This document shows positions 1 to 64,000 of a stretch of 64,000 nucleotides of DNA, one piece after another. Both the position numbers and the translations under genes were made by a program. Source of the stretch: Psammoneis japonica (taxonomy: Eukaryota); the NCBI GenBank assembly GCA_008632985.1, contig QPGO01000001.1, forward strand, positions 776,404-840,403, given 5' to 3'. The number at the start of each line of letters is the position of its first letter. Position 1 is the first letter of the stretch. Below the pieces are notes generated by a model. That model searched no databases. It was not told where the DNA came from and saw only the letters and a program-made list of their open reading frames with translations.

Positions 1-920
1 TTCTTTTCAGCTTGCAGAAATGCAATGGTTGCTGAGCTGGGTTGTGGGCTGGCATTGGTGGCAGCTGGGGCAGCTGCACCCCCTGCATTTTGAGTGTGCA
101 AAAAGCAAGCAGCATGTCTTCCTGTTGCTTTTTCATGATCACATTGTGTGCGCGCCATTGACATTTCACAAGGTTTCAGTTTTCATTGCACACATGCATT
201 GTCCACATGACCCAATGTGACATGACAAGCACTGTCATGGTCAGTGCTGACATGGGGTGCATGATCTCTTTGTGCTGCACAGTTGTTCACAAACGGCTCC
301 CTTGTTCACAAGATGCACCTGTTTGCCCCAATGGTGTGAGGATCAAAATGGCCATGTGATGCAATCATTTAAATGCCTGAACAATGATGTTTGCACTCAG
401 TGATTTCAAAATTGCTTGAGCACTGGCACCTCCAAGTCAACTTTGACATGGAAATGGCACCCCCCAGGTGCATTTTTTCTTGTGCTCCATTTCAGCGACA
501 AATGCCAAGGAACACATCAGAGCAGCCAACACTGAAAAAATTGCAAATGAGTGAGCATCAAACTCAAGCTGACTCCAGCAGAAGCAGCTTGCCACTCATT
601 GAGCTCAGGCATGATCTGTGCTCAAAGATGTTTGCTGGTCATCACTTGCTTGTGGTGGAGCACGGCATTGCAACCTGCTCAAAAATCGAAAGGAGCAATG
701 TGGCAGTTGCCATGCTCTCATGTCATGCCACAACACAGCTCTGGCAAAATGGGTGAAATGCCCTGCAGCCACATGCACTGGAACAAAAGAAGCAAAATCA
801 TGGCATCATGGTGCTGCTGCTTTCAAGAAGTGAGCTTGGGATGCGCACGGCACTGACTCACAGCACGTCGCCAAAATCAAAGCACATCACCCCGAAGTCG
901 ATTCTGCACATTCTGCTCGG
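1..920. other. TpA/CpG-depleted degenerate block (unidentified repeat or gene remnant)
   Basis: I count one TpA (370-371, in TTTAAA) in positions 1-900, versus roughly 55 expected from near-even base composition. TG/CA are in excess and only short Cys/His-rich ORFs are present. Confidence 0.85.
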
Positions 921-1049
921 TAAATTATCTAAACGAAAAAAAGAACAAGCCGTGACACAATGCACGCAACGCACGGTCTCAATGAAATGAAAATGAACTG
1001 CAAGAATGCAGTGTGATAGATGCAAAAGGATGAAATGAAAAATAAATTT

Positions 1050-3299
1050 CTACTTGTCGTTTACCGTGAATGCATACGCGGATCCGGACTCGTCGCCATT
1101 GACATCAGCAGCAGCCGCACCAACTCCAACGACGCTTCCATCGGCCGACAAGGACACGGAATGTCCAAAATGATCATCTTCAGCCTTGCCATTCAAAGGA
1201 TCTCCGACTTGCTTCCATTCGTCTGCATTGCTGTCATGCTGAAGGATTCGAACTTGACCCGCTTGATCCAATCCACTGACGTCGTGATCATCACTTCCGA
1301 CCGCCAAGACGTTTCCATTGCCACTCAGCGACACTGACCTACCAAACCAATCGCCAGGCTGTTGTGTCACGAGACTTTGGCCACGTTGATTCCACGTCAA
1401 AGTCAGTCGGTTGTACGAATAAATCAATGCCCCATCGTTGCTTCCAGGTGCACCCACGGCCAAAATCAAACCGCTGTCGTCAAGAGAAACAGAAAATCCA
1501 AACCTGCCATCATCGAATTGGCCATTGATTGGACCACCCAACAGGTCCCATCTTGACGAGGCAGAATTGTGTTCAAAAACCGAAACTTGACCCGCGTTGT
1601 TTCCACCCGAATCATTCCATTGCGCTCCAACGCCAACAATGGTTCCCTGTGCATTCAAGGAAACAGAATATCCAAAATAATCATAGGCAGCTTGGCCAAT
1701 GAGTGTTTGTCCGAGTTGGTTCCAGGATGAAGAGACGCGGTCGTATTGAAACACTCGAACTGATCCAGAATTGGTGCCATTTTCCGTGTCATCCGAGTTG
1801 GCTGCCACTGCAAGAATGTCTCCCGCGTCCGAGAGCGACACGGAAAACCCAAATTGATCACCAGCGTCTCGCCCAACATTGTCGCTCCCGAGTTGGATCC
1901 AACGATCCGATGGAGAGAAATCGTACTCAAATACACGAACGTGACCGGCCCTTTCGCCGCCACTATCATTATATGGAGCTCCAACCGCAAGAATCGTTCC
2001 GTCGCCATTTAACGAAACAAATTCGCCAAAACCGTCACCTTCGGCTTGTCCAATCAATTCTTGGCCCATTTGTGTCCATTGTCGGGTGGCGGGGTTGTAT
2101 CGTTGCACAACAACAAAGCCGGGATTGGAAGATTGCTCTGCTCCGATAGCCATAATCATACCATTACGAGACAAGGATACGGAACGGCCAAAATAATCAC
2201 TTGCAGCTTTGCCGTGTAACACTTGTCCAACGGGATTCCATGGACCATTTGGGAGCACAATGGTTGGAGAAGGAGTTGGAGTGGTAGGAGACGGAGTAGA
2301 GGGAGCTGCTGTGGCAGCTGGAGTGGCAGGAGCAAATGTAGTGGATAGAGTGGTGGGAGCAGCTGTAGGAGACGGAGTGGTGGGAGCAAGTGTAGCAGCT
2401 GGAGTGGCGGGAGCAAGTGTAGTAGCTGGAGTGGTGGGAGCCACTGTAGAAGCTTGAGCAGCACTTCCTCCTCCACCACCTCCTGACATCACTCCAACAA
2501 CCGCTCCAGTGATAGCAGCAACTACCAACACTGCAGCCCCCAAAACAACCAAGAGTCTGCAACGACGACGCTTGCTGCCGATCTCTTGATTGTTGTCGTC
2601 GTTGTTGATTAGAGACTCTGAATTTTGCTCCTCCCCGTCTGAAACCGTTAAAACAACCTGAGCAACCTCTGCTTGTTGTGTGGTGGGAACCGCTTGTTCA
2701 AGTCGCGCGATTTGTTGTCGCACTTGCGTCATTTGTGCTTGCAAATCCTCTACATCTTCGCTCGGTTCTGCCAAATGCGCTTCAGCGAGTACAGGAGGGT
2801 CGTTATTATCAGCAGTGGCAGCCTGCTGTGGTTGAGGCATTGGTGGTGCCGTGTCCGTCATGACGGATATGTTGTCAGTGTCCCTTCCTCGTTGAACTTC
2901 CTGTCCTCCTTGACCGACGGCAAAAGCTCCAGCGACTGCACCATGAGCTCTTGGAGCCATCTCCAATGCGTGCTGTCTATCACGTATCAAGCCTTCTTCA
3001 TCTTGCTGTTGTTGTTGACGGCGATGGGAAACATGGTGGGGAGTTAAAATTTTTGCCGTGCTGTACGCAGCTTCCTCGTCGTCGCGATAGGTAGATTCGC
3101 GATACTCTTCAATATCTTGTTTTGTTATTTCGTCTCGATCGTCCTTCAAGCTACCACGACTACTAGCACCACCGAGTCTGTCGCACATGTCGTCGTCGTT
3201 GTTGTCGCTGTACTTGAAGCGAATCTGTTTCTTGTTGTTGGAACGGTTCATAATGAGATGATGAATGTTGTTGTTGTTTTCTGCAAACAGGGTTCTCAT
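1050..3299 (-). CDS. Type II membrane protein with Pro/Thr/Ala stalk and C-terminal FG-GAP (integrin-alpha-like) beta-propeller
   Basis: 749-aa uninterrupted ORF with normal Tyr/CpG content. It has a disordered N-terminus with GAFAV motif, a TM helix (LLVVLGAAVLVVAAITGAVVGVM) and a PATxAPT stalk. About 7 repeats of W.Q.G..L.G....D.FG.SVSLS.DG..LAVGA follow. The exact start Met is uncertain. Confidence 0.9.
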   Translation of the reverse strand: MRTLFAENNNNIHHLIMNRSNNKKQIRFKYSDNNDDDMCDRLGGASSRGSLKDDRDEITKQDIEEYRESTYRDDEEAAYSTAKILTPHHVSHRRQQQQQDEEGLIRDRQHALEMAPRAHGAVAGAFAVGQGGQEVQRGRDTDNISVMTDTAPPMPQPQQAATADNNDPPVLAEAHLAEPSEDVEDLQAQMTQVRQQIARLEQAVPTTQQAEVAQVVLTVSDGEEQNSESLINNDDNNQEIGSKRRRCRLLVVLGAAVLVVAAITGAVVGVMSGGGGGGSAAQASTVAPTTPATTLAPATPAATLAPTTPSPTAAPTTLSTTFAPATPAATAAPSTPSPTTPTPSPTIVLPNGPWNPVGQVLHGKAASDYFGRSVSLSRNGMIMAIGAEQSSNPGFVVVQRYNPATRQWTQMGQELIGQAEGDGFGEFVSLNGDGTILAVGAPYNDSGGERAGHVRVFEYDFSPSDRWIQLGSDNVGRDAGDQFGFSVSLSDAGDILAVAANSDDTENGTNSGSVRVFQYDRVSSSWNQLGQTLIGQAAYDYFGYSVSLNAQGTIVGVGAQWNDSGGNNAGQVSVFEHNSASSRWDLLGGPINGQFDDGRFGFSVSLDDSGLILAVGAPGSNDGALIYSYNRLTLTWNQRGQSLVTQQPGDWFGRSVSLSGNGNVLAVGSDDHDVSGLDQAGQVRILQHDSNADEWKQVGDPLNGKAEDDHFGHSVSLSADGSVVGVGAAAADVNGDESGSAYAFTVNDK

Positions 3300-3425
3300 T
3301 CATTTGCCCCAAGCATTCGCATTTTTTCACACTACCGGAGTACGATCGTTTGGCCGTCTGTCGTTCAAGTAGAATCTGCTACTGCTGCACATCCTCTGGT
3401 GTGTTTCTCATCGTGCATTGAGAAG

Positions 3426-3450
3426 GTGCTGACGCAGTTGACGTCAGCAC
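3426..3450. promoter_or_regulatory. Palindromic upstream element containing TGACGTCA (bZIP/CRE-type site)
   Basis: GTGCTGACG-cagttga-CGTCAGCAC inverted repeat about 130 nt upstream of the FG-GAP ORF. A recognisable copy lies upstream of the paralogous pseudogene (about 18010-18033). Confidence 0.4.
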
Positions 3451-3699
3451 TGAAGGACACGAGGGTTCGGATGCTCATGTCGCTCGACGGTAGACTATCG
3501 CAGCATCAGCGCTGATAGCAAGTCCATGCATTGCTCTGCCTCTTGGGGGTTGCGCTCCGTGAGGGTTGTTGTTGCAATACGAATACAGTCTCATCATGGT
3601 CGCATCATGCTGCTGTTGTCGCGCGGGCCACTTGCCGACGAACCCGCTGACGGACCGACCTTGGACCGAGCGCGCGCGCGCTCTCGCTACTGTACAGTG

Positions 3700-4013
3700 G
3701 TATGCTCAAATGCGTACTCTACTCTCTACTGTAGCTACTCTAACTGGTAGAGCTCTAGCTCTCTAGAGAGTAGAGTAGCTACTCTCTACTCTAGAGAGAG
3801 CTAGCTAGCTACTAGAGCTAGTAGAGCTAGAGTAGCTACTCTAGCTAGAGTAGAGAGTAGCGTGGAGAGAGACTCCTCTATCGGTAGGGCCTATGCGCTA
3901 CGGTCTCTGCTTCCAAAACTGATCTACTTTTTGGATGATTCGAACTCTATTTACTCTCTCTAGCTAGAGAGTAGTAGCTAGCTACTCTAGCTAGTAGAGA
4001 GGACCTACCGGTA
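3700..4013. repeat. CTAG/TAGAG/CTAC low-complexity palindromic array
   Basis: Perfect 17-bp inverted repeat 3778-3794/3845-3861 and a perfect 22-bp palindrome 3825-3846 (AGCTAGAGTAGCTACTCTAGCT). The array ends in TACCGGTA at 4006-4013. Confidence 0.85.
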
Positions 4014-4344
4014 AAACCTTACCGGCACTAATTACACAGCAGAGAAATTGAAAATGCCCACTCGCTAGACTAGTGAAGGACGTCAAGGTTCAAAGTTTTT
4101 TTATTGTGTCAGGTTATTTCATTTCAAAACTAAACCCATTTGTCTTTCAACCGCTGCTACTTCATGACGTTTACTATCCTGGAGATTCCGAAAGATGATG
4201 GTTACAATAGTTGAAAAACGATTCTAACAATTACGATCTCAAAACTAAACCGTTTCTCCTAAATATTTTGTTCTAAATGATTCTTATCCCTTCCAAGTTC
4301 CCTCGTGACTGCGGCTTAGCGAAGACAGTTCAACCAATTGCGCT

Positions 4345-5574
4345 TCAAGCGACGGCAATAAATGTATAGGCCACACAGCCCATAGCGATGCACATGATAA
4401 TGATCCACCACGGAAACGGATCCTCCGTGGTGGTATCAATGTTCATGTTCAAGTGAAAGAACCCGTCGCTACTGTTGATGGTTGCAGCCGACGAATGCCG
4501 CCACTGCCAATCATATTGGTACGGATCAAACGACGAGAGCCGCGTTCGTCGTTCATCTCCAAAATCGCAACGCCCTGAACGTCCAACCTGGCTGCGGCGT
4601 TGTAAAGGCTGTTTCCCAATCGAGTCAATACCAATCCACTCGGTAGGCCTCGAGTCATGGCGGTCACCGTGTTGGGTAGAGCGTTACGAATGGGTGAATA
4701 CGCAACCTTGTCATTCATGATAAAGTCCAAAGACTCGACGCCCGCAAACAGCACATTGGGGTAGTTGGATTCCATGCAAATGGCAATGTCCGTTACCATA
4801 TCGACAATGGTGTCATTGACACAAACACGCGTCTTGCGATCGCATTGACACGCCGTGACTCGTACGTTGCCAACATTCATCATCTCCATATTTCCGTCCA
4901 CAGTGGCTCGCAAGGAAACCTTGGTTTCACGGAAATTCACCGAAATGGCATCGATAAATTGACGGTAATGCAAGGAATCGTATACGCTTGGAAAGTTGCC
5001 TCGAACAAAGGCATCGACGAGAATGAGATCCAAGCGGACACAAAAATCGAGGTAACCAAGAGTCGGGGATTCTTCTTGCCAAATGCTAGAGTTCTTGTAT
5101 TGCTTTCCGATCTTCATTGCTACCTCGAGGTTGCCGTGGGTAGCATCTGTCGGTGATGGTGCAAAGTTCTTGCTGACCGAAACGAGATTGCGGGGAGTAA
5201 TGGGAGTCTTGCAATCGTATTCGTAGACCACAATGATCGACTCTCGACTCGAAATGTTGTAATTGATAAACACATTGACCGGAAGCGAGGGCGAGACCGT
5301 CACATTGAGCTTATAGATATCCCAATCGAACTTGGTCAACGTCGTATTGCCAGTGCCAGAGGTGGCGTTGGTGGCGTTGGTATGCTCGCCCATCTGATAG
5401 ACAGAACGAGAGAAACAGTGGTCGTGAGTCGCTTGACTTCTCGGATCAAATCGTTAATCATATAGACCTTTTGACACATACACAACATTAGAAAGTAACG
5501 CACCTTTGAAACACCAGCAACCACCACGGCAGGGCACAAGAAGGAAATCAGAAAAGGGAACGAGCGTTCATCAT
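4345..5574 (-). CDS. Two-exon secreted/type I membrane protein of unknown function (diatom-type family), with apparent 1-nt assembly indels
   Basis: Signal-peptide exon from ATG 5574 (MMNARSLF/LISFLCPAVVVAGVSK, one indel in a T run), GT-AG intron 5503-5394, then the 314-aa ORF 5393-4449. A shifted frame continues into a TM segment (DPFPWWIIIMCIAMGCVAYTFIAV). The true C-terminus is uncertain. Confidence 0.75.
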
Positions 5575-5779
5575 GGTGACTTGCGTTTTGTGGATTTTGT
5601 GTCGTAGTGAACTGAGCGTGGACTGCCTCGTCGGCTTGCGAGCGGTTACGTTTTGACGTTTGGCGATAAAAAATGTGGCGGGAAATTCCGATCCTTGGTA
5701 CTGTCCTCGTAGAAATGTACACGAGTCAAGCAGCAACGGCTGGAGATGAACCGACGCACGACCTACAGACCACCTTCAA

Positions 5780-8370
5780 AGATTGGAGCATTGCCATTGC
5801 AGCAGACTTTGAGTGCGACAAGAAGGAAACTTGTGCATCATTCAATGGAAGCAAACAAGCAAACATTCTCTTCTATCACTCTTTCACGCAAAGCAGCAAC
5901 TCATGCCATAAGATGAAACATTGTGCACCGAGAGTCCTTGCAAATTGATGGGTCGCCCGCCTGCTCTCTTTCTTCGTTCTCCTCGCCCTTCTTCAGCAAC
6001 GTGCCAGTCAAGTTGGTTTGGCCAAAGTCTCCCACAGATGATTTGTTGAAATGGCAACCATGTCAAATGCACAGCAACTCAATCTGTTGACTGGGACCAG
6101 GCAACCCACAGTCCAAAGCACTGCAAAAGTGCCTCTTCTGTCGGCGCTGGTGTGGCAAAGCCTCACATGCTTGTGTCACGCACAAGACATCTGTTGTCTC
6201 CAACAAACCAATTCAATTTTACCTGCAAATTCAAATTCCTTTGGTGTCTTGTCCTGGTGGATTTCATTTCCTTCATCAGAATCATTTCCTGTGTGCCACC
6301 TTTCTTTTTTGCATGGGTGTTTGCACGCATCATCTCCGTTCTGCCCCCATTGCTCAACTGGTGTCAATGACAATGTGTGTTTGATTGAAACAGGTCCCTT
6401 TGCATGCAACCGTGCCAGGATCTTTCTCCTGAGAATTGTGCTGGGCTGAGAGAGCAGTGGTTGTTTGATTCCAGGTCGTGCTTGACCAACCTGGCTGCAA
6501 GGCAGAAAACTGATGCTGCCTCAAAGATGCTCCGGGAAACATCTCGTGGAATTAGACAGTTGATGTGGTCAATGTTGCAATTGCTGGTTAAAAGCTCCAA
6601 GCCACACACATGGTTTGCACTGGCCCAGCTCCAAAGATTTTAATCATTTTTCTTTTTGAGGGGAAATCAAAATGAGCTGTGGCACTCACAACCCGATGCT
6701 GCATTGTTTTCGTGGAGCTGAGTTGCATGAGCAAAAGTTTCAAGCATTTTGAAAGGCAACTTTTAACAAATGCTGCAGAGCCACAGCTGTGGTCACACTT
6801 TGAGTGCACCACCTTGGATGAACAAAACTGATTTTGGGTTCAAATTTGGTCTTTTGAATCCACTTGCATGTTGTGAGCAGTTTGAGAAGCATGTGCCAAC
6901 ACTCTGCTCCAGCTCATAGAAGACAAAACATTGAAAACACCAAAGCATGCAATGGCCATCTAAAACCAGAGTGAGACTCACTGCAGTTGCTGGAGCATCA
7001 GTGGCTTCTTTCAGGGCTGGGCACTGGTGAACATGTGGGTGGGTTCTTGTTTCTTTGGGTGCAAAAGTTGTGCTGCTCGACAAAGCTGGCATCACAGGCA
7101 AACATTTCTGCTCACAGCCCAAAGCTGCACCAGCAGCATTGCCAATTGCCATTCCACTCATGAGCACTTTGACAAAGGAACCATTTTTGCTGCTGAGTCC
7201 ATTGCCAGCTTGTGTCTCATGTCAGTTGCTCAACAAAGCAGGAGCTCCATTGGCTTGTCTCACTGCCCTTTGCAACAAACTGGGTGAGCTTCTAAAGATG
7301 CAGCAAACTGTCCTGTCCAAAGCATGCCATTTGTGCAAGGGTGCTGCTGACAAAGAAGCACCAGCTGGCAATCATTTGTCTTCAACAGGCATGTTCTCAG
7401 GCAGAGCATGATGCCATTGCAGGGCTTGTCATGCATCATCCAGATCCAGAGCATGAGCTTTGTTGTGATGAGAACATGTGTGGAGAGCATTGCAAGTGTT
7501 GTCCAGTGTCATGCCTGAACAATCACTGTGGCAGGATGGTCACACCTCAGATTGTGGTTGTAAGATCATTTGATGCCCTGATGAGTGGGAGCTCAATGAA
7601 GTGCACACAAAGGTCTGAACAGTGGACAAGCCATTTTGTGCAAATTTTCAAACAATGCATGGGTCAGAGCTGCACCAGCACAGCTGAAAGGTGAGAAGAT
7701 TGGGAATGAGCTTGGCAGTGTGGTGGCCCTGTCATTTGATGGTTTGATCCTTGCAACAGGAAGTGAATGTCTTTTGGTTGGACAGTCAGTTGAGCTTGGT
7801 GATGACATTGTCAACAACAGCAACAACAACAGTTTTGGATTGGCCCTTGATTTGGTGTCAACGAGCAGCAATGAGCTCATCTTGGTTGTGGTGCAAAAGA
7901 CAGTGATTCCAATGGCAGTGCGAGTGGCCAAGTTGGAGCATTTGCTCACTCTTCCAGCCCCAACGCATGGATTCAAACAGGACAGCAGCTTGTGACAGCT
8001 TTGGCCATTCAGTGGCTTTGTCAGCCCAAGGGAGCATTTTGGCAGTTGGGGCTTCTTCTGGCATGGCAACCACACTGGCAATTTAACTGGCCAAGTCCAA
8101 GTGTTTCAAAGAGATGAAACAACAACAACCCAGATTCTGTTTAGAACAGGCTTCACACTGAGAGAACAGGAGATGTGTTTGGAACAGGTGTGTCCCTCAA
8201 CAACAAAGGGAACATTCTCACCATTGGTGCTCCAGAAAACAGGGAGGACAAGGGCTTCAATGGCAGTTGCCTGCATTTCCATTCATGCTGTGATTCTGCA
8301 GATGGGTGGGTTCAGATTGGAAATGATCTTGATGGCCATTCTGGAGGAGTGGGATTTGGCCAATCTTGCT
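5780..8370. other. TpA/CpG-depleted degenerate block
   Basis: TA and CG are very rare and TG/CA are in excess. It includes the decayed 5' part of an FG-GAP gene. Confidence 0.8.
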
Positions 8371-8579
8371 CTATTTCGGTTTATGGATTCATTGCAGTGG
8401 GAGGAGGTCCGGGTGCTGGATCGGGCTATGCTCGTGTTTTCGAGTTTGATAACGCAGCATGTCCCGACATTGAGTCCGCTCCCACAGAATCACCAAGTAG
8501 TCTAGCGACGCACTGCCGCCTGCAGGGCATATACATGATGTTGCCTTTGTTGATTGTTTTCGTGTGGACCAGCTTGTGA
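7600..8579 (+). pseudogene. FG-GAP beta-propeller gene remnant; 5' part hypermutated, last ~200 nt intact
   Basis: Fragments such as ELGSVVALSFDGLILATG, FGTGVSLNNKGNILTIGAP, DGWVQIGNDLDG and GYARVFEF, plus a C-terminal hydrophobic tail. Multiple frameshifts and stops. Confidence 0.8.
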
Positions 8580-8776
8580 AAGTACTGCAATTTCGCCACA
8601 AGTTGGGATTTAGGAAGTACGACAAGTGCCTTTCGTAAGAGGATGGAGTAAGGGCGCCGTCAGCAGTGTAGTTTTGTGTGGATACAAAATAGACCTTTGT
8701 TACTTCTACATGCAATATTCTGTGACGGTCCCGAGTGTCATTTCGCCAACCATTCAATCTGCATCGGGACATGTCG

Positions 8777-11490
8777 CTAACAAGGAGAGTAATGAATCTC
8801 TCCGTTGAAAACTCTTCCAGCTGTAGGGGTGGCAAACACTTGGTTGGTGCTCGTGCCACTGTAAATCTCAAGCGACGAGTCTGAAAATACGACCGAGTCA
8901 ACAACACTCGTCATATTCGAAGAGCTGCGAATCGCCATCTCTTGAGCTTGCGTCAGCCGAATTGCAACATAAAAAGCATGAGTCGAGCCCGACGTGACAT
9001 CTACAGTCTTGAACTCGTCGGCATTCAGCAACCGATTACCACCCCAAGCGAAACGAATCGTTTGGCTAAAGACCAAATTCCACGCGCTCATATCATCTTC
9101 GACACCTACGTGACTTCCCTCCTTCGTCCATACAGAAACAACGCCGCCGATCCTTGAGCTACCCCAGGTTGTAAAGGGAACCGTTAAAGTCGTGATTGAC
9201 AGGTCAGTTAGCGCTCTCACATTAAACATGATCCCGACTGAAGTCGTTCCACCATCGGTTGGACCGGCCAACGACATTGTGCTCGAAGAGCATTTGGCCG
9301 GGTAAGCAAGTGGAGGAGAACAGAGGCTATAGTGGACGTTTCCCGAGAATACGCTACCGTATTCGTTGGAGACTTGAGCAACAAACGCGGCACCAGTTCC
9401 AGTGCCACGGTGTAACTCCAGCGAACGGTCAAACGTAACAGGCGTACTCGAGATTGTCTGGTTGATGCTGTTAGAGAGTGTACGCAGCGTCGTGGCATCG
9501 TTTCCAGTCATGCGAACTAAAACGTAGAACGCTTGAATCGATCCGCTAGCAACATCGACATTTTTAAACTCATCAGCGTTCAGTTCACGGTTACCACCCC
9601 AAGAGAAACGGACCACTTGACTATACAGAAGTGACCATGCGTTAGCATCGTTTTCAAAGCCAACGTGACTTCCCTGCTTTGTCCATACAGTAACAACGCT
9701 GCTGAGTGTTGAGCTACCCCAAGAAGCAAAAGGGACTGTAAGCGTCATTACTGACAGGTCGCAGGGCTTTTACATCAAACATAATTCCGTTTGCAGTTGT
9801 TTGACCATCAAACGGACCCGCCAAGGAAGTTCCAAAGGATGAGCATTTTGCAGGGTACACGGGAGGAGGAGAGCAAAGACTGTAGTGCAAGTTACCCGAA
9901 AATGTGGATCCATGCTCGCTTGCCATAGACGGCACAAAGGCTGCCGTGGTAGCCGTCCCTTGCAGCAACTCCACCGAGCGATCGAACGTGACAGGTGTGC
10001 CGTCAGACCCCAACATGTCATCGGTTCGCATCCGCAGCGTCATAGCATCGTTTCCAGCCATGCGTACTAAAACGTAGAAAGCTTGAATCGATCCGCTAGC
10101 AACATCGACATTTATGAACTCATCTGAGTCCAGTTCACGGTCACCACCCCAGCGAAACGGACCACTTGACTATACAGAAGCGACCATGAGGTAGAATCGT
10201 TTTCAGAGCCAACGTGACTTCCTTGCTTTGTCCATACAGCAACAACGCTGCTGAGTTTTGAGCTACCCCAAGAAGCAAAAGGGATGGTTAACGTCGTTAC
10301 TGACAGGTCCGCAAGGGCTTTTACATCAAACATAATTCCGTTTGCAGTTGTTTGACCGTCAAACGGACCCGCCAAAGAAGTTCCAAAGGATGAGCATTTG
10401 CAGGGTACACGGGAGGAGGAGAGCAAAGACTGTAGTGCACGTTACCCGAAAATGTGGATCCATGCTCGCTTGCCATAGACGGCACAAAGGCTGCCGTGGT
10501 AGCTGTCCTTGCAGCAACTCTACCGAGCGATCAAACGTAACAGGTGTGCCGTCAGACCCCAACATGTCATCGGTTCGCATCCGCAGCGTCATGGCGTCGT
10601 TTCCAGCCATGCGTACTAAAACGTAGAAAGCTTGAATCGATCCGCTAGCAACATCGACATTTATGAACTCATCTGAGTCCAGTTCACGGTCACCACCCCA
10701 AGCGAAACGGACCACTTGACTATAAAGAAGCGACCATGAGGTAGAATCGTTTTCAGAGCCAACGTGACTTCCCTGCTTTGTCCACACTGTGACAACACTA
10801 CTGAGGATGAGCTACCCCAAGAAGCAAAAGGGACCGTTAGCGTTGTTACTGATAGGTCAGCCCGGGCTTGTACATCAAACATAACTCCGTTTGCAGTGGT
10901 TTGACCGTCAAACGGAGCGGCCAAGGAAGTCCCAAGGGAGAGCACTGGCAGGGTACGCAAGAGGAGGAGAACAAAGACTGTAGTGCAAGAGACCTGAAAA
11001 GGTAGCTCCATACTCGCTGGATTCCGAAGGCTCAAACAGGGTAGTGGTGCCAACGCCAGTGTACAACTGCAGGGAGCGATCAAACGTGATGGGCGTTAGC
11101 GTCGACCGCAGCACATCATCGTTGCGCATACGAAGTGGCATGGCGTTGTCAGCCTCGTAATCAACCCAAAGGTAGAAAGCTTGGGTTGCTGTTCTGGCAA
11201 TGTCGACATTTTCAAAGTCGCTCGCAACCAACTCCACGTTTCCACCTCCCGCCTTGGTTACATTTTGACGATAAACAAGAGACCACGCATTGCATCGCTA
11301 GCAAAATTTTCGTAGCAGCCACTTCTGGTCCAAATAGAAACCCTGCCAGTATTTCGTCTCGACGAACTCGAGGAAGAGAAAGGTACGGTCATCGAGTTGA
11401 CTGTCATGTTAGCGTCTACTTGTACATTGAACATAATTCCTTGTCCGCTGGATTGTCCGTCGATTGGACCACCAAGTGATTTGGCTTCAA
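8777..11490 (-). repeat. Five tandem coding repeats, period ~550 nt
   Basis: The G(I/V)MF(D/N)V motif recurs at about 11430, 10880, 10330, 9780 and 9225. Units around 9715-10255 and 10255-10800 are nearly identical at the nucleotide level. Confidence 0.9.
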
Positions 11491-13387
11491 CCTGACAGTT
11501 CGAAAAGCCAGGAAGGACCTGCTGCAGCTGGCAGTCCGGTCGTACAGGCCCTTCTTCTTCATTTGATGTTGGCTTTGGAGTTGGTTCTTGTGTTGCTTCT
11601 GTCGGAGTCGGTGTTTGTTCCTGCGTTGCCGTCCTGTTTCGGATCTCTTCCAGTAGCCCTTGTACCATGATTGCATTCTCGGCACCAGGATCGCCGCCAA
11701 TCAATCCTTCTGTCAAACACGCAGGATTGTCGCCGCATCGCGCATTCAACTCTTCGGAAGCCATTTCGGTCGTCACTGAGCCCGGGTACGCCAAGTCACA
11801 GTTGGCCGCGTAATCGTCAAATGTGACGCCATCGGTATAAGCAAAAAGAGATTCGGATGAATCTCGCAAACACCAATTGGTCGTACAGTACTCGTAGGCA
11901 TCCTCATACAAAAGTCCATCCTTGGACAATGGAACTTGTAGGCTGTTGCCGTCAGCGTCCATCCAATCGTCCATAATGTCCTTGTTGGGAGTTCCCAAAA
12001 GGCCAACGACGGTGGCGAAAGCCTCGTCCTCGGGTAGACAGACAAACGTATCCAAGAAGCAGCCAAGCGCTGAAGACGCCATGACCTTGGCCGTGACTGA
12101 TGTTCCCGACGACAAGTACAAGATATTGATCAAACTGTTACTCACCACGGTCACTTGTACGTTGTCATCTTGATATCCGTCCAAGACACTACGACGAGCG
12201 CCATCAACCCAGAAATCGACAAGGCACACGTCCACCTTTTCCGTTGTGTCAGTAGCCGAGGCTGGAAACTCGACTTGAATGGTTGGAGTTTGGGGGTTAG
12301 AAACGGCAATGGCAGTAATCTTACTGACCCGCTTGTCCCTTTCCAAAGCTTCAAATCGCGCCTGGACTTGGAGTGGAGAAGACCGCAAAAGGACAAATTC
12401 GCCAGCGGCTTGACAATCATACTCAAGATTATCAAACGTAGTCAAATGCGGCTCTCCCCACGCAAGAGCGACCGCTCCGACACATTGCGGAGTAATGTCT
12501 TGGGATGACACTGATGGTGGCGTGCTATCATTGGAGCTGCTTCCGCCAATGAGTGCTATTATGAGACCAACTAATCCGCCAATCACGGCGCAAATGCCGG
12601 CAACCAGAAGAAATCGATTGCGCGGTTTGGACCACCATTCTCTCATGCAACCATCCTTGGCGAGCTCGGCTGGATATGCCACTGGCAAATTCGTGGACGA
12701 AGCCAGAGGCATGTCGTTGTTGTCACTAGTTGTTGCAGCAGGACGAGTCGCACATTCCACATCGTAGTCACTTGCAGAGGCATCATCGTCGCCACCTTCA
12801 CGATATGCGCCAGGATACGACATGGCTGACTCTTCTTCGTGAGGTCGTGTAGGCGATGGAGCGGCCTCTTGATTATTCGTTCCAGAGCTGCGCGCAGTGT
12901 CTCGGGGAGTTTCTCCAGTTGTAGAGTCTCTAGTAGTAGTGACATGGGCCGTTTTCTTGGCTACGTCCGATTTTGCATTCTTCTTGGACACATTGCCAGC
13001 CTTCTCCGTTTGGCTACTACGACGCCTGGGCATCTTTGGACGAATCGAATCCACAGGGTCCTCGGCGTCGGGTCCATTGCGATGCTTGATGGGATGTTCA
13101 CGATTCTCCATTGTGTACTGCTCTGCCAAACTTGCGTTGCTCTTTCTATGCCACGTTGGAGGTTCTTGATGAGGCTGAACAGGCTCTTTGTCCCTGGAAT
13201 CATCATCTCTGCGAGCTTCTTCAGGATTTACTTTGGGCCCATTGTCTTCTTGGAGAACCGGTTTCTTGGTCTTACTGTGATGATGATGGTGTTTGCTTCC
13301 TTGGCGCTTGTGATTCTTCTTTTTACGATGGCCTTGCTTCTTCTTTTTTGATTCTGCTGCTTTTGGTTCTGTCGTTGATTCATCCAT
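8777..13387 (-). CDS. Large type II membrane protein with von Willebrand factor type D-like domain followed by five tandem ~184-aa domains; split by apparent assembly indels
   Basis: Likely start MDESTTEPK at 13387, YPGAY motif, TM helix (FLLVAGICAVIGGLVGLIIALI). VWD motifs WGEPHLTTFDNLEYDCQAAGEFVL and VVGLLG. ORF pieces 11258-13462, 10908-11237, 10661-11083, 10359-10787, 10112-10426, 9714-10061 and 8777-9748 tile one repeated protein. Confidence 0.85.
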
Positions 13388-14308
13388 CTTGTAACGTCGC
13401 TTAATTAGCAATTGGTTGGCACGTTTTCTTTCGCACTGATAGTCCGGTGTCTCTTGTTCCAATGAATGATTGTGAAAATTTGTGTCGACAATGGTAAAGC
13501 GGGAAATCTTTTTTTACGGCGATTGTGACACTTTGTGAGGGTTCGCAATCAAGTCCGCTGCCACGTACCCCGTTTCGGGTTCTCATTCATTCACGAGTCG
13601 TCTTCCCATAACTGCCCTGAAAATTGGCTGAAGCTCTCCATGTGGAGAAAGAAAGAGAATCAATCGCAAGAGAGACCCACTTTTCTTGCTCTTGCAACAA
13701 GATGGTATGGCGTCCATGATGGTATTGTGGCTTGTTTCCAAATAAACAAACGCCATGGAGAACAAGGCGTTCACAACCCGGACTGATCGATCGTGCGTTT
13801 CGTGCGGCAGCAAGCGTGACTGGAAACCCGCATTGAGCTTTACTTATGCCCTGCGTAAGCTGCTAGTGGAAGGATACAGTGCAAAGTACATTTTTGTCGT
13901 ACGAGCGTGTTCCTACAGTTATCATTCGTATGGTGGACACAAAAATGTCCACCAAATCGTCATTCGATGACCCGATGACCCGAGATCCAACTGCAACAAG
14001 AGAAGGTTGTTGACAAGCTCGTTGGTGGCACCCATGTCAAACAACTTGGAGAGTGAGATGGACTGCAACACCATGATGATGGGTGGTCGGTGGTGGCAAT
14101 GGACTTCTTCCCTGAGCAGATCCTCTTTTTGCTTTTTGCACTGCACTCTGTGGGGTTGTTGCTCAACAACAAGACAAAAACGTTGGAGCTTTTCACAGCC
14201 ACGCCAGCAGATTGGTTTGCAACTGAGTTGTGAGATGAGAGAACAGAGAGCAGGAGAGCTTTTTTAGCTGCACTCTCAAAGGTGCCTGCAGGAAATTGGT
14301 GCACAACT

Positions 14309-14631
14309 GGCCTGTTCCAGCTCCAGAGGTGATGTGCAGAGGCTGGATTCCATCACTGGCCATGCGTGAATTTGGCACAATGAACTCACTCCAGCTCCAG
14401 GTGATGCACAGAGGTTGAATTCCCATCACTGACCATGTGTGCATCTGGCACAATGAACTTGCTCCAAATTGATTTTCCCAAATTGAAGGGCAAGTGGTGC
14501 ACAAAATTTGTGTGTTTTTGTGTGCACTCCCCTTCTGATTTTCAAAAAAAACAAATTTGAAGGAGTTCAATGTGCCAACCTGCACCCTTTTTGCATGATG
14601 GATTGTGCATCACCTGGAGCTGGAACAAGCC
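14309..14631. mobile_element. MITE (copy 1) with GGCCTGTTCCAGCTCCAG terminal inverted repeats and a ~74-nt internal duplication of the left end
   Basis: TIRs 14309-14326 and 14614-14631 match at 17/18. The interior is homologous to the copy at 38664-38922. Confidence 0.8.
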
Positions 14632-15699
14632 AGGCAGCACAGCTCTGAGATGAGTTGGCTTGTTGCCAGAGTTGCAGGACGGAAGCACAGCAGCACCCCA
14701 AAAACAGATTTTGGGTTTTGTTTTGAGAGACATCTCAGAGTGACTTGCAGGCACCATTTTCTCAGTGGACTGTTGCAGCAGAGCATGCAAAAAGTTATTT
14801 GCAGATGCCAGAACCCTCAATTCACAGCAGAGTTGTTCTCCTTTTGCCAATGTTGCGCCGGCATGACACACAGATTTTTGTTTTGACGGAGTTGTTCTGC
14901 ACACTTTGATGTGGGGCAACAATGTGACAGCAGCCAACATTGCAGAATTTTTGTGGTTGGCAACAAATTGACTGTCAAAGCTCAACTCTTGCACATTCAT
15001 TGCAATCTCACCCAAGCTCCCTCTCCCCCACTTTGCATCTGGCAGAGCTCCTGCCAAAGGAGGAGCGCCAGCTGAGTTTTTTGTTTTGGCACCATGCAAC
15101 ATCAACTTCATCTTGTGTGCCAGGAAGAGCTTGGCCACAACAAAGGGTGCAAGTGACCAAACCACCAGCTCTAAATTTCAAAAGCACTGTCACTCCATTG
15201 CCAGCTGTGTGCCATTTTGCAAGGGTTGGCCAAGGGCAGTGCTGCATTGCAGTGATGCCTGTCTGAGGCAACTGGAAACAATGAGATGACACATCACAGG
15301 GTTCACAGCTTTCTGTCTTGTTGGAGCTGCAGCTGTCACAGCTGCCTCACCACGACAACAAAGGATGGTGGTCACACTCAGAACTTGGTTCAAGAGCCGC
15401 ACAAAAAGTGAGGCAGGAGCATGGCTTCTAAAAACCACAAACTTGTGCTCATCAAAAAGAGACCCAACTTCACACCTTGAAGCACTGCAACGACAGCTGC
15501 CTGGGGGGGAGGGCATGAGAAACAGGAGCACTTGATGTTGTGAAGAGTCAGGGGTCATCAGAGGAAACATTCATCTCATGCAGAAACGACACCAGAGAGA
15601 GCTCTTGCAGAAATGTTGATGCATCCAACAAATGGGTGCCTGTCAAATTGATGATGTTGAATGACAGTGTTCTGAGTTGGCAAGAGTCACTCATTGTGG

Positions 15700-17790
15700 C
15701 ACCCGAATCACTCCATTGTGCTCCAACACCAACGATGGTTCCCAGGGCATTCAAGGAAACAGAAAAACCAAAAGAATCATCAGGAGCTTGGCCAATGAGT
15801 GTTTGACCGAGTTGGCTCCATGACAATTTGTCACGGTTGCATTGGAACAATCGAACTGATCCCGAATTCTTGGCGTTTTCCGTGTCATCTCAATGCGCTC
15901 CAACAGCAAGAATGTCACCCGCATCCGAGAGCAAAACAGAAATGCCAAATTGATCATTGGCATCTTTTCCAAGAATGTTGCCACCGAGTTGGACCCAACG
16001 ATGCATTGCCGAGTCACACTCAAATGCTCAAACATGACGGCGCAATGTTTGCCATTGTTGTTGTCATCAGCTCCAATTGCAAGAATTGCGCCGATGCCAT
16101 TGAGCAAAACAGAGTTGCCAAATCTGTCACCGCCAGTTTGTCCAATCAGTTCTTGGCCAATTTGCACCCATTGCTGGGTGCTGGAATTGCATCGCTGCAC
16201 AACAACATGGCCGGCATTGGAAGAACAATGACCTTGACTTGCTCCAATGGCTGCGACACTGCCATCACTGGACAAGGAGACCGAATCGCCAAAACAACAA
16301 TGATCAGCTTTGCCATGCAAGACTTGTCCAATGGGATTCCATGGACCGTTTGGCAGCAAACCAGGGCCAGCAGGATTGGGCCTGGGGCATGTGGTTGGAC
16401 TGAGAGTTGGACCCGGAGCAGGGTTCCTTGATGGCAGTGCCATTGGATTGCCGGTCGTTGGGCCGGAGTCCACGGTGGCAACGCGGGATCTTGTGTTGGT
16501 TGTTCTGCAACTGGAACACTGTTGGCAGGCAACGGTGTTGGAAGAGCAGCACTGGTTGAGACTTTACCAGTGACAATCAAACTGTCAAAAGTGTCACTTC
16601 CGGCATTGGCACCCGCCACCTGGAGGTCTTTTTTGCAGGCCAATCTGCTGGCAGACGTCTTGAATGGTTCAGTCGCCATGACACCCATGGAAATGTTGTC
16701 ATTGATGCTGCCGTGAAAAGCATGTGACAGCTTGATTGCACCTGACTTGCAGGGATGATTCTCCATCTGCATTCTCTTGAACCACAACAGTGTTGGCAAC
16801 CTCCAGAGATGTCTCAACATTTTGTGTGTTTGACACTTGCAAGTTTCAAGTCCGGAGATGCGAAAGCAGGCCGAGACAACAACAACGAGCACTGCAATGA
16901 TCCTCACAAACGCTTTGGTTGCAGTGGCCCACAACTCAGAATCATTTTCGTCAAACTTGGTTCCAAACCAACTAAATCCATTGCCAATCCAGAAGCTTCT
17001 TTTGTGGATATGCTGGCACCTGACTCCCACTGCTGTCTCCGCGGCTGCCACCACCGGAAGGTGCGCCAACAGCAATCCCAACAATTGCTGCAATGGCCAA
17101 AACTGCAACGCCCAGAACAATGAATTGTTTGCGAAGGCACTTGTGACCAAGCTCCTCTTCAGTGTTCTCTTCATCTTCTTCAAGTGGTGCTTGTGCTTTG
17201 CTTGCTTGTTGTTCTGTCTTACATCAGTGTCAGCAGCAGGAACCCCATCAACAACTTCTGCCTGGTGAGTTCCTGCTTCAAGATGAGCAACTCATTCCCA
17301 AAGAGCTACAAAATCCTCCCTTTCTTCTGCCAATTCAGCCATGACAAGTGGAGCATCATCATTGCATGTACGAGTGGAGTCCTCTGGAGGAGGAGGACAC
17401 ATCGTTCGATTCCGGACAAGAGCAAAACATTGTCACACCTCAGTTCCTTCCTCTTTGCACCTCTTGTCCTCCTTGATGGACAGCAAAGGCTCCAGCAGCA
17501 ACTGCACCTGCATTGTTGGAACCACAACATCTTCTTCTTCTTGACTCTGCTCTTGACGGAGGCAATGGGCAGCTTGTTGCTTTTTTCTGTGAGAAGAAGC
17601 GGCGAATTCTCCCATGGGAATTGCGTTGTCAAATTCTCCAGTGGCTTTTCATCATCCTTCTTCAAGTCAAAGGCACTGCTGCGAACACCATGCCTGTCGC
17701 CCATGTCGTCATTGTTGCACTTCAAGGGAATCTTCTTTTTGTTGTTGGAACGGTTCACAATGTCGTGATGAATGTTGTTTTGCAAAATGC
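15700..17790 (-). pseudogene. Hypermutated paralog of the FG-GAP gene at 1050-3299
   Basis: Colinear similarity (NNIHHDIVNRSNNKK, LPNGPWNPIGQVLHGKA, SQLGQTLIGQA, ALGTIVGVGAQW). Tyr is replaced by Cys (QRYN->QRCN, FQYDR->FQCNR, KYSD->KCNN). Stops and frameshifts are present. Confidence 0.92.
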
Positions 17791-20700
17791 GGAAAAAATT
17801 GCAAGAACTTGTTTCTCCCATTTGGCCATTGACAGCTGCAGGGGGTTCTCATCCATTGCCCTCATTGCTCTTTCTACAGTGTTCTGAGCAGAGAGAGAGC
17901 AGATGGAGCAGCAGAAAATTTGCGGAGAAAAATGGCAGGAAGTGGGGTTCTCATTGGACGTTGCGTTTTCTTTTTTTCCGTGTGTTCTTTGCGCTGTTGC
18001 ACGAGAAAGGCGCTGACACAGTGGACGTCAGCACTGACACAAGGATTTGCTTCCAACAGCCTCATTCGACAAAAGGCATGACCGCATGGCAGCAATGAAA
18101 TGAGTCCATTGCATTGCCTCATGGAGGTTGCTTTTTGCTGTGGCATGAGACCATGGCCTGTGGTGATGCGCAGAGTTGTTTGTTGGGATTTTTGAAATTT
18201 TCGTTGTCATTGACTTTCCTCTGTCCATCAAATTTATCATGCAGGGGTTTGTTCCTTGCAAATGGCTGTCAAAATGCAGCCAAAGTTAGGGCCTGCAGAC
18301 AGACAGCACAAGAAGGCTCAAGCAAATCAAAAAGAGAGCAGAACAAAGCTTGCGCGGTGGAGGGGCAGAGCAAGCCCCCCACAACTTGTGCCCCAGGGTG
18401 TGTTGTGCCAGCCACCACAAATTGCAGCCAAGTGCATGAATGGCTTGTGTCTGTCAAAGGCACAAAAGCACAAATCAATTTCACACACCAAAGACAGCTG
18501 TCATTCTCTCAACAATGTTGAATGCTGTTGACGACTCTGCGACAATCTGCTTCAGGTGTCACAGCTTTTGTCGCATTGCACTGGTCATTTAAATTTCCCA
18601 AACCCATCCTGCATCAACTGTGGTGCTGTCGGGTCACTGTGGAGTGCTCATTCACACTGACTGATCATGCTGCAACAAGGTTGCACCATTTTGGCGGAGG
18701 CAGCCAAAATGGGTTTTTGAGACCCAGCAAATCACCACCATGTGAGAAAAGCATTGTCAGTGGGAGAAAGTGTGCAAAAACAGACACAGAGGCTGAGGGT
18801 GAGCAGCTGATGGGGGGGGGGCAAACTTGGGAAAAGCTTCAAGAGGGAATGGCACAGCTCCAGCCAGATTGCCATCTTGTCAAAAATGTGGCATTTGAGC
18901 AAGAAGGTGTCAGCTCAGTCATCCTGGAAGACAAACACAAAACTCCTGAGCAGCAAGAGAGCACTGGATGCTGCTTCCAAATCTTCAACCCCAAGAGAAG
19001 TGGGGAGCTCCCATGACAACATCAGCAACAGTGGGGCATCACCATGCTCTTCTTGGATCTCTTTTGAAAATTTTTGCACCAGCAAATTTCAAAAAGAAAT
19101 CACCTGGGGGCAGCAAGCACACATGGTTCTTTCATCTGCCCCAGCTGCAGTGGCAGGCAAGCTTGAAACCTTGTTTTTATGAGCATCCAATTGGGGGCAA
19201 TGATGACTGTGTCATGTCACAACATGCACCCACCATGACTGGTGCTTGAAGCCATCATGAGATGTCAAAGTGCTGTTGCTCCTGCAGGGGCACAGACATT
19301 GCAAATGATGACATGCTGAATGGGGAGCATGATGCACAGCTGAAAGAGGTGAGTGGTGGAGATGACAATGAGAGTGGGGCAGCTGCATTTCCAATGATGG
19401 GCTCAATGAGCCTGAGAATGAAAAGGGGGAATGGCAGATGCACCAAGTGGCATGTTTGTGGCATGTGTGTGTGTGCTTTTTTACGCCTTGTTGAGAGCTG
19501 CTGGGAAGAGTGAAGAGTGTGCACCCTGCCCCCCACCCACCCAACCCACCCCCCACAGCAGCAAGTGTCATGAGCATGTTTTTATAAATTTGTTTGTTTG
19601 CTTGCTTTTTGTGTTCTTTGTTCAAGATGCACTTCATGCGTGAGCCGTCCAATGGCTCCTCTCAGCCATGATTGTGTGCAAAAACAAGGAAGAATTTGAA
19701 AAACTTTGCGACAATCTGTGGCTGCATTTGCAGTGTTCAGGCAAGTCCTGTGGAAGTCTGAACATTTGCTTTTCTTCTGGTGATTTCAGAAACAAAATTG
19801 GAGCCAGCAGGAAAAGGAGTGCACCCACTTTGAGAAACATGTGCAAGTTGTTCTCTGGAAGAACTGCAGAGAAAATGATGCAGATTCAAGAGAAGGCACA
19901 GTGGACCACCCCCTGTGTTGCATGCATTTTTGTGAAAGAGATGACTGGCACAGAAGAAGACTTGCAGTCTGTGCTTGTCTGAAACCAGCTCCAAACACAA
20001 ATCTCACCAACAAAGAAGAAGTTTCCCATGGGCGTCTGATGCACGGATGGCCCTCAAGCAAGCCACAAGAAATGCCTGCACTGGCAGCATGCAGAAAACT
20101 CATTGCTCCAAATGCACCAAGCTTGGAAGACGTGGCAGCATTGTTTGCTGCATTTCATGAAAGCTGGCCGTTGGATCAGAAACGACTCTCCACAATGACA
20201 AATGTGGTGCTTCAGCATGCAAAAGGATCGTCACAGGCAAGGCATTGGACAGACTGCATGCAAGGCAGCATTGAGAATGCTTGTCTCTGTCAAGGTTTTT
20301 GAAATGTTGGGCTCAGATCCATGACAGATGCCAGCAGGACTTTGATGTTCCGGTTTCAAATCAAAGTCGAGCAAGAAGCCGCCTTTTGCAAAGGTGTTGT
20401 AGGAGTTTGGCTCACCGAGATAGAAGAAATCAAATCTGTGGAAGCATTCAAGGCTCTTGTTGGTGCGGAGGTTGACAAAGAGGAAACTGTGAACGAGTCC
20501 ACTTCGAAATGATGAAGAGGATTGCTTTTTGCCACCATGGGAAGCAAGCTTCTGGAATCATTTTGAGTCAGCAAGAGGCAATCAAGGCAGCCGCTGCTTG
20601 CCAGATTCTCATCTCGAACAAGCAATTGACAACACAGTGCCGCAAATTAAAGAATGTTCACTGATGATGTTTGTCGTTGACAAATGCATGTTCGATTTGC

Positions 20701-20849
20701 AGTCTGCTCGAAACGAGCTGCAGTCAGTTGCAAACGAGCAATGCGGATCAATCGCCTGGTTTGCGGGACCCATGCAAACAAAGTTGTTAAAGGACAAAAG
20801 ACACAAGAGAAACAAGACAAAACCAGCCGGCAGGAGCCAGCATGTTGCC

Positions 20850-21450
20850 CAAAGCAGCAGACGCAGCAGGTGATGGCGCAGGATTTTGTGACATTGCCGA
20901 TGGTGTCACGGAAGGCAAGGCATTGAGCACTGGCATGCTCGACGGCATAGATGCAGGCAAGGTCGATGGCTTTGTTGACGGCATTGTGGACGGCATCGAC
21001 GTCAGCTTTGTGCTGTTTCCAACAAGCTGATGGGACAGAATCCTGAGGTTGCCGCACATGCGTTCATCATGATGGCAAACAACAGGATGGCCATTGTCAT
21101 CCACAGCCACAGCCACATGTGTGCCAACAACAAAAGCTCACTTGCGTCAACAGTTGCATCTGTTTTTTCACCTTGGCAGTTGCCATCCCTGCAGAGCAAA
21201 AGCTTGAGAATGCCGCCAGGAAATGACTGGCAGCAGCTCACGACAGGATTGCCATTGGCAGTCAGTGCAAGAGACTGGTGCCGTGTGCGAATGCTTGTCC
21301 CATTGCCTGCCACAGCTAAAATGGCATTCCCACTCTGGAAGTTGGCGTCACAGCAATGCAGCACCTTGACAGCAAACACGTCAATGCAACTCAAAACAGG
21401 ACAGCCGCTGGCGTCCAAGGCCATCGAATGTGCAAAACTTGTTCGCCATT
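20850..21450 (-). pseudogene. Remnant of a beta-propeller repeat protein (S.ALD..G.PV.SYYD-type repeats) with PS-rich tail
   Basis: Three repeats: SMALDASGCPVLSCID..KVLHCCDANF, SLALTANGNPVVSCCQ..LKLLLCRDGNC and AVAVDDNGHPVVCHHD. They are followed by an MPSTMPSTKPSTLP stalk. Confidence 0.65.
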
Positions 21451-22699
21451 GTCGTTTGTTCCAGGTGTCGGTGAGGTGTGGTGATGTGATTGTGATCGAG
21501 TGGCTCTGCAACAAATTCAATCCTGTCTTCCTTGCGGTGAGCAAGACGCACCATTTTAACATTGGAGTCAAAACCATCGAACAGTTGCATGGCAAGCCAC
21601 CTTTCGAAGTGCTGCAGATGATGCGAGCAAACCGCACCCACCCTCCACACGAGGGTGCCGACCGGTCCGGCAACCCCATGGCATGCTGGGCCCTTGATGG
21701 ATTGATGGAGTTGATGCAACGACATTGTCACAAGATGAATTTCCAGAACACCATCAAAGTTGGAAGGCGCACTCTGGTGACGTGGCCCTCATTGCCAAGT
21801 GCACTCAGTTCTCGTCCAAGGGCTGGCTGACAGCGAGACGTTTGAGTGCAAATGCGTGGACCTGCAGGACAACGACCCCAAGCGTGACAGTGACAACCGC
21901 AAAAAAGCTGCATCAGTCCCCAGCCGAGTGCTGAGAAGCAGTTGGCAGCCGAGTTGCTCCATTTGACTCAAGCCACAGCAGAAATCCCAGGACGCAAGCC
22001 AGCCATGATTTATTTTGGAATGAATTGCCAAATGTCACTGCCAAATTGAGCTTGGAGAGCGAAGATGAAAGGATGGCACGTTGGCCAGAAGACTGTCGAA
22101 CGGAGGAAGAGATGTTGCTGTCATCGGTGGTGGATGCGACACACGACAATGACACGAACGATGGCGAGACCCATGTGGAAGCAGCTGCGGTTACAATGGC
22201 AGAAGAGCTGGAGGGGACGGTTGATGGCAACGAGGCATCGGACGATGCAATGGATGAGCCAGAGGCATTGGTGACAATGGATCCTGTGTTGATTGGCGCG
22301 CCACATGATGATGAGGCGGATGAAATGGAGGAAGCAACGGACGACGAGGTTGAAGAAGGTGCAGCTGCGTTGCGTCGGAAACCATCGATGTGAAAGTGGG
22401 AAAGCGCAGCGTTGGCAAAATGGCGCAGGCCGCGACAAACGTCCTGGGGTTCAAGGACGTGTTCAAGGTGGGAAAAGAGAAAATGAAAAAGAAAAATTTA
22501 CAACAGACACAATGTCAGGCGAAAGCACGTGAGACACGACTTTGGGAATCATTGAAAGAACCGTTGTTTCGAGAAAACACCGGTGAGGAGGCTGATGAAA
22601 TGCTGCAAGAAGCATTTGACCGGCTGCGATCGCCAGTGTGACAATGCATGTTAATCTGATGTGCAAGCAGCACACATCAACAACAAATGTTTTATTTGG

Positions 22700-24630
22700 T
22701 GCATGTGTTTTCCCAAAACGAATCATGATGCATGGCCAAATCCATTGTGCCGGGTGCACTCAATGCAAGGGCTAACGTGATGCAATGCTTGTCAGATTCA
22801 TCCTCAGCTGGCTCGCAAACGAGAATGCCAGCCGCAATGAGGACCAAAGGGGTTTGCTTGACAGCCTTTGGCTCAACCTTTGCTGCAGAGCTTTGGAACA
22901 ACAAAGATGGCATGCTTGGGAACCGAGCGAATGGCATCGACAACCAAATCTGCCAGGCGCAGCTTCTGGATTGCATGCTCGCCATGCACAAACACTTTAA
23001 AAAGCATGGATGCAACGCCAGATCGATTCAAAGTTGGACAAAGATCCACGTGTTTTCCGTGACAACAGGTGCAGGCGCCGCAAGGATTCAAAAAACGGGG
23101 GTCGACCGTGCTTGCATGCGTTGGATGAGAAAGCAGCACCTCCCAGGACGCTTGATGGCAACAAACGGGCAACAGAAGCAGACGGAGAACCTGCATCAAG
23201 TCAAGAAGCTGTGCCGCCTTGCGTCGCGCGAAACCTTCCGTTCCGCCGGGTCTGTGATTCAATGGAACAAATGAACAAAAGTTTCAAGAGAGATGAAAGC
23301 ACGGCAAAAGCAACCCTGCAAAGCACTGCTGCATCCAGCACGGCCTTTCTCCTGATTCATGTTGACAACGGAGGGAGGGAAATCGATTCTGAAAACACGG
23401 CAATGTGTTGAGAGTCAATGCCGGCATTGGAAGCCCTGCTGGCAGCACAAAGAAACCGCGGTCTCTGCGGAGCGTCCTGTGCTGACAAATCCGTCCCAAT
23501 GAAAGTCGAAATGTGGTGAGCCTTTTGTTCCTTGGTGAGGGCACCAACAAGTGGAATGACGTCCAACAAATGACAGGCGTCCTGCGATCCAGCCACAACT
23601 CGAGATCATTGTGGAAGGATTCAATTTTCGTGCGGCGGTTGGAGTGCACAATGCATTTGGTGTCATTGGTTGCAGCAGCCAGCAACGGCGCCAGCAGATT
23701 TGACATCACCGTGAATGGGCGGTCACTGCAGGACACAAGAAACGAAACATTCCGGTGCATCATGTCCCAGGGAGGTGGCCAACAGTGGTCTTGAATTTTG
23801 AATCCAATCAAACCCTCCATGGAAGAGAGAATGCACGCAGTGCAGGTTGCCGTCCATGGGAGGAACGGAGTGGAACATTGCGCAACATGACAGAAAAAAA
23901 CATTGCGCAGCTGTTGAAATGCTTCCCGATAAGAAAGCCCGAAACTCACAAAGAGATGGATTTCATCCAATGCCAGGAGCCAAAGCAATCCGTTTGATGC
24001 AAATGTCAGAATGAGCTGAACAAGCCACTCATCAGACACAAGCAACTGAGGTGAAGAAAAAAGAAATGTTGTCCCGTGAACCGCCATCGGCAGATGCTGC
24101 ATCAAAGAACAAAACTCCTGCAGGAGTGATGGATGTTGGAAAACTTCATCCAAATGGAAGGAAGTTGCAGGACCGTGTGATGGATGTTGCATTGCACGGT
24201 TCATGATTTTACGGCATTGATCCGAACCCAATGACAACAAGGGAACAATCGCAAGGACGACACCCTTGAGGCAAACACCAACAATGTCTCGCACAAGGGA
24301 CTTTCCACCCCCAGTGGGGCGGACAAGCAACAAAGGTTTCGCAGGCTGATTCGGAGTGGTTTGAAGCACACGGCATGACACATCGCTCTGCCAAGCATGC
24401 GGATCCTTTTGGAAGACATCAAGAGAGACCCACAAGATGGAAGCGGCGGCAGCGTCATCGGAAAAGGTGCCATCATTTTGGCTGGAAGCGGCAACACCCG
24501 CAGAAACATCATGTGCAACAGCAGCATGTTGGTCACTCAAAATTAGAGGCATGCCGCTAGAAGGAAGCATGCCACGCACAACAGTGGAAACTGGAGAGGA
24601 AGGCAGTTCGGGGAGTGTGTGGCCAGCCAA
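22700..24630 (-). pseudogene. RecQ-like SF2 helicase pseudogene
   Basis: Motif I PTGGGKS, Ia VPLLSLGSDQ, SPQLL, motif II DEIH, motif III TAT and NAGID. A downstream Cys cluster (CGACTCC) resembles the RecQ Zn site. Frameshifted and Tyr-poor. Confidence 0.85.
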
Positions 24631-24970
24631 GTCGCAAGGTGCAGGGACGGAGAACGGGAGGTCGTCATGGTCAAGTCATCAAAACGTGTGTTTTTGTGCG
24701 AAGAAAAGAGCTGCCAAAAGTGCGTTTCCGCACCCTCGGAGTTTGGAGGTCAGAGTTTTAGGGGAGCTGTGGAATGAGGATTTTCACTTGTGGACACACA
24801 CATCCATGTGTGTGTTGACATTGAAACTCAACGGACGGCAAAGCCGTGCACGCGCAACCACGAACACACGCACAGCTCCCCTGCCACAGGGGTGCATTTG
24901 TTCGTTCTTCGAGCACAGTGCAGCCCAGCGCCGGCCACCCTTGCAGCATCTCCAGTGGGAGCACTGTCTG

Positions 24971-27661
24971 GCAGCTCCCAAAAGTCTGCCCAACGTAGAC
25001 GCCCATAGACTTGTGCTGGTTTTTTGTCAAAAGTCTGCCCGTTCGGAATGCACCGGAGGCATGCAAACAGCAGCAAAGTTGTTTTTGCTGTTGAAAAATC
25101 TCGACACCAAAAATGCTTGTCAAAAATTGGCTTTCGTCAGTCACTGAAACACACCCAGTTGAAGTGACTGACGAAAGCCTTTTTTCGACATCTTCAGTTG
25201 TAAGAGCTGCAGAGCAAGAGCAAAGCACAGAAACAAGGTGTCCCACAAGTGATTTGCACAGCATGCAATCCTGCATGAGATTTCGGAACTCCGGATTAAA
25301 TGTCAAATTTATGATGCGACTAATGTTTGTACACAAACACAAAAATCAATTAGAAAAAGGCGAGTGCAACCGTCATTTTTCCTCAAATGAATGCCAAATT
25401 TTCAACGACAAACATTCACTTTCCATCAGGAATCCTTTGTCGACTTCAACTGCATGCCCAAACGGAACTTGATCAAGAATCTTTGTCACCATTGTCTGTG
25501 CCGGGTCGCTGATGCCACCAGGGTGTCCTCTTGGTGTTGACTTGTGCCATGTTGTTCCAATTGGATCTGAACCCACTGGCCACTTTGCAGTTGATCCATG
25601 CTTGCATGCCAAAAACAACACAGAGTTCACCATTTTCATTGATGCATTTTGGGCACCTTCTTCAGTTGCGTCTAGAAGCATGAAGATGAGGGCATGACCA
25701 AATTTGCGAATCACACTCACAGGATGTGCTCGCAACATTTGACTCCGTGTTGGTGTTGGAAAGAGGCGAGCAAGTGCATCGTTCAACAGGTTTGCCCAAC
25801 CATGTGCCATGTCAGAGACTAGACCCAGTGCCCGCATGCCAAACAAAGGACAAATTTGTCACATGGTAAATCCGCAATGAGCGTGCACATTGTAGACAAG
25901 CCACTCCATCTTCCAAGACAAGAGCCGTTTTTTCCCACTGCCCTCGCGGCTGCCGCCATGCTTCGGATCCACATTTTCATCCTCGGTTGAGTTCTCAAAA
26001 TTTTCACCATCACCCATTGAATCGTCCAGCGGCACACAGAATCTGACTCATTGCCACTCTCCCGCACTGCTCTGTCTCTCTCACGATTTGCGTTCCTTTC
26101 TTCCCAGCCGACCCTGGAGTGCCGTCTGACATTCTCACACAAGCCGTCGCCGGGATCGCATGCTTGCCACAATTGAGAAAGTCCAGGAAGGCTTGTTGCA
26201 TTTAAATGCAGGAAAGCAGGTGCAGTCCCCAACAACCCCCCCAATGAGCCTCCAGGCTTTAGATCATCACAAGAGAGAATTGTTTTTGTCGCCATGACAT
26301 TCTCCATGTTCTGATGTTTCAAGTGCAATTCGGAGTTCACCACACTTGATCTCCATCATAGCTTCCACCTCCTTGTTCCTTGTTGGTGCACTTTCAAGCT
26401 TTGCCTTTGCAAGCCGGAGTTCCTCCTTGATGCGCTCATGCTCTTCCGGGTCAACCGCCTGACATTTGTGCCGTTGGTTGTCGTTGCCGGTTGCCAGAGT
26501 TCATTTTGAATCCGACTTTTGGCGTCATTAATTGCATGGAGTGGCTGCCTGTTTCCTGCTTGTGTGGCTGCCATCTTGGATGCCCAACCCGGCAATGCAT
26601 TGCCTGTGGCAGCGCAACTCCTTCCATGACCAAGTGATGGGTTCCTCACTTCGTTGATGTGTTCTTGCGGATTGCAATTTGGAGGCGGGAACGGATGCAC
26701 AAATTTGTCTCCATCTCAATGTTCTTTATGGCCCTGAATCTTCCATCTCCCATCTTCTCCATGACACCGGTTGTGGCGGTGCAGGTGCCAAGGGGCATGT
26801 CGCAACGCATCTGCATTCTCCAGCAACTTTTTGATGGTTTTGTTTGAAACTCCCATCTTTCGCAAGAATGGCTTTTTGTCTGCAAGGCCGGTGGGAAGAC
26901 GAAACATGCCAAAATGAGAGCACCCAACACCCTCACAGATTGGGCAGGAACTCGGGCCCAAGAAGCAGATGGCCGCGTCGCCCCTTTTCTTTCGGCTTTC
27001 CTTTCCTGTCGGTCAAACGAGGACACCAAGAATGGCCATGAACAACACAGCATCCCTGATTTTGACAGACCGCCGGGTAAATGCAATTGCTGTCACCTCT
27101 TGTACCCTTGCAAGGGGACTTGCTGAATGACACCAAGTCCAGTGCACCTTCAGGCACACCAAGAGCTTTTGCCAGCTCTGCGCGAGACCCAACGGAGCTG
27201 AAGTTGACAATGCTCATTCTTTTGCAACACACAAAGACGTGTTGTGTGAAATGTGTTCTGCAGCAAGGCGGTGATTGGTCTTCGAGATAGATGTGTTGTT
27301 GATGTCCATTGCTGCTGGTGTTATGCGATTTCATGGCGGACGCAGGGAGAGTTCCAACAAAAAATTCTGCCCAATTTCCGCTTGACGTACAGTCTGTCCG
27401 TACCCAGGCAAAAATCTTGAAATGAAGAAAGGTCTATTTTTGCACTTTTCTACGTGATTTTTTGTGTAGAATTCGTACGACGGAAATCAAACCGAATGTC
27501 TCACGAGCCAGCGGCCTTTTTGGGATTTGTTGCGTACACAATGTACCAGATTCTCGTATGTAGATACAAAGGTAGAAAAGACAAACAAACATACCGGGAA
27601 CTTCAGTAAAATTCTACGTAATCGGGCAGATTTTTGTCGCGGGCAGACTTTTGGGAGCTGC
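24971..27661 (-). mobile_element. ISL2EU/PIF-Harbinger-type DNA transposon, ~2.7 kb, non-functional
   Basis: Perfect 21-bp TIRs GCAGCTCCCAAAAGTCTGCCC (24971-24991 and 27641-27661), subterminal TCTGCCC repeats and an internal transposase remnant. Flanks are TG (left) and TA (right). Confidence 0.9.
25373..27334 (-). pseudogene. Degenerate transposase (THAP-like N-terminus plus DDE_Tnp_4 core)
   Basis: LLDATE...ACKHGSTAK.PVGSDPIG...GHPGGISD...VEVDKGF matches the ISL2EU pattern DCTE/YKH.T.K/Y.G.ISD/ADKGF with Y->C/H. CPICEGVGC..FRLP lies upstream. Confidence 0.85.
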
Positions 27662-27877
27662 TACTAGCTAGGCGCAGGCATCGAGCGACAGAGGGCAATC
27701 GTCGCGTCGGCGATGATTGATGCGCAGCGCCGCGAAGTGAAAGGTGATTATTGTTAGTCTACCGGTAGAGCCCTATTTGTGTGTTTGGTTGATGAAATGC
27801 ATGATTGTCATAGTAGACGTCTAGCTTTCGCACTCTTCTGGACAATTCTTCTCCTCGAGGAGTCTCTTGCCTCAATC

Positions 27878-28458
27878 ATGAGAATGAAGCAACTTCACGT
27901 TGGATCGAAAATCCCTTCCTCACCAGCAACGCTTCGCACCCTGGATGGAACTGAGGTGCCGTTAAACGGCGATGAAAACCCACTGTAGTATGTTTTCTTC
28001 GTCATTTGGCCTGACTCCCGTGACAAGATCACGCTCGAGCCCTCTTGTCGCAGCTTGAGCATCTCCGCGATGACTGTCGGATCATTTTTGTATCCTACTG
28101 CGATCCCTCCAAGCAACTCCATCGAATGTGGATTGAAGAGTGGTGTAATAATAACATTGACGGTACCTCGGCCATTCTTGTGCTAGATCCAACAAAAAGT
28201 GCCTATGAATCTTGGTCGATACCATCGAGCACAGTTGCAGCCTATGGGATAGCTAACGTTTGGTATTACACAAAGGCCATACTTTGCTGTCGGAGACGAT
28301 CTATTGCCGTCCGAGGCGAAGCTGGTCAATTGGGAGCGGACTTTGTCACCGCCGGAGGAACAGTTTTACTCCAACATTATTGCAAAAACCCAACAGATCG
28401 AATTCATGTTTCAAAAATTGTGGATGCAGTTAGCGGTTATCTTCGTAAGCACGAATAA
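27878..28458 (+). CDS. SELENOL: Selenoprotein L-like AhpC/TSA (thioredoxin-fold) protein with UxxU motif
   Basis: The frame of ORF 28045-28458 extends upstream as KPTVVCFLRHLA-TGA(28012)-LP-TGA(28021)-QDHARALL. It joins MRMKQLHVGSKIP...TLRTLDG if one A is restored in the run 27975-27978. Downstream AhpC/TSA-like motifs are LDPTKSAY, QLGADFV and PTDR. A SECIS candidate lies in the 3' UTR. Confidence 0.85.
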
Positions 28459-28497
28459 GCGAATGAAATACAAAGAATCGCCAGATCGACACGTTTT

Positions 28498-28575
28498 GTT
28501 CAGGGGGTACTTTGGAATGACAGTTCTGCACGCAACATGTCCATCAGAACTTGAATCAACAATGGTCCTTGGATG
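28498..28575 (+). promoter_or_regulatory. Candidate SECIS element
   Basis: ATGAC (28517-28521), AGTTCTG, AA (28534-28535), CAGAACT, TGAA (28552-28555). This gives a GA/GA core, a perfect 7-bp helix and an AA 12 nt after the core. It lies about 60 nt after the stop codon. Confidence 0.7.
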
Positions 28576-29092
28576 GAGCCTGCCCCTCTTGAATATCTTT
28601 GTTTTACCAAGTCAGGTAGATGGATCTTTGTTTTAAGTATTATGTTCAGTTTGGTTTCATGTGGCAACAGCCTTCGTTTACAGCAGCCGCCCTTAAGCCA
28701 ATCCACCAGTGTTTTCTCCTTCTTATTCATGCTCCCCCTTTTTATACTGTCTTTGTGGACAGTGATGGTGACTACTTGTATATAAATACACGTTACGGTA
28801 GAGATAGATCCAACATGGATAGGCCTGTATAGGATAGGAATACAACTTTTCATAATGATTGCCAATCCAGACATCATCTATTTAGAAACAAAGTTTTTTG
28901 CTCTCCTTACGCTCTTTTCACGTTTATCGATCTTTGATTCCAGGTGTCGCATTGCGAAAGTCCCGACCGCTGAAAACACCGCAACTGGATGATGCCCGAA
29001 CTCACAGACAATCAGCACAAATTTCATTTCACCAAACTTCATCATCTCTGCATAGTCGATCGACCCAATTAATTAATTCAACAAAGAGTCGC

Positions 29093-29631
29093 CTAGTCTT
29101 TTCTTCCAATGATCCATCTACCCCATCGGCGATACCACACATTGCGTTGTTCTCGTTCCTTTTTTCTTCGTTCCAAAATTTCCTCCGGTCGCTCGATACG
29201 CTTCGTATTATCAAAATCTTGTTTTCGAATCTTCGAAAGCTTAGCCATCATGTCTTCTTGTTCTTTTCCATTCGGGCTTGTCGTTCCGATCTGTGAGAAG
29301 GAAAATGTTACAAAAACAAAAGATGAGATTTACACGTGTTATTGGAACCTGTATACAAACCGCAACATGGCAACGACTGTATGCACCACAATGCTTACTT
29401 TGAAACATGGCCCTTGGATGCTTCGTATTCCCTGGTTTTACCTTCAAGGGCATTCTTGAGGACATATGCAGCACCGACACTAAACAGCACTAACGGCAAC
29501 CCCGCCTTGACAAACAATTGAGCCGAAGTTGGCGCGCTTTTCTCAGAAGAAGAACTAAAGTTTCTGCGACTCAACTGTGATACAGACCCCGCTCTTCTTA
29601 ACAACACGAGTCGGCCGTAAGCACTCATCAT
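29093..29631 (-). CDS. COX16: Cytochrome c oxidase assembly factor COX16-like, two exons
   Basis: Mitochondrial presequence-like N-terminus and GLPLVLFSVGAAYVL TM segment. Intron 29398-29291 (GTAAG...CAG). Exon 2 reads ...QDFDNTKRIERPEE...GRKD* if one base is restored in the T run near 29264-29267. Confidence 0.75.
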
Positions 29632-29717
29632 GGTTGTAACAAACTCAAACGAATGACAACAAAGTCGATTCCTATGGATGGTAGATGTTGTGTTTTAAAA
29701 TAGAAGATTAAGGAAGC

Positions 29718-32700
29718 CTATGTAGAGCGGAAGGCAACAGCAGAGGGAGGCACGGAGGTAGCTGTAGAGACGGTAGAGTAAAAAGGTCGATGGACGCAAG
29801 ACGAAGGGCGTTTTGTGGAAGGTATGGGTGAGGAGGGGGCAGGGAGAGAGGAGGTGAATCGGAGGATGTGCGTAGAAAGGTGAAGAACAACGTTGTAGCC
29901 AAGAGTTTGGGTGGCCCACTGGGATGGGGTGGCTGTACGGTAGGTGTTTCCAAAGCGATCGGCGGACAGGCGACGCCATGCGGAGTCAGCAGAGGGAAGG
30001 ATTGCAGACGGAGATGACAAAGCGTAGAGGAAGGCGGAGTAGGAGGCATCGGAGTGACGAAGGTCAGAGGAAGAGGACCAGGGTGGCTTGGGCTGAGAGC
30101 AAACAGAGGGGGATGTAGAACCAAAGAGCAAGCGGTGGGCAAAGCAGCCGAGACCACCAAGGTGATCTACAGTGAAGGGGAGTGGAAAGATGCCATTGTT
30201 GTCAAGCGAAGAAACAACAAGGGATCCATCGGCAGAGGAAGTAGAGGGGCCAAGAAACTTCAATCTCGCGCTCGAGTGGTGTGCCTCAGTTAAGATAGGA
30301 GAAGAGGGGGCAGGCAGACCTGGAGGAGGGCGAGAGGAAGCTTGAGGGACGGTGACGTCCACTGCAATGTAGTGATGGCGGGAGGGAGCGGAAAGGGAGG
30401 CGGGAGGGGGGATTGAAATGCCGACATCGGCGGGACGGAGAAGCGGGCGGGTGGGGAGTAGGTTGGTGGGTTCAAGATGAACGTCATTGGGGGATCGACA
30501 GAACTCTGCAAGAGGACCCAAAGTTTGGGCTAGGATGAAAACAGTGTCACGGAGACCATTGGAAAGCTTGGACTTGTGAGCACGGCGGCAAGAAAAGGCA
30601 TGATCACCGTAGGCATCCAGAATGGCATGGCCACAGGGACAGGGAGTGTTGACAAGGGACGGAGGAAGGATGGGGAGACGAAGCTTACGAAGGGCGGCAA
30701 CAGCGCAGGCGTCCGAAGAAAGGCGGGAGCTTGGAAAGCGACGAGAGAAGGAATGAAGAGGGAGGCTTGTAAGCGGAGACAGCAATGAAGGGAGTGAAGA
30801 TTGCACGTCGTAAGATGAGTTAGCAAGGATGGAGGTCACTGCTTGTTGCTGATGTTCATGGTAGAGACGACGGGCCAGACCGGGGAGAGTGGCCGATTTA
30901 ACCAGGGCAGCCAAGGAAGAAGAGGAAAGGGTAGAGGCGGAAGCCAGAACGGGAGCATGACGGCGGAAGAGCGCACAGAGTCGCAGGGAAGAGCGAGGGT
31001 TGGACCAGGAAGACAGGGAGAGCCGAAAGCAGCGCGGAAGGGAAACAGAAGCGCCAGATGGCAGGCTGACACCGTGCGAAGCAAAGCGGAACGAGCGGAG
31101 AAGCGACACCAAGAAGGAAGGAATGGCGGCAGCTGTTGGGTCCCGGAGACCAAACCCGCCTGAGGAGGCAGGAAGGAAGGCGATGGCAATGGAGTGGTCG
31201 GGAAAAGGAGCGGCGAAGGAAGTGACGTAGTGTAGAAAGCGGTGAGCAACGGTGAGGAGGAAATCTTGAAACAGAGAGGTCCAGAGAAAGGGGTCGGGAG
31301 GATTGTCGGGGTCGAAGTTGTAGCAGAAGTCAGCTCCAAGGAGGTGAGCAGAGGATGGAACAAAACAGTGCTTGAAGAGTTGAGCCTGGGTTTGTTTGTC
31401 ATGGAGACGGGTGAGAAGCATGTCAACTTTGTCGGAGAGAGCAGAGGAAGTGTCGGAAAGGAAAGAGGTGGCAAAGTCGTGGGAGCCGAGGGGCTGTCCA
31501 AGGAAGCGAACACCAGAGGTGAGTTCGGGGTTGCAAGAGGGGTCACTGGCAGGGTTTAAGAAGGAAAGTGCAGCACGGAGAGAATCGGCGCAGGAAGGGG
31601 GAAGAGCAGGGATGGGGCTAATGCCGGCAATGGAGGTGAGGATCTTGGTTTTACGGAGGTTGAGGGAGATTCCGCAGGGGGCACCGAGGGCGGAGAAGCG
31701 TTCAAGGAACCATGGAAGCACGGAATGGGGAAGGAAAGCGTGAGCATCGTCAATGTAGGAGCCAACTGAGACAGAGGAACGGCCAGGAATACGTTCTTGA
31801 AGCTCTTGGTTAATCGGACGAAGAACCAGAGAGAGGACTGGGCTGGCGAAGACAGGGCCGAGAGGGCATCCTTGGGCAAATCCCTCTTCTTGAAGAAAGG
31901 AGCCCCAGGAAGAGTCGGGTCGGCGACACCAACATGCATTGGAACTTTGACACAGAAGGTCAAAAAAAGGAAGCAGAGGATGGAAGGCAGGGGTGGAGGT
32001 GAGAACGTGTCGACAGGCATCTCGAGATGCTTCGTTGAACATGTTGACGAGGTCAAGAAGAAGGAGAGCCTTGGCAGAGTCGGCAGAAGAAAGACACCGT
32101 TCAATGTTGGCAAGAGCAGAGTGAATGAGATAATCGAGGCCACCTTTGACACCAATGCCAAATTGACCATCTGGGAGGAGGCATTCGGCAAATGCAGAAC
32201 CAAAGAGAGTCATGACGACGGAGCTGGCAATGCGACGAAGAGCAGTGCCGACGCCAATGGGGCGAAGCTTGTTGAGGTCGCTGGCATCTTTGTGCAGAGC
32301 GACAAAGTGGTTCGAAGCAAATAAGGAATGGACGGAGGAAGGAATGGAGCCATGGAGTAGAAGAAGGACAAGCTCACGAAAGGATGACAAGTGGGGGCGT
32401 TGAGCAACACCTGTTGGGGTTTTGGTGGAATAGAGGGCGCAGGACTTGAAAAGGTCGGTAGAATCAGCAAAGACACCGGCAGCAGTCCCAGGCTTACATT
32501 TGGAGAGAGCGGAAAGAAGAGCATCGGAGGAGAGCTCAATGGGCTCATTATGAAGGGAGGAGGCCGAGCGAGTTGAAGGAGGATCAGGTGGATCGGAGGG
32601 GTGCAGGCGAGGAGGGTAGAGCTTGAGGATGGCAGGAAGGCGCTCAGGAGTGACGGCAGCAACAGGAAGCGCAGAGGTGAGCTTGGAGCAGGCCGAGTGA

Positions 32701-33449
32701 AAGTTGTCTTCGTTGGCGCAAACTTGAGCGGAGTGGCAACAGGTGGAAGCAGAAAAGTCGGGGGAAGATGAGGAGAGGCGTGGCGCATGGGAGCAGGCTT
32801 CGTGGTGGAGTTGGCGAATGCAGCCACGGCGGAAGAGGGACAAGCGGGAGGTGATGGCAGGGCCAAACTTGGAGCGTGGCGGGACAGGAGCAAGAATGAG
32901 AGCTTCAAAGAGTAAGAGCAGCTTCCAGAAGGGAGCAGAGTCACGTTGCCACGTAGGAATGAGGTGGGAGGGGTCAGAGAGAGGCTGGGAGGCGGCCAGT
33001 GCCCAGCTTGTCACATGATGAAGAGCAGAGCAGAGTTCCTTACGGGCGGAGGACGAGAGCTTGCTGCGACAGGAAGCTCGGAAAGGCGGAGGCTCGAGTG
33101 CAAGAGTGTGGAGCCATTGTAGCGAGGGGCCCCAGTCACCTAGATTGTGGAAGGACGAGAGAACAATGTCAGTGTCAAGGGAAGAGCGAGGAGCGAAGTG
33201 CTTGTTCTGCAAGTGATTGCGAAGGTGGGTGGTAGACAGGCAGGTGCATTGGCTGTGATTGCAATGCCTGCAGACATGTAAACCAGCGGCATCGAAGAAG
33301 GACGTAGGTACATGAGAAAGCGAGAGGCGGGGATGCTCCTGGCGAAGATGGCTACGTGTGGAAGCAGGAAGGGATGATGCATCAATGGAAGGAGGGGACC
33401 AGGAGCAGAAGGGGCAAGTTAGCGAGGCACGGGCTTCGGTGGGTTCCAC
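29718..33449 (-). CDS. ORF2: zinc fingers + reverse transcriptase + CCHC/RLE endonuclease
   Basis: RT motifs LRPIGVGTALRR, QFGIGVKGG, LDLVNMFN, QGCPLGP, YIDD, FLGQPLG and GGFGL. C-terminal CPCG..D.YGDHAFSC, RPADV and VDVTV. N-terminal CPFC..H..EH and CRHC..H..KH fingers. Confidence 0.93.
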   Translation of the reverse strand: MEPTEARASLTCPFCSWSPPSIDASSLPASTRSHLRQEHPRLSLSHVPTSFFDAAGLHVCRHCNHSQCTCLSTTHLRNHLQNKHFAPRSSLDTDIVLSSFHNLGDWGPSLQWLHTLALEPPPFRASCRSKLSSSARKELCSALHHVTSWALAASQPLSDPSHLIPTWQRDSAPFWKLLLLFEALILAPVPPRSKFGPAITSRLSLFRRGCIRQLHHEACSHAPRLSSSSPDFSASTCCHSAQVCANEDNFHSACSKLTSALPVAAVTPERLPAILKLYPPRLHPSDPPDPPSTRSASSLHNEPIELSSDALLSALSKCKPGTAAGVFADSTDLFKSCALYSTKTPTGVAQRPHLSSFRELVLLLLHGSIPSSVHSLFASNHFVALHKDASDLNKLRPIGVGTALRRIASSVVMTLFGSAFAECLLPDGQFGIGVKGGLDYLIHSALANIERCLSSADSAKALLLLDLVNMFNEASRDACRHVLTSTPAFHPLLPFFDLLCQSSNACWCRRPDSSWGSFLQEEGFAQGCPLGPVFASPVLSLVLRPINQELQERIPGRSSVSVGSYIDDAHAFLPHSVLPWFLERFSALGAPCGISLNLRKTKILTSIAGISPIPALPPSCADSLRAALSFLNPASDPSCNPELTSGVRFLGQPLGSHDFATSFLSDTSSALSDKVDMLLTRLHDKQTQAQLFKHCFVPSSAHLLGADFCYNFDPDNPPDPFLWTSLFQDFLLTVAHRFLHYVTSFAAPFPDHSIAIAFLPASSGGFGLRDPTAAAIPSFLVSLLRSFRFASHGVSLPSGASVSLPRCFRLSLSSWSNPRSSLRLCALFRRHAPVLASASTLSSSSLAALVKSATLPGLARRLYHEHQQQAVTSILANSSYDVQSSLPSLLSPLTSLPLHSFSRRFPSSRLSSDACAVAALRKLRLPILPPSLVNTPCPCGHAILDAYGDHAFSCRRAHKSKLSNGLRDTVFILAQTLGPLAEFCRSPNDVHLEPTNLLPTRPLLRPADVGISIPPPASLSAPSRHHYIAVDVTVPQASSRPPPGLPAPSSPILTEAHHSSARLKFLGPSTSSADGSLVVSSLDNNGIFPLPFTVDHLGGLGCFAHRLLFGSTSPSVCSQPKPPWSSSSDLRHSDASYSAFLYALSSPSAILPSADSAWRRLSADRFGNTYRTATPSQWATQTLGYNVVLHLSTHILRFTSSLPAPSSPIPSTKRPSSCVHRPFYSTVSTATSVPPSAVAFRST

Positions 33450-35098
33450 GAGGCGATGAGATCGCGGAGGGAGTCGACATCAGGGGCTGCAGCCCGGATG
33501 GCTTCTTCGTAGAAGGGTTGCCAGGTAGAAAGGCGGGCCGGGCAGCAAGCACCTACGAAGGCATCAAGGACATCCAAGAGTTCCATCTCGCGCTGGGACT
33601 GTTGGGGAGAAACCGAGTCATCAGATTCGGTCTGCACAATTGCATCGGGAGCGGTGGGGGGCGGAGAAGTCTGCAAAACTACAGCAGGAATGGCGGGGGG
33701 CGGAGAGAGAGCATCGGGAGAAGAGTGGGGACGTTTGGAGGGAGGAGGCTCGGTGGTGAGGGAGCGGGCTTGGGGAGGATGGGAGGAAGGAGATGCAGTA
33801 GCAGGGAGCGGATCTTGGGGCTTGGGGAGCTGCCAGTCTTGAGCAAGCAGCTCAAGGGCATGACACGAGAAAGAATCTCGAGAGGGAGCGGGCGGCTGAA
33901 GAGCAGCAGAGGCATAGGATGGGGAAGTCACACTGTGGTCATGAGTAGATTCCGCCACAGAGGTGAGGAGATCCAAGGGAAAGCCGGGATAGTTGTGTGG
34001 GTTGGCATCCACAAGGGCAATTGTGCACGGAGACGGGAAAAAGAGCAGCTTGTACTTGATTGGGAGGGAGTCATGAGCAGAGAAGATGGGGATGAGGGAG
34101 CGAAGATTGGTTGTAGCAAGGAGACGACTGATGCCAGGTTGGGTGAGAGGAAGAAGAAGACGGTCAGAGATAACCACTTTCATGTTGCTCTGACGCAAAA
34201 TGAGCTTGGAGAGGGCGCCACAGGTGGAAGCAAAGTTGGCCGGGGCTGGGAAGGGAATGATGGTGGCAGAGGTCCCCAGGATGGAGAAGGAGGCAGGCGG
34301 CGCATTAGATGGATTAGTGACATGAAGCAGGGTGTTCCAGACGGCATCGGAGGCAGTGGAAATGTAAAAAACCGGAAGAGAGCGGCGTCGCGCCTGGGCC
34401 GAGTTAGCAGGGTGTTGCGAAGGACGAATTCCAACGAGATTAAGAAAGGCAGGACAGTCTCGGAAGGATTGGAGGATGGGATTGGTCGCAGTGCTGGAGA
34501 TCTTGCCAACAAGGAAGGAACAAAGGCGGGATAGAGGAAACTCAGAAGTGCGTCGAGAAGAACCGTAGAGGGTTGAAGAGGGGCCAGCAAGGATGCCATG
34601 AGCCTTTTCTTTGAAAGAGTTGCAGGCCGGGATCATAAAGGCACAGTGCCGAGCCCAAGGATTGTCCACAGCCGAAACCGGAGAGAAGTCAGGGTGGAGA
34701 AAATTGGAAGGGGAGCCAGCGGAGCGGAAGGGGGTTAAGTGCAACGTAGGGTGTAGATGCCATTTCTGCAGGAGAAAGGAGAGCGCTTGGCTGCGGAAGG
34801 ATTCGAAGGAAAAGGTGGTGCCATCGGGGGTCACCGGGTGAAGAGCAACGTGAAAGTAGGACGCCCACTGATTCTGGTGAGGATGGGAGCGCTTCTTGGT
34901 TTCGGCAAGCGTCACAGAGCCAAGAGTGAGGAGGAGCGGAGAGACGCGCCGACTGTGATGCTCTAGCGTCTTAAGAATGATGTCGCGAATGACATCAGAC
35001 ATGAGAGCAATGGCAGGCACGTCAGGCAGGTCAGCAGGATGAAGGACCTGAGCTAAAAGCTTGACATCAGCGGGAGGAGCGGAGGCGAGAGCAGACAT
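33419..35098 (-). CDS. ORF1 of the non-LTR element (unknown function)
   Basis: Open from MSALASAPP (35098) to the stop at 33419, overlapping the ORF2 start by 31 nt, with the same strand composition bias as ORF2. Confidence 0.7.
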   Translation of the reverse strand: MSALASAPPADVKLLAQVLHPADLPDVPAIALMSDVIRDIILKTLEHHSRRVSPLLLTLGSVTLAETKKRSHPHQNQWASYFHVALHPVTPDGTTFSFESFRSQALSFLLQKWHLHPTLHLTPFRSAGSPSNFLHPDFSPVSAVDNPWARHCAFMIPACNSFKEKAHGILAGPSSTLYGSSRRTSEFPLSRLCSFLVGKISSTATNPILQSFRDCPAFLNLVGIRPSQHPANSAQARRRSLPVFYISTASDAVWNTLLHVTNPSNAPPASFSILGTSATIIPFPAPANFASTCGALSKLILRQSNMKVVISDRLLLPLTQPGISRLLATTNLRSLIPIFSAHDSLPIKYKLLFFPSPCTIALVDANPHNYPGFPLDLLTSVAESTHDHSVTSPSYASAALQPPAPSRDSFSCHALELLAQDWQLPKPQDPLPATASPSSHPPQARSLTTEPPPSKRPHSSPDALSPPPAIPAVVLQTSPPPTAPDAIVQTESDDSVSPQQSQREMELLDVLDAFVGACCPARLSTWQPFYEEAIRAAAPDVDSLRDLIASWNPPKPVPR

Positions 35099-35949
35099 GA
35101 TCAAGCGAGAAGAGAAAGTTGCAGAGAGTCGTTGTTGTGTGCGGATCGCCAAAAACAGCGACAAGGTCACAGAACGTGTAGAAAGATAGGAGGAGGGAAG
35201 GTGAGGGCATGACGTGGGCAATCGTGCACGAACGATCGTAGAGGATGCATGGAAACACAGGGAGGAAGGCACAAGCAGAAGCGCGAAGGGAGTCATGGAA
35301 GAGAAAGGGGCAGCAGAGAGGGCCGAAGGGCAGAGGAAGCTGTAGAGGAGCACGGAAGCAATCGTGTTCGAAGGGGCGTAGAAAGGCATGTGGAACGACA
35401 GGAGAGGAGTCACAACTAAAGGCGCAAAGGGAGTCATGGGAGGAAGGGGGGCAATTGAAGGGGTTGCTGGAGGAGGAAATGGGGAAGAGGTCAGGGGGGC
35501 AGAGAGGGGCCACAGGGAAAAGAAACGAACAAGGCAGAGAAGGAGAGGGGGCACAAGGAAGAGCAGAAAGGGAAATGGCAGGGGGCAGTTGTTGGGGTGA
35601 AGAAAGGGAGTGAAGAAAAGTGGAAGGGCAATGGAGTGAGCAGTTGGAAGGGCAATTGGCAATCGTGGAAACTGGGGGCCAGTAGAAGGGGCGTAGAAAT
35701 GTACAGGCGAAAGGAGCGAAGGGAGTGACCAAAAGGGAATGAAGAAAGGAGACGATGGCAAAGGCAAGAACGGCAGGGAAAAGGATCCGCAAAAAGAAGG
35801 ATGGCCATGGCGGAGGGTCGGGAGGCCACTTCGGGAGGTGCAGCAAAGAGCCACTGCATCCATCATGGGACGCCATCGCCACACGAATTGCCATTGTTTC
35901 AGTCTCATTCAACGAGAACGCCATCTACACATGCTGTGCAAGCACTTGC

Positions 35950-38600
35950 ACTTTGTTTTGCAATGGAGCTTCTCCCATTTTCTGATGTTGCTCTTTGCAA
36001 TCGGATGGACGGACGGATGGGAGGATCCTCGTCAGAACGTTAAAGCACAATGCCCTAACATGCAATCCAGGAAGTGAGTCGATTGTGTGAAATGTCAGCC
36101 CCGCAGTCCTTTCCAACCCACAAAAGTTGCTGCACCATTCCCTTGGACACAAAACTGCCCCATCCAACACAATTTGCAATGGCCTTTGCACTGTCACTCC
36201 TCCAATTGATCGGTGTGCCATCCGCCATCCGGCACACGCAATGACTCCTCTGCTGTGCCAGCGCACCCGGCGCCACAAGCACCAACAAAAACCCTGGCCA
36301 TCCAGCACTTGCCCCTCAAGCACACTGCTGGTGTTGATGCCCAACTCACCCTGAGGTTACAACTGCCCAGCCATCAATGTTGCCATGATCCCAAAACCAC
36401 ACATCCCCTCCTCCCAGCTCCTCGCTTGGTGCCTGGCCAGCATGCTCGGGGTGGTGGCGGGGCTTTTGTGATGCACTTGGCTGCAGCAGAGGCCCACAGG
36501 TGAGGCGCAAGCTCTGCAACAAAATTGTCAGGCAATGAACAAACCAGTCATCACTGACAGAAAAAGGGGCCATTTTGCAAATGTCCCTCCTTGTCCATTC
36601 TTGAAGCAGCTGCACTCCAAAGAGACACCAAACACCAAAGAGCACACCTGGCCAATTTTCATCTTCAGAAATGGCTGCCATGCATGTGACAAAACAAAAC
36701 ACATGATGCAACAGCCTGGTGGTGTGAGCTGCCACCTGGAGCTGGAGCTCATCACCTGCCCGACACACTCCAGGAGCACCAGATGATGACACACAAAATG
36801 ACAATTTCGTTGATTTTCATGTCAATTGTGTTTGCTTGAGATGTCATCCTGTGGTGAATCTAGACTTTGGCAAATGTTTTGAGGTGCACACCAATGTCTC
36901 TAAATGTCAGCCCAGATTGTCAGCGACATCTCAAAATGACAAACCAACAGCACACTCTGCAGCAGAGAGATCTCTCAACAGCGCACACAAACAAATTGCA
37001 CAACAATGGAGAGAGAATTGGTGGCCATTGTGGAGATGTTGAAAGCATTTTGATTGATTTTCCTTGGAGGAGGCTAACATGCAAAGAACATGACCCCAGC
37101 CCAGTTGCTGATGCACTCAGCCACCTCTGGCTGGCACCTGGCTTGCCATTTGAGTGCATTCCAGACATTGCTGTGATGTCAGATGGTTGTCCACCACATG
37201 GGGCCTTTAACATGGATGTTGCAGAGACGCTGTCACTCCCTGTTGGCTTCAAGCATGTTCAGATGGAGCAGCAAAAGGACAAGCACCTGCTGCTGTTGCA
37301 GGAGAAGGGCTCACACCTGACTGCTCCATCCATGTGTTCCATGGGGGCAAGTTGTCATGGCAGTCGATGCGCCATCTGGACAACATGTGTGTGCCCCAGT
37401 CATTGCAGATCCCTCTGACTGAGTGGCAACATGAGCAGCTGTGTCATCCAGGTGAGACACACACTGAAGTGTCAACAGCCCAGAGCACTTCTGTTGGCCT
37501 GGCATGAGGTCTGTGGCACACACTGTGTGGTTGAGTGCAATCAGCGGCAGAAGCCAAAACACAGGACACACAGCATCATGGCAAGCTGCCAGAAAAGGCA
37601 ATTGAGACAATCCCTCAAAGAAACCTGTGTGCAGACGCACTCTGTTTGGTGTGTTTTCTGGCAAGTTTTCTTGCTCCAGTTTCTTTGCCATCTTTGTGAG
37701 GACACTGTCCCACATTGCTTGTGTGAGTCAATGACAGACAAAGAGCAAGTCTGGCTGTGACACCCTTGCCACATTCCTCACCATGTTGCAGCACAAACCC
37801 AGCATTTTCTGGGCAGGGCAGACATTTTTCTTTCCATTGCAAGTGGGCTTGTTCCAAGGAACAGATGTCTGCAGCTGCTTTTGCACAGGTGGCTGATGGG
37901 GAATGCAACCACGGCCGGAAACCCTGCTGCCAAACCTCTGCTCTCCTCCCCCCACCATCACACAGGTGCTGGGGCATGGAAGAAAGACACTGACAAGGAG
38001 TGCCATTGTGGCGTGGGGCAAGCAAATCCTCAAAAATGTTGAGTGGCAAGGCCAAGAGGCCACAACAACTGCACCACAAACTTGGTCGCTTGTTTGATGG
38101 TGAAAACAAACACATGTCCAATGACGAAATTCTCGCACTGCAGAGCTTGCACGCGGAATTTTGCTGTGGGTCCCATGTCACACGGAGTCCCACCCAGGGC
38201 TGGAATGTGTCAGGAGACCTTGGGCCTCTTTGCAGTGCACTGGTCAGATGCTTTGGTGCATGCAGCATGTCTCAAGAACCAACTTTGGCACTCAACAATT
38301 GACACAACCCTCCGCCAAGCTTGGGCGGGTGACATTCTGGATCTTTCTCATCTCAGGGCTTTTGGTTCTCATGTTGATGCTTGCTGCCCTGGCAACCTGC
38401 TGCCAAGCTTGATCACCATTTGTTCAACCGCGTGTGTTCCTCAATGCACTGCAGCAGATCACAACATCTGCTGCATTGACACTCAGACATGGGAGGCTGA
38501 GAGAAAACAGCGACAAGTGCAACGTTCAATGAAGCACACTTCAATCAAGCTGTTCAACCCCCAGCCAGGCCCCAAATGCTGTTTGACCTTGGCATGAAGC
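35950..38600 (+). mobile_element. Degenerate Ty1/Copia retrotransposon fragments (gag/protease-integrase region)
   Basis: HWSDALVHAACLKNQLWHSTIDTTLRQAWAGDILDLSHLRAFGSHV at about 38230-38380 is the Copia integrase C-terminal signature. The segment 37655-38000 is repeated at about 41578-41905. The left boundary is uncertain. Confidence 0.7.
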
Positions 38601-38663
38601 AAGTTGCACCCCAAGGCTCCAAACACAACCTGGCTCTCTCAATCTCTTCCTGACCAAGCCTCC

Positions 38664-38922
38664 GGCCATTCCAGCTCCAGGTGCTCCGCGCGGGTTCGAT
38701 TCCCATCATTTGGCAATTTGTGCATTTGGCGCAATCAACTTTTTCCAAATCCGTTTTTTGCCAAATCGAAGGGCAAGTGTGCACTTCACATGCATTTTCG
38801 GGTGCACACTCACCTTTCGATTTTCAAAACGATCAAAATTGAAGGAGTTAATTGCGCCAAACTGTGCAGAAAATCGGCCTCTCTCGTGATGAAAAGCAGA
38901 TCACCTGGAGCTGGAACAGGCC
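38664..38922. mobile_element. MITE (copy 2 of the family at 14309-14631)
   Basis: Termini GGCC-ATTCCAGCTCCAGGTG and CACCTGGAGCTGGAACAGGCC. The fold-back interior is homologous to copy 1. Confidence 0.8.
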
Positions 38923-40254
38923 CTCCCTGGTCCAGTGCACTTTGATGTCCACAGCTTGGTGAAATGTCTTTTTTGCAAATGAGGACAAACTTGCCACTGC
39001 TGCTTCACCCCTTGCTCCAAAGGATCTGCGTCGTCAGATTTCATCGCCATTGCTGCAATTTCCATTGACGGCTTGTGTGGTCACTGCTTTGATGTGCCCC
39101 TTCCCTGCCATGGCACCCAGAAGCCTCATTTTGGATTCAAGCTTGGCTGCAATTTAGGCTGAGGCCACCTGCATTTCTGCCACTGTCATCTCGGGTGTGG
39201 CGCTGCTCAGAGATCCCCTGCTGTTGCTCTGAGCTGTGCCGTGCTTGTCTCACATCTGTCGGTCAACACTCTCACCCCATCACCAGCAAAAATTCCTTGA
39301 AGCTGCCAGATCAATGCCATGGCCACCCTGACTGTCCAGAAGCAATGCTGCGGCTTGTCCATGACTGCCTCTCTCCATCCCTTGACTCCACGGGCCTTCC
39401 ACAGCTGTCCCTTGTCAATTGACCAGATTGACCATAACAGACAGCTTGCCTCACTCAAGGACCCATGTGTCCCCATGACACACAAGCTAGATTCCTGGCC
39501 TGAATGGGAGAACAAGGCATGTTTGACCCTCCTGCTCCTCCGCCACCTGGCGCTGCTGTTTTCAATTGGGCGTGGCAGCGTCTCATCAAGAATGATTTGG
39601 GCCACACCAAGAAAGCTCTTGCACACTGTTTCTCTGTCCTTTCTTTAATTGGTGCACCTTGTGTCGAGATGCTGAGCTTCAGCACACACACACGGCCCCT
39701 CTGCACAGAGCCTTGTTGTGGCCCCATCGGACGATGCTGCAGCTGCAGCTCTGAAGCACCAACAATCAAGGCGACGACTTTCGTGCATGTCAGAAAGCCA
39801 TTGGCGAGCTGATGTGGGCCATGGTGACCATCCGTGTTGACCCAAGAAGTTTCTCTGTTGCAAAGCTGAGTCGGTTCAGCTCAAATCCCAGCGAGGCACT
39901 GAGCTTCCTCTTCATGCCAAGAGGAAATGTCCGGCAGGACCTGCACCGTGGTTTCACGAAAGGCGACGTCATCAGAGACTAAAAGCACACATCATCATGA
40001 TTGAGAAAGAACACACCACAACTGATGGCAATAATAACGCGTTTTGACGAACATAGCAAGTGCCGCTCCCGGCAAAAAAGTTTTGGTGGCGAAGAGCGAC
40101 AAAGGAAGGGGATATTCATAGCCCGACTCCATAGCATTGTTGGATATAGAGAGATCTTGTTGCTTTGGCCCCAACTTTTTTCTTCTTTTTAAAAATTTGC
40201 AAGCTTTGGGGTTCGAAAAAGAAACAAGCGCTTAATTGGCGACCATACGGTATT

Positions 40255-41394
40255 ATGATGCAACAAGACGTGAAAAAGGCCATAACAAACGCCATTGGTG
40301 ATGGAGTGAATTCCATTGTGGAATGCGTCGATGTGGACGGCATCATTCGTCGAATTGAAATCAATCAACTCTTGGAACGCGTCGACTTTAATGCCGTATT
40401 GGACGGCATTGACTTTGATCGTCACCTGGAACGCGTCGATCTGAATCGAGCGATGGCACGAGTAGATGTGGATGCCATTGTTCAGAGACTGGATGTTCCA
40501 GCCATTGTTGGTAAATCAGACATTGGAAGTATCATGGTTCAGTCAACGACTGGTGTGTTTACACATGTATTGGATTCACTTCGAACGCAAGTAGTTGTCA
40601 TTGACTTGACGATTCTCAGAATCAAGCAATTCAAACGATGGAGTGAGACAAAGGGTGCCCTTCCACTTGCGCCAGGAGATCCGAGTGAATTAGAGTACGA
40701 TGCGTGTCCAGAGGAACGGTCGGAAAAGGCTGTTGCGGTCCAAGGTCGCTATGCTGGACTCTTTTCGAGGACTCTTGCTCTATTCGTCGATAGCGGCATT
40801 CTGATTGTTAGCTATGCATGTGCCATTCTCATTGTACAACTCTACTGGATGCTATTTGTTGGCGATGTGAGTGCACAAGAGTTTCGTGCCAAGGTCAATA
40901 AAGAGAATGTCTGGGCGATTGTCAATCGAGAGTACGCATGGGCTTTCTTGCTTTACACCATCTATTGGTTTCTTTACAATTTTGTTAGCACCATCTTGAC
41001 TGGTCGTTCGTTAGGAATGGGTTTGGCCGGAATCAAAGTCATTGATAGTAAGACTGGTCAAGAGGTTTCGGGAACGCAAGCCTTGTTGCGAACAATGATC
41101 ATGCCATTTAGTTTGACATTCGTTCCTATTCTCAATCTTATTGGTGTTGTGAGGAGAGACGAACGAATGCTGCATGACATTGTGACTGATACAGGCTGTG
41201 TGTATAGATGGAATGCTCGCATGGCAGGTCTACGTGAAAAGGCAGAACGAGCCGAAGAGGAAGCGGAGGTTCGCCGTCGACATTTGGAACGAGCGCATCG
41301 GGCCTCTCTTCGCTTATCAATCAGCGGTGAGGAGCAACAAATCGAAACTCGCCTCTCCGAAGACTCAAAAGCAGCAGGGAAGAAAGACCACTAA
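40255..41394 (+). CDS. RDD-domain membrane protein with N-terminal (V/I)D.(N/D)A(I/V) heptad-like repeats
   Basis: YAGLFSRTLALFVD, GRSLGMGLAGIKVI, ALLR and R..RMLHD are RDD family motifs. The ORF is intact and intronless. The start may lie further upstream. Confidence 0.85.
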   Translation: MMQQDVKKAITNAIGDGVNSIVECVDVDGIIRRIEINQLLERVDFNAVLDGIDFDRHLERVDLNRAMARVDVDAIVQRLDVPAIVGKSDIGSIMVQSTTGVFTHVLDSLRTQVVVIDLTILRIKQFKRWSETKGALPLAPGDPSELEYDACPEERSEKAVAVQGRYAGLFSRTLALFVDSGILIVSYACAILIVQLYWMLFVGDVSAQEFRAKVNKENVWAIVNREYAWAFLLYTIYWFLYNFVSTILTGRSLGMGLAGIKVIDSKTGQEVSGTQALLRTMIMPFSLTFVPILNLIGVVRRDERMLHDIVTDTGCVYRWNARMAGLREKAERAEEEAEVRRRHLERAHRASLRLSISGEEQQIETRLSEDSKAAGKKDH

Positions 41395-41574
41395 TGTCAT
41401 AGTGGCAGCATGTTAAGTAACAGTTTATAGTGTTGATTGTCTATGCACCACATGCTTGAGATTTAGGCGATCATCGCTGGCGCCGATCGCATGAACGAAC
41501 TTCGTCAATGACAGTCGGTTCGAGATCGACATAGCACGCGGGACATGCTTTCAAAAGGTGTTAAGGGCATCATC

Positions 41575-43700
41575 GCATTTTCTGGCAAGTTTTCTTGCTC
41601 CAGTTTCTTTGCCATCTTTGTGACACTGTCCCATGCAGCTTGTGTGAGTCAATCACAGAGGAAGTAAAAGTCTGATCATGCCACCTAAGCCACGTTGCAA
41701 ACCCAGCATTTTCTGGGCAGGAAGGCTGCTTTTTCCATTCTCAGTGGGCTTGGTCCAAGGAGCAAATGTCCACAGCTTTTGCACAGGTGGTTGACAGGGA
41801 ACACCACTGTGACTCCTGGTCCCACTGCCAAACCTCTGCCCCCCCCCCCCCCCCNAGCCATCCATCACACAGACACTGGTGCATGGATGAAAGACAATGA
41901 CAAGGAGCGATGTTGCCACAAGAATTGCCAGGTGAACATTTGTCACACTGCACCCAAGTGCTGCAAAAATGCAACGGAGCTCAGGGACATGGACACCTGT
42001 CTCACTTTGTTGATTTCCATTGTGCCTGAAAGTTTGGCAACAGATGTGACACATCCACGACTGCTCCAGCCATGTGCAAGTCATCCGTGCAAGACCAACA
42101 ATCCTGACACATGTCATCATGGGGTGAGGTGGTGCAATCTTCCATTTGCAAGAAATGGTTGAAGGTGGCCAAGGTTGAGATTGCCACTCTTGCATGTTGA
42201 GGAATGTGGTGGGTCACAGTGCCCACATCCAATGTTCAAACCAAGATCCTTCCTGGTGCTTGGGCATTTCACCACAAGCAGACGCCAAGTGTCAGCAGAC
42301 AAGCATGGGAGCACTCCAATGATGGAAAGGTGGCTTCAATCCTCTTGCGTGGGTTCCCCATCCACATTTCTGCCCAGTGCTTGAGATGCCACGGGTGGCA
42401 AGTTTGGCTTGCAGCCTGCAACTCCAGCAGCAGCAAAAATCTTTTGAGTCAACCTTCTCTGAGACAACTCAACAATGGTGCCACCATCATCTTGCCACCC
42501 GTTTCAAACTTGACACCCAAAAACTTGGTCAAACTGCCCTCTTTTGTCAATTCAAATCCTTTCTCACACACTCAGGACAACACTTGATCAATGGTGGACT
42601 TGTGTGCTGCACTGATGCCACAATTGTTGACGCACAGATGCATGATGCAATCCGTGTAGATCAGGAGGCATTGACCACACTTGCTCTGGATGAATCCCAA
42701 GTCCAAAAAGGCTTGTGGGCAGTGTTTGCATCACAACTTTGGAGCCAAAGAGAGTCCACAGAGACTCTTGACAAGCTTGCTTGAAACAAGTTTTGGGTCC
42801 TCCAGGCAGTGGACCTAAAACCACATGGAAGATGAGTCCAAACCGGCTCTTGCTTGGGAAGCACCATTTGCACAAATGCAGGCTGAAAATCTGCCAACAC
42901 AGTGTGCCAGCCAAGGACAAAACTCAATGTCAAGAACACCCAAGCAGCGCTCCAAGCAAAAACTGGAGCACAGGTGTCAAATGGACTCTCCCTTCCTGCA
43001 GATTGCCTCAACAGCAGCACCAGGTCTTTTGTTTGTTGACCTCGCCTGATCCTGACATCTTCTTTGCTGTCCATCAGTTTGTAAGCTTTGACTCCAACCT
43101 GAAGCAGTTGCGCGCCACTGCCATCAAGACCCTTGTCTCTGACACCTCAAAAGAACACACAATCAGGAATGCTGCCATCCCCAACTGGTTGCTTGGATTT
43201 TGACTTGTGGGTTGATGCATGATTTGCTGGTCTCTGTTGCCGCAAACTGGGCTCTGATCCAAGTTTGGTCAGGTCTTGCACAGGACACCTGCTGATCACT
43301 TTCAACAGGCATCCTTTGACATGGAAGTTGCAGCACCAGTTGCGTGCTCCACCCTCAAAGCCAAGTGTCAAGCCACCTCCCATGCCCTTTGAACACCTCT
43401 GCCTGCTCTTTGAAGAATGTGCTCCTTGAGATCATCTCCACTGTGGACATCTCCCAAGATCTCAGAACATCTGTTTGTCTGCACACGTTTGAAGACAACC
43501 AAGGTGCTTGCTGCCTGGCTGCACAAACTGTGTCAAGCATTGTCTCTTGTCAAGCTGCACTGGCTCTGGCCACACTGCAATGAGCTTGATGCATTCAAGG
43601 TGCAGACAGCTGACCAACTCATTGATTTTCTCACAAAGCCTTTGACTTGAGAACTCTTCCAGAACAACAACTGGTTGAAGGTCCAAGGGTGGTGGTCTGT
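41575..43700 (+). mobile_element. Degenerate Ty1/Copia remnant (RT-RNase H)
   Basis: PDIFFAVHQF...ATAIK, TFEDNQGA..LA and TADQLIDFLTKPL match Copia RT/RNase H motifs. Many stops and strong TpA/CpG depletion. Confidence 0.85.
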
Positions 43701-44309
43701 TGGAAACATGTTGTGGCTTTGTCAAGATGCAGGAGGTTTGCTCTGAACTTGTGCAAATTGTGCGAGTGTTCTCATTTGCAATTTCCAGGTGTTGGTTGCT
43801 GAAATCTGTAAATGAGAGGGTGAGTCATGGGTCATCTGTCCACTGACCCAATCTTCCATTTGTGTCTGTCATTCCACCCATCATCGAACTCTGATTGAAG
43901 CTCTTTTTACACCATGTCAACACCTCAAATTTCAAGCTTGTTGCTGTGTGAGCACCACAGGCAGTCTGCAGATGTTGGAACAACCATGGATCACTTCAGC
44001 AGCACTTGGTTGGTTGATTGTCGCAAAGATGTTTGTTGCTGAAACTTGCGCCACAAGTCTCTGATGGTGCAAGTGCGCATGGAAGAATCTCAGTTTGATG
44101 CACTCAGCAGATTCAGTCTGGGCAGCTTGCAATCAGGTCACCAGGGGTTTTGTGAAGACTGTTGACTGAACTCTTGTTGCTGTGCGTCAGCGAGAATGAC
44201 CTCCCCGCTTGTTGTGTTCTGACCTGTCTGGGGCTTTGGACTGTTGGAGTGGACATTCAGCCAGTGCATTGGGAAGACACTCAGAGCTTTGCTGTTGTGC
44301 AAGCTTTGA

Positions 44310-44675
44310 CTCTGTGCAAGCCAACAATGTAGCAACTGCATGTGCCACAATGCTTGCTTTGAAACATGACCTTTTGGATGCTTTGTGTGTTCCCCAGCTT
44401 TGCCTGCAAGGAGGGCATTCTTTTGGCTGGACTTCTTGAGGACACACACGCAGCACCAAAACCAAACAGCACCAGCGGCAACCCCACCTTGACAAGCAAT
44501 TGAGCTGAAGTTGGCACACTTTTCTCAGATGAAGAACTTGGGTTTCTGCAACCCAGCTGTGACAGCACAGACCAGGCTCTTCTCAATGCACGATTCAGCC
44601 ACAGGCACTCGTCATTGTTGCAACAACTTGAAACCAATGACAATGAAGTCAACTGTTGTTGATGGCAGATGCTGC
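44310..44675 (-). pseudogene. Hypermutated partial duplicate of COX16 (upstream region, exon 1, part of intron)
   Basis: Aligns to about 29348-29690. The intron donor GTAAG has become GCAAG, and nearly all TA and most CG sites are converted to TG/CA. Confidence 0.93.
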
Positions 44676-44711
44676 AGTGCTCTCTCTCTCTCTCGAACGA
44701 ATGATAAAATT

Positions 44712-44713
<2 letters not shown>

Positions 44714-44769
<56 letters not shown>
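44714..44769. repeat. (CT)n microsatellite
   Basis: Pure CT run at the edge of a mutated block, followed by CTACTCTACTCTAAGAGAG. Confidence 0.97.
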
Positions 44770-44772
<3 letters not shown>

Positions 44773-45332
44773 CTACTCTAAGAGAGCAGCAGAGTGTTGT
44801 TGTTGCTTCGCATCTCAAATCTCAATCTGGAATCAGAGCGCGCTTCGCGCTTAGTCAGAAACTTAAAGCACATCACCCTAATATGTAACCAATGATGTGT
44901 GTCGGTTGTGAAATAACGTATGCATGACCGAATAAGATATAATTTCCCTTGCTCTTTTTGCGTCGTCTCGGCGTCCGGTTTTGATATGCCACGTAGGCGT
45001 CACATAAAGAAAGAACAAAAACATCAACTTCTTCAACGTTGCAGAATACTTTTATTTTTATTCGCGATTGTATGTCAATTTCAACAAAGAACATCTGCGT
45101 ATGTCATTGAAAGGGCTTGTTTTGGTACGAAACGTCGTATGTATGTTTCGTACACAAATCTTACGTGGATGTTGACACCCACCGTAGAGACACGTGAAAA
45201 ATGTACCAGAACGGCCGAGTGTCATTCGAATCTGTGATACTCAGTACAAAACTCTGTAGAAGCTACGGAACAGAATTGTTGTTCAAGATCCCACACTGAA
45301 CACAAACAACCAAAACGCAACCAGAGTTCCCC

Positions 45333-46796
45333 ATGGCACTTGCGTCGAGAAAGACGCGCTCAGCGGGGCCATGTTCACCTCAAAAGACACTTATACGTTT
45401 CGCTACGTTGATGGGAACCTTCATAATGAAAGAGACGGAAGGAGAGGGAGGCAAGAAGTCGCGAAAACAAGTTGTTCCGTGTAACGAGGCGCTCGCTCAG
45501 CTCGTTTCTATCGATGGAAAGGGCACTTTTTCGTTTCCGTCACTGGCTTTACATGGCACTCCAGAAAAGCATGAGACTCTACCGTCTTCTGACAAGCACA
45601 AGGTGGAGGCAGTGGCCGAATCGGACCTCTCGAGACCGATCATTGTCGTCGGCAAAATCGACCGTGATGACAACAACGGGAGCGGTCATTGTCGTACTGT
45701 TTCTACGGGTGACGCGGCCGACGTGCCAATGCCCTTAAGTAAGAATGGCGGGCAACATCTGCTGACGCAAGCTGGTGTCAATTCTTGCGCGCAAACTCTT
45801 GACATGACACAGATTGCCGAGGTACCGCATGTCATGCTGGAAAATCTATCGGGGTCTTTCTCGTTGTTGTTAGAGGCTCGGCTTCGAGCTTATGCAACTT
45901 TCCTATCGAGGCACGAAGCGTCCTTGGCAAAATGCACTGATATGTCGGAGGAAGAGAGGCAGGAGGCTGTATTTGCGATTGACCATAAGCTTGCTACTCT
46001 GTTGGAGATTGGCACCCACACGTCAGTCGACTCTATTGTCACATCTTTCCATCCGCAGTTAGCTGTTGATTCCTTGCCTATGGCTAAAACAGACGACGAT
46101 GAGAATGTTTCAATGCCGCTCACAATGGAGGCCGTTATGGATATTACTATCCCTGATGTCGATGGAGGAAGCGAATCTGTCACAATTTCGTTGCGCGTTC
46201 CTGGCACCATAGATGGTAAGTATGCGTCTGTACCGTACTGTAGAGGGATTCAACATTATTTGTAAAAAACTTCCAACCTCTAACGCTTGTTTTCATGTAT
46301 GGTTGTATTAGGTTCTTTCGAGCAAGGCTCTAGCCACGCCAGGCTCAAGTCTGTACGTATCGATGTGGACACGCATGAACTGTTGGTGGCTCTAATTGAT
46401 CGCGCTGGGCAAGTCATGTCCGCTGCTGTCGAAAAGGCAAACGCGACTGTACTGTCGTCACATGTCGCTGAGCACGATGATGACTCGTCCAGTCACAAAC
46501 CCAAGCTGGCCACAGAAGAGTCTACACATGATGACATGCCTCCCCCGAAGCCCCGCGATTTGCATCACAAGCGCAAGCATCTGGTCGGATCACCAACTGT
46601 TGTGTCGCCCGACATTGGATCCCTATCTATTGACGACGCGCCAAGTCCTGAGAAGACTCCACCTCCTCTGCAGTTGGACGACGACAATGAGAGTGACTTG
46701 TCCGTCGAGCGTTGCGTCAACATTGTCGACTCCTTGATCGGAGAAATGGACACCGAGTGCTTTGGGCCACCAATGAAACGACTTCACGCGAATTAA
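45333..46796 (+). CDS. Two-exon protein of unknown function
   Basis: ORFs 45333-46265 and 46287-46796 join in frame through intron 46216-46311 (GTAAGT...CTAAC...TAG), giving ...GTIDGSFEQ.... Normal dinucleotide composition. Confidence 0.85.
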
Positions 46797-47689
46797 ATCA
46801 GCTTTCTCAAGAATATCTCCGCCATCAGATCTTTCTGGTCTTGATGCTTTTGACTCAAATTCCAAGTACTTATCAATTGCAACCAGTGCAAAGACTTTTT
46901 CCAAGGGGTACCCCCACCCATTCCGTACCCACCCAGTCAGACAAGGACAACTGCCACAAGTGTTATCAATGTCCAATGTGCAAGAAGAGCATGTCCTTGT
47001 CCGCATGACCATACGCTATCCGTAACGATTCATCCCTTCACCAAATACAGCAACATCGTTACGCTGAAATACATACATTCAACAGCAGCAACATGGAGCC
47101 AATATATAATCATCCACTCACTCGGGCCTTGCTGCAGCAATTCAAAACTACAAAACTCATATCCACCGTATACAACACACTGACCAACAACCAAGAATTT
47201 TTGATTCACGATGGATTGGAGACACATGGTTGCGACTAACCATGTCGTTTCCATCAACCGAAAAAAGTCGGACCGTTCTCTATTACTGAATGATACATCA
47301 CCATAGACATAAAGCGTATCAGGTAGAGACGGTTCAAAACATATTGCATTTTATTTCTGTTGCATATTTCTTGTCTCCTCATTAACACTGTGCGTGTTCT
47401 CTTATTGTATGATTTGATTTACAGTACCGGTAGATAATCTGGGAATCAAATCGTAGTATGGGGTCGTTGTGATGCGCAAGGCCAAAACTTGCAAAAACAA
47501 GCTACAGATAGTAGGAATTGGATGGCACAACAACTAAGATACTATACACGTAGATGACATTGACATAGATGCGTCTGCACTGAAGAGAAAGAAAATAAAA
47601 CTGCTTGTGCCATTCCCAAGTTCATTCCGATCGGACGTTTTACAGTCCTGTAGACCAAGACCCCATCTGTGCCAGCAATCAGAAAGCTC

Positions 47690-48085
47690 CAACGATCCTT
47701 CGGCCTGTCAATAAGCACATGAAAGATCCAAATCTGTCATCTCTGGACTCGCCATCTAAAGGATCAACGTTCAAAGGGACTCGCCAAAATTGACACCGCC
47801 GGCTTGCCCAAACAATTCTTGGCAAATGAGACTCCATTGTTGGGTGGCTTCAGTGCATCGCTGCACAACAGCATAGCCGGGATTAGTAAAAGAGTGTCAT
47901 TGAGCTGCTCCGATCGCAATGACACTCCCGTCAAGCGACAAGGACACGGATTCTCTCCAAAAATGATCTTCACCTTTGCCATTTGCCAAGCACAATTTTC
48001 CCAACAGGATTCCAATCGGTCGGAACGACTGCAATCGACGGTTCTGTATTGGGGAACACTGGCACCTACCAAATTTTCAAAATAG
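47690..48085 (-). pseudogene. Short internally deleted FG-GAP gene fragment
   Basis: PTDWNPVGKIV and LDGESRDDRFG, with nucleotide similarity to about 2050-2250 and 1160-1200 of the intact gene. Confidence 0.65.
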
Positions 48086-48780
48086 CATCGCTTCCTACAT
48101 TTTCACCTCTACCGAATGAAGGTCATTCACATAGACCATTGGAGCGCGCTATACTAAAGTCGCGTATTGGGCGCTTGCCGCCACCCCACTTCCTCCTGCA
48201 TAAGGCTCTTGCTTTTGGGGATTTACAATGGGAAAATCGGCAAAGGTGTTGTTCTTTTTTAGCCGATGCGATCCGACGCCCCTCGAGAATCGCACAGAAA
48301 AGACCCGCTCGTTCCAAGTAGTAGGGCGCTGTCAAACCAGCCGCTCAAATAATAAGAACGTCCATCGTGTTGAGCACCGCCATGTGTTGTGAAGAAGAGT
48401 GGTTGTACCGGTAGGAATTATGCCATGTCGTAGAGCAGACAAGGGCCTCTATAATTTGAGAATAGAGCAGCAGAAAAAGTTATATTTTTATGAAAGAGTA
48501 GCTACAGTATGTACTTGGAAAGGGGTTTTTATGTAGTTATGGATACGTAAGAACAAATGTACTCTTTATACTCTAGACCTTTTCGCATACTCTAGAGTAG
48601 GTGCATGCGTCCATGTGCCTTAGATCGAAGCCGAGGATAATCTCTGGATCGTCTTCAGCGCATTTTCCCAATCTACCGTTCATTACAAGCAAGCAACAAC
48701 TCGTGCCCGTGGACCATTTGCCAAGTCAAAGCCACGTCGCAATACCGCACGCAGCAAGGTCCATCCTAAACAAGACGAGG

Positions 48781-49992
48781 TCACTTCCTTGCGGGGCTGC
48801 ACTTGATGCAATAGTGCTCCTCGCCTTCGTTGCAAAATTTTGAATCAGGTGCGCACTCTTCGCAGTACCCCACACCGCAAGCCCGGCACCTGTCATCACA
48901 ACACTCTTCACAACAGAAACTATCACAGCCCCCACAAAAGGTGAATGGGCATTCGTCACAAACATTGCTTTGACAGTGTTCACATTCCCCCATAATGTAC
49001 ATGCAATCTTCGCAAAATCCTCTTTTGCAAATGTAACAATACCTTATGCCACAGTAGCGGCGATCATTACATGCTTCACAAAGTGCTTCATCACAGCCTT
49101 CACAAGAGTACAACATATACTGGTACCCGTGGCATAATGGTTGTTCGCAATCCGCACAAAGAAATGTGTATCTGCATTTTTCACAGTGTTTTCCCATGCA
49201 ATCACAGCACCAATTCGCCCCTTTACTACAAACGCCGCAATGAAGTTCCTTGCAATCACTGCAAAAAGACATCGGTCCCCGCCGCTCAAAGTCGTCTTCG
49301 TCAATAGTATCAACGATTGCTCGGTGACAACGATCACACGCAGTTCGCTGCTTTCTCATGATCTCCGCAGTGGCGCTTTGAAGCCTTTCATAAAAGTCAT
49401 CAATCGGGTGGTCGTACGAAGAGAGCAAGTTCTTGTTTTCATGCTGCCTTCGAAACTTGACAACTTTCAGTCCAACAGCCACACCCGGATAAGGCGTTAG
49501 GTTGGTGTTGATTGGGGGCATGCTCTTTAGCACCGCAATCACAAAGGAGTTGTCAAGACCTGTTCGGCCACACCTTTCCCTCTCCTTCCAGTTCCGTCGA
49601 AGATTAATCTCTTCCAGGCGACGCGAGTACATCAGAGCTGCGAGTCCACGGCCTCCAACCGAGGTACAGCCCATGAGGGAGAGGGACCTTGTGACCTTTT
49701 GAGCTTCTACATTTTGTAGCAAGGTAAAGAGATCGGCATCAGTGATTTTACTCGCATTTTGTACATCATAAAAATAAATCTCGGCCCATGCACTGGGGCA
49801 CTCTCGGTACACAAAGTGTCTCAGCCAAGACGAACACGCCGCAAGTCGCACTTTCGATTCAAGGTCGAGGAACGATACAACCATACGTGAAACCACCGTT
49901 GGAAGCAGACGAAGCGCGCAACGTTCCGCCTCCATCATCATTGGTTGTACAGCACCATGTGGGGGGCTCGCGTCGACAACGACATCCGCCAT
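48781..49992 (-). CDS. F-box-like protein with LRR-like segment and C-terminal CxxC-repeat region
   Basis: LLPTVVSRMVVSFLDLESKVRLAACSSWLR F-box pattern, ITDADL..LL and LSLMGCTSV. More than 10 CxxC pairs at the C-terminus. Intact 403-aa ORF. Confidence 0.82.
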   Translation of the reverse strand: MADVVVDASPPHGAVQPMMMEAERCALRLLPTVVSRMVVSFLDLESKVRLAACSSWLRHFVYRECPSAWAEIYFYDVQNASKITDADLFTLLQNVEAQKVTRSLSLMGCTSVGGRGLAALMYSRRLEEINLRRNWKERERCGRTGLDNSFVIAVLKSMPPINTNLTPYPGVAVGLKVVKFRRQHENKNLLSSYDHPIDDFYERLQSATAEIMRKQRTACDRCHRAIVDTIDEDDFERRGPMSFCSDCKELHCGVCSKGANWCCDCMGKHCEKCRYTFLCADCEQPLCHGYQYMLYSCEGCDEALCEACNDRRYCGIRYCYICKRGFCEDCMYIMGECEHCQSNVCDECPFTFCGGCDSFCCEECCDDRCRACGVGYCEECAPDSKFCNEGEEHYCIKCSPARK

Positions 49993-50399
49993 GGTTGCGG
50001 CACTCGAGTGTTGAATGTCAGCCGTCGTTGTGGCTGTAGGCCCCTATGCAAGCTTATGTGCTGAACGACGAATCTTTCACGCGCACGTTCGCGCCGTATT
50101 TCACGTACAAAGACACGGTGTGACTTTTGGCGCGAGGGAATGGTCCTCCCGTCGTCCACTTCAGGAACACAACTGGAAAAGTTTGTCACGGTGGCAAAGT
50201 TTGTTGGGTGTTAAGGGGTGGAGAAAGCCAACACATCTGTCATTGCCTTTCAGAGGCTTTGGCACATGCCTCTGGCTGTGAACACTCACAACCATGGCAA
50301 AATGTGCTGGGGCAGGTCTGCAGCTGATCTCCGACACACACTCGTTTCTTTTTTTCTGGCTCTCCCACACCACAAACCTTTCTCACAAATCTCGCCAGA

Positions 50400-51900
50400 T
50401 CAAAGGGTGCCAAATTGACACTGGAGCATTTGCCAGTTAAAACCTGCTCTTCCATGACTTGTCCACATGCAGTCCTCACCCATGCTGTCAGGAATTTCAT
50501 GGCTCACCGACTCATCTGCTCTTTGTGGCATCATCTCGACCCCCGTGTGGAGGATCACAAACACATTTCCAATGCTGCCAGCACCACCATTTGCCAGGTG
50601 CAGAAACTAAAAAGTGAGAGCAAGACTCAACATTCATTGGGAGTTGTCAACACAAATTTACCACATCCTCAACAGACATCAGCATGTCGTCCACTGCAAT
50701 GCTGTCTGCCCGCCCTCTCTGAAAGCCACATCGCACCCTGACACTCCAAATTCCAACACGTTCTCCTTTGCACAAACTGTCAATTAACTGGCCTTGTCTG
50801 TGCTGATCTAAGGAGGATGACAGTTCTTGGAAACCATGCCATCCAGTGCCACATGTTGGCTGTTCCATCAACTCCCATGGCTCACTTCATCTGCCTCTGC
50901 CGAAGAATGATTGCTGCCACCTCCATTCAGCAAAGGACAATCCTTCTTCACATGCCCAATCTTGCCACATTTCCAGCACTTGATCTGATTTTTCTCATTT
51001 TGTGCAAATCTTGCATCCTCAGGTTTCTTGTTGGCCCCGCACATGTCCAGCACCTGCAGCACCTCCTTGGCCAAATCAGGATGATGGTCAACCCCCAGTG
51101 CAAACTGCCGGTGAAGGTCCTTCAAGATGTGCCAATGTTCTTTAGCATCACCAACAACAACCCATTGTTTCTCATTTTCTTCGAGGTGTCATCAGCATCC
51201 ATGCTGAGCCCATGATCTTCTTTCTCAATGGTTTCTTCTGGGATGACCCTGCTGCAGGTCCCTTCCACCACCTCAACAACACTTGTGAGACAACCACTTT
51301 GAAGCACCTGTCCTTCATCTCTTGATGAACAAGCGCCAACTGCTTCCAAGCTTTGGCAGCCTGGACATGTGAGCAGATTCTCCCAGCTGCATTGAACAAG
51401 ATCAACTTGAGAATTTTCAATGATGCCACCATGCCCCACTCTGTTGCAACCTTGGTGAACTCCATCACTCCTTTCACCTTGTGACGTGCAGCCTCCTTCA
51501 TGCACTGTTTCACAATTGTGTCAAATGTCTTTGCCCTTTGCATCTTGTAGATTGCATCCTGTTGCATGCAGTGATCACATTGTTTTCCCCAGATTGACTT
51601 GTTCTCTTCTCCAGTGGGGCTCACCCAATGGACACTCCAGCTCCTCTGATGGTTTGTTCTCCTGCTCCAGAGACAACAGTGCCCACAACTCCAGACCAAA
51701 CATTCTTCCAACATGCTCAACTGTTTTCCTTGTGATTTCCATGCAACCATCTGCCTGTGAAGCTGACTTGACAATGGTGTTGTGCACCCACTCCTTCAAA
51801 TCTTTCATGCTTTCACACCACTCAGCTGCACCCTTGCCCATGTGTTTCTCCTGGCCCAACACAACTTCACACCACACCCTCTTTCAGCAGACCCTTGCAG
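50400..51900 (-). mobile_element. Degenerate LTR-retrotransposon gag region
   Basis: CCHC knuckle IKCWKCGKIGHVKKDCP near 50930-50985 within a TpA-depleted block. Boundaries are approximate. Confidence 0.7.
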
Positions 51901-53237
51901 CTGCTTCACAGCAAGGTCCTTCAGAGATTGTTTCTTCACCTTTCTTGATTGGCACCACTTCTTTGAGTGTCATGCCATGCCTGCAAATGCTGCTTGTGGG
52001 GTGCTCATGTTGACTGCCAGTGCAACATCTGCCATGGTTGCTTTGCGTGAGTGTCAAATGTCAGCCATTGTTGTGTCTGCAGTGTTGATGACATGGCATG
52101 GGCACTTTCAAGGTGGACCATGTGCACACACCAAGAATTTGTGAGACTGTCAGGATGCAAACCTCACAAACTCTGCAGCGCAAATCTGCATGTGAGCCTG
52201 TTCTGTTGCCATGCATGGTGCAAACACTGTTAAAATTTGCACTGCATGTTGCAGGCAGGGCTTCTGCAAGACAAACTTGTCATTTGTGAATGCCCAGGTG
52301 CCATTGTCACAGACACACCCTTGAACACAAAATGTGACAGAGGGAGGAACAAGACAGACAGCATGAAATGTGATGGAGGAGGGATGGCAGATGGCACAAA
52401 ACATGCAGCAATGGCACACGCAGAAGTGTGCATGGTGCTGTGCATGCATTGCTTTTAGATTGTTCTGTTCTGCAAACATGAATGAATGAAAGCTGTGAAT
52501 TGATGTTCCAGCTCTCAGTTCTCAGCACTGCATGTCATGTGCAAAGGTGCTGCAAGGCCCTGCCAGAGGCCCCACCAGCAACCACTGGCAGCAGCAGCCA
52601 CAGCAGTTTGCTCATGCCCAAGAAGAGCCCAAGTTGCATCATTGCAGACACAAATGGCAGGGTGAAGAATGTCTGCCACTGCTCCCCTCAGAGGCAATCT
52701 AGATCACACAAGGTGATGACAAGCTCTGATTCACTGCTTAATTAAAATCCCATCATTGCTCTTTTTTTAGATCACACAAGGTGGCAACAAGCTTGCTCTC
52801 TGTGATGCATTGCTGCTCAATCAAGCCACTGCACTCCTCAGCAAAAAGCCATTTCCCTGCATGTTTTGCCTTGCCAGAAGACCAGTTGCACTGGGTTTTC
52901 TCACCCATGGTCATCTGTGGTGGCAAGCAATTGCATGTTTCTGGCACTGCCAGCTGACATGCAGCAACAGCAGCACACGTGGTGGAAATGGGCTTCTTGG
53001 TGATCGTGTGCACAATGAGACTTAGATTGTTCTGTTCTGCAGATGTGAACAAACTGAGTTCTTCTGCATGCAAATGACACGCATCTGCATTGAAAAGAAA
53101 GAAAAACAAGGTGACTGTTGTGCCAGTTACAAAAATGCAAGAGCAAGCAGTGGTTGAATGTTGAGTGCACCAAGTTGCAATGGAAATTGAAAATGTGGCA
53201 GAGGAGCAATTACAGACCTCCCAAGCTGGGAGTGGTG

Positions 53238-55775
53238 TGGACGCAACCCGGATGCTGAATTGCTGTGACCCTCCGGAGCCAGATTTTTTTTTGCCACAAC
53301 AAAACCACGGCCTCTAACAACTTCCTCTTTTGACACCACCACTGTTCAACAAGATGTTGTTTCTCCCTGACACAGCTTGCATGCTTGACAACAGAAATTG
53401 GGAGCCTCATGTTGAGTGAGTCATGTCCTTTGTTTTGGGCTTTCCACGGGCTCAGGAAGCATTGGCGTCAACCTGTTTTTTTTTCTCTTCAGCTCCTGTT
53501 GCAGTTCAGCACATCACGCCCCACTTGAAGACATGTGTCTCCGTTGCCGTCAACAGCAGTCCATCACACCACTGGCACATCCATTGTCATTCACACTCCT
53601 CTGCCTCTGGTGGTGATGATGGATGAATCATTCACAGCATCACCCAAGCGCAAGCAAGATCCTCAGAGGAACCATTGCAATGGCATCTGACTGCACCCGT
53701 GCATCTGCCATGACAAAGAGGAATGCAAACAAAGTGTGGAGGACTTTGTTGATGCTGCTGATCAAAAGAGGTGCTGTTGTCATCACCTTCCTTGTGCCAG
53801 CAAGAGGAGGCCGCATGGAAGTGACAATGTGAAGAGCAACAGCATGACAGAGGTGTCCTGCCGTCACCTTTTTGGGAACTCTTGCACACCACCTAAATCT
53901 CCCGGCAACTGCAAATGCGTTGGTTTCAACCATTTCCATCCTTCCATTTTAAAGGATGACAATGGGGGTCCTTTGGAGAAAGTGGATTCTGAGACAGTGG
54001 ATGACAACACATTGAGATTGTCAGGTTGCAACGTTGGGATCAATTTGGCATCGTGACAGCAACAGCTGGTTTCCAAGAGTGGCACAGAAGTGGATGCCTT
54101 GCCTGGGACAAGTTGGGCTCTGCATGTCAATGCTTGATTTGGACTTGATGCTGGATTGCATGCCGGCAGATGTTGCATCATGTGACAACATGCCTCATTC
54201 TAGCACCAGCAGGGATCCACCTCAATGCACCTCACACATCTTGGTGACCGTGCCTGGAAAGTTCAGAGACAAGGGGCATGAAAAAATGCAGCAATTGTTG
54301 ATGGCAAAATGTTCATGATGGACACTGTTTGAGTCTGCACTGCTGTTGATTGCTTGCTGTGCAGCAACAAGACTGATTCTAGCAGCGGCTTTTAACAACG
54401 TGGTCCGTTCTGACCAGTTTGGCATTTGAGCACACAGGTCTCTGCTTTGGATGGTGCCCTGAGAACAGATTGACAGAGTTGTGGGGAACGGTTGACACTG
54501 ACCAAATTTTGTTTGCAAACAAGCCACACTGGTGCTGGTCAAAGATGAAGCAAGCGCACACAACATAAGTTGCGAGCGGCAGTCAGCCAGACTCTTTTCC
54601 CTCTGCAATTTTTTGTGGATCCACCACTTTCTTCTTTGCTCTGTCATCCCTGGCCATTTCTTTTCTCTTTTGAGTGGCTGTTTGTTTCTTTTCTTCAAAT
54701 TTTTCAAAGTGAGATTTGTCAGCCAGATGCAGATTTGGATCCGGGGCATGGCACGGGGCATGGAGATTGGCACCCCCTTGCGAGCAGTTGATGGCATGAT
54801 GCAGATGCGGGAAATGACCACTGGGCATGACATCTCGAACATGCGCATCATCAATTGCTCGCGTGAAGACACCTTCGCTCAACCAATGAAGCAACTTTAG
54901 CTTGAACACATGGGATTTTTTCTTGTTTGAAGACTTTTTTGATTGGCAGCATGATGTCACCTCTTGGACAAACGATGCTTTGCCACCTGTTGAGTGCCTC
55001 ACGTCTGTCTTGTTCTGGCCGGTTCTGCTGAAGAAGAAACAGCATCCTTTCTTCAATGGGCCCTTTTCTGGCTCTGCACTTTGCATCAGTTTGCCATTTG
55101 AGCAGATTGTGTGTGCCATCAAAGATGCACACAGCTTCAACGCCGTTGCGTTTGCACAGCCTGTTGTGATGCTGTGCCAGCAGTTTTGCAGCTTGGCCAA
55201 CAGGTGTCTTTGGCGATGCATGCACTTGCCTTGTTGCAGCTGTTGGGTCAATGAGGATCTTGTGAAGTGGAGTTGACATGTCAATTGCAACCGTTTCTCC
55301 TCTGAGTTCCGACAAATTGTTCTTGGGGTTGTCATCCACCATGTCGAACTCGGGCCTGTGCACAATGTCAAGGCAGAGGCTGCAGATGGTCACACTGCTG
55401 CAGCGCAGGCAGAAAGGAGAAAGGACAGAGTTGACAGATGCACCAGTGGTGATGGGCTGCTGTCAATGGCAACAGAGACGCACGTCTTCGAGTGGGGCGT
55501 GATGGGCCGAGCTGCAATGGCAGCAGAAGAGCGAAAAAATGGGTTGGAGTCGATGCTTCCCGGGGAAAGTGCACAATGAAGGACATGACTTGCCCAACAC
55601 AAGGCTCTCAGTTTCTATTTTTAAGAGCGCAAGTGGTGTCAGGGAGAGACAGCGTCTTGTTGAACGGTGGTAACATAAAAGAGGGTGTCGCCGAAGAGGC
55701 GTGGTTTTGTCGTGGAAAAAATTATGGCTCCGGAGGGGTCACAGCAATTCGGCCGCGCGAAACAGGTTGCGTCCA
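53238..55775. mobile_element. Putative DNA transposon with ~350-bp terminal inverted repeats, internally decayed
   Basis: 53238-about 53600 is the diverged reverse complement of about 55420-55775. Shared blocks include TGGACGCAACC, GAATTGCTGTGACCC, GTTCAACAAGA, CTCCCTGACAC and CATCACGCCCCACT. Confidence 0.85.
54895..55393 (-). pseudogene. Exo1/XPG/FEN1-family 5' nuclease N-terminal remnant inside the long-TIR element
   Basis: LSELRGETVAIDMS..LHK, NGVEAVCIFDG, K..TD.K.R and IPCVQA correspond to XPG-N/XPG-I motifs, truncated before the EAD motif. Confidence 0.75.
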
Positions 55776-56042
55776 TGTCGTAGAGGCAGGGGGCTAAACG
55801 GTGAGTTGGCACTGGAGCGTGCTAATTTTTTGTTCTCTTCTATCTTCAGACGTGGATACGAAAATTGAAACTCCATGGATTTCGATTGACACTCCAGTTC
55901 TCACAGTTCTCACACGCGGTCACTTTTGATGTCAGAACGCATTCGCTGTGTTCGCATAACGACCGAAACACAAACGGCTCACTCTCTCATTCTCAAAGAA
56001 TAATCACTTTCATTAGCAAAAGACTTGACTTGCTCTTTGTCA

Positions 56043-58028
56043 ATGCCGTCCACGAGATTCCATCCATCGGTGGAGGAGTTTCTAAACGCACTCGACCTTC
56101 CGTCGACTCATCCGCACTATTTTGAGGAGCAATCACGTCAGAGCGACGCAGTCAACGAGAAGGAAGGTACAGTCAACTCTCTCGTTCATGAAAAACATGG
56201 CCTTCTATCTCTTCAGACACCTTTGGAAACCAACAGAGAATCTCTTTATTACGTACCGCCAAAGCAAGAAGACGTTTGCAGCTCCCCAACGCGGCTTTCA
56301 AACGGCAGCAGATTTGATTCCTCGCGTTTGTACAGCAAAGATGATGTTACTGACAGGATCAAATCAGCCCTCACAACTCTGATCACATTCAAAGAGGAGG
56401 CTGGACCAGCTTTGGTGGCTTCCGGCCACTTATTCTTTCGTCTTTTCGCGCCGGCCATTCTCGCTGTTGCCGCTGTGGCAATGTTATTTACCAAGAAATC
56501 AAAAAGGTGTTGTGAAAGCAATGACAAACGCAAGAGGATTGGCATTAACTTGCTGACGAGCTTTCTAGTCATGCTGTGCTCCTTGGTGATTGCCACCGAC
56601 ACAATGTATCTTTTGGAGTATGGAAAATTGCAGCTAGTCGGATTTTATGTCATGATGAGCGCCTTTGTCTATGATTGCTGCCCGTCTCGACGCTTTGCAA
56701 AGAAACTTGTTTTGTTCATGACTTGCTGTGGAGTTTACATCGTTTTGACAGCCGAGAATCTAATCTTTGAAACAGAAGTCATACCTGGCTTTTATTACGA
56801 CGATACGAATCAAATTGTGAATGCTATAGCCAAGCTTTGGCCTGTCGAGAATCGGCTGTATTCCTCTACACCATGGGCTATGAATGGAGATACTCGAACA
56901 GGTATCCCATATTTCTTGAACAGAATCCCTGATCAAACCTACGTTCGCAGGTGAGTGCAGTTTCCTGATTGTGCAGTGCAGCATGCTTGCACGTTTTACT
57001 TGATGTTGCCAGTGCAGAATTGGCATATCTCAAGACATTTTGGTTGTTCTTCTTACCGGTACTCAGATGGGTTCCTTCCAGTATTGATGGCGCTGAAGCC
57101 GTCATTCTAGATATTGCATTCCCTAACGATGGAATTCATCGCAAGGACAAACCACTGTACTTTGTTTTATGTGGCTTTAGTGGAGGTTCACAAGAAGGAT
57201 ATGTCAAGGACTTTGTGTCTCGCATGAGGTTAAAAGGGAGTACAGTGCAGTAATGGTGATGCGTGGACTAATGGATTCACCTATTATGGACAGTGGCCTG
57301 CCTCATTTTGCTCGTATTTCTGACATTGAAGACTCCACGGGTTTTCTTCGGCAAGCTGCAGCACCTAAACAAACTCTTGCTGGTGTGGGATACAGCATGG
57401 GTGCAATCCTTCTCGGTAATTACGCAGCTAAATCTGGAAAAAACTGTAACTTGGATGCTATTGTCATGATATCAGGGGCACTCGACACACGCGTTCAGCT
57501 TAATTATAGTCGAAGTGAACGTTTCTGGCAACCAATTCTCGTGACGAGTTTTCGTGACATGGTCATGAAGAAATTCATGCCCCAGCTTCGAAAACGACTG
57601 TCGGAGAAGCAAATTAGAAAGATAGCAATATCCAGATCAATCAAAGTATTCGATGATCAGTACTCCACCCTTTATCATGGTTTTGCAGTGTTGTGGACTA
57701 TTATGGAGCCATGGGGGGCATGGGTGATGTCATTTCATTGAATGGAACATTCCAAGAAGCTGGAAGAATTGCTAATGTGTCGGTTCCGCTCTTGGCGTTA
57801 AATGCCATTGACGATCCAATTGGGACAATTAGGACGATTGGAGACCCCTATCTAGTAAGCAAATCAGGAAATGGAAACATATTGCTGCTCATCACGGAAA
57901 AAGGAGGTCATGTCGGATGGCCTATAGGGCAGAGGCTTACATCGAATGCTTGGTGCTGGATGAACAATGTTGCATCTTCTTTTGTGGATGCTGCTGACAT
58001 GGTTCTTCATGTTCAGGGCCTAGAGTGA
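56043..58028 (+). CDS. Membrane-anchored alpha/beta hydrolase (ABHD1/3, YheT-like), two exons, two apparent assembly frameshifts
   Basis: Intron 56951-57066 joins RR|W. Motifs GFSGGSQEGYV, GYSMGA (nucleophile), NAIDDPI (Asp) and GGHVGW (His). Frame breaks near 57250 and 57690. Confidence 0.88.
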
Positions 58029-58199
58029 CAAGCATTTATATACCGGTATTTTTCATTCCTTACACTACACGGATGTTTCGGACGACTTGCAATGAAAATC
58101 TACTATGTCGGCATTAGCATTGCACCCACATAGAAATAGTCTGCAATGAGTTACGGAGATTGAGCTTGGGTAAGGATTCATTCTTCATCTTAGTTAAAT

Positions 58200-60300
58200 C
58201 ACTTTGATTATCCTACTACCTTACTCTAGTTGGAGGGATGAGGGATATGATACGAATGACGAGCTGGAGGAGCTCGGCAGCTGGAATTCTATCATCAGAT
58301 TGAAAGACACAAACTTGCGCAGTCTCGAAACGTCCACGTTTGACAAGGGTGAGTTTAACACCTGCATTGGCAGGACATTTGAGGAAGAGTGAGGCATGAG
58401 GTTTGCAGGCTCGTGATGGACGGATGATGAAAAGTCAGAGAGCAGAGAGCATCTCTGATGGCATTGGACAGGGTGGTCTTGTGTCCCAATGCACAGCTGC
58501 AGAAAGCATGATCACTGCATGGATTGACAGAGCCAGTGCAGGTTGGTCAGTGTTGACAGGAAAGTGCAGCAGTTGTGGAGAAGCATGAGATGAAGGACGT
58601 CAGGTGAAAGACATTGTTGGCCAGACACAGACCGGGCAAGGGAGTGAAGAGGGAGAGACTTGCAATTTTGGAGACAGGATGGAGTGGAGTGCAGTTGCCA
58701 CATGTGGTGGGCCTTGAGCATGAAGATGTTCAAGTTGTTGTTGGAAATGGGAGTGGCACAAAGTGTGCCAGAGGGTTTTGGGTGGGGAGGTGTTGACAAG
58801 AGCAGACAGCAAGGGAGTGATGAAAGACCTGATGCAGGCACAGCAATTGTCTGGAGGTGGCCGAAGCACAAAGGGAGTGGGCACAAAAAGTGGGGATTAG
58901 AAGGGGAACACTAGAAGGGGCGGCAATGCTGAGCCAGTGAGTTCAGTGATGAGAAATGACATGGCATTGGCAGCGATGGATTGGCAGTGCCAATGCCTCT
59001 TGTTGATGCAGGCATGTGAGATGAAAGCAATGCGTGGGCTGGGTGGGGAGCAGATCAGGCAATGAGGTGTTGGAAAAATGTGTTGCAGTGGTGTTGAGTT
59101 GACCATTGGAATGGGGAGGACCAAGTGTTGATGGGCTCTGGCTTGTTGGGAGATCAAAGTTGCAGCAGACACCAGATGCAAGGAGATGGAGGATGGAGGA
59201 AATGGCACAGGTGCAGCAGAGGGTGCTCTTGGCTTGGGTGTCATGAGATGTGGACAACACACAGTCAACATTGGGTTGGAGGGTGGCAGCATTTTGCACC
59301 AAGAACATTTGGGTGAAGGCAACACTGCCAATGGGTTAACAAAGGAAGTGGTGGCCTGCAATTTTGGGAGAAGATGCTGGGTTGCCAGCTTGGATGAGGA
59401 AGGACATGGCTTGGTCAAGAATGTTGCAGCACTGGCCGGTGGGAGGTTGGGGATTCCCATCCACCACCAACATCCCATCCACCACATTCCTGTTGACAAC
59501 ACCAGCACATGGATGTCCCACATGGAACTTCCGTGGTTCCTTGAATGTCTCGCCACCATTGGTCCACAACATGGTGCACACCTCAGCCATGACAAAACTG
59601 GTGCTCTTCTCACCATTTGAGTTCAATTGCTTGAGCACTGTGCTGAAAACAAGAGCAGCAAAGGGCAAGCATCAAAGATGGGAATGAGGTGTTGGAACTG
59701 GGGCAATTCATCAAGCACTCATCTGCGCGTGTCTCTGCTGCAGCTTCAGTTGAAGAAGTTGATGAGATTGAGAGAGAGAGAAAGGTGTGAGGTGGGACTG
59801 GGGCATTTAAATGCAGGCAGTGGTGGCCATCTTTGACACCAATGCCAAACTGTTCATCATGAAGAGGATGTTGGGGTGAGGGCAGAGATGTCAGAGGTCA
59901 CAGCAAGGGCGCCAGCGATGTGACATGATGAGGCAGTGCCACAGCCAACCAGGCAAAGTTTGTGACAAGGTTGGAAAGGTCTTTGTGAAGAGCAAAAAGT
60001 GGTTGGCACATGAAATCATCTTGTGTGCTGCTTGTGGAAGAGCATTGGTCTGAACAAGCCTGAGCAGCTCCTTGAATGTGGAGAGATGTGGGTGGAGATG
60101 TGTTTTAGTTGGAGTTGAGGTTTTGAACAAGCAAGGTGCAGGCCTTGAGAAGATCCATGGAGTCAGGCAGCGGCAAAGGGGCTGGGGGCAGTGCCAGATT
60201 TGCACTTGCTTGGGGCTGAGAGCAGGTCTTCATTGGATGCTTCAGGATGAGCAGGAGGTGGAGTGGGGCTTCGAGTGTCATGGGTGCAGGATGGTGCACC
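58200..60300 (-). mobile_element. Highly degenerate second CRE-like non-LTR element
   Basis: QFGIGVK (about 59833-59853, TTGACACCAATGCCAAA shared with 32146-32162), ANHFLL, LINFFN...SRDTRR and PFAALVFSTVLKQLN are colinear with ORF2 of the younger element. Confidence 0.8.
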
Positions 60301-62436
60301 ATGGTGATGGATGCGAGGTGGACAAAGAGGTTGGGTGATGCATCAGGAGGTGTGTCACATCAACAGGTGTGACTGGGAGATTGGATGTGACATGGTAGAA
60401 AGTTGTGCCAAGATTGTCAGAGTCAGCAGTGATTTGAGCAGAGCATGACAGCAGGTGGAGGCGGAGAAAAAAAATCTGGGGCAGTGTTGGATGGAGCACG
60501 GAAGGGGGAGATGATCTTCATCGGATGCTTCAGGAGGAGCAGGAATGGGGCTCCAAGTGTCATGGGTGGATGATGGTGTCTGGTGACAGATGCAGGGCGG
60601 ACAAGGAGCTTGGATGATTGGGAGGCATGTTGCATGTCAGTGGGTGCAACCGGGGGAGATTGGATGTGACACGGCGGCAAGCTGCCTGTGCCGAGGAGAG
60701 ATTGTCAGAGTCAGCAGTGATTTGGGCTGTGTGACAGCAGGTGGAGCACCAGCGGCATGCAAACTCTGCCAGCAGCGAGGCCACCTCATCCCTGCAAACC
60801 CACCCTCCCGTTGCCTGTCTGTGACTCTAGACTGTGACACCGTGCTGCCGGCCATTGCCAGGGCATCGGTGCGGCCGGCCGCTTCACCCCATTGCGCCAT
60901 CTGTCATTCACACCGCACCACTGGGGCAGCTTCCGAAGAGGGGGCCATCATCAGTTGTGATGCAAGCAATCTAAGAGATGAGCACAACAACAATTCGCCA
61001 AAAGAAATTTCACGAACAAAGCAAAACAACACTCTTGTAGAAAGAATGGGAAGATGGCGCCGGTCTGTCCCCATGCAGACACTGAACGACCCCGACTCAA
61101 TCGATCCCCACCCTTCCAGACAGCATGCCAACTGACCATCCACCAACACTGCTGACATCGTGCCCAGAAGATGACAAAAACCTGCCACCACACTGAATGC
61201 GGCGCCACAATCAATTCAAATGTCGTGCGCACAACCCACGATTTGCGCACGTCAACTGCCCCTTGTTAGCATGGCTGCACCAACTGTGCAAGCTTGCTGC
61301 TTTTCGCACCGACCCCAGTGGCACTCTACATTGCATGCCAGAATTTTTAATTGTTTGGTCATTTGTGTGTCATTGCGACTTGACAAGCACCGATTTTTGG
61401 CACACGACGCCACCACGATGACACGTTCCGTCGAATGAGTTTGGGCCCACCCGGAACAGTCACCAAGCCATTTGGGTGCAGCTGTGTCAATGAGGTGCTT
61501 GCGGATCACATGTGTCTCATTGGCTTGGCAATTCTTTGTGGTTACAAACAAATGACGGCAAAGGATTCATGTGTTGTTTTGTCGTGCTTTGGCGTCAAGA
61601 GCCAGGTCAGTCGAGCCAATCCCAGTGGAAAACCCACGCGGGCCTGCTCTGAGCCACAAGCGCGTGCAATGAGCTTTCGCTGCATTGTCCTTCTACATGA
61701 TGACATCCTTGAGTGTCAAGAACTTCAATTTTTATGAACGCATAAAAAGAATGACACAACTTAAGGATGGATCGTCCAGATGAGGTCTGTTTGCACACGA
61801 GCTCGCATTTTTTTGGAAAAAACCCGGATTTCTTGTGCTGGATGCGCGGGCTCGCCAACAAAATATTTTCAGCGACAGGTCGAACTTTGTCCCTTCGAAA
61901 GACATCATAGAAGGTGTTGGCGATGGTTGTGACCATGCACGATCTTTGGCTTGATGACTGCAGACATGTCCACAGCCAGTCAAATGCCAATTGTCGGCAT
62001 TTCCTGGAAAGTCATGGCTTGTCTCCCACACCGGCAAGCAGTGCAATTTTGGCGAAAAACAGCGGTTCATCGAATGTGACAACTGCACCGAATCCGACAA
62101 TTGGCGTTTGAAGGTTTTGAAATGTGCAGTTCACATGTGGGTCCAACAGCCCTGATGGGGGCTGGACACACTCATGAGTGTTTGGGGGTGCTCAGAGGCA
62201 TCGCAAAATGACACGGGCAAAGTGCGGGGAAATTGCAAAATCACGAGCTGATTAAAAAAATGCCTCATCTAGACGATCCATCCTCAACGGGGACCCCCCG
62301 CAAGTCTGTACGTCCATCCACTTGAGCAACTTTTTCGAGTTGAACACAACCCTTCTCGTGTCAATCGCTGTGATAAAATCCATTTCAGTCTGTTGCACAC
62401 CAACCTTGTTGCAGCTGTTCTGCTGGCAATCCTTTT

Positions 62437-62935
62437 CAACAAATCGTTTGTTCTGCTCCTGTTGCTGACATTTGGTGAAAAGGATCACCAGCAGAAAGTG
62501 TTTTGCAACAACAACAATTGCATCTCAATGTCACCGTTGCCAATCAGCAGCGATGCCCCAAACGCCTCCACGCCCACCCAAATGGAAGAAAAAGCCGACG
62601 AAAAGAAGCACACAATCCCGGCAGATGATGCATGGTGATGGCATGGAAGAAAACCAGGGTTTCAGTGCCATGGGCAAGTCGCAAAATGTCAATGTTCTTT
62701 GTCGTGTTGCGCCAACGTCGTGCATCTCATGAACGTTCGTTTGGTCATTGCAACTGTCCTGCTGTCAATGCTTGCCAACAAATCGTTTGTTCTGCTCCTG
62801 TTGGTGAGGTTTGATCAAAAGGATCGACAGCAGAAGGTGTTTTTATGACAGCAATTGTTTGTCTCCATGTCGCCGACCCAGCGACACAACAAACGCCTCC
62901 ACCATCCACCAGCCCAGAGCCCACCCAAATGGAAG
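62437..62935. repeat. Diverged direct repeat, period ~340 nt
   Basis: CAACAAATCGTTTGTTCTGCTCCTGTTG, AAAAGGATC..CAGCAGAA.GTGTTTT, AAACGCCTCCAC and CCCACCCAAATGGAAG each occur twice. Confidence 0.8.
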
Positions 62936-64000
62936 GTCAAGCCAGAGGAAGAGGCGCAAGCAGGAGATGTGGAGTGCCCTTAGCTGTCCCTTTGTTGATG
63001 GAGAAGTTTTGAACATGAAAACAACCACAAACGGTGTCTTTTGTGTGTTGGCGGCATCAAACAAACATGCATTCAGTCGAGGTGCCGGAAACAAAAAAAG
63101 AATGCCAAACTGTCTCCTGTGGGACACTCACAATGCCCACCCATCAGTGAACGACAAGTGCAAGGGTTTGAAACATTGTCTGAGCTGGGACAACTGCAAC
63201 CAGTTGTGATGCTGTTTGTCAGTGTGCACAGTGCACTCGCCACAACTCTCGATTCTGGGTTTTGACTCTAGTGCAACTCTCGATTCTAGGTGCCTTCTAA
63301 CAGAAATGCTCAACAAAGCATTGCTTTAAAGTCTTAAAATGGCAATTGCTGCTCGAGCAACTCCCACACAACGAAATGGGGCTGCCCAACATGCCAGTCG
63401 CATTGCGTTTTCGCGGATTTCCCAATCCCGATCATCCGATCATGCTCTCTACAAACCATTGGGTTGGTGTCTTAGAATCTTGTGTCAACACCCATTGCTG
63501 CTAAAGACACTCCCCCAAATGCCCAACATGACATCCACGTTTCGGTTGTGTGTTTCAAGGATTGCCTGATTCCGACAGTTGCTGCTGGACTGCTGGAGCT
63601 CACATTTGCAAAATCATCCAACAGATCAATGTAGACCAATTTCTCACCGGAGCCCATGGTTCTGCCATGATTGCCAGTTGTAGATTCTGAATCACTGTGA
63701 GGCAGCACTTCTGAACTGCCAAAAGTGTCGGGAGCAGCAGCAGCATTTCCATCCTTGCAGCCGGCTTCAGACAGTCTTCCATGACGCCTGTGTCTTCCTT
63801 GTCTCTCACTTTGCTTGGCGCCCAATCCTCAGAAGAAAAACACCCTTTGGGCTCGCATGCTTCATGGCACCTGTGCTGGAGGTCTTCACCCGACCAAGTG
63901 ACAGTGCAGCAGTGTGACCCTCGGCACAGTTGTCTGCCGCACGCAAAGGGCGGCCGAATCTGAGGCGCCTCAGAAGGCAGATGAGATGTTGGACTCAACA

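What the first reader, a model, noticed from the sequence alone, without database searches (positions are those of the whole stretch)
5780..19620. Sequence-context rule: surviving TpA sites are mostly YTAR, implying a TAY (possibly WAY) target
Seen by eye, not exhaustively counted: residual TAs in the mutated blocks (5780-8370 and about 14000-19620) are largely TTAA, CTAA or TTAG (e.g. near 6552, 6589, 6640, 6764, 6961, 7293, 8084, 14264, 15172, 15428, 18287, 18590). RTAY is nearly absent (one GTAC at about 17369). YTAR presents TAR on both strands, while RTAY presents TAY on both. The COX16 copy also shows AAC->AGC changes (CAAAC->CAAGC, AACGG->AGCGG, CAACTG->CAGCTG). Inference: the mutated A prefers a 5' T (then A) and a 3' pyrimidine. 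This resembles the TAC preference of TadA-type deaminases and the WA preference of Pol eta, and could distinguish between mechanisms.
Basis: partly seen in the sequence, partly recalled or inferred. Interest (0 to 1): 0.75.

Follow-up and report, generated by a model that had tools for sequence, protein, structure and literature searches.

The report
Context rule of diatom TpA hypermutation
In this diatom's silent DNA almost every TA step has been rewritten to TG or CA, about three times faster when a C or T follows the A and slowest inside runs such as TTTAAA, which gives a fingerprint for finding the still unknown enzyme.

Summary
The bias is real but overstated at these coordinates. The two blocks keep 31 TAs: 14 YTAR, 15 mixed, 2 RTAY (genic DNA 15/57/28%; p=2e-5). 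Over 264 kb, survival falls from 0.60 (TTAA) to 0.004 (ATAT).

Copy alignments in three repeat sets resolve the rule. Relative rate at +1 is T≈C (3–4) > G (1.3) > A (1); A at +2 and T at −2/−3 protect. The model predicts survivors out of sample.

TAY is supported. TAC is not specially favoured over TAT. WAY is not supported: AAY mutates about 65-fold slower than TA and no faster than CAY. In a LINE family, 2919 of 2933 changed TAs became TG/CA, independently per copy, on both strands, without strand-coordinated runs. This argues against Pol eta patch synthesis and processive ssDNA deamination.

Best guess (0.45): a distributive adenine deaminase acting in silent chromatin; no enzyme is identified. 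TpA hypermutation is already reported in Bigelowiella natans (2026 preprint), whose main text gives no flanking context and no diatoms. This scan noted the same feature repeatedly elsewhere in this genome.

The parts
5765..8371 (.). TpA-erased block 1 (13 TA, 5.0/kb; CpG 8.8/kb); its right end holds a dead FG-GAP-repeat gene fragment
   Evidence: HMM segmentation; tblastx; Illumina contig
13930..27287 (.). TpA-erased block 2 (56 TA, 4.2/kb); the finding covers only 14000-19620 of it
14307..14633 (.). Short element with 20-21-nt terminal inverted repeats, converted; dozens of 68-87% identical matches in the genome
15700..17780 (-). Converted, dead paralogue of the FG-GAP-repeat gene family (intact copy at 1050-3299); TAC->TGC 14 of 25, TAA 2 of 10 against TA-richer paralogues
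17009..17370 (.). The only two RTAY survivors in the finding's blocks (ATAT 17009, GTAC 17369)
921..5764 (.). Unconverted genic control block (TA 39.6/kb)
8372..13929 (.). Unconverted genic block (TA 35.6/kb); it contains 74-80% identical intragenic tandem repeats (8952-11211) that were not converted
25053..25424 (+). Converted copy of a ~500-bp repeat; of 14 copies aligned, 11 are nearly intact and 3 heavily converted
29363..29690 (-). COX16-like gene (weak Pfam hit, E=0.013, below cut-off), source of the copy at 44322-44674
44322..44674 (-). Converted COX16-like copy with three AAC->AGC changes
29700..35900 (-). Young non-LTR retrotransposon (RVT_1); 63% of its ancestral TAs are converted; main data set for the context model

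Best explanation
The surviving TAs are the slow tail of a TpA-specific A:T->G:C mutator that works on silent DNA after elements insert.

SHOWN: Each TA is hit once, on either strand, independently in each copy. Relative rates around the mutated A are +1 T≈C > G > A (about 3.6:3.1:1.3:1), +2 C/T > G > A, and -2 and -3 A > C,G > T. The best target is about 5'-AAT[A]YY and the worst is TTT[A]AA. YTAR survives because both of its adenines lack a 3' pyrimidine. Exposure varies over a few hundred bases, and element ends are partly spared.

INFERRED: A distributive adenine deaminase (A->hypoxanthine, read as G at replication) with a near-obligate 5' T is recruited to silenced chromatin and acts on duplex or only briefly opened DNA over many cell generations. 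The flank effects would reflect ease of base flipping (weak 3' stacking helps, rigid A-tracts hinder). Candidates in the genome are ADAT2 and a diatom-wide ADAR-like domain without dsRBD; neither is linked by any result.
For: Purity: 2919 TG/CA against 14 other outcomes in 27 LINE copies; 1926 A->G against 8 A->C/T at TA in 61 copies of a second family. Specificity: about 100-fold over non-TA A->G and about 19-fold over CpG decay. The same context was fitted in separate sets. It predicts held-out site survival (rho -0.70) and direction (rho 0.69), LINE site conversion (rho 0.52), tetramer survival (rho -0.99) and a 100-fold survival gradient over 885 genomic survivors. Copies are independent (pairwise z -0.09±1.04; -0.37±1.20). 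A weak leak at non-TA adenines has the same 3'-pyrimidine bias (OR 2.5 and 1.8). TadA-derived editors give A->G at TA with a TAC preference (PMC8065034, PMC13225742 passages), and B. natans shows TpA-only hypermutation with ADAT2 proposed.
Against: No enzyme is identified. The PF00383/PF14437 searches found only ordinary members. There is no strand coordination at 3 bases or more, which a processive ssDNA deaminase would leave; an earlier pooled test hinted at 0.55 versus 0.50 within 30 bases but did not survive within-site permutation. There is no preference for predicted unpaired sites (41 sites), unlike BjADAT2, whose hotspots are TCG/GAA and hairpin loops (PMC10354150 passages). 5'-T strictness is far above ABE7.10 (about 4-fold). 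Sequence alone cannot tell whether the A in TAY or the paired T in RTA is the base altered. The ADAR-like gene is widespread, yet 42 metagenome loci around it (455 kb) show no TA-erased block. Some sites resist for unexplained reasons (one TTAA kept in 57 of 57 copies).
Confidence: 0.45

Rival explanations
1. A base-modification mark is written at TpA in silent duplex DNA and later miscodes: an oxidised thymine (5hmU/5fU) in 5'-R[T]A giving T->C, or a methylated adenine that is then deaminated, by analogy with 5mC decay and RIP.
For: It fits strict dinucleotide specificity, strand-independent hits and domain-scale exposure. Dinoflagellate 5hmU marks repeats and replaces T preferentially in TA and TC (PMC11572971 passages). 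TA conversion and CpG loss co-vary across 70 copies (rho 0.54).
Against: No Tet_JBP match in the genome, but the control genomes gave none either, so this is weak. TC steps are not hit (GA->GG 0.0035-0.006). 5hmU pairs with A and is weakly mutagenic (recalled). Methyltransferases were not searched.
Confidence: 0.25
2. A glycosylase or nickase opens TpA sites in silent chromatin and Pol iota (or eta) fills a one-base gap, putting G opposite T; the context comes from the excising enzyme.
For: Pol iota-like, Pol eta and a second eta-like gene are present. One-base patches would give pure A->G without strand runs. Pol eta misinserts G opposite T and works in late-replicating heterochromatin (PMC13716900 passages). 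The strong T:dGTP error of Pol iota is recalled.
Against: No initiating enzyme is known or was found. The near absence of transversions (12 of 2933 changed TAs) demands an extremely one-sided error.
Confidence: 0.15
3. Pol eta long-patch error-prone synthesis (WA->WG, as in somatic hypermutation).
For: The gene is present; AAY is 1.5-fold above GAY pooled (p=0.006, strata partly overlapping); TA is a WA site (PMC2213188 passages).
Against: AA is not a target (AA versus GA OR 1.06; about 65-fold below TA). There are no strand-coordinated tracts. Sites near many CpGs convert more slowly, not faster (rho -0.42, 41 sites).
Confidence: 0.04
4. The YTAR excess is a by-product of block composition, selection, reverse-transcriptase or ADAR hyperediting during transposition, or assembly error.
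For: In the finding's 31 sites alone the skew does not beat a Markov null of the blocks (p=0.14).
Against: The skew is highly significant at 885 sites. Direction of change follows context. Both strands are hit with no transcription-strand bias (TG share 0.398 versus 0.409 expected). Gene duplicates and inverted-repeat elements are converted too. An independent Illumina contig agrees.
Confidence: 0.01

Closest known systems
TpA hypermutation of integrated NCLDV and virophage DNA in Bigelowiella natans (Mettrop et al., bioRxiv 10.64898/2026.01.13.699255)
   Same: A->G/T->C only at TpA, both strands, confined to foreign or silent regions, leaving TpA-depleted, CpA/TpG-rich clusters; deaminase proposed.
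   Different: Other lineage (diatom). Near-saturating and covering 77% of 264 kb sampled here. Targets are transposons and dead gene copies. Flanking-base rule, lack of strand coordination and spared element ends are not in the preprint's main text ('context' 0 hits, 'diatom' 0 hits; supplements not visible). De novo rate measured there, not here.
Repeat-induced point mutation (RIP) of ascomycetes
   Same: Dinucleotide-specific hypermutation of repeats on both strands with sharp block edges.
   Different: Opposite chemistry: it destroys TpA rather than making it, and cannot create in-frame stops. Sequence identity alone does not trigger it: 97-99% identical short copies and intragenic tandem repeats stay intact.
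TadA/ADAT2-3 adenosine deaminases and TadA-derived base editors (ABE7.10, ABE8e); amphioxus BjADAT2
   Same: Pure A->G, 5' T favoured, TAC a good site.
   Different: TA:non-TA is about 100 here against about 4; TAT is as good as TAC; no loop preference or strand runs; BjADAT2 hotspots are TCG/GAA.
Pol eta WA->WG mutagenesis of somatic hypermutation
   Same: A->G at TA.
   Different: AA is not targeted, transversions are nearly absent, no strand-coordinated tracts.

Membership tests
B. natans-type TpA hypermutation | A:T->G:C changes almost only at TpA, both strands | tested here: met
   2919 of 2933 changed TAs are TG/CA; about 100-fold over non-TA
B. natans-type TpA hypermutation | Confined to foreign or silent regions, forming TpA-depleted clusters | tested here: met
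   Blocks at 1-8 TA/kb versus 29-88 in normal blocks; contents are transposons and dead gene copies; silence itself not measured
B. natans-type TpA hypermutation | About 1000-fold raised de novo rate, active in a subset of lines | not testable with these tools
   Needs mutation-accumulation lines; LINE copies with 49-84% of TAs converted but few transversions imply a fast, recent process
B. natans-type TpA hypermutation | Same flanking context, hence same enzyme | not testable with these tools
   The mutation table is in the preprint's supplements, which I could not see
Fungal RIP | C->T at CpA (or another CpN), creating TpA | tested here: not met
   CpA C->T 0.0004-0.002 in LINE copies; TpA is destroyed
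Fungal RIP | Triggered by sequence identity between copies | tested here: inconclusive
   11 near-identical 500-bp copies and intragenic tandem repeats are unconverted, while 6-kb LINE copies are converted even amid TA-normal flanks
TadA/ADAT2-type DNA adenine deamination | A->G with 5' T | tested here: met
TadA/ADAT2-type DNA adenine deamination | TAC as the preferred trinucleotide | tested here: inconclusive
   TAY favoured, but T 3.6 [2.5-5.3] versus C 3.1 [2.3-4.4]
TadA/ADAT2-type DNA adenine deamination | Single-stranded or hairpin-loop substrate (strand runs, loop bias) | tested here: not met
   No same-strand excess at 3-1500 bases; residual rate versus unpaired probability not significant
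TadA/ADAT2-type DNA adenine deamination | Enzyme with DNA activity; inosine in DNA | not testable with these tools
   ADAT2, a TadA-like and an ADAR-like gene exist; activity unknown
Pol eta WA mutagenesis | Both TA and AA are hotspots | tested here: not met
   AA versus GA OR 1.06, p=0.74
Pol eta WA mutagenesis | Errors clustered on one strand in resynthesis patches | tested here: not met
Pol eta WA mutagenesis | Pol eta gene present | tested here: met

The most novel reading that the evidence does not exclude
This diatom has a natural adenine editor for double-stranded chromosomal DNA: a deaminase (possibly the diatom-wide ADAR-like domain that lacks RNA-binding domains) recruited to silenced chromatin, which flips and deaminates A in 5'-AAT[A]YY with about 100-fold TpA specificity as an anti-transposon defence shared with a distant chlorarachniophyte.
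Probability: 0.2. Interest if true: 0.9.

Novelty: new variant of a known kind. Interest (0 to 1): 0.62.

Why it matters
TpA hypermutation has one direct report (B. natans preprint) and no enzyme. A quantitative flanking signature, replicated in separate repeat families, makes the enzyme question testable. It gives best and worst substrates for assays, predicts the context of the 231 B. natans mutations if the enzyme is shared, and removes Pol eta patch synthesis and processive ssDNA editing as likely causes. If the cause is an adenine deaminase for duplex DNA, it would be an unusual genome defence and a lead for base-editing tools. In practice, it also corrupts consensus building, dating and ORF-based activity calls for repeats in this genome.

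Tried and rejected
1. Majority-rule polarisation of the LINE family was misleading, because the majority allele at a TA site is often already converted. It suggested no +1 rule and a strand bias. It was redone on ancestral TA sites. The excess of rare TG events (p about 0.001-0.003) comes from conditioning on rarity; the overall TG share matches expectation.
2. Short-range strand coordination in pooled pairs (z about 2) vanished under within-site permutation. Only TATA pairs remain coordinated, which a context shift after the first hit can explain.
3. Hairpin-loop targeting: no support. CpG-triggered repair: CpG-dense neighbourhoods convert more slowly (one family, 41 sites).
4. WAY: rejected as a target class.
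5. Direction test inside the finding's own block is underpowered (8 versus 4, p=0.39).
6. Search for an unusual deaminase: 9 PF00383 and 6 PF14437 matches, all ordinary or a converted pseudogene. ADAT3 was not recovered, so sensitivity is limited.
7. The Tet_JBP search was empty with empty controls: uninformative.
8. Metagenome flanks of the ADAR-like gene: 42 of 58 loci were at least 3 kb; one window fell below rho 0.15, without CA/TG gain. These are gene-dense contigs, so this is not evidence of absence.
9. Flank TA density did not predict conversion of LINE ends (rho -0.12 and -0.25, not significant).
10. Run X2 leaves parts of the blocks uncovered; not interpreted.
Only 264 kb of one contig was available for survivor counts.
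Full report
SETTING. The window lies on contig C2 of a 91-Mb eukaryotic assembly. Named homologues of one of its genes are all diatoms, so I call it a diatom. A two-state HMM splits the window into TA-poor blocks (1-8 TA/kb, CpG also reduced) and normal blocks (36-43 TA/kb). In 264 kb of the contig, 202,700 bases (77%) are TA-poor. The finding's blocks are 5765-8371 and 13930-27287. They hold an inverted-repeat element, dead FG-GAP-repeat gene copies and other repeats. An Illumina contig spans the first block with 10 other letters in 2,832 bases.

OBSERVATION. All 13 quoted sites check out. The skew is significant against genic DNA (p=1.8e-5) but not against the blocks' own Markov composition (p=0.14). 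At 885 survivors it is clear: YTAR 48% against 30% expected, RTAY 4% against 20.5%. Survival relative to genic DNA is TTAA 0.60, TTAG 0.33, CTAG 0.20, TTAC 0.16, CTAC 0.13, TTAT 0.08, GTAC 0.045, CTAT 0.037, GTAT 0.006, ATAT 0.004.

DIRECTION OF CHANGE. Survivors alone cannot separate a 3'-pyrimidine rule from a -2 purine rule, so I used copy alignments. (i) TA-rich versus TA-poor pairs, 8,478 sites at transversions of 4% or less: A->G per A is TAC 0.62, TAT 0.50, TAG 0.32, TAA 0.30 (saturating), other contexts 0.015-0.13. (ii) 89 copies of one repeat family: 11 mostly intact and 75 converted; 61 converted copies with low transversion rates were analysed. Fifty-five copies were chosen as converted at one site, which biases that site only. 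(iii) 27 of 30 LINE copies (two tandem near-duplicates and one divergent copy dropped), 233 ancestral TA sites, 4,496 fates: 1,577 kept, 1,132 TG, 1,787 CA, plus 14 other outcomes. At sites where only one strand offers TAY, that A is hit in 276 of 399 and 660 of 1,058 events.

CONTEXT MODEL. A competing-risk fit on 891 fates from other families gives +1 T 1, C 0.85, G 0.37, A 0.25; +2 T 1, C 0.81, G 0.61, A 0.41; -2 A 1, C 0.66, G 0.54, T 0.50; -3 A 1, C 0.63, G 0.60, T 0.37; +3 and +4 not significant. The LINE gives, independently and relative to A: +1 C 3.1 [2.3-4.4], G 1.3, T 3.6 [2.5-5.3]; +2 C 2.3, T 1.8; -2 T 0.48; -3 T 0.37. It also predicts genomic survival, which falls from 0.54 in the slowest decile to 0.005 in the fastest; 29 of the finding's 31 survivors lie below the 40th percentile of predicted rate. 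So TAY is right, TAC is not special, and the fuller motif runs from about AAT[A]YY (fast) to TTT[A]AA (slow).

WAY. Non-TA A->G is 0.0046 in the LINE and 0.0079 in the second family, about 100-fold below the TA hazard; AAY is about 65-fold below. AA versus GA gives OR 1.06 (p=0.74). AAY versus GAY gives OR 1.6 (p=0.06) and 1.3 (p=0.34), pooled 1.54 (p=0.006, strata partly overlapping). AAY versus CAY gives 0.78. There is a weak leak at any VAY over VAR (OR 1.8-2.5), not a WA target. The three AAC->AGC changes in the COX16-like copy are real but anecdotal.

HOW IT ACTS. Copies were converted independently after insertion (pairwise concordance z -0.09±1.04 and -0.37±1.20). Each LINE copy has lost 49-84% of its TAs with few transversions. 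There is no transcription-strand bias (TG share 0.398 versus 0.409 expected). There is no same-strand excess between TAs 3-1,500 bases apart; only TATA pairs are coordinated. Conversion status does cluster, with residual autocorrelation 0.06-0.09 up to 250 bases, 0.03 at 251-600 and none beyond. Full-length LINEs are 62-88% converted inside but 21% in the 3' 500 bases and 30-45% at the 5' end, and many sit in TA-normal flanks. Short 500-bp repeats are often intact, and intragenic tandem repeats at 8952-11211 are untouched. I infer a domain of silent chromatin nucleated by the element, with spared edges, rather than pure homology sensing. CpG loss co-varies with TA conversion across copies (rho 0.54) but is about 19-fold slower.

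MECHANISM. Pure transitions, near-obligate 5' T and 3'-pyrimidine preference resemble adenosine deaminases. ABE7.10 ranks TA>CA>AA>GA (24.5 versus 6.3%) and favours TAC (PMC8065034: passages and section 8), and ABE8e off-targets fall at TA (PMC13225742: passages). But the strictness here is far greater, there are no strand runs and no loop bias, and BjADAT2 prefers TCG/GAA and hairpins (PMC10354150: passages). Pol eta targets WA (PMC2213188, PMC13716900: passages), which is not seen. A modified-T model remains open: dinoflagellate 5hmU marks repeats and favours TA/TC (PMC11572971: passages), though TC is not hit here. The genome encodes ADAT2 (with the N equivalent to TadA D108N, which PMC10354150 reports as common and not sufficient), a TadA-like protein, Tad1, a second ADAR-like catalytic domain conserved across diatoms, and REV1, Pol kappa, iota, eta and an eta-like gene. 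None is linked to the process, and 42 metagenome loci around the ADAR-like gene show no TA-erased block. My odds: deaminase 0.45, modified base 0.25, excision plus one-base fill-in 0.15, Pol eta patches 0.04, artefact 0.01, other 0.10.

KNOWN WORK. Mettrop et al. (bioRxiv 10.64898/2026.01.13.699255; I read the abstract, Results, Discussion and term passages, not the supplements) measured TpA-only A->G/T->C hypermutation in integrated viral DNA of B. natans and proposed ADAT2. The main text has no flanking-context analysis and no diatoms; the supplements list the mutations and may bear on context. Five paper searches found no report of the process in diatoms or of its context; the library lacks most subscription papers. 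PMC10661471 was seen as passages only and not relied on. This scan's notes record the same TpA erasure and the YTAR/TAY idea many times elsewhere in this genome; they led me to the preprint and are not counted as support.

VERDICT. A real, replicated context rule of a recently described kind of hypermutation, in a new lineage and at much greater extent. New variant of a known kind; interest 0.62.

Noticed in passing
G000 C79:344558-345390 (L258/L259): A second PF02137 gene besides Tad1: an ADAR-like catalytic domain with intact zinc ligands and no dsRBD hit among 120 listed homologues, conserved across diatoms (named hits include Skeletonema, Thalassiosira, Seminavis, Fistulifera, Pseudo-nitzschia). 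Function unknown.
   Followed up: partly
window 29700-35900: The LINE keeps long open frames (1253 and 829 aa) although 63% of its ancestral TAs are converted; TA->TG/CA cannot create in-frame stops, so dead elements look intact and majority consensus is misleading.
   Followed up: yes
window 8372-8580: The 3' end of the dead FG-GAP-like gene appears to continue past the block edge unconverted, next to the 3' end of the convergent gene; this suggests protection by the neighbour's transcription or chromatin.
   Followed up: no
L004 family, alignment sites 380, 384 and 432: A few TA sites resist conversion far beyond the sequence model (one TTAA kept in 57 of 57 converted copies); possibly a protein footprint.
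   Followed up: partly
L243, L240, L251, L252: Partly converted copies carry one ~100-bp converted patch, shared between pairs of copies, with the rest mostly intact; inheritance or ectopic gene conversion.
   Followed up: partly
window 3690-4010: TA-rich low-complexity CTAG/TAG repeat between two genes, unconverted; excluded from controls.
   Followed up: no
G000 C19:616608-617336 (L174) and C22:252628-253293 (L171): A second Pol eta-like gene and a Pol iota-like gene are present alongside eta, kappa and REV1.
   Followed up: partly
window 8777-13513: Gene with a VWD domain and ~550-bp tandem repeats, broken into several frames in this assembly; indels against Illumina contigs suggest assembly errors.
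   Followed up: no

Follow-up and report, generated by a model that had tools for sequence, protein, structure and literature searches.

The window, by which we mean the whole 64-kb stretch of DNA analyzed here, has a G+C content of ~49% and encodes eukaryote-type domains (FG-GAP, VWD, RDD, and reverse transcriptase); no tRNA genes were identified in the 64 kb. The gene considered here lies, with all its parts, on the forward strand. Its main coding segment (27976–28455; 160 codons) follows the frame of position 27880, encodes a peroxiredoxin (Prx)-like domain, and has 54–70% identity to 13 homologs. This frame reads KPTVVCFLRHLA-TGA-LP-TGA-QDHARALL... and, except for both TGAs, is open up to a TAA stop codon (28456–28458), with TAA also present at the equivalent place in homologous loci; the remaining two frames across the gene stretch contain many stops. 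The in-frame TGAs, at 28012–28014 and 28021–28023, would specify the first and second selenocysteine (Sec) of a U-L-P-U motif. Each is TGA in five metagenome loci that encode a relative (L001–L005), unaltered in contigs built from sequencing reads, and opposite Cys in 35 of the 64 rows of the family alignment (see below). The original prediction, made from the letters of this DNA, held that FLRHLA-TGA-LP-TGA-QDH occurs in a frame that stays open to 28458; the motif is present, the two TGAs are the sole interruptions before the TAA, and the observation of a two-TGA gene is thereby confirmed. TGA is absent from the Pfam-supported ORFs of 749, 734, and 1243 codons in the window, and is therefore not a general sense codon here.

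The N-terminal part of the gene is one frame away. From the ATG at 27878, that frame reads MRMKQLHVGSKIPSSPATLRTLDGTEVPLNGDENPL and then reaches a stop; its coding segment (27878–27976; MRMKQLHVGSKIPSSPATLRTLDGTEVPLNGDE) corresponds in alignment to KVGSKVP...IPL in L003 and L005, and to LHVGS...VPL in the database protein P0001. One base added in the run gaaaaccc (27974–27981) would therefore join both parts, and the spacing of L003, L005, and P0001 requires exactly one more base in the window. The run is also one base short relative to contigs from two sequencing runs, X1 and X2, that cover the frameshift site (three sequencing runs were considered, from one sample and one study and with none recorded as RNA; the third, X3, yielded no contig here): an A inserted behind 27974 is present in the contig of X1 (845 nt, depth 47.6 of 47.6) and in that of X2 (607 nt, depth 50.5 of 50.5). 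With the A-run thus extended to five, the frames are joined as ...GDE-K-PTVVCFLRHLA.... The prediction of a hidden gene, made from sequence alone, had called for one base to be restored at 27975–27978, and was right even as to the exact missing base. A candidate intron at 27956–27988 (GT..AG, 33 nt) was rejected as a means of joining the frames, because removal of 33 nt, a multiple of three, would leave the frame unchanged.

Compared with the read contigs over 1 kb (27700–28700), the window is without a base at six of six indel sites (27734, 27739, 27974, 28471/73, 28531/32, and 28597/600) and in no case carries an additional base; at two of the six, both read alleles carry the extra base. That the indels are all one-sided, with the window the shorter, indicates deletion errors of the window's assembly. 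There are also seven substitution sites between 27898 and 28185, which leave both TGAs untouched; with the codons read by hand, four are synonymous and three are at positions that vary among homologs. The one-base break is thus most likely an assembly deletion error, or else a defect confined to this haplotype, and no feature of the gene. The same kind of false frameshift may affect other genes of the assembly. Across 28444–28692, the reads resolve into two alleles of comparable depth (33.1 and 35.7 in X1). The window matches neither exactly and resembles a mosaic of both from which bases are missing.

Upstream of 27878, an in-frame ATG at 27797 is followed by MHDCHSRRLAFALFWTILLLEESLASI (27797–27877), a possible signal-peptide leader, the frame being open from 27797 to 27878. 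The mean Kyte-Doolittle hydropathy of its most hydrophobic 11 residues is 2.48, and equivalent in-frame leaders in L003 and L005 have 11-residue means of 2.91 and 2.46, respectively; a hydrophobic leader therefore precedes the conserved Met in all three genomic sequences (the window, L003 2309–2392, and L005 2318–2404). The earlier placement of the start at 27878 is corrected to this extent, that the ATG at 27797 lies upstream of it and adds the leader. Judging from these sequences, the encoded protein probably carries a predicted signal peptide. The leader of L005 ends in ...LLLLNAG-FASSE, a sequence possibly similar to the cleavage motif of plastid-type signals in diatoms.

A SECIS-like stem-loop is predicted at 28495–28577, downstream of the TAA. 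Its helix I would pair ~28495–28514 with ~28557–28577, and its helix II 28522–28528 with 28545–28551; its other elements are ATGA (28517–28520), AA (28534–28535), and TGA (28552–28554). The hairpin foreseen at 28517–28555 is therefore present, with the helix II pairs between the core elements. In all three distinct 3'UTRs (window, L003, and L005), the core takes the form GGAATGACAG...CTTGAA with 20–45 nt between, beginning 58, 62, and 46 nt after the stop codon, respectively, and the hairpin is the only conserved 3'UTR element. The composite motif GGAATGACAG-N20-45-CTTGAA occurs once in the 64-kb window, with both strands counted, against 0.01 expected (a match was obtained in 1 of 100 shuffles), and once in each of five out of five loci. 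Helix II is changed on both sides between the elements (AGTTCTG/CAGAACT, AGCAGTG/CAC-T-TGCT, and AGCGG/CCGCT), and a lower stem is formed in all three from unrelated sequences. The usual ATGA-to-AA spacing of SECIS elements is about 10–13 nt; here, the window has its AA 14 nt after the ATGA, and the distance is greater still for L003 and L005.

For L003 and L005, the folded element is more stable than its shuffles (z −2.62 and −3.50, respectively). The window element shows no such excess of stability (z +0.85 for 28495–28590, with 160 of 200 shuffles as good; z −0.55 for 28495–28579); the read-supported alleles, each with one more base in the apical part, reach z −1.72 and −1.90 against mononucleotide shuffles. 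MAFFT alignment of the three hairpins misplaces the 3' half of the window element, and only the L003 and L005 hairpins were used to build a covariance model. This model gave no match under default filters; with filters off, 28498–28574 was first of eight matches in 128 kb, at a weak score (12.2 bits, E 0.55) and exactly where a SECIS is expected. Rfam SECIS families gave no match at E up to 10 in 27500–29500, nor in the 3'UTRs of the window, L003, and L005 alone; we read this as low sensitivity for protist elements, because Rfam passed over even the elements of L003 and L005, which fold well. Taken on its conservation and covariation, rather than on a dedicated SECIS predictor, the element fits a candidate SECIS with an ATGA/TGA core. 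The proposal of a SECIS at this place is favored by an invariant core and by stems that covary in three of three elements; against it stand the E of 0.55, the lack of an Rfam SECIS match, and a window fold no better than shuffles.

A retroelement adjoins the gene (29718–35908, reverse strand), with ORFs of 1243 and 829 codons, the first of which matches RVT_1 at 38.8 bits; the surroundings of the retroelement show no long direct repeats. Strand skew is strong over 30–36 kb (GC skew about 0.4, AT skew 0.28–0.39). Among ORFs on both strands of 24758–29456, there is no Pfam match save a weak one to DDE_Tnp_4 (25373–25843, reverse strand; 16.8 bits vs. a cut-off of 24.8). A match resembling the C/D-box snoRNA SNORD43 lies at 29004–29050 on the reverse strand, far under the gathering score (20.3 bits vs. 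45; E 0.4).

A search of 5.8 billion proteins recovered 22 relatives among 75 candidates. In 20 of these 22, query coverage is at most 84%, and of 13 inspected homologs, 11 start after the motif and two read both TGAs as W. It had been anticipated that standard gene finders would truncate this gene, and these records bear that out. P0001 and P0006 cross the motif as LRHLA-W-LP-W-QDH, as a gene caller using TGA as Trp would write it. Two matches are from marine protist transcriptomes (MMETSP), and the MMETSP ORFs P0015 and P0019 are labelled “complete” from internal starts. The database protein P0002, a table-11 prediction, has only bacterial AhpC-TSA_2 clusters as neighbors in the ESM Atlas.

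Scanning of metagenome contigs gave 42 matched stretches, five of which encode a relative (L001–L005). L001–L004 are identical across the gene and L005 differs, so these represent two distinct sequences. Both have a single unbroken frame from ATG to TAA in which the two TGAs are kept, with the shared reading M...KVGSKVP...PTY(V/I)CFLRHLA-TGA-LP-TGA-QDH..., and the protein is conserved on both sides of the TGAs in these metagenome loci.

The 160-residue piece encoded in the window matches AhpC-TSA_2 (18.8 bits) and AhpC-TSA (17.6 bits) in Pfam, both below cut-off. Full-length L003 exceeds both cut-offs (AhpC-TSA 38.2 bits, cut-off 26; AhpC-TSA_2 30 bits, cut-off 27), L005 passes for AhpC-TSA (28.8 bits), and P0001 scores 36.8 bits for AhpC-TSA_2; P0006 reaches neither of these two Pfam cut-offs. 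For the L003 protein, AlphaFold run on a 28-row alignment gave a model with a pLDDT of 92.8 and a pTM of 0.89, whose matches in the PDB are BCP, ResA, peroxiredoxins, and AhpE (E about 3e-8 to 1e-7), as well as the C44S/C47S prostamide/prostaglandin F synthase (9usa; E 1e-7, TMq 0.62). This homolog is thus confidently modelled as having a peroxiredoxin/thioredoxin fold. In the L003 model, the two Sec sites are residues 48 and 51, between a strand (38–42) and a helix (49–59), at the start of helix 1, which is the classical CxxC position of the thioredoxin fold. The assignment of the TGAs to the CxxC position of an AhpC/TSA fold is therefore upheld, both by this placement at the junction of strand 1 and helix 1 and by C..C in 35 of the 64 aligned rows. 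A typical peroxiredoxin (AhpC/TSA) has a peroxidatic PxxxT/SxxC site, with Thr or Ser three residues before the Cys. The window protein shares the fold, but neither Sec has Thr or Ser three residues before it (the motif is H-L-A-U-L-P-U); the center would therefore be thioredoxin-like rather than a peroxidatic site.

To place the gene in its wider family, 1.84 billion representatives were searched with a profile, giving 338 matches at E ≤ 1e-3, 52 at ≤ 1e-10, and 5 at ≤ 1e-30. Alignment rows were taken from the matches listed and kept if both motif columns were filled and at least 130 of the 197 profile positions were covered, with shorter or partial sequences dropped. The 64 rows left, among the matches listed, comprise 35 with C..C, 21 of UxxU type, and 8 with other pairs; of the UxxU-type rows, 3 of 21 were seen as TGA in DNA and 18 of 21 are written W..W in database proteins. 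The expectation that homologs have Cys or Sec at both TGA positions is thus borne out by the 35 CxxC and 21 UxxU-type rows.

In a quick tree of these rows, the window's clade (5 rows, among the matches listed) has an SH-aLRT of 100, and a second UxxU clade (18 rows) an SH-aLRT of 97. The second clade holds proteins of 297–335 residues with LLRH(F/Y)A-W-LP-W-RDH and a long N-terminal extension; the profile matches such long W-LP-W proteins, P0036 among them at E about 1e-15. A constraint that unites the two UxxU clades, a grouping chosen after the tree was seen, improved the likelihood by +23.39 and is not rejected (p-AU 0.863). The tree needs five changes of the UxxU state, and its well-supported branches force at least two. 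The Cys forms P0040 and P0047 (C-L-L-C and C-L-F-C; 309–363 residues) branch within the long UxxU clade, which suggests that Sec was replaced by Cys at both sites there.

The reference for selenoprotein L (SelL, SELENOL) is reportedly the work of Shchedrina and co-workers from 2007 (PNAS 104:13919). The long-form W-LP-W proteins, whose database entries bear no family name, are presumably metazoan SelL. The long-form UxxU clade has an N-terminal extension of ~150 residues; the window's clade is without it, has a hydrophobic leader instead, and possesses invariants of its own (LDPTKS and YC(K/R)NPTDR). On sequence comparison, the gene belongs to a distinct protist clade. The Pfam family, the fold, and the CxxC-type center of the window protein are common to PRXL2/AhpC-TSA_2 (PF13911; SelU-type, prostamide/prostaglandin F synthase). 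SelU-type proteins carry one Sec; in contrast, the window gene has TGA at both positions. A bacterial-looking Cys form (P0035; IRHLACLPCQEH...HYCSRPDDRP, 181 residues) has a near-identical motif and equal length, but forms of this type have Cys at both sites where the window gene would have Sec.

In published descriptions, SelL has two Sec separated by two residues and a single SECIS, according to passages of two papers (PMC3316567; PMC4989117), and the taxa named for it in such passages are fishes and several invertebrates (PMC3316567; PMC4989117; PMC3473315). A section of a further paper calls SelL a Prx-like protein of aquatic organisms, and describes UxxU Prx-like sequences in ocean metagenomes (PMC2398784). 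SELENOL is named once among the thioredoxin-like selenoprotein families of algae, with no species given in the portion of text concerned (PMC7539508). The window gene resembles SelL in having two predicted Sec two residues apart, one candidate SECIS, and a Prx-like fold; the term “SelL-like” as used here refers to such features only, compared with SelL by description. Two further Prx-like proteins are described, in excerpts of their sources, as having two Sec in the redox box, the UxxU Prx-like 2 of the Global Ocean Sampling (PMC2398784) and the Lokiarchaeota PrxL.1 (PMC4989117); both are prokaryotic, with a SECIS of another type, and were set beside the window gene by description only.

The frameshift in the window as given could be real in the haplotype or strain, which would make this copy a true pseudogene or null allele with a working allele elsewhere in the species. 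The window also has seven substitutions relative to the only contig that covers 27700–28473, and no read contig listed has the window's own letters, such that the window haplotype was not seen intact. We nevertheless regard a null allele as improbable: one-sidedness at all six indel sites, with both read alleles longer at two of them, is the pattern of consensus deletion errors, and there is no further damage to the gene, in which the TGAs, the stop codon, and the hairpin core are intact. Much less credible still is that the TGAs are ordinary stops, so that translation would give either a short peptide from the N-terminal part or, from an internal start, a product of 137 residues (28045–28458). 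Against this, the protein is conserved in the same frame before and after the TGAs in four independent sequences, a structured element is conserved after the stop codon, and the shortened product would lose strands 1–3 and the whole redox motif; such a product is nonetheless what is recorded for 20 of the 22 database homologs, and what the “complete” labels of P0015 and P0019 imply.

It is exceedingly improbable that TGA has been reassigned to Trp or Cys, or that programmed −1 frameshifting links the frames, even though W stands at both sites in P0001 and P0006 and the two frames do differ by −1. Both proposals were rejected on the TGA-free long Pfam-supported ORFs, on the unbroken frames of L003 and L005 (which need no frameshifting), and on the extra base carried by the reads. 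A redox fold would hardly have W at its C-x-x-C position, and the W in the database proteins fits a code-4 gene call; GAT GAA AAC, read by hand, contains no X-XXY-YYZ slippery site.

We conclude that the locus is very probably a small SelL-like UxxU selenoprotein gene of a eukaryotic marine protist, with a Prx-like fold, one SECIS, and both UGAs read as Sec; the interpretation offered in the original prediction is thus supported. The product would comprise ~193 residues from the ATG at 27878, or ~220 residues from the ATG at 27797 with the hydrophobic leader, and in its peroxiredoxin-like thioredoxin fold the redox motif Sec-Leu-Pro-Sec would replace Cys-x-x-Cys. A single SECIS, ~58 nt past the TAA and 505 nt after the first UGA, would direct Sec insertion at both UGAs, with recoding of the SBP2 and eEFSec type served at both by this one element. 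Placed where helix 1 begins, the two selenols would then cycle between diselenide and selenol forms, such that the protein would function as an oxidoreductase, and the hydrophobic leader would permit entry to the secretory route.

More tentatively, and with the balance of our judgement somewhat against it, the window's clade might, within the SelL superfamily, be a protist (diatom-like) branch of its own: a short diselenide oxidoreductase with a signal peptide and an extra invariant Cys (YCKNPTDR), located in the secretory pathway or plastid, and not an ortholog of the animal protein, which is presumably cytosolic. If so, Sec and Cys would have been exchanged at both positions several times in the superfamily.

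The UxxU principle itself is not new, and SELENOL has already been named once for algae (PMC7539508). Selenoproteins of the UxxU type are rare, and the present case concerns a marine protist clade whose members are stored in large protein collections either in shortened form or with their Sec sites written as W; it also illustrates that one-base deletions in an assembly can break real genes. The SelL-like clade would provide a compact, intron-free, and probably secreted predicted diselenide protein in which two Sec may be tested against two Cys.

Follow-up and report, generated by a model that had tools for sequence, protein, structure and literature searches.

Why should a decayed gene copy have lost every TpA dinucleotide of its intact relative? 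The question was raised by a COX16-like copy on the minus strand (44310..44674) of the 64,000-bp stretch of Psammoneis japonica DNA analyzed here (the window), for which the initial annotation had proposed a directional TpA to TpG/CpA process beside ordinary CpG decay. Our analyses bore out that part of the proposal. Very probably, a real, heritable and locally targeted process turns TpA into CpA or TpG (A:T to G:C) in inactive blocks, sparing expressed genes and their non-coding flanks, with CpG to TpG/CpA decay alongside it in most, but not all, blocks.

The intact COX16-like segment (29349..29690, minus strand) provided an unmutated reference. It has a start codon at 29631, the end of exon 1 at 29399 and an intron at 29291-29398, the latter visible from contig ends of run X2 joining 29290 to 29399/29400. 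The match of exon 1 to Pfam COX16 was under the cut-off (E=0.011 only). The decayed copy comprises exon 1 and 50 nt of the intron, and the presence of intron sequence indicated that the duplicate had been made at the DNA level. Alignment of 29349-29690 with 44310-44674 showed 270 of 339 positions to be identical, with 29 gap columns. None of the 16 TpA of the intact segment was kept in the decayed copy (nine had become CA, six TG and one TT) and 13 of the 15 CpG were gone, 11 of them as CA or TG (nine and two, respectively), while the remaining dinucleotides were retained at 43-80%. The intact copy has normal TpA (16 in 342 bp), with seven in the intron. The repeated TA conversions first noticed in this pair, including that of the splice donor (GCTTAC to GCTTGC), were present in the alignment, as were the accompanying CG to TG/CA changes.

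The deficit was not confined to this copy. Seven blocks of 1.9-13.4 kb, which together make up 41,996 of the 64,000 bp (66% of the window), had a TpA observed/expected ratio (O/E) of 0.04-0.18, compared with 0.51-0.71 for the intervening gene blocks. The loss was regional, with the non-coding flanks of the genes also spared: non-ORF DNA of the gene blocks (8,695 bp) had an O/E of 0.71 for TA and 0.99 for CG. The initial annotation had suggested a sliding-window survey of TpA and CpG O/E; in 1-kb bins (n=64), TpA O/E was at most 0.2 in 33 and at most 0.1 in 27. Its count of a single TpA in positions 1-900 (at 370) was exact, and its view that the process is confined to inactive-looking DNA was supported. 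With TpA at 4.17%, as in the gene blocks, a run without TA as long as the longest one observed (37209-38849, 1,641 bp) has a probability of 4e-31. In depleted DNA, TA stands at 0.46% and CG at 2.43% (5.67% in the gene blocks), a summed drop of 6.95 points, while CA+TG rose by 6.62 points, from 14.90% to 21.52%. Window-wide, the CA and TG gained therefore equal the TA and CG lost.

The borders of the depleted blocks, to which no strand applies, fall near gene ends. Block 1 (1..1923; O/E 0.126 for TA, 1.82 for TG, 1.52 for CA and 0.70 for CG) takes in the 3' end of a working FG-GAP gene, and block 2 (5765..8371) has 13 TA (O/E 0.072), with O/E of 0.16 for CG, 1.72 for TG and 1.93 for CA. Block 3 (13930..27287, 13.4 kb; 56 TA, O/E 0.066; CG 0.51) was observed to hold a decayed FG-GAP copy, a decayed RecQ-like helicase and a weak DDE_Tnp_4 trace. 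Block 4 (30297..39979) is partly depleted to approximately 36000, within a retroelement, and strongly depleted at 36001-39979, where the longest TA-free run lies. Block 5 (41563..44768; nine TA, O/E 0.043; CG 0.18) contains the decayed COX16-like copy, and a (CT)n microsatellite at 44714-44779 marks its end. Block 6 (50107..55615; 25 TA, O/E 0.07; CG 0.25) includes an XPG_N fragment on the minus strand (54854-55462; Pfam E 2.3e-7, above cut-off); a PDB sequence search with this fragment, intended for another tyrosine test, gave 0 matches. Block 7 (58291..64000; 36 TA, O/E 0.105; CG 0.45) continues past the window end.

The retroelement (29691..36000, minus strand) has a reverse-transcriptase domain (RVT_1, E 1.1e-9), a TA O/E of 0.35 and a sense strand that is poor in A (14.7%; C 39.1%). 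Its word depth in run X1 was 500-5,000, which we did not take as copy number, and many loose ends were seen at 29689-29695. The recognizable targets of depletion were RVT_1, the weak DDE_Tnp_4 and decayed host-type genes (FG-GAP, COX16-like and XPG_N). Pfam searches of 113 ORFs of the depleted blocks gave no TE family over the cut-off and mostly no match, so it could not be confirmed that the blocks consist mainly of TE remnants; there was also no viral hallmark among these ORFs. The statement that every TE remnant has conserved Tyr turned into Cys or His did not hold as worded, as most of the depleted DNA has no recognizable TE domain and one decayed gene was testable, the RecQ-like SF2 helicase ORF of block 3 (23287..24675, minus strand; 463 codons), which has 41 homologues (the best with 38% identity, E 5e-43) and may be element-borne. 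Its conserved Tyr columns now read CAT, CAC and TGC (His or Cys): three of three columns with Tyr in at least 60% of homologues had changed, and three of four at the 50% level or above. Tyr makes up 0.22% of its residues vs 2.43% in the homologues, His 4.5% vs 2.7% and Cys 4.1% vs 2.2%. Among 43 metagenome loci with related RecQ-like genes there was no TpA depletion, all 43 having ordinary TpA O/E (0.41-0.99); these loci are mostly intact genes chosen by protein pattern, and so they say little about other species.

The direction of change, from TpA to CpA/TpG, was established in three ways: by the intact paralogues, by the RecQ-like Tyr columns and by the working FG-GAP gene considered below. 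In four paralogue alignments, 0 of the 41 TpA in intact copies survived; 32 had become CA or TG and one CG, and nine outcomes were other than a simple transition. Transitions were found at 16/42 A and 18/41 T within TpA, as opposed to 34/349 A and 30/307 T outside it (38-44% of TpA bases vs approximately 10% of other A/T), while transversions at TpA bases (3/42 and 5/41) were like background. The paralogue pairs are old, with transversions at 7-15% of sites, and these data consequently show saturation, not a rate. A mild excess of A to G at AAC (14/67), the top site outside TpA, indicated that the specificity for TpA is not absolute. The changes were symmetrical between strands (CA 3,629 vs TG 3,518; dispersion 1.2 over 66 bins). 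At the 500-bp scale there were no strand-coordinated tracts of CA vs TG of the kind that single ssDNA-deaminase events would be expected to leave, although saturation may have erased such tracts.

TpA is mildly under-represented in most genomes, and the gene blocks here have an O/E of 0.51-0.71. It could be argued from this that no special process is needed, and that GC-biased gene conversion, selection against TpA, or the arrival of foreign DNA already poor in TpA would suffice. We consider this extremely unlikely. G+C is similar in depleted DNA and gene blocks (49.7% vs 47.8%) and A/T sites outside TpA have not been driven to G/C, which is a misfit for biased conversion; the transition counts above likewise showed that the changes are not the general GC-biased conversion that the initial annotation had set against its own reading. 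In addition, selection does not act on pseudogenes, decayed copies of the host's own genes have lost TpA relative to their paralogues, and TpA is at ordinary levels in the relatives of the RecQ-like helicase.

The FG-GAP pair showed the process reaching into a working gene. The intact gene (1050..3299, minus strand) is a 749-codon ORF whose last 250 codons (1050-1799) adjoin block 1. Its decayed copy (15616..17779, minus strand), in which FG-GAP_2 Pfam matches were below threshold, aligned in two parts, 15616-16385 with 1525-2284 and 17647-17779 with 3128-3272 (556/754 and 102/133 identical), with no TpA kept in either. In the first part, 18 of 18 TpA (six to CA, five to TG and seven to other dinucleotides) and 36 of 49 CpG had been lost, in agreement with the claim that this pair had undergone the same changes as the COX16-like pair. 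Within 1050-1799 of the working gene we counted eight TA in Tyr codons and two of synonymous type, where approximately 19 of the latter were expected (Poisson P(<=2|19)=1e-6); the corresponding counts for the 500 codons upstream were eight and 38 (Fisher p=3e-4). All eight Tyr-codon TA retained there are in TAY, the most vulnerable context, and CpG is normal (48, vs 89 in the upstream 500 codons). TpA loss leaks approximately 750 bp into the working gene, and the Tyr codons there have been preserved by selection. The affected part (1050-1799) is the one next to the depleted block and not the duplicated one (1525-3272), and 1800-2549, which is duplicated, retains synonymous TpA. These findings, together with the intact paralogues being untouched and several depleted blocks being covered by single contigs of ordinary word depth, did not support the description of the process as RIP-like and acting on repeats and duplicates.

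CpG in depleted DNA was at 0.43 of its gene-block level, with the greatest loss at A/T-flanked sites, and 49 of 64 CpG had been lost in the COX16-like and FG-GAP pairs combined. Deamination of 5mC accounts for this CpG to TpG/CpA half of the signal, but TpA loss was the larger and is separable from CpG decay. A CpG O/E of at least 0.6 was retained in eight of the 33 strongly TpA-depleted bins, and bins at 22-24 kb had a TA O/E of 0.02-0.12 while that of CG was 0.82-0.86. As 5mC decay removes CpG only, and TpA was lost also at 22-24 kb and 1050-1799, with CpG intact, 5mC decay is insufficient. A link between the two losses is offered by error-prone repair of the Pol-eta type (WA to WG) in patches that open where 5mC deamination has left T:G mismatches, a candidate of the initial annotation that is consistent with CpG decay joining TpA loss in most blocks and with the correlation of TA and CG O/E (0.77 over 64 bins). 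However, a 5' A was no hotspot like a 5' T (A to G at 29/234 ApA vs 16/42 TpA), the outcomes were transitions without an excess of transversions, and TpA was lost with CpG maintained in the eight bins noted above and at the FG-GAP 3' end. We therefore regard Pol-eta-type repair as very unlikely.

It is similarly improbable that the depletion is an artefact in which a modified base at TpA in heterochromatin was miscalled by a long-read platform, with TA really present, a caveat that the initial annotation itself had raised. Five X1 contigs (587-1,824 bp, word depth 28-36) had 0 differences from the depleted blocks, covering 41839-42761, 42870-44175 and 44153-44700 in block 5 and 35860-37683 and 38894-40314 in block 4 with no other letters. 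This identity argues against a base-calling artefact, although X1 is a single sample, possibly the assembly's own, with no library type on record, and the check is thus not fully independent. Moreover, a miscall could not arrange for Tyr-codon TA to be kept and synonymous TA lost within one 750-bp stretch, strand-mixed miscalls predict frequent TA to CG (observed in 1/41), and repeat copies differ among themselves at exactly such sites. The same signature was also reported de novo in Illumina data of Bigelowiella natans (10.64898/2026.01.13.699255). Run X2 resembled spliced RNA at the intron of the COX16-like gene, although it is not recorded as RNA; it had no contigs in 22 of 30 bins of the 20 kb compared, including strongly depleted parts, and this was not taken as evidence of silence. 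Run X3 gave no contigs on this stretch.

Survival of TpA depended on the flanking bases. The ratio of depleted to gene-block levels ranged from 0.01 at ATAC (lowest) to 0.625 at TTAA (highest), figures that may be biased as the ancestral TpA of the depleted blocks was approximated by the gene blocks. Sites preceded by T or, equivalently, followed by A were protected, those preceded by a purine fared worst, and TAC and TAT were the most depleted contexts. A per-strand multiplicative model with four parameters fitted the ten flank classes (r=0.95 in log space), and the predicted strand had changed at 11 of 12 T-flanked sites (p=0.006). Differences between X1 and the window at T-flanked TpA, whose polarity is unknown, followed the rule in one of three cases. 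We suggest that each strand may be attacked separately at 5'-T-A-B-3' (A to G), equivalent to 5'-V-T-A-3' (T to C). The agent is probably an enzyme recruited by silent chromatin or an RNA guide and not by sequence repetition, and the process would disable mobile, viral and duplicated DNA, because every Tyr codon and the TAA and TAG stops are destroyed. The flank rule represents a concrete enzymatic fingerprint that can be compared with the B. natans mutations and with candidate deaminases or oxygenases.

TpA is self-complementary, and A to G on one strand is T to C on the other, so the attacked base (A or T) cannot be read from the sequence. By analogy, we tentatively put forward as the most likely enzyme an adenine deaminase that acts on DNA and descends from the tRNA-A34 deaminases (ADAT2/TadA-like). 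The natural ADAT2/TadA substrate, tRNA A34, is, as far as known, always preceded by U33, and TadA/ADAT2 and their DNA-editing derivatives act on an A that follows U/T, a resemblance of specificity only. No deaminase domain was found in the window ORFs scanned. Thymine could be attacked instead under the same targeting, with a TET/JBP-type dioxygenase converting the T of V-T-A into 5-hydroxymethyl- or 5-formyl-uracil; mispairing of the product with G would yield T to C. All our results can be read equally well in this way, 5-formyluracil mispairs with G, and 5hmU is reportedly enriched at TpA and TpC in dinoflagellate DNA; a literature search on 5hmU, dinoflagellates and TpA together found no paper. 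We nevertheless consider the oxidation of thymine unlikely, as the secondary A to G hotspot at AAC fits a deaminase more naturally, as does the YAC preference of an engineered TadA variant (ABE8e A48E; PMC13109818), given that TAC and TAT were the most depleted contexts here and AAC the top site outside TpA.

Editing of RNA can be given hardly any weight. APOBEC3/AID and ADAR resemble the present process in being enzymatic hypermutation directed against viruses and retroelements with a nearest-neighbor preference, but APOBEC/AID act on C and ADAR on RNA with strand-asymmetric clusters, whereas the changes here are at A:T pairs, in DNA-level duplicates and strand-symmetric. A scenario in which an ADAR-like enzyme edits double-stranded TE RNA and reverse transcription then fixes the changes in the genome might draw on the reverse-transcriptase element in the window and on the preference of ADAR for U before the edited A (10.64898/2026.01.13.699255). 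Such a route does not fit the intron sequence in the COX16-like copy, the contiguous blocks of mixed content that the changes occupy, their strand symmetry or the leak into the end of the resident FG-GAP gene.

Fungal RIP changes CpA to TpA (C to T), leaves a high TpA/ApT index and mutates all repeat copies. Like ascomycete RIP, the process described here is a form of hypermutation by transitions that favors a particular dinucleotide, damages duplicated and mobile DNA and leaves a lasting mark on base composition. Unlike RIP, it destroys TpA and leaves functional paralogues intact, and the initial annotation was correct that it runs opposite to RIP, removing TpA and creating CpA/TpG. To our knowledge, hypermutation of a cell's own DNA at A:T pairs had not been described in any system until a preprint of 2026. 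In that preprint (Mettrop et al., bioRxiv 10.64898/2026.01.13.699255), de novo A to G/T to C changes at TpA only are described in Illumina-sequenced mutation-accumulation lines of B. natans, with the local mutation rate up approximately 1000-fold in some lines only. Hypermutation of integrated viral DNA is also described there, with 124 clusters in an 85 Mb callable genome; the account covers two viral inserts and one chlorarachniophyte, and proposes, but does not show, a natural deaminase activity on DNA.

The two systems share A to G/T to C changes at TpA giving TpG/CpA, and the clustering of these in 1-kb windows that are TpA-poor and CpA+TpG-rich, local and not genome-wide; 32 of our 64 bins passed both B. 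natans cluster thresholds and formed seven blocks. RT and DDE domains are among the targets in both, the DDE trace here being weak. They differ in organism and in the far larger footprint here, which also takes in decayed host-gene copies and is accompanied by CpG decay, and in that the B. natans mutations are de novo whereas those here are old, saturated footprints. Neither a flank rule nor a leak into working genes is described in the main text on B. natans (10.64898/2026.01.13.699255). The remark in the initial annotation that no description was known in diatoms stood in that we found no diatom report, but the same signature had already been described in B. natans. The footprint has been on record just once before, in an unrelated alga, and this diatom is probably a second lineage with hypermutation of the B. 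natans type.

With two thirds of 64 kb affected in a second, unrelated algal lineage, the process would count as a major influence on the evolution of protist genomes, and probably an ancient one. We speculate, with considerable doubt, that DNA editing directed at TpA is a genome defence of long standing and wide distribution among algae of the SAR clade (at least Rhizaria and stramenopiles), and that it relies on a T-A-B adenine deaminase guided by chromatin or RNA and derived from the tRNA-A34 deaminase. If this speculation is correct, it would have rewritten most non-genic DNA here, and would creep into neighboring gene ends, shape codon usage and gene decay, and silence invaders. A natural TpA-specific A to G editor of double-strand DNA would also interest base-editing research. 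For annotation, the loss of Tyr codons and of two of the three stop codons in depleted blocks results in long false ORFs, and decayed genes and transposons are hidden. With respect to other proteins of the window, the RDD protein had only bacterial RDD clusters in the protein atlas and matched nothing in the collection at more than 81%, and the atlas cluster nearest to the FG-GAP protein was mostly diatom.

TpA was scarce across the window as a whole (observed/expected ratio, O/E, 0.29), and CA and TG were in excess (O/E 1.52 and 1.45, respectively). A two-state model on TpA positions resolved seven TpA-depleted blocks (blocks 1 to 7: 1–1923, 5765–8371, 13930–27287, 30297–39979, 41563–44768, 50107–55615 and 58291–64000), which sum to 41,996 bp (66% of the window) and have TpA O/E values of 0.04–0.18. 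They alternate with six gene blocks, in which TpA O/E was 0.51–0.71. The ratio was 0.2 or lower in 33 of 64 1-kb bins and 0.1 or lower in 27, and the longest TA-free run (1,641 bp, 37209–38849) has a probability of 4e-31 at the gene-block TpA rate. Block 5 and the gene block after it meet exactly at a (CT)32 microsatellite (44714–44779).

Dinucleotide shares were compared between 36,291 bp of depleted DNA, without the skewed retroelement sequence at 30297–36000, and the gene blocks (22,004 bp), which only approximate the composition that the depleted DNA once had. TA fell from 4.17% in gene blocks to 0.46% in the depleted set and CG from 5.67% to 2.43%, and CA plus TG rose from 14.90% to 21.52%; the book-keeping therefore closes, with a TA+CG loss of 6.95 points versus a CA+TG gain of 6.62. 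The G+C content was nearly unchanged (47.8% in gene blocks versus 49.7%) because the TpA and CpG processes cancel. CA and TG were about equally frequent in depleted DNA (3,629 versus 3,518), without over-dispersion across 66 bins of 500 bp, indicating that both strands were hit alike.

Comparisons of intact genes with decayed copies gave the direction of change. The intact COX16-like gene (29349–29690; COX16 Pfam match in exon 1 sub-threshold, E = 0.011) and its decayed copy (44310–44674) were identical at 270 of 339 aligned positions in a local alignment with 29 gap columns. All 16 TpA of the intact copy were gone from the decayed one (9 CA, 6 TG, 1 TT) and 13 of 15 CpG were lost (9 CA, 2 TG); all other dinucleotides were retained at 43–80%. 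The substitutions comprised 18 A>G, 15 T>C, 11 G>A, 8 C>T and 17 transversions. In the FG-GAP pair (1525–2284 versus 15616–16385; 556 of 754 positions identical), 18 of 18 TpA and 36 of 49 CpG were lost. These counts bear out the initial annotation, which had described TpA conversion with accompanying CG to TG/CA changes in the COX16-like copy and like changes in the FG-GAP pair. Across four alignments of intact and decayed paralogues, which are not fully independent since the decayed stretch 16107–16341 enters two of them, none of 41 TpA with ungapped flanks was kept (17 became CA, 15 TG, 3 GA, 2 AA, 2 TC, 1 TT and 1 CG). The pairs are old, and reveal saturation rather than rate.

The intact COX16-like gene has a 108-nt intron (29291–29398), as contig ends of X2, a sequencing run, connect 29290 to 29399/29400. 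The decayed copy carries 50 nt of this intron and is thus a DNA-level duplicate, not a retrocopy. Homology between the copies stops exactly at the start of a retroelement (29689–29695), approximately 60 bp upstream of the start codon of the gene, and many contigs of X2 and of a public run, X1, diverge at this point.

Homology search found 41 homologues (best E = 5e-43, 38% identity) for an ORF of 463 codons in depleted DNA (23287–24675, minus strand), which is a decayed RecQ-like SF2 helicase. At the three columns with Tyr in at least 60% of 40 homologues it has CAT (His), TGC (Cys) and CAC (His), and at a 50% threshold the four columns are His, His, Cys and Thr. Its Tyr content was 0.22% versus 2.43% in the homologues. 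Metagenome loci related to this gene had ordinary TpA O/E (0.41–0.99) in 43 of 43 cases. The three independent polarisations, by intact paralogues, RecQ-like protein homologues and metagenome relatives, agree on change from TpA to CA/TG.

The process was largely specific to TpA. In the paralogue alignments, transitions were found at 16 of 42 A and 18 of 41 T inside TpA versus 34 of 349 A and 30 of 307 T outside it (non-CpG C, 28 of 291; non-CpG G, 14 of 238), and transversions were flat at 7–15%. Outside TpA, A>G peaked at AAC (14 of 67). The depleted/gene-block ratio of TpA depended on the flanking bases, being 0.01 for ATAC/GTAT, 0.04 for both GTAC and ATAT, 0.05 for ATAG, 0.06 for CTAC, 0.11 for GTAA, 0.115 for ATAA, 0.19 for CTAG, 0.33 for CTAA and 0.625 for TTAA. 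In log space, a four-parameter model of independent strands reproduced all ten flank classes (r = 0.95), with survival of 0.15, 0.15, 0.41 and 0.78 when the base 5' of T is A, G, C or T, respectively. The strand outcomes it predicts were found in 11 of 12 cases (p = 0.006): xTAA became CA seven times and never TG, and TTAy became TG four times and CA once. However, X1 copies differ from the window at three T-flanked TpA, and only one of these unpolarised differences fitted. Flank dependence and strand outcomes together point to 5'-V-T-A (T>C) as the target or, read on the other strand, 5'-T-A-B (A>G).

Non-ORF DNA within the gene blocks (8,695 bp) had O/E values of 0.71 for TpA and 0.99 for CpG, and the COX16-like intron has seven TpA, which indicates sparing by location and not by selection alone. 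Block borders fall close to ORF ends: block 5 begins approximately 170 bp past the RDD ORF and block 6 begins 64 bp past the ORF at 48781–50043. Plentiful synonymous TpA is retained in the genes, with the exception of the 3' end of the intact FG-GAP gene (1050–3299, minus strand), whose last 250 codons (1050–1799) adjoin depleted DNA. This end has 8 Tyr-codon TA and 2 synonymously removable TA (codon positions 2-3 and 3-1), versus 8 and 38 in the upstream 500 codons (Fisher p = 3e-4; Poisson P(≤2|19) = 1e-6); CpG is normal (48 versus 89 upstream). The Tyr codons persist although TAY is the most vulnerable context, and mutation pressure filtered by selection can explain why they were kept and synonymous TA lost.

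The initial annotation had proposed RIP-like targeting of repeats and duplicates, which does not agree with these data. The TpA loss in the FG-GAP gene is next to block 1, whereas the duplicated segment is 1525–3272, of which 1800–2549 keeps its synonymous TpA. Functional paralogues were untouched, and repeats shared among the depleted blocks are few (15 self-matches in total within the window). Being repeated does not trigger the process as it does in RIP.

A sequencing artefact, in which TA steps are present but were called wrongly, is contradicted by several observations. Base-calling error could not separate Tyr codons from synonymous sites, as seen at the FG-GAP 3' end, and TA>CG, expected from strand-mixed miscalls, was found in only 1 of 41 cases. 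X1 contigs (word depth 28–36; one sample, possibly the assembly's own, with the library type not on record) matched five depleted stretches with no other letters and no gaps: 35860–37683, 38894–40314, 41839–42761, 42870–44175 and 44153–44700, the last covering the decayed COX16-like copy. Across the 40 rows covered out of 373, the sites at which X1 repeat copies and the window disagree are precisely TA/CA/TG/CG ones, with at least five adjacent CA<>TG double differences among them. The internal FG-GAP evidence is stronger than the contig match.

TpA and CpG losses correlated across bins (r = 0.77), yet were separable. CpG O/E of at least 0.6 was kept in 8 of 33 strongly TpA-depleted bins, the bins at 22–24 kb had TpA O/E of 0.02–0.12 and CpG O/E of 0.82–0.86, and the FG-GAP 3' end lost TpA but not CpG. 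The CpG depleted/gene-block ratio was 1.07 for CCGG (no loss), 0.64 for GCGC and 0.31–0.39 for A/T-flanked CpG, with ACGA/TCGT lowest (0.31).

The process converting TpA to CpA/TpG is heritable, regional, strand-symmetric and flank-dependent. We infer that an enzyme acts on each strand separately and that inactive chromatin or an RNA guide recruits it. Pol-eta repair, biased gene conversion, imported composition and RNA editing as sources of the signature are all contradicted. Sequence alone cannot tell A from T as the attacked base. A TET/JBP enzyme that oxidises thymine to 5hmU/5fU is a live, if rather improbable, rival; an ADAT2/TadA-like DNA adenine deaminase ranks first among the enzyme candidates, tentatively. 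As far as is known, A34 of tRNA always follows U33. For ABE8e A48E, an engineered TadA variant, a preference for YAC has been described (PMC13109818), which matches TAY as the worst-hit context and AAC as the top secondary site here.

An ADAT2 homologue is also the candidate named in a preprint on Bigelowiella natans (10.64898/2026.01.13.699255), the only relevant work found in a literature search on the signature. The initial annotation knew of no description as a genome-defence system in diatoms. The preprint reports the same signature in B. natans, and the window is probably a further case of this very recently described TpA hypermutation. Of the 302 new nuclear single-nucleotide mutations in the preprint's mutation-accumulation lines, 231 lay in two viral regions integrated in the genome; with a single exception these were A>G or T>C, and every such change was on TpA. 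The preprint also reports 124 TpA-poor, CpA+TpG-rich clusters in the genome, and its own cluster thresholds were passed by 32 of 64 window bins. The window is nonetheless unlikely to derive from B. natans: a genome with 124 clusters would rarely place seven in 64 kb, as the window has. The preprint's main text makes no mention of diatoms, other species, flanking bases or trinucleotides. Relative to that report, the much larger footprint, the decayed host-gene copies hit, the flank rule and the leakage into a working gene are new. As to the host, two proteins also speak against B. natans. The nearest cluster of the FG-GAP protein was 95% eukaryotic, and Bacillariophyta was its most frequent phylum (score 0.92), a lead rather than proof; for the RDD protein, a collection of 5.8 billion proteins gave nothing above 81% identity.

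The content of the depleted blocks is mixed, consisting of mobile elements, decayed host-gene copies and much that is unrecognisable. A Pfam scan of 113 ORFs (110 codons or longer) in these blocks returned only a few domain traces: FG-GAP fragments, a weak DDE_Tnp_4 trace and a decayed XPG_N (XPG/FEN1-type N-terminal nuclease domain) fragment (54854–55462, minus strand; E = 2.3e-7), a further copy of a host-type gene that the TpA process has hit. Depleted DNA has 128 ORFs that run from stop to stop over 110 codons or more, many in overlapping frames; long chance ORFs are expected because TAA and TAG are nearly absent, and are a trap for gene prediction. Tyr, His and Cys made up 0.29%, 4.3% and 5.0% of depleted-block ORFs versus 2.4%, 2.9% and 3.0% of gene-block ORFs. 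The retroelement (29691 to approximately 36000, sense on the minus strand; RVT_1 E = 1e-9) has very high X1 word depth and is partly depleted (TpA O/E 0.35), with CTAC making up 42 of its 96 remaining TpA. Its sense strand is 14.7% A, 39.1% C, 16.8% G and 29.4% T, with stop codons so rare that several overlapping long ORFs arise; strand-specific editing during retrotransposition may have left this skew as a scar. In a normal block, 8952–11211 is a gene of approximately 555-bp tandem units that are 73–80% identical.
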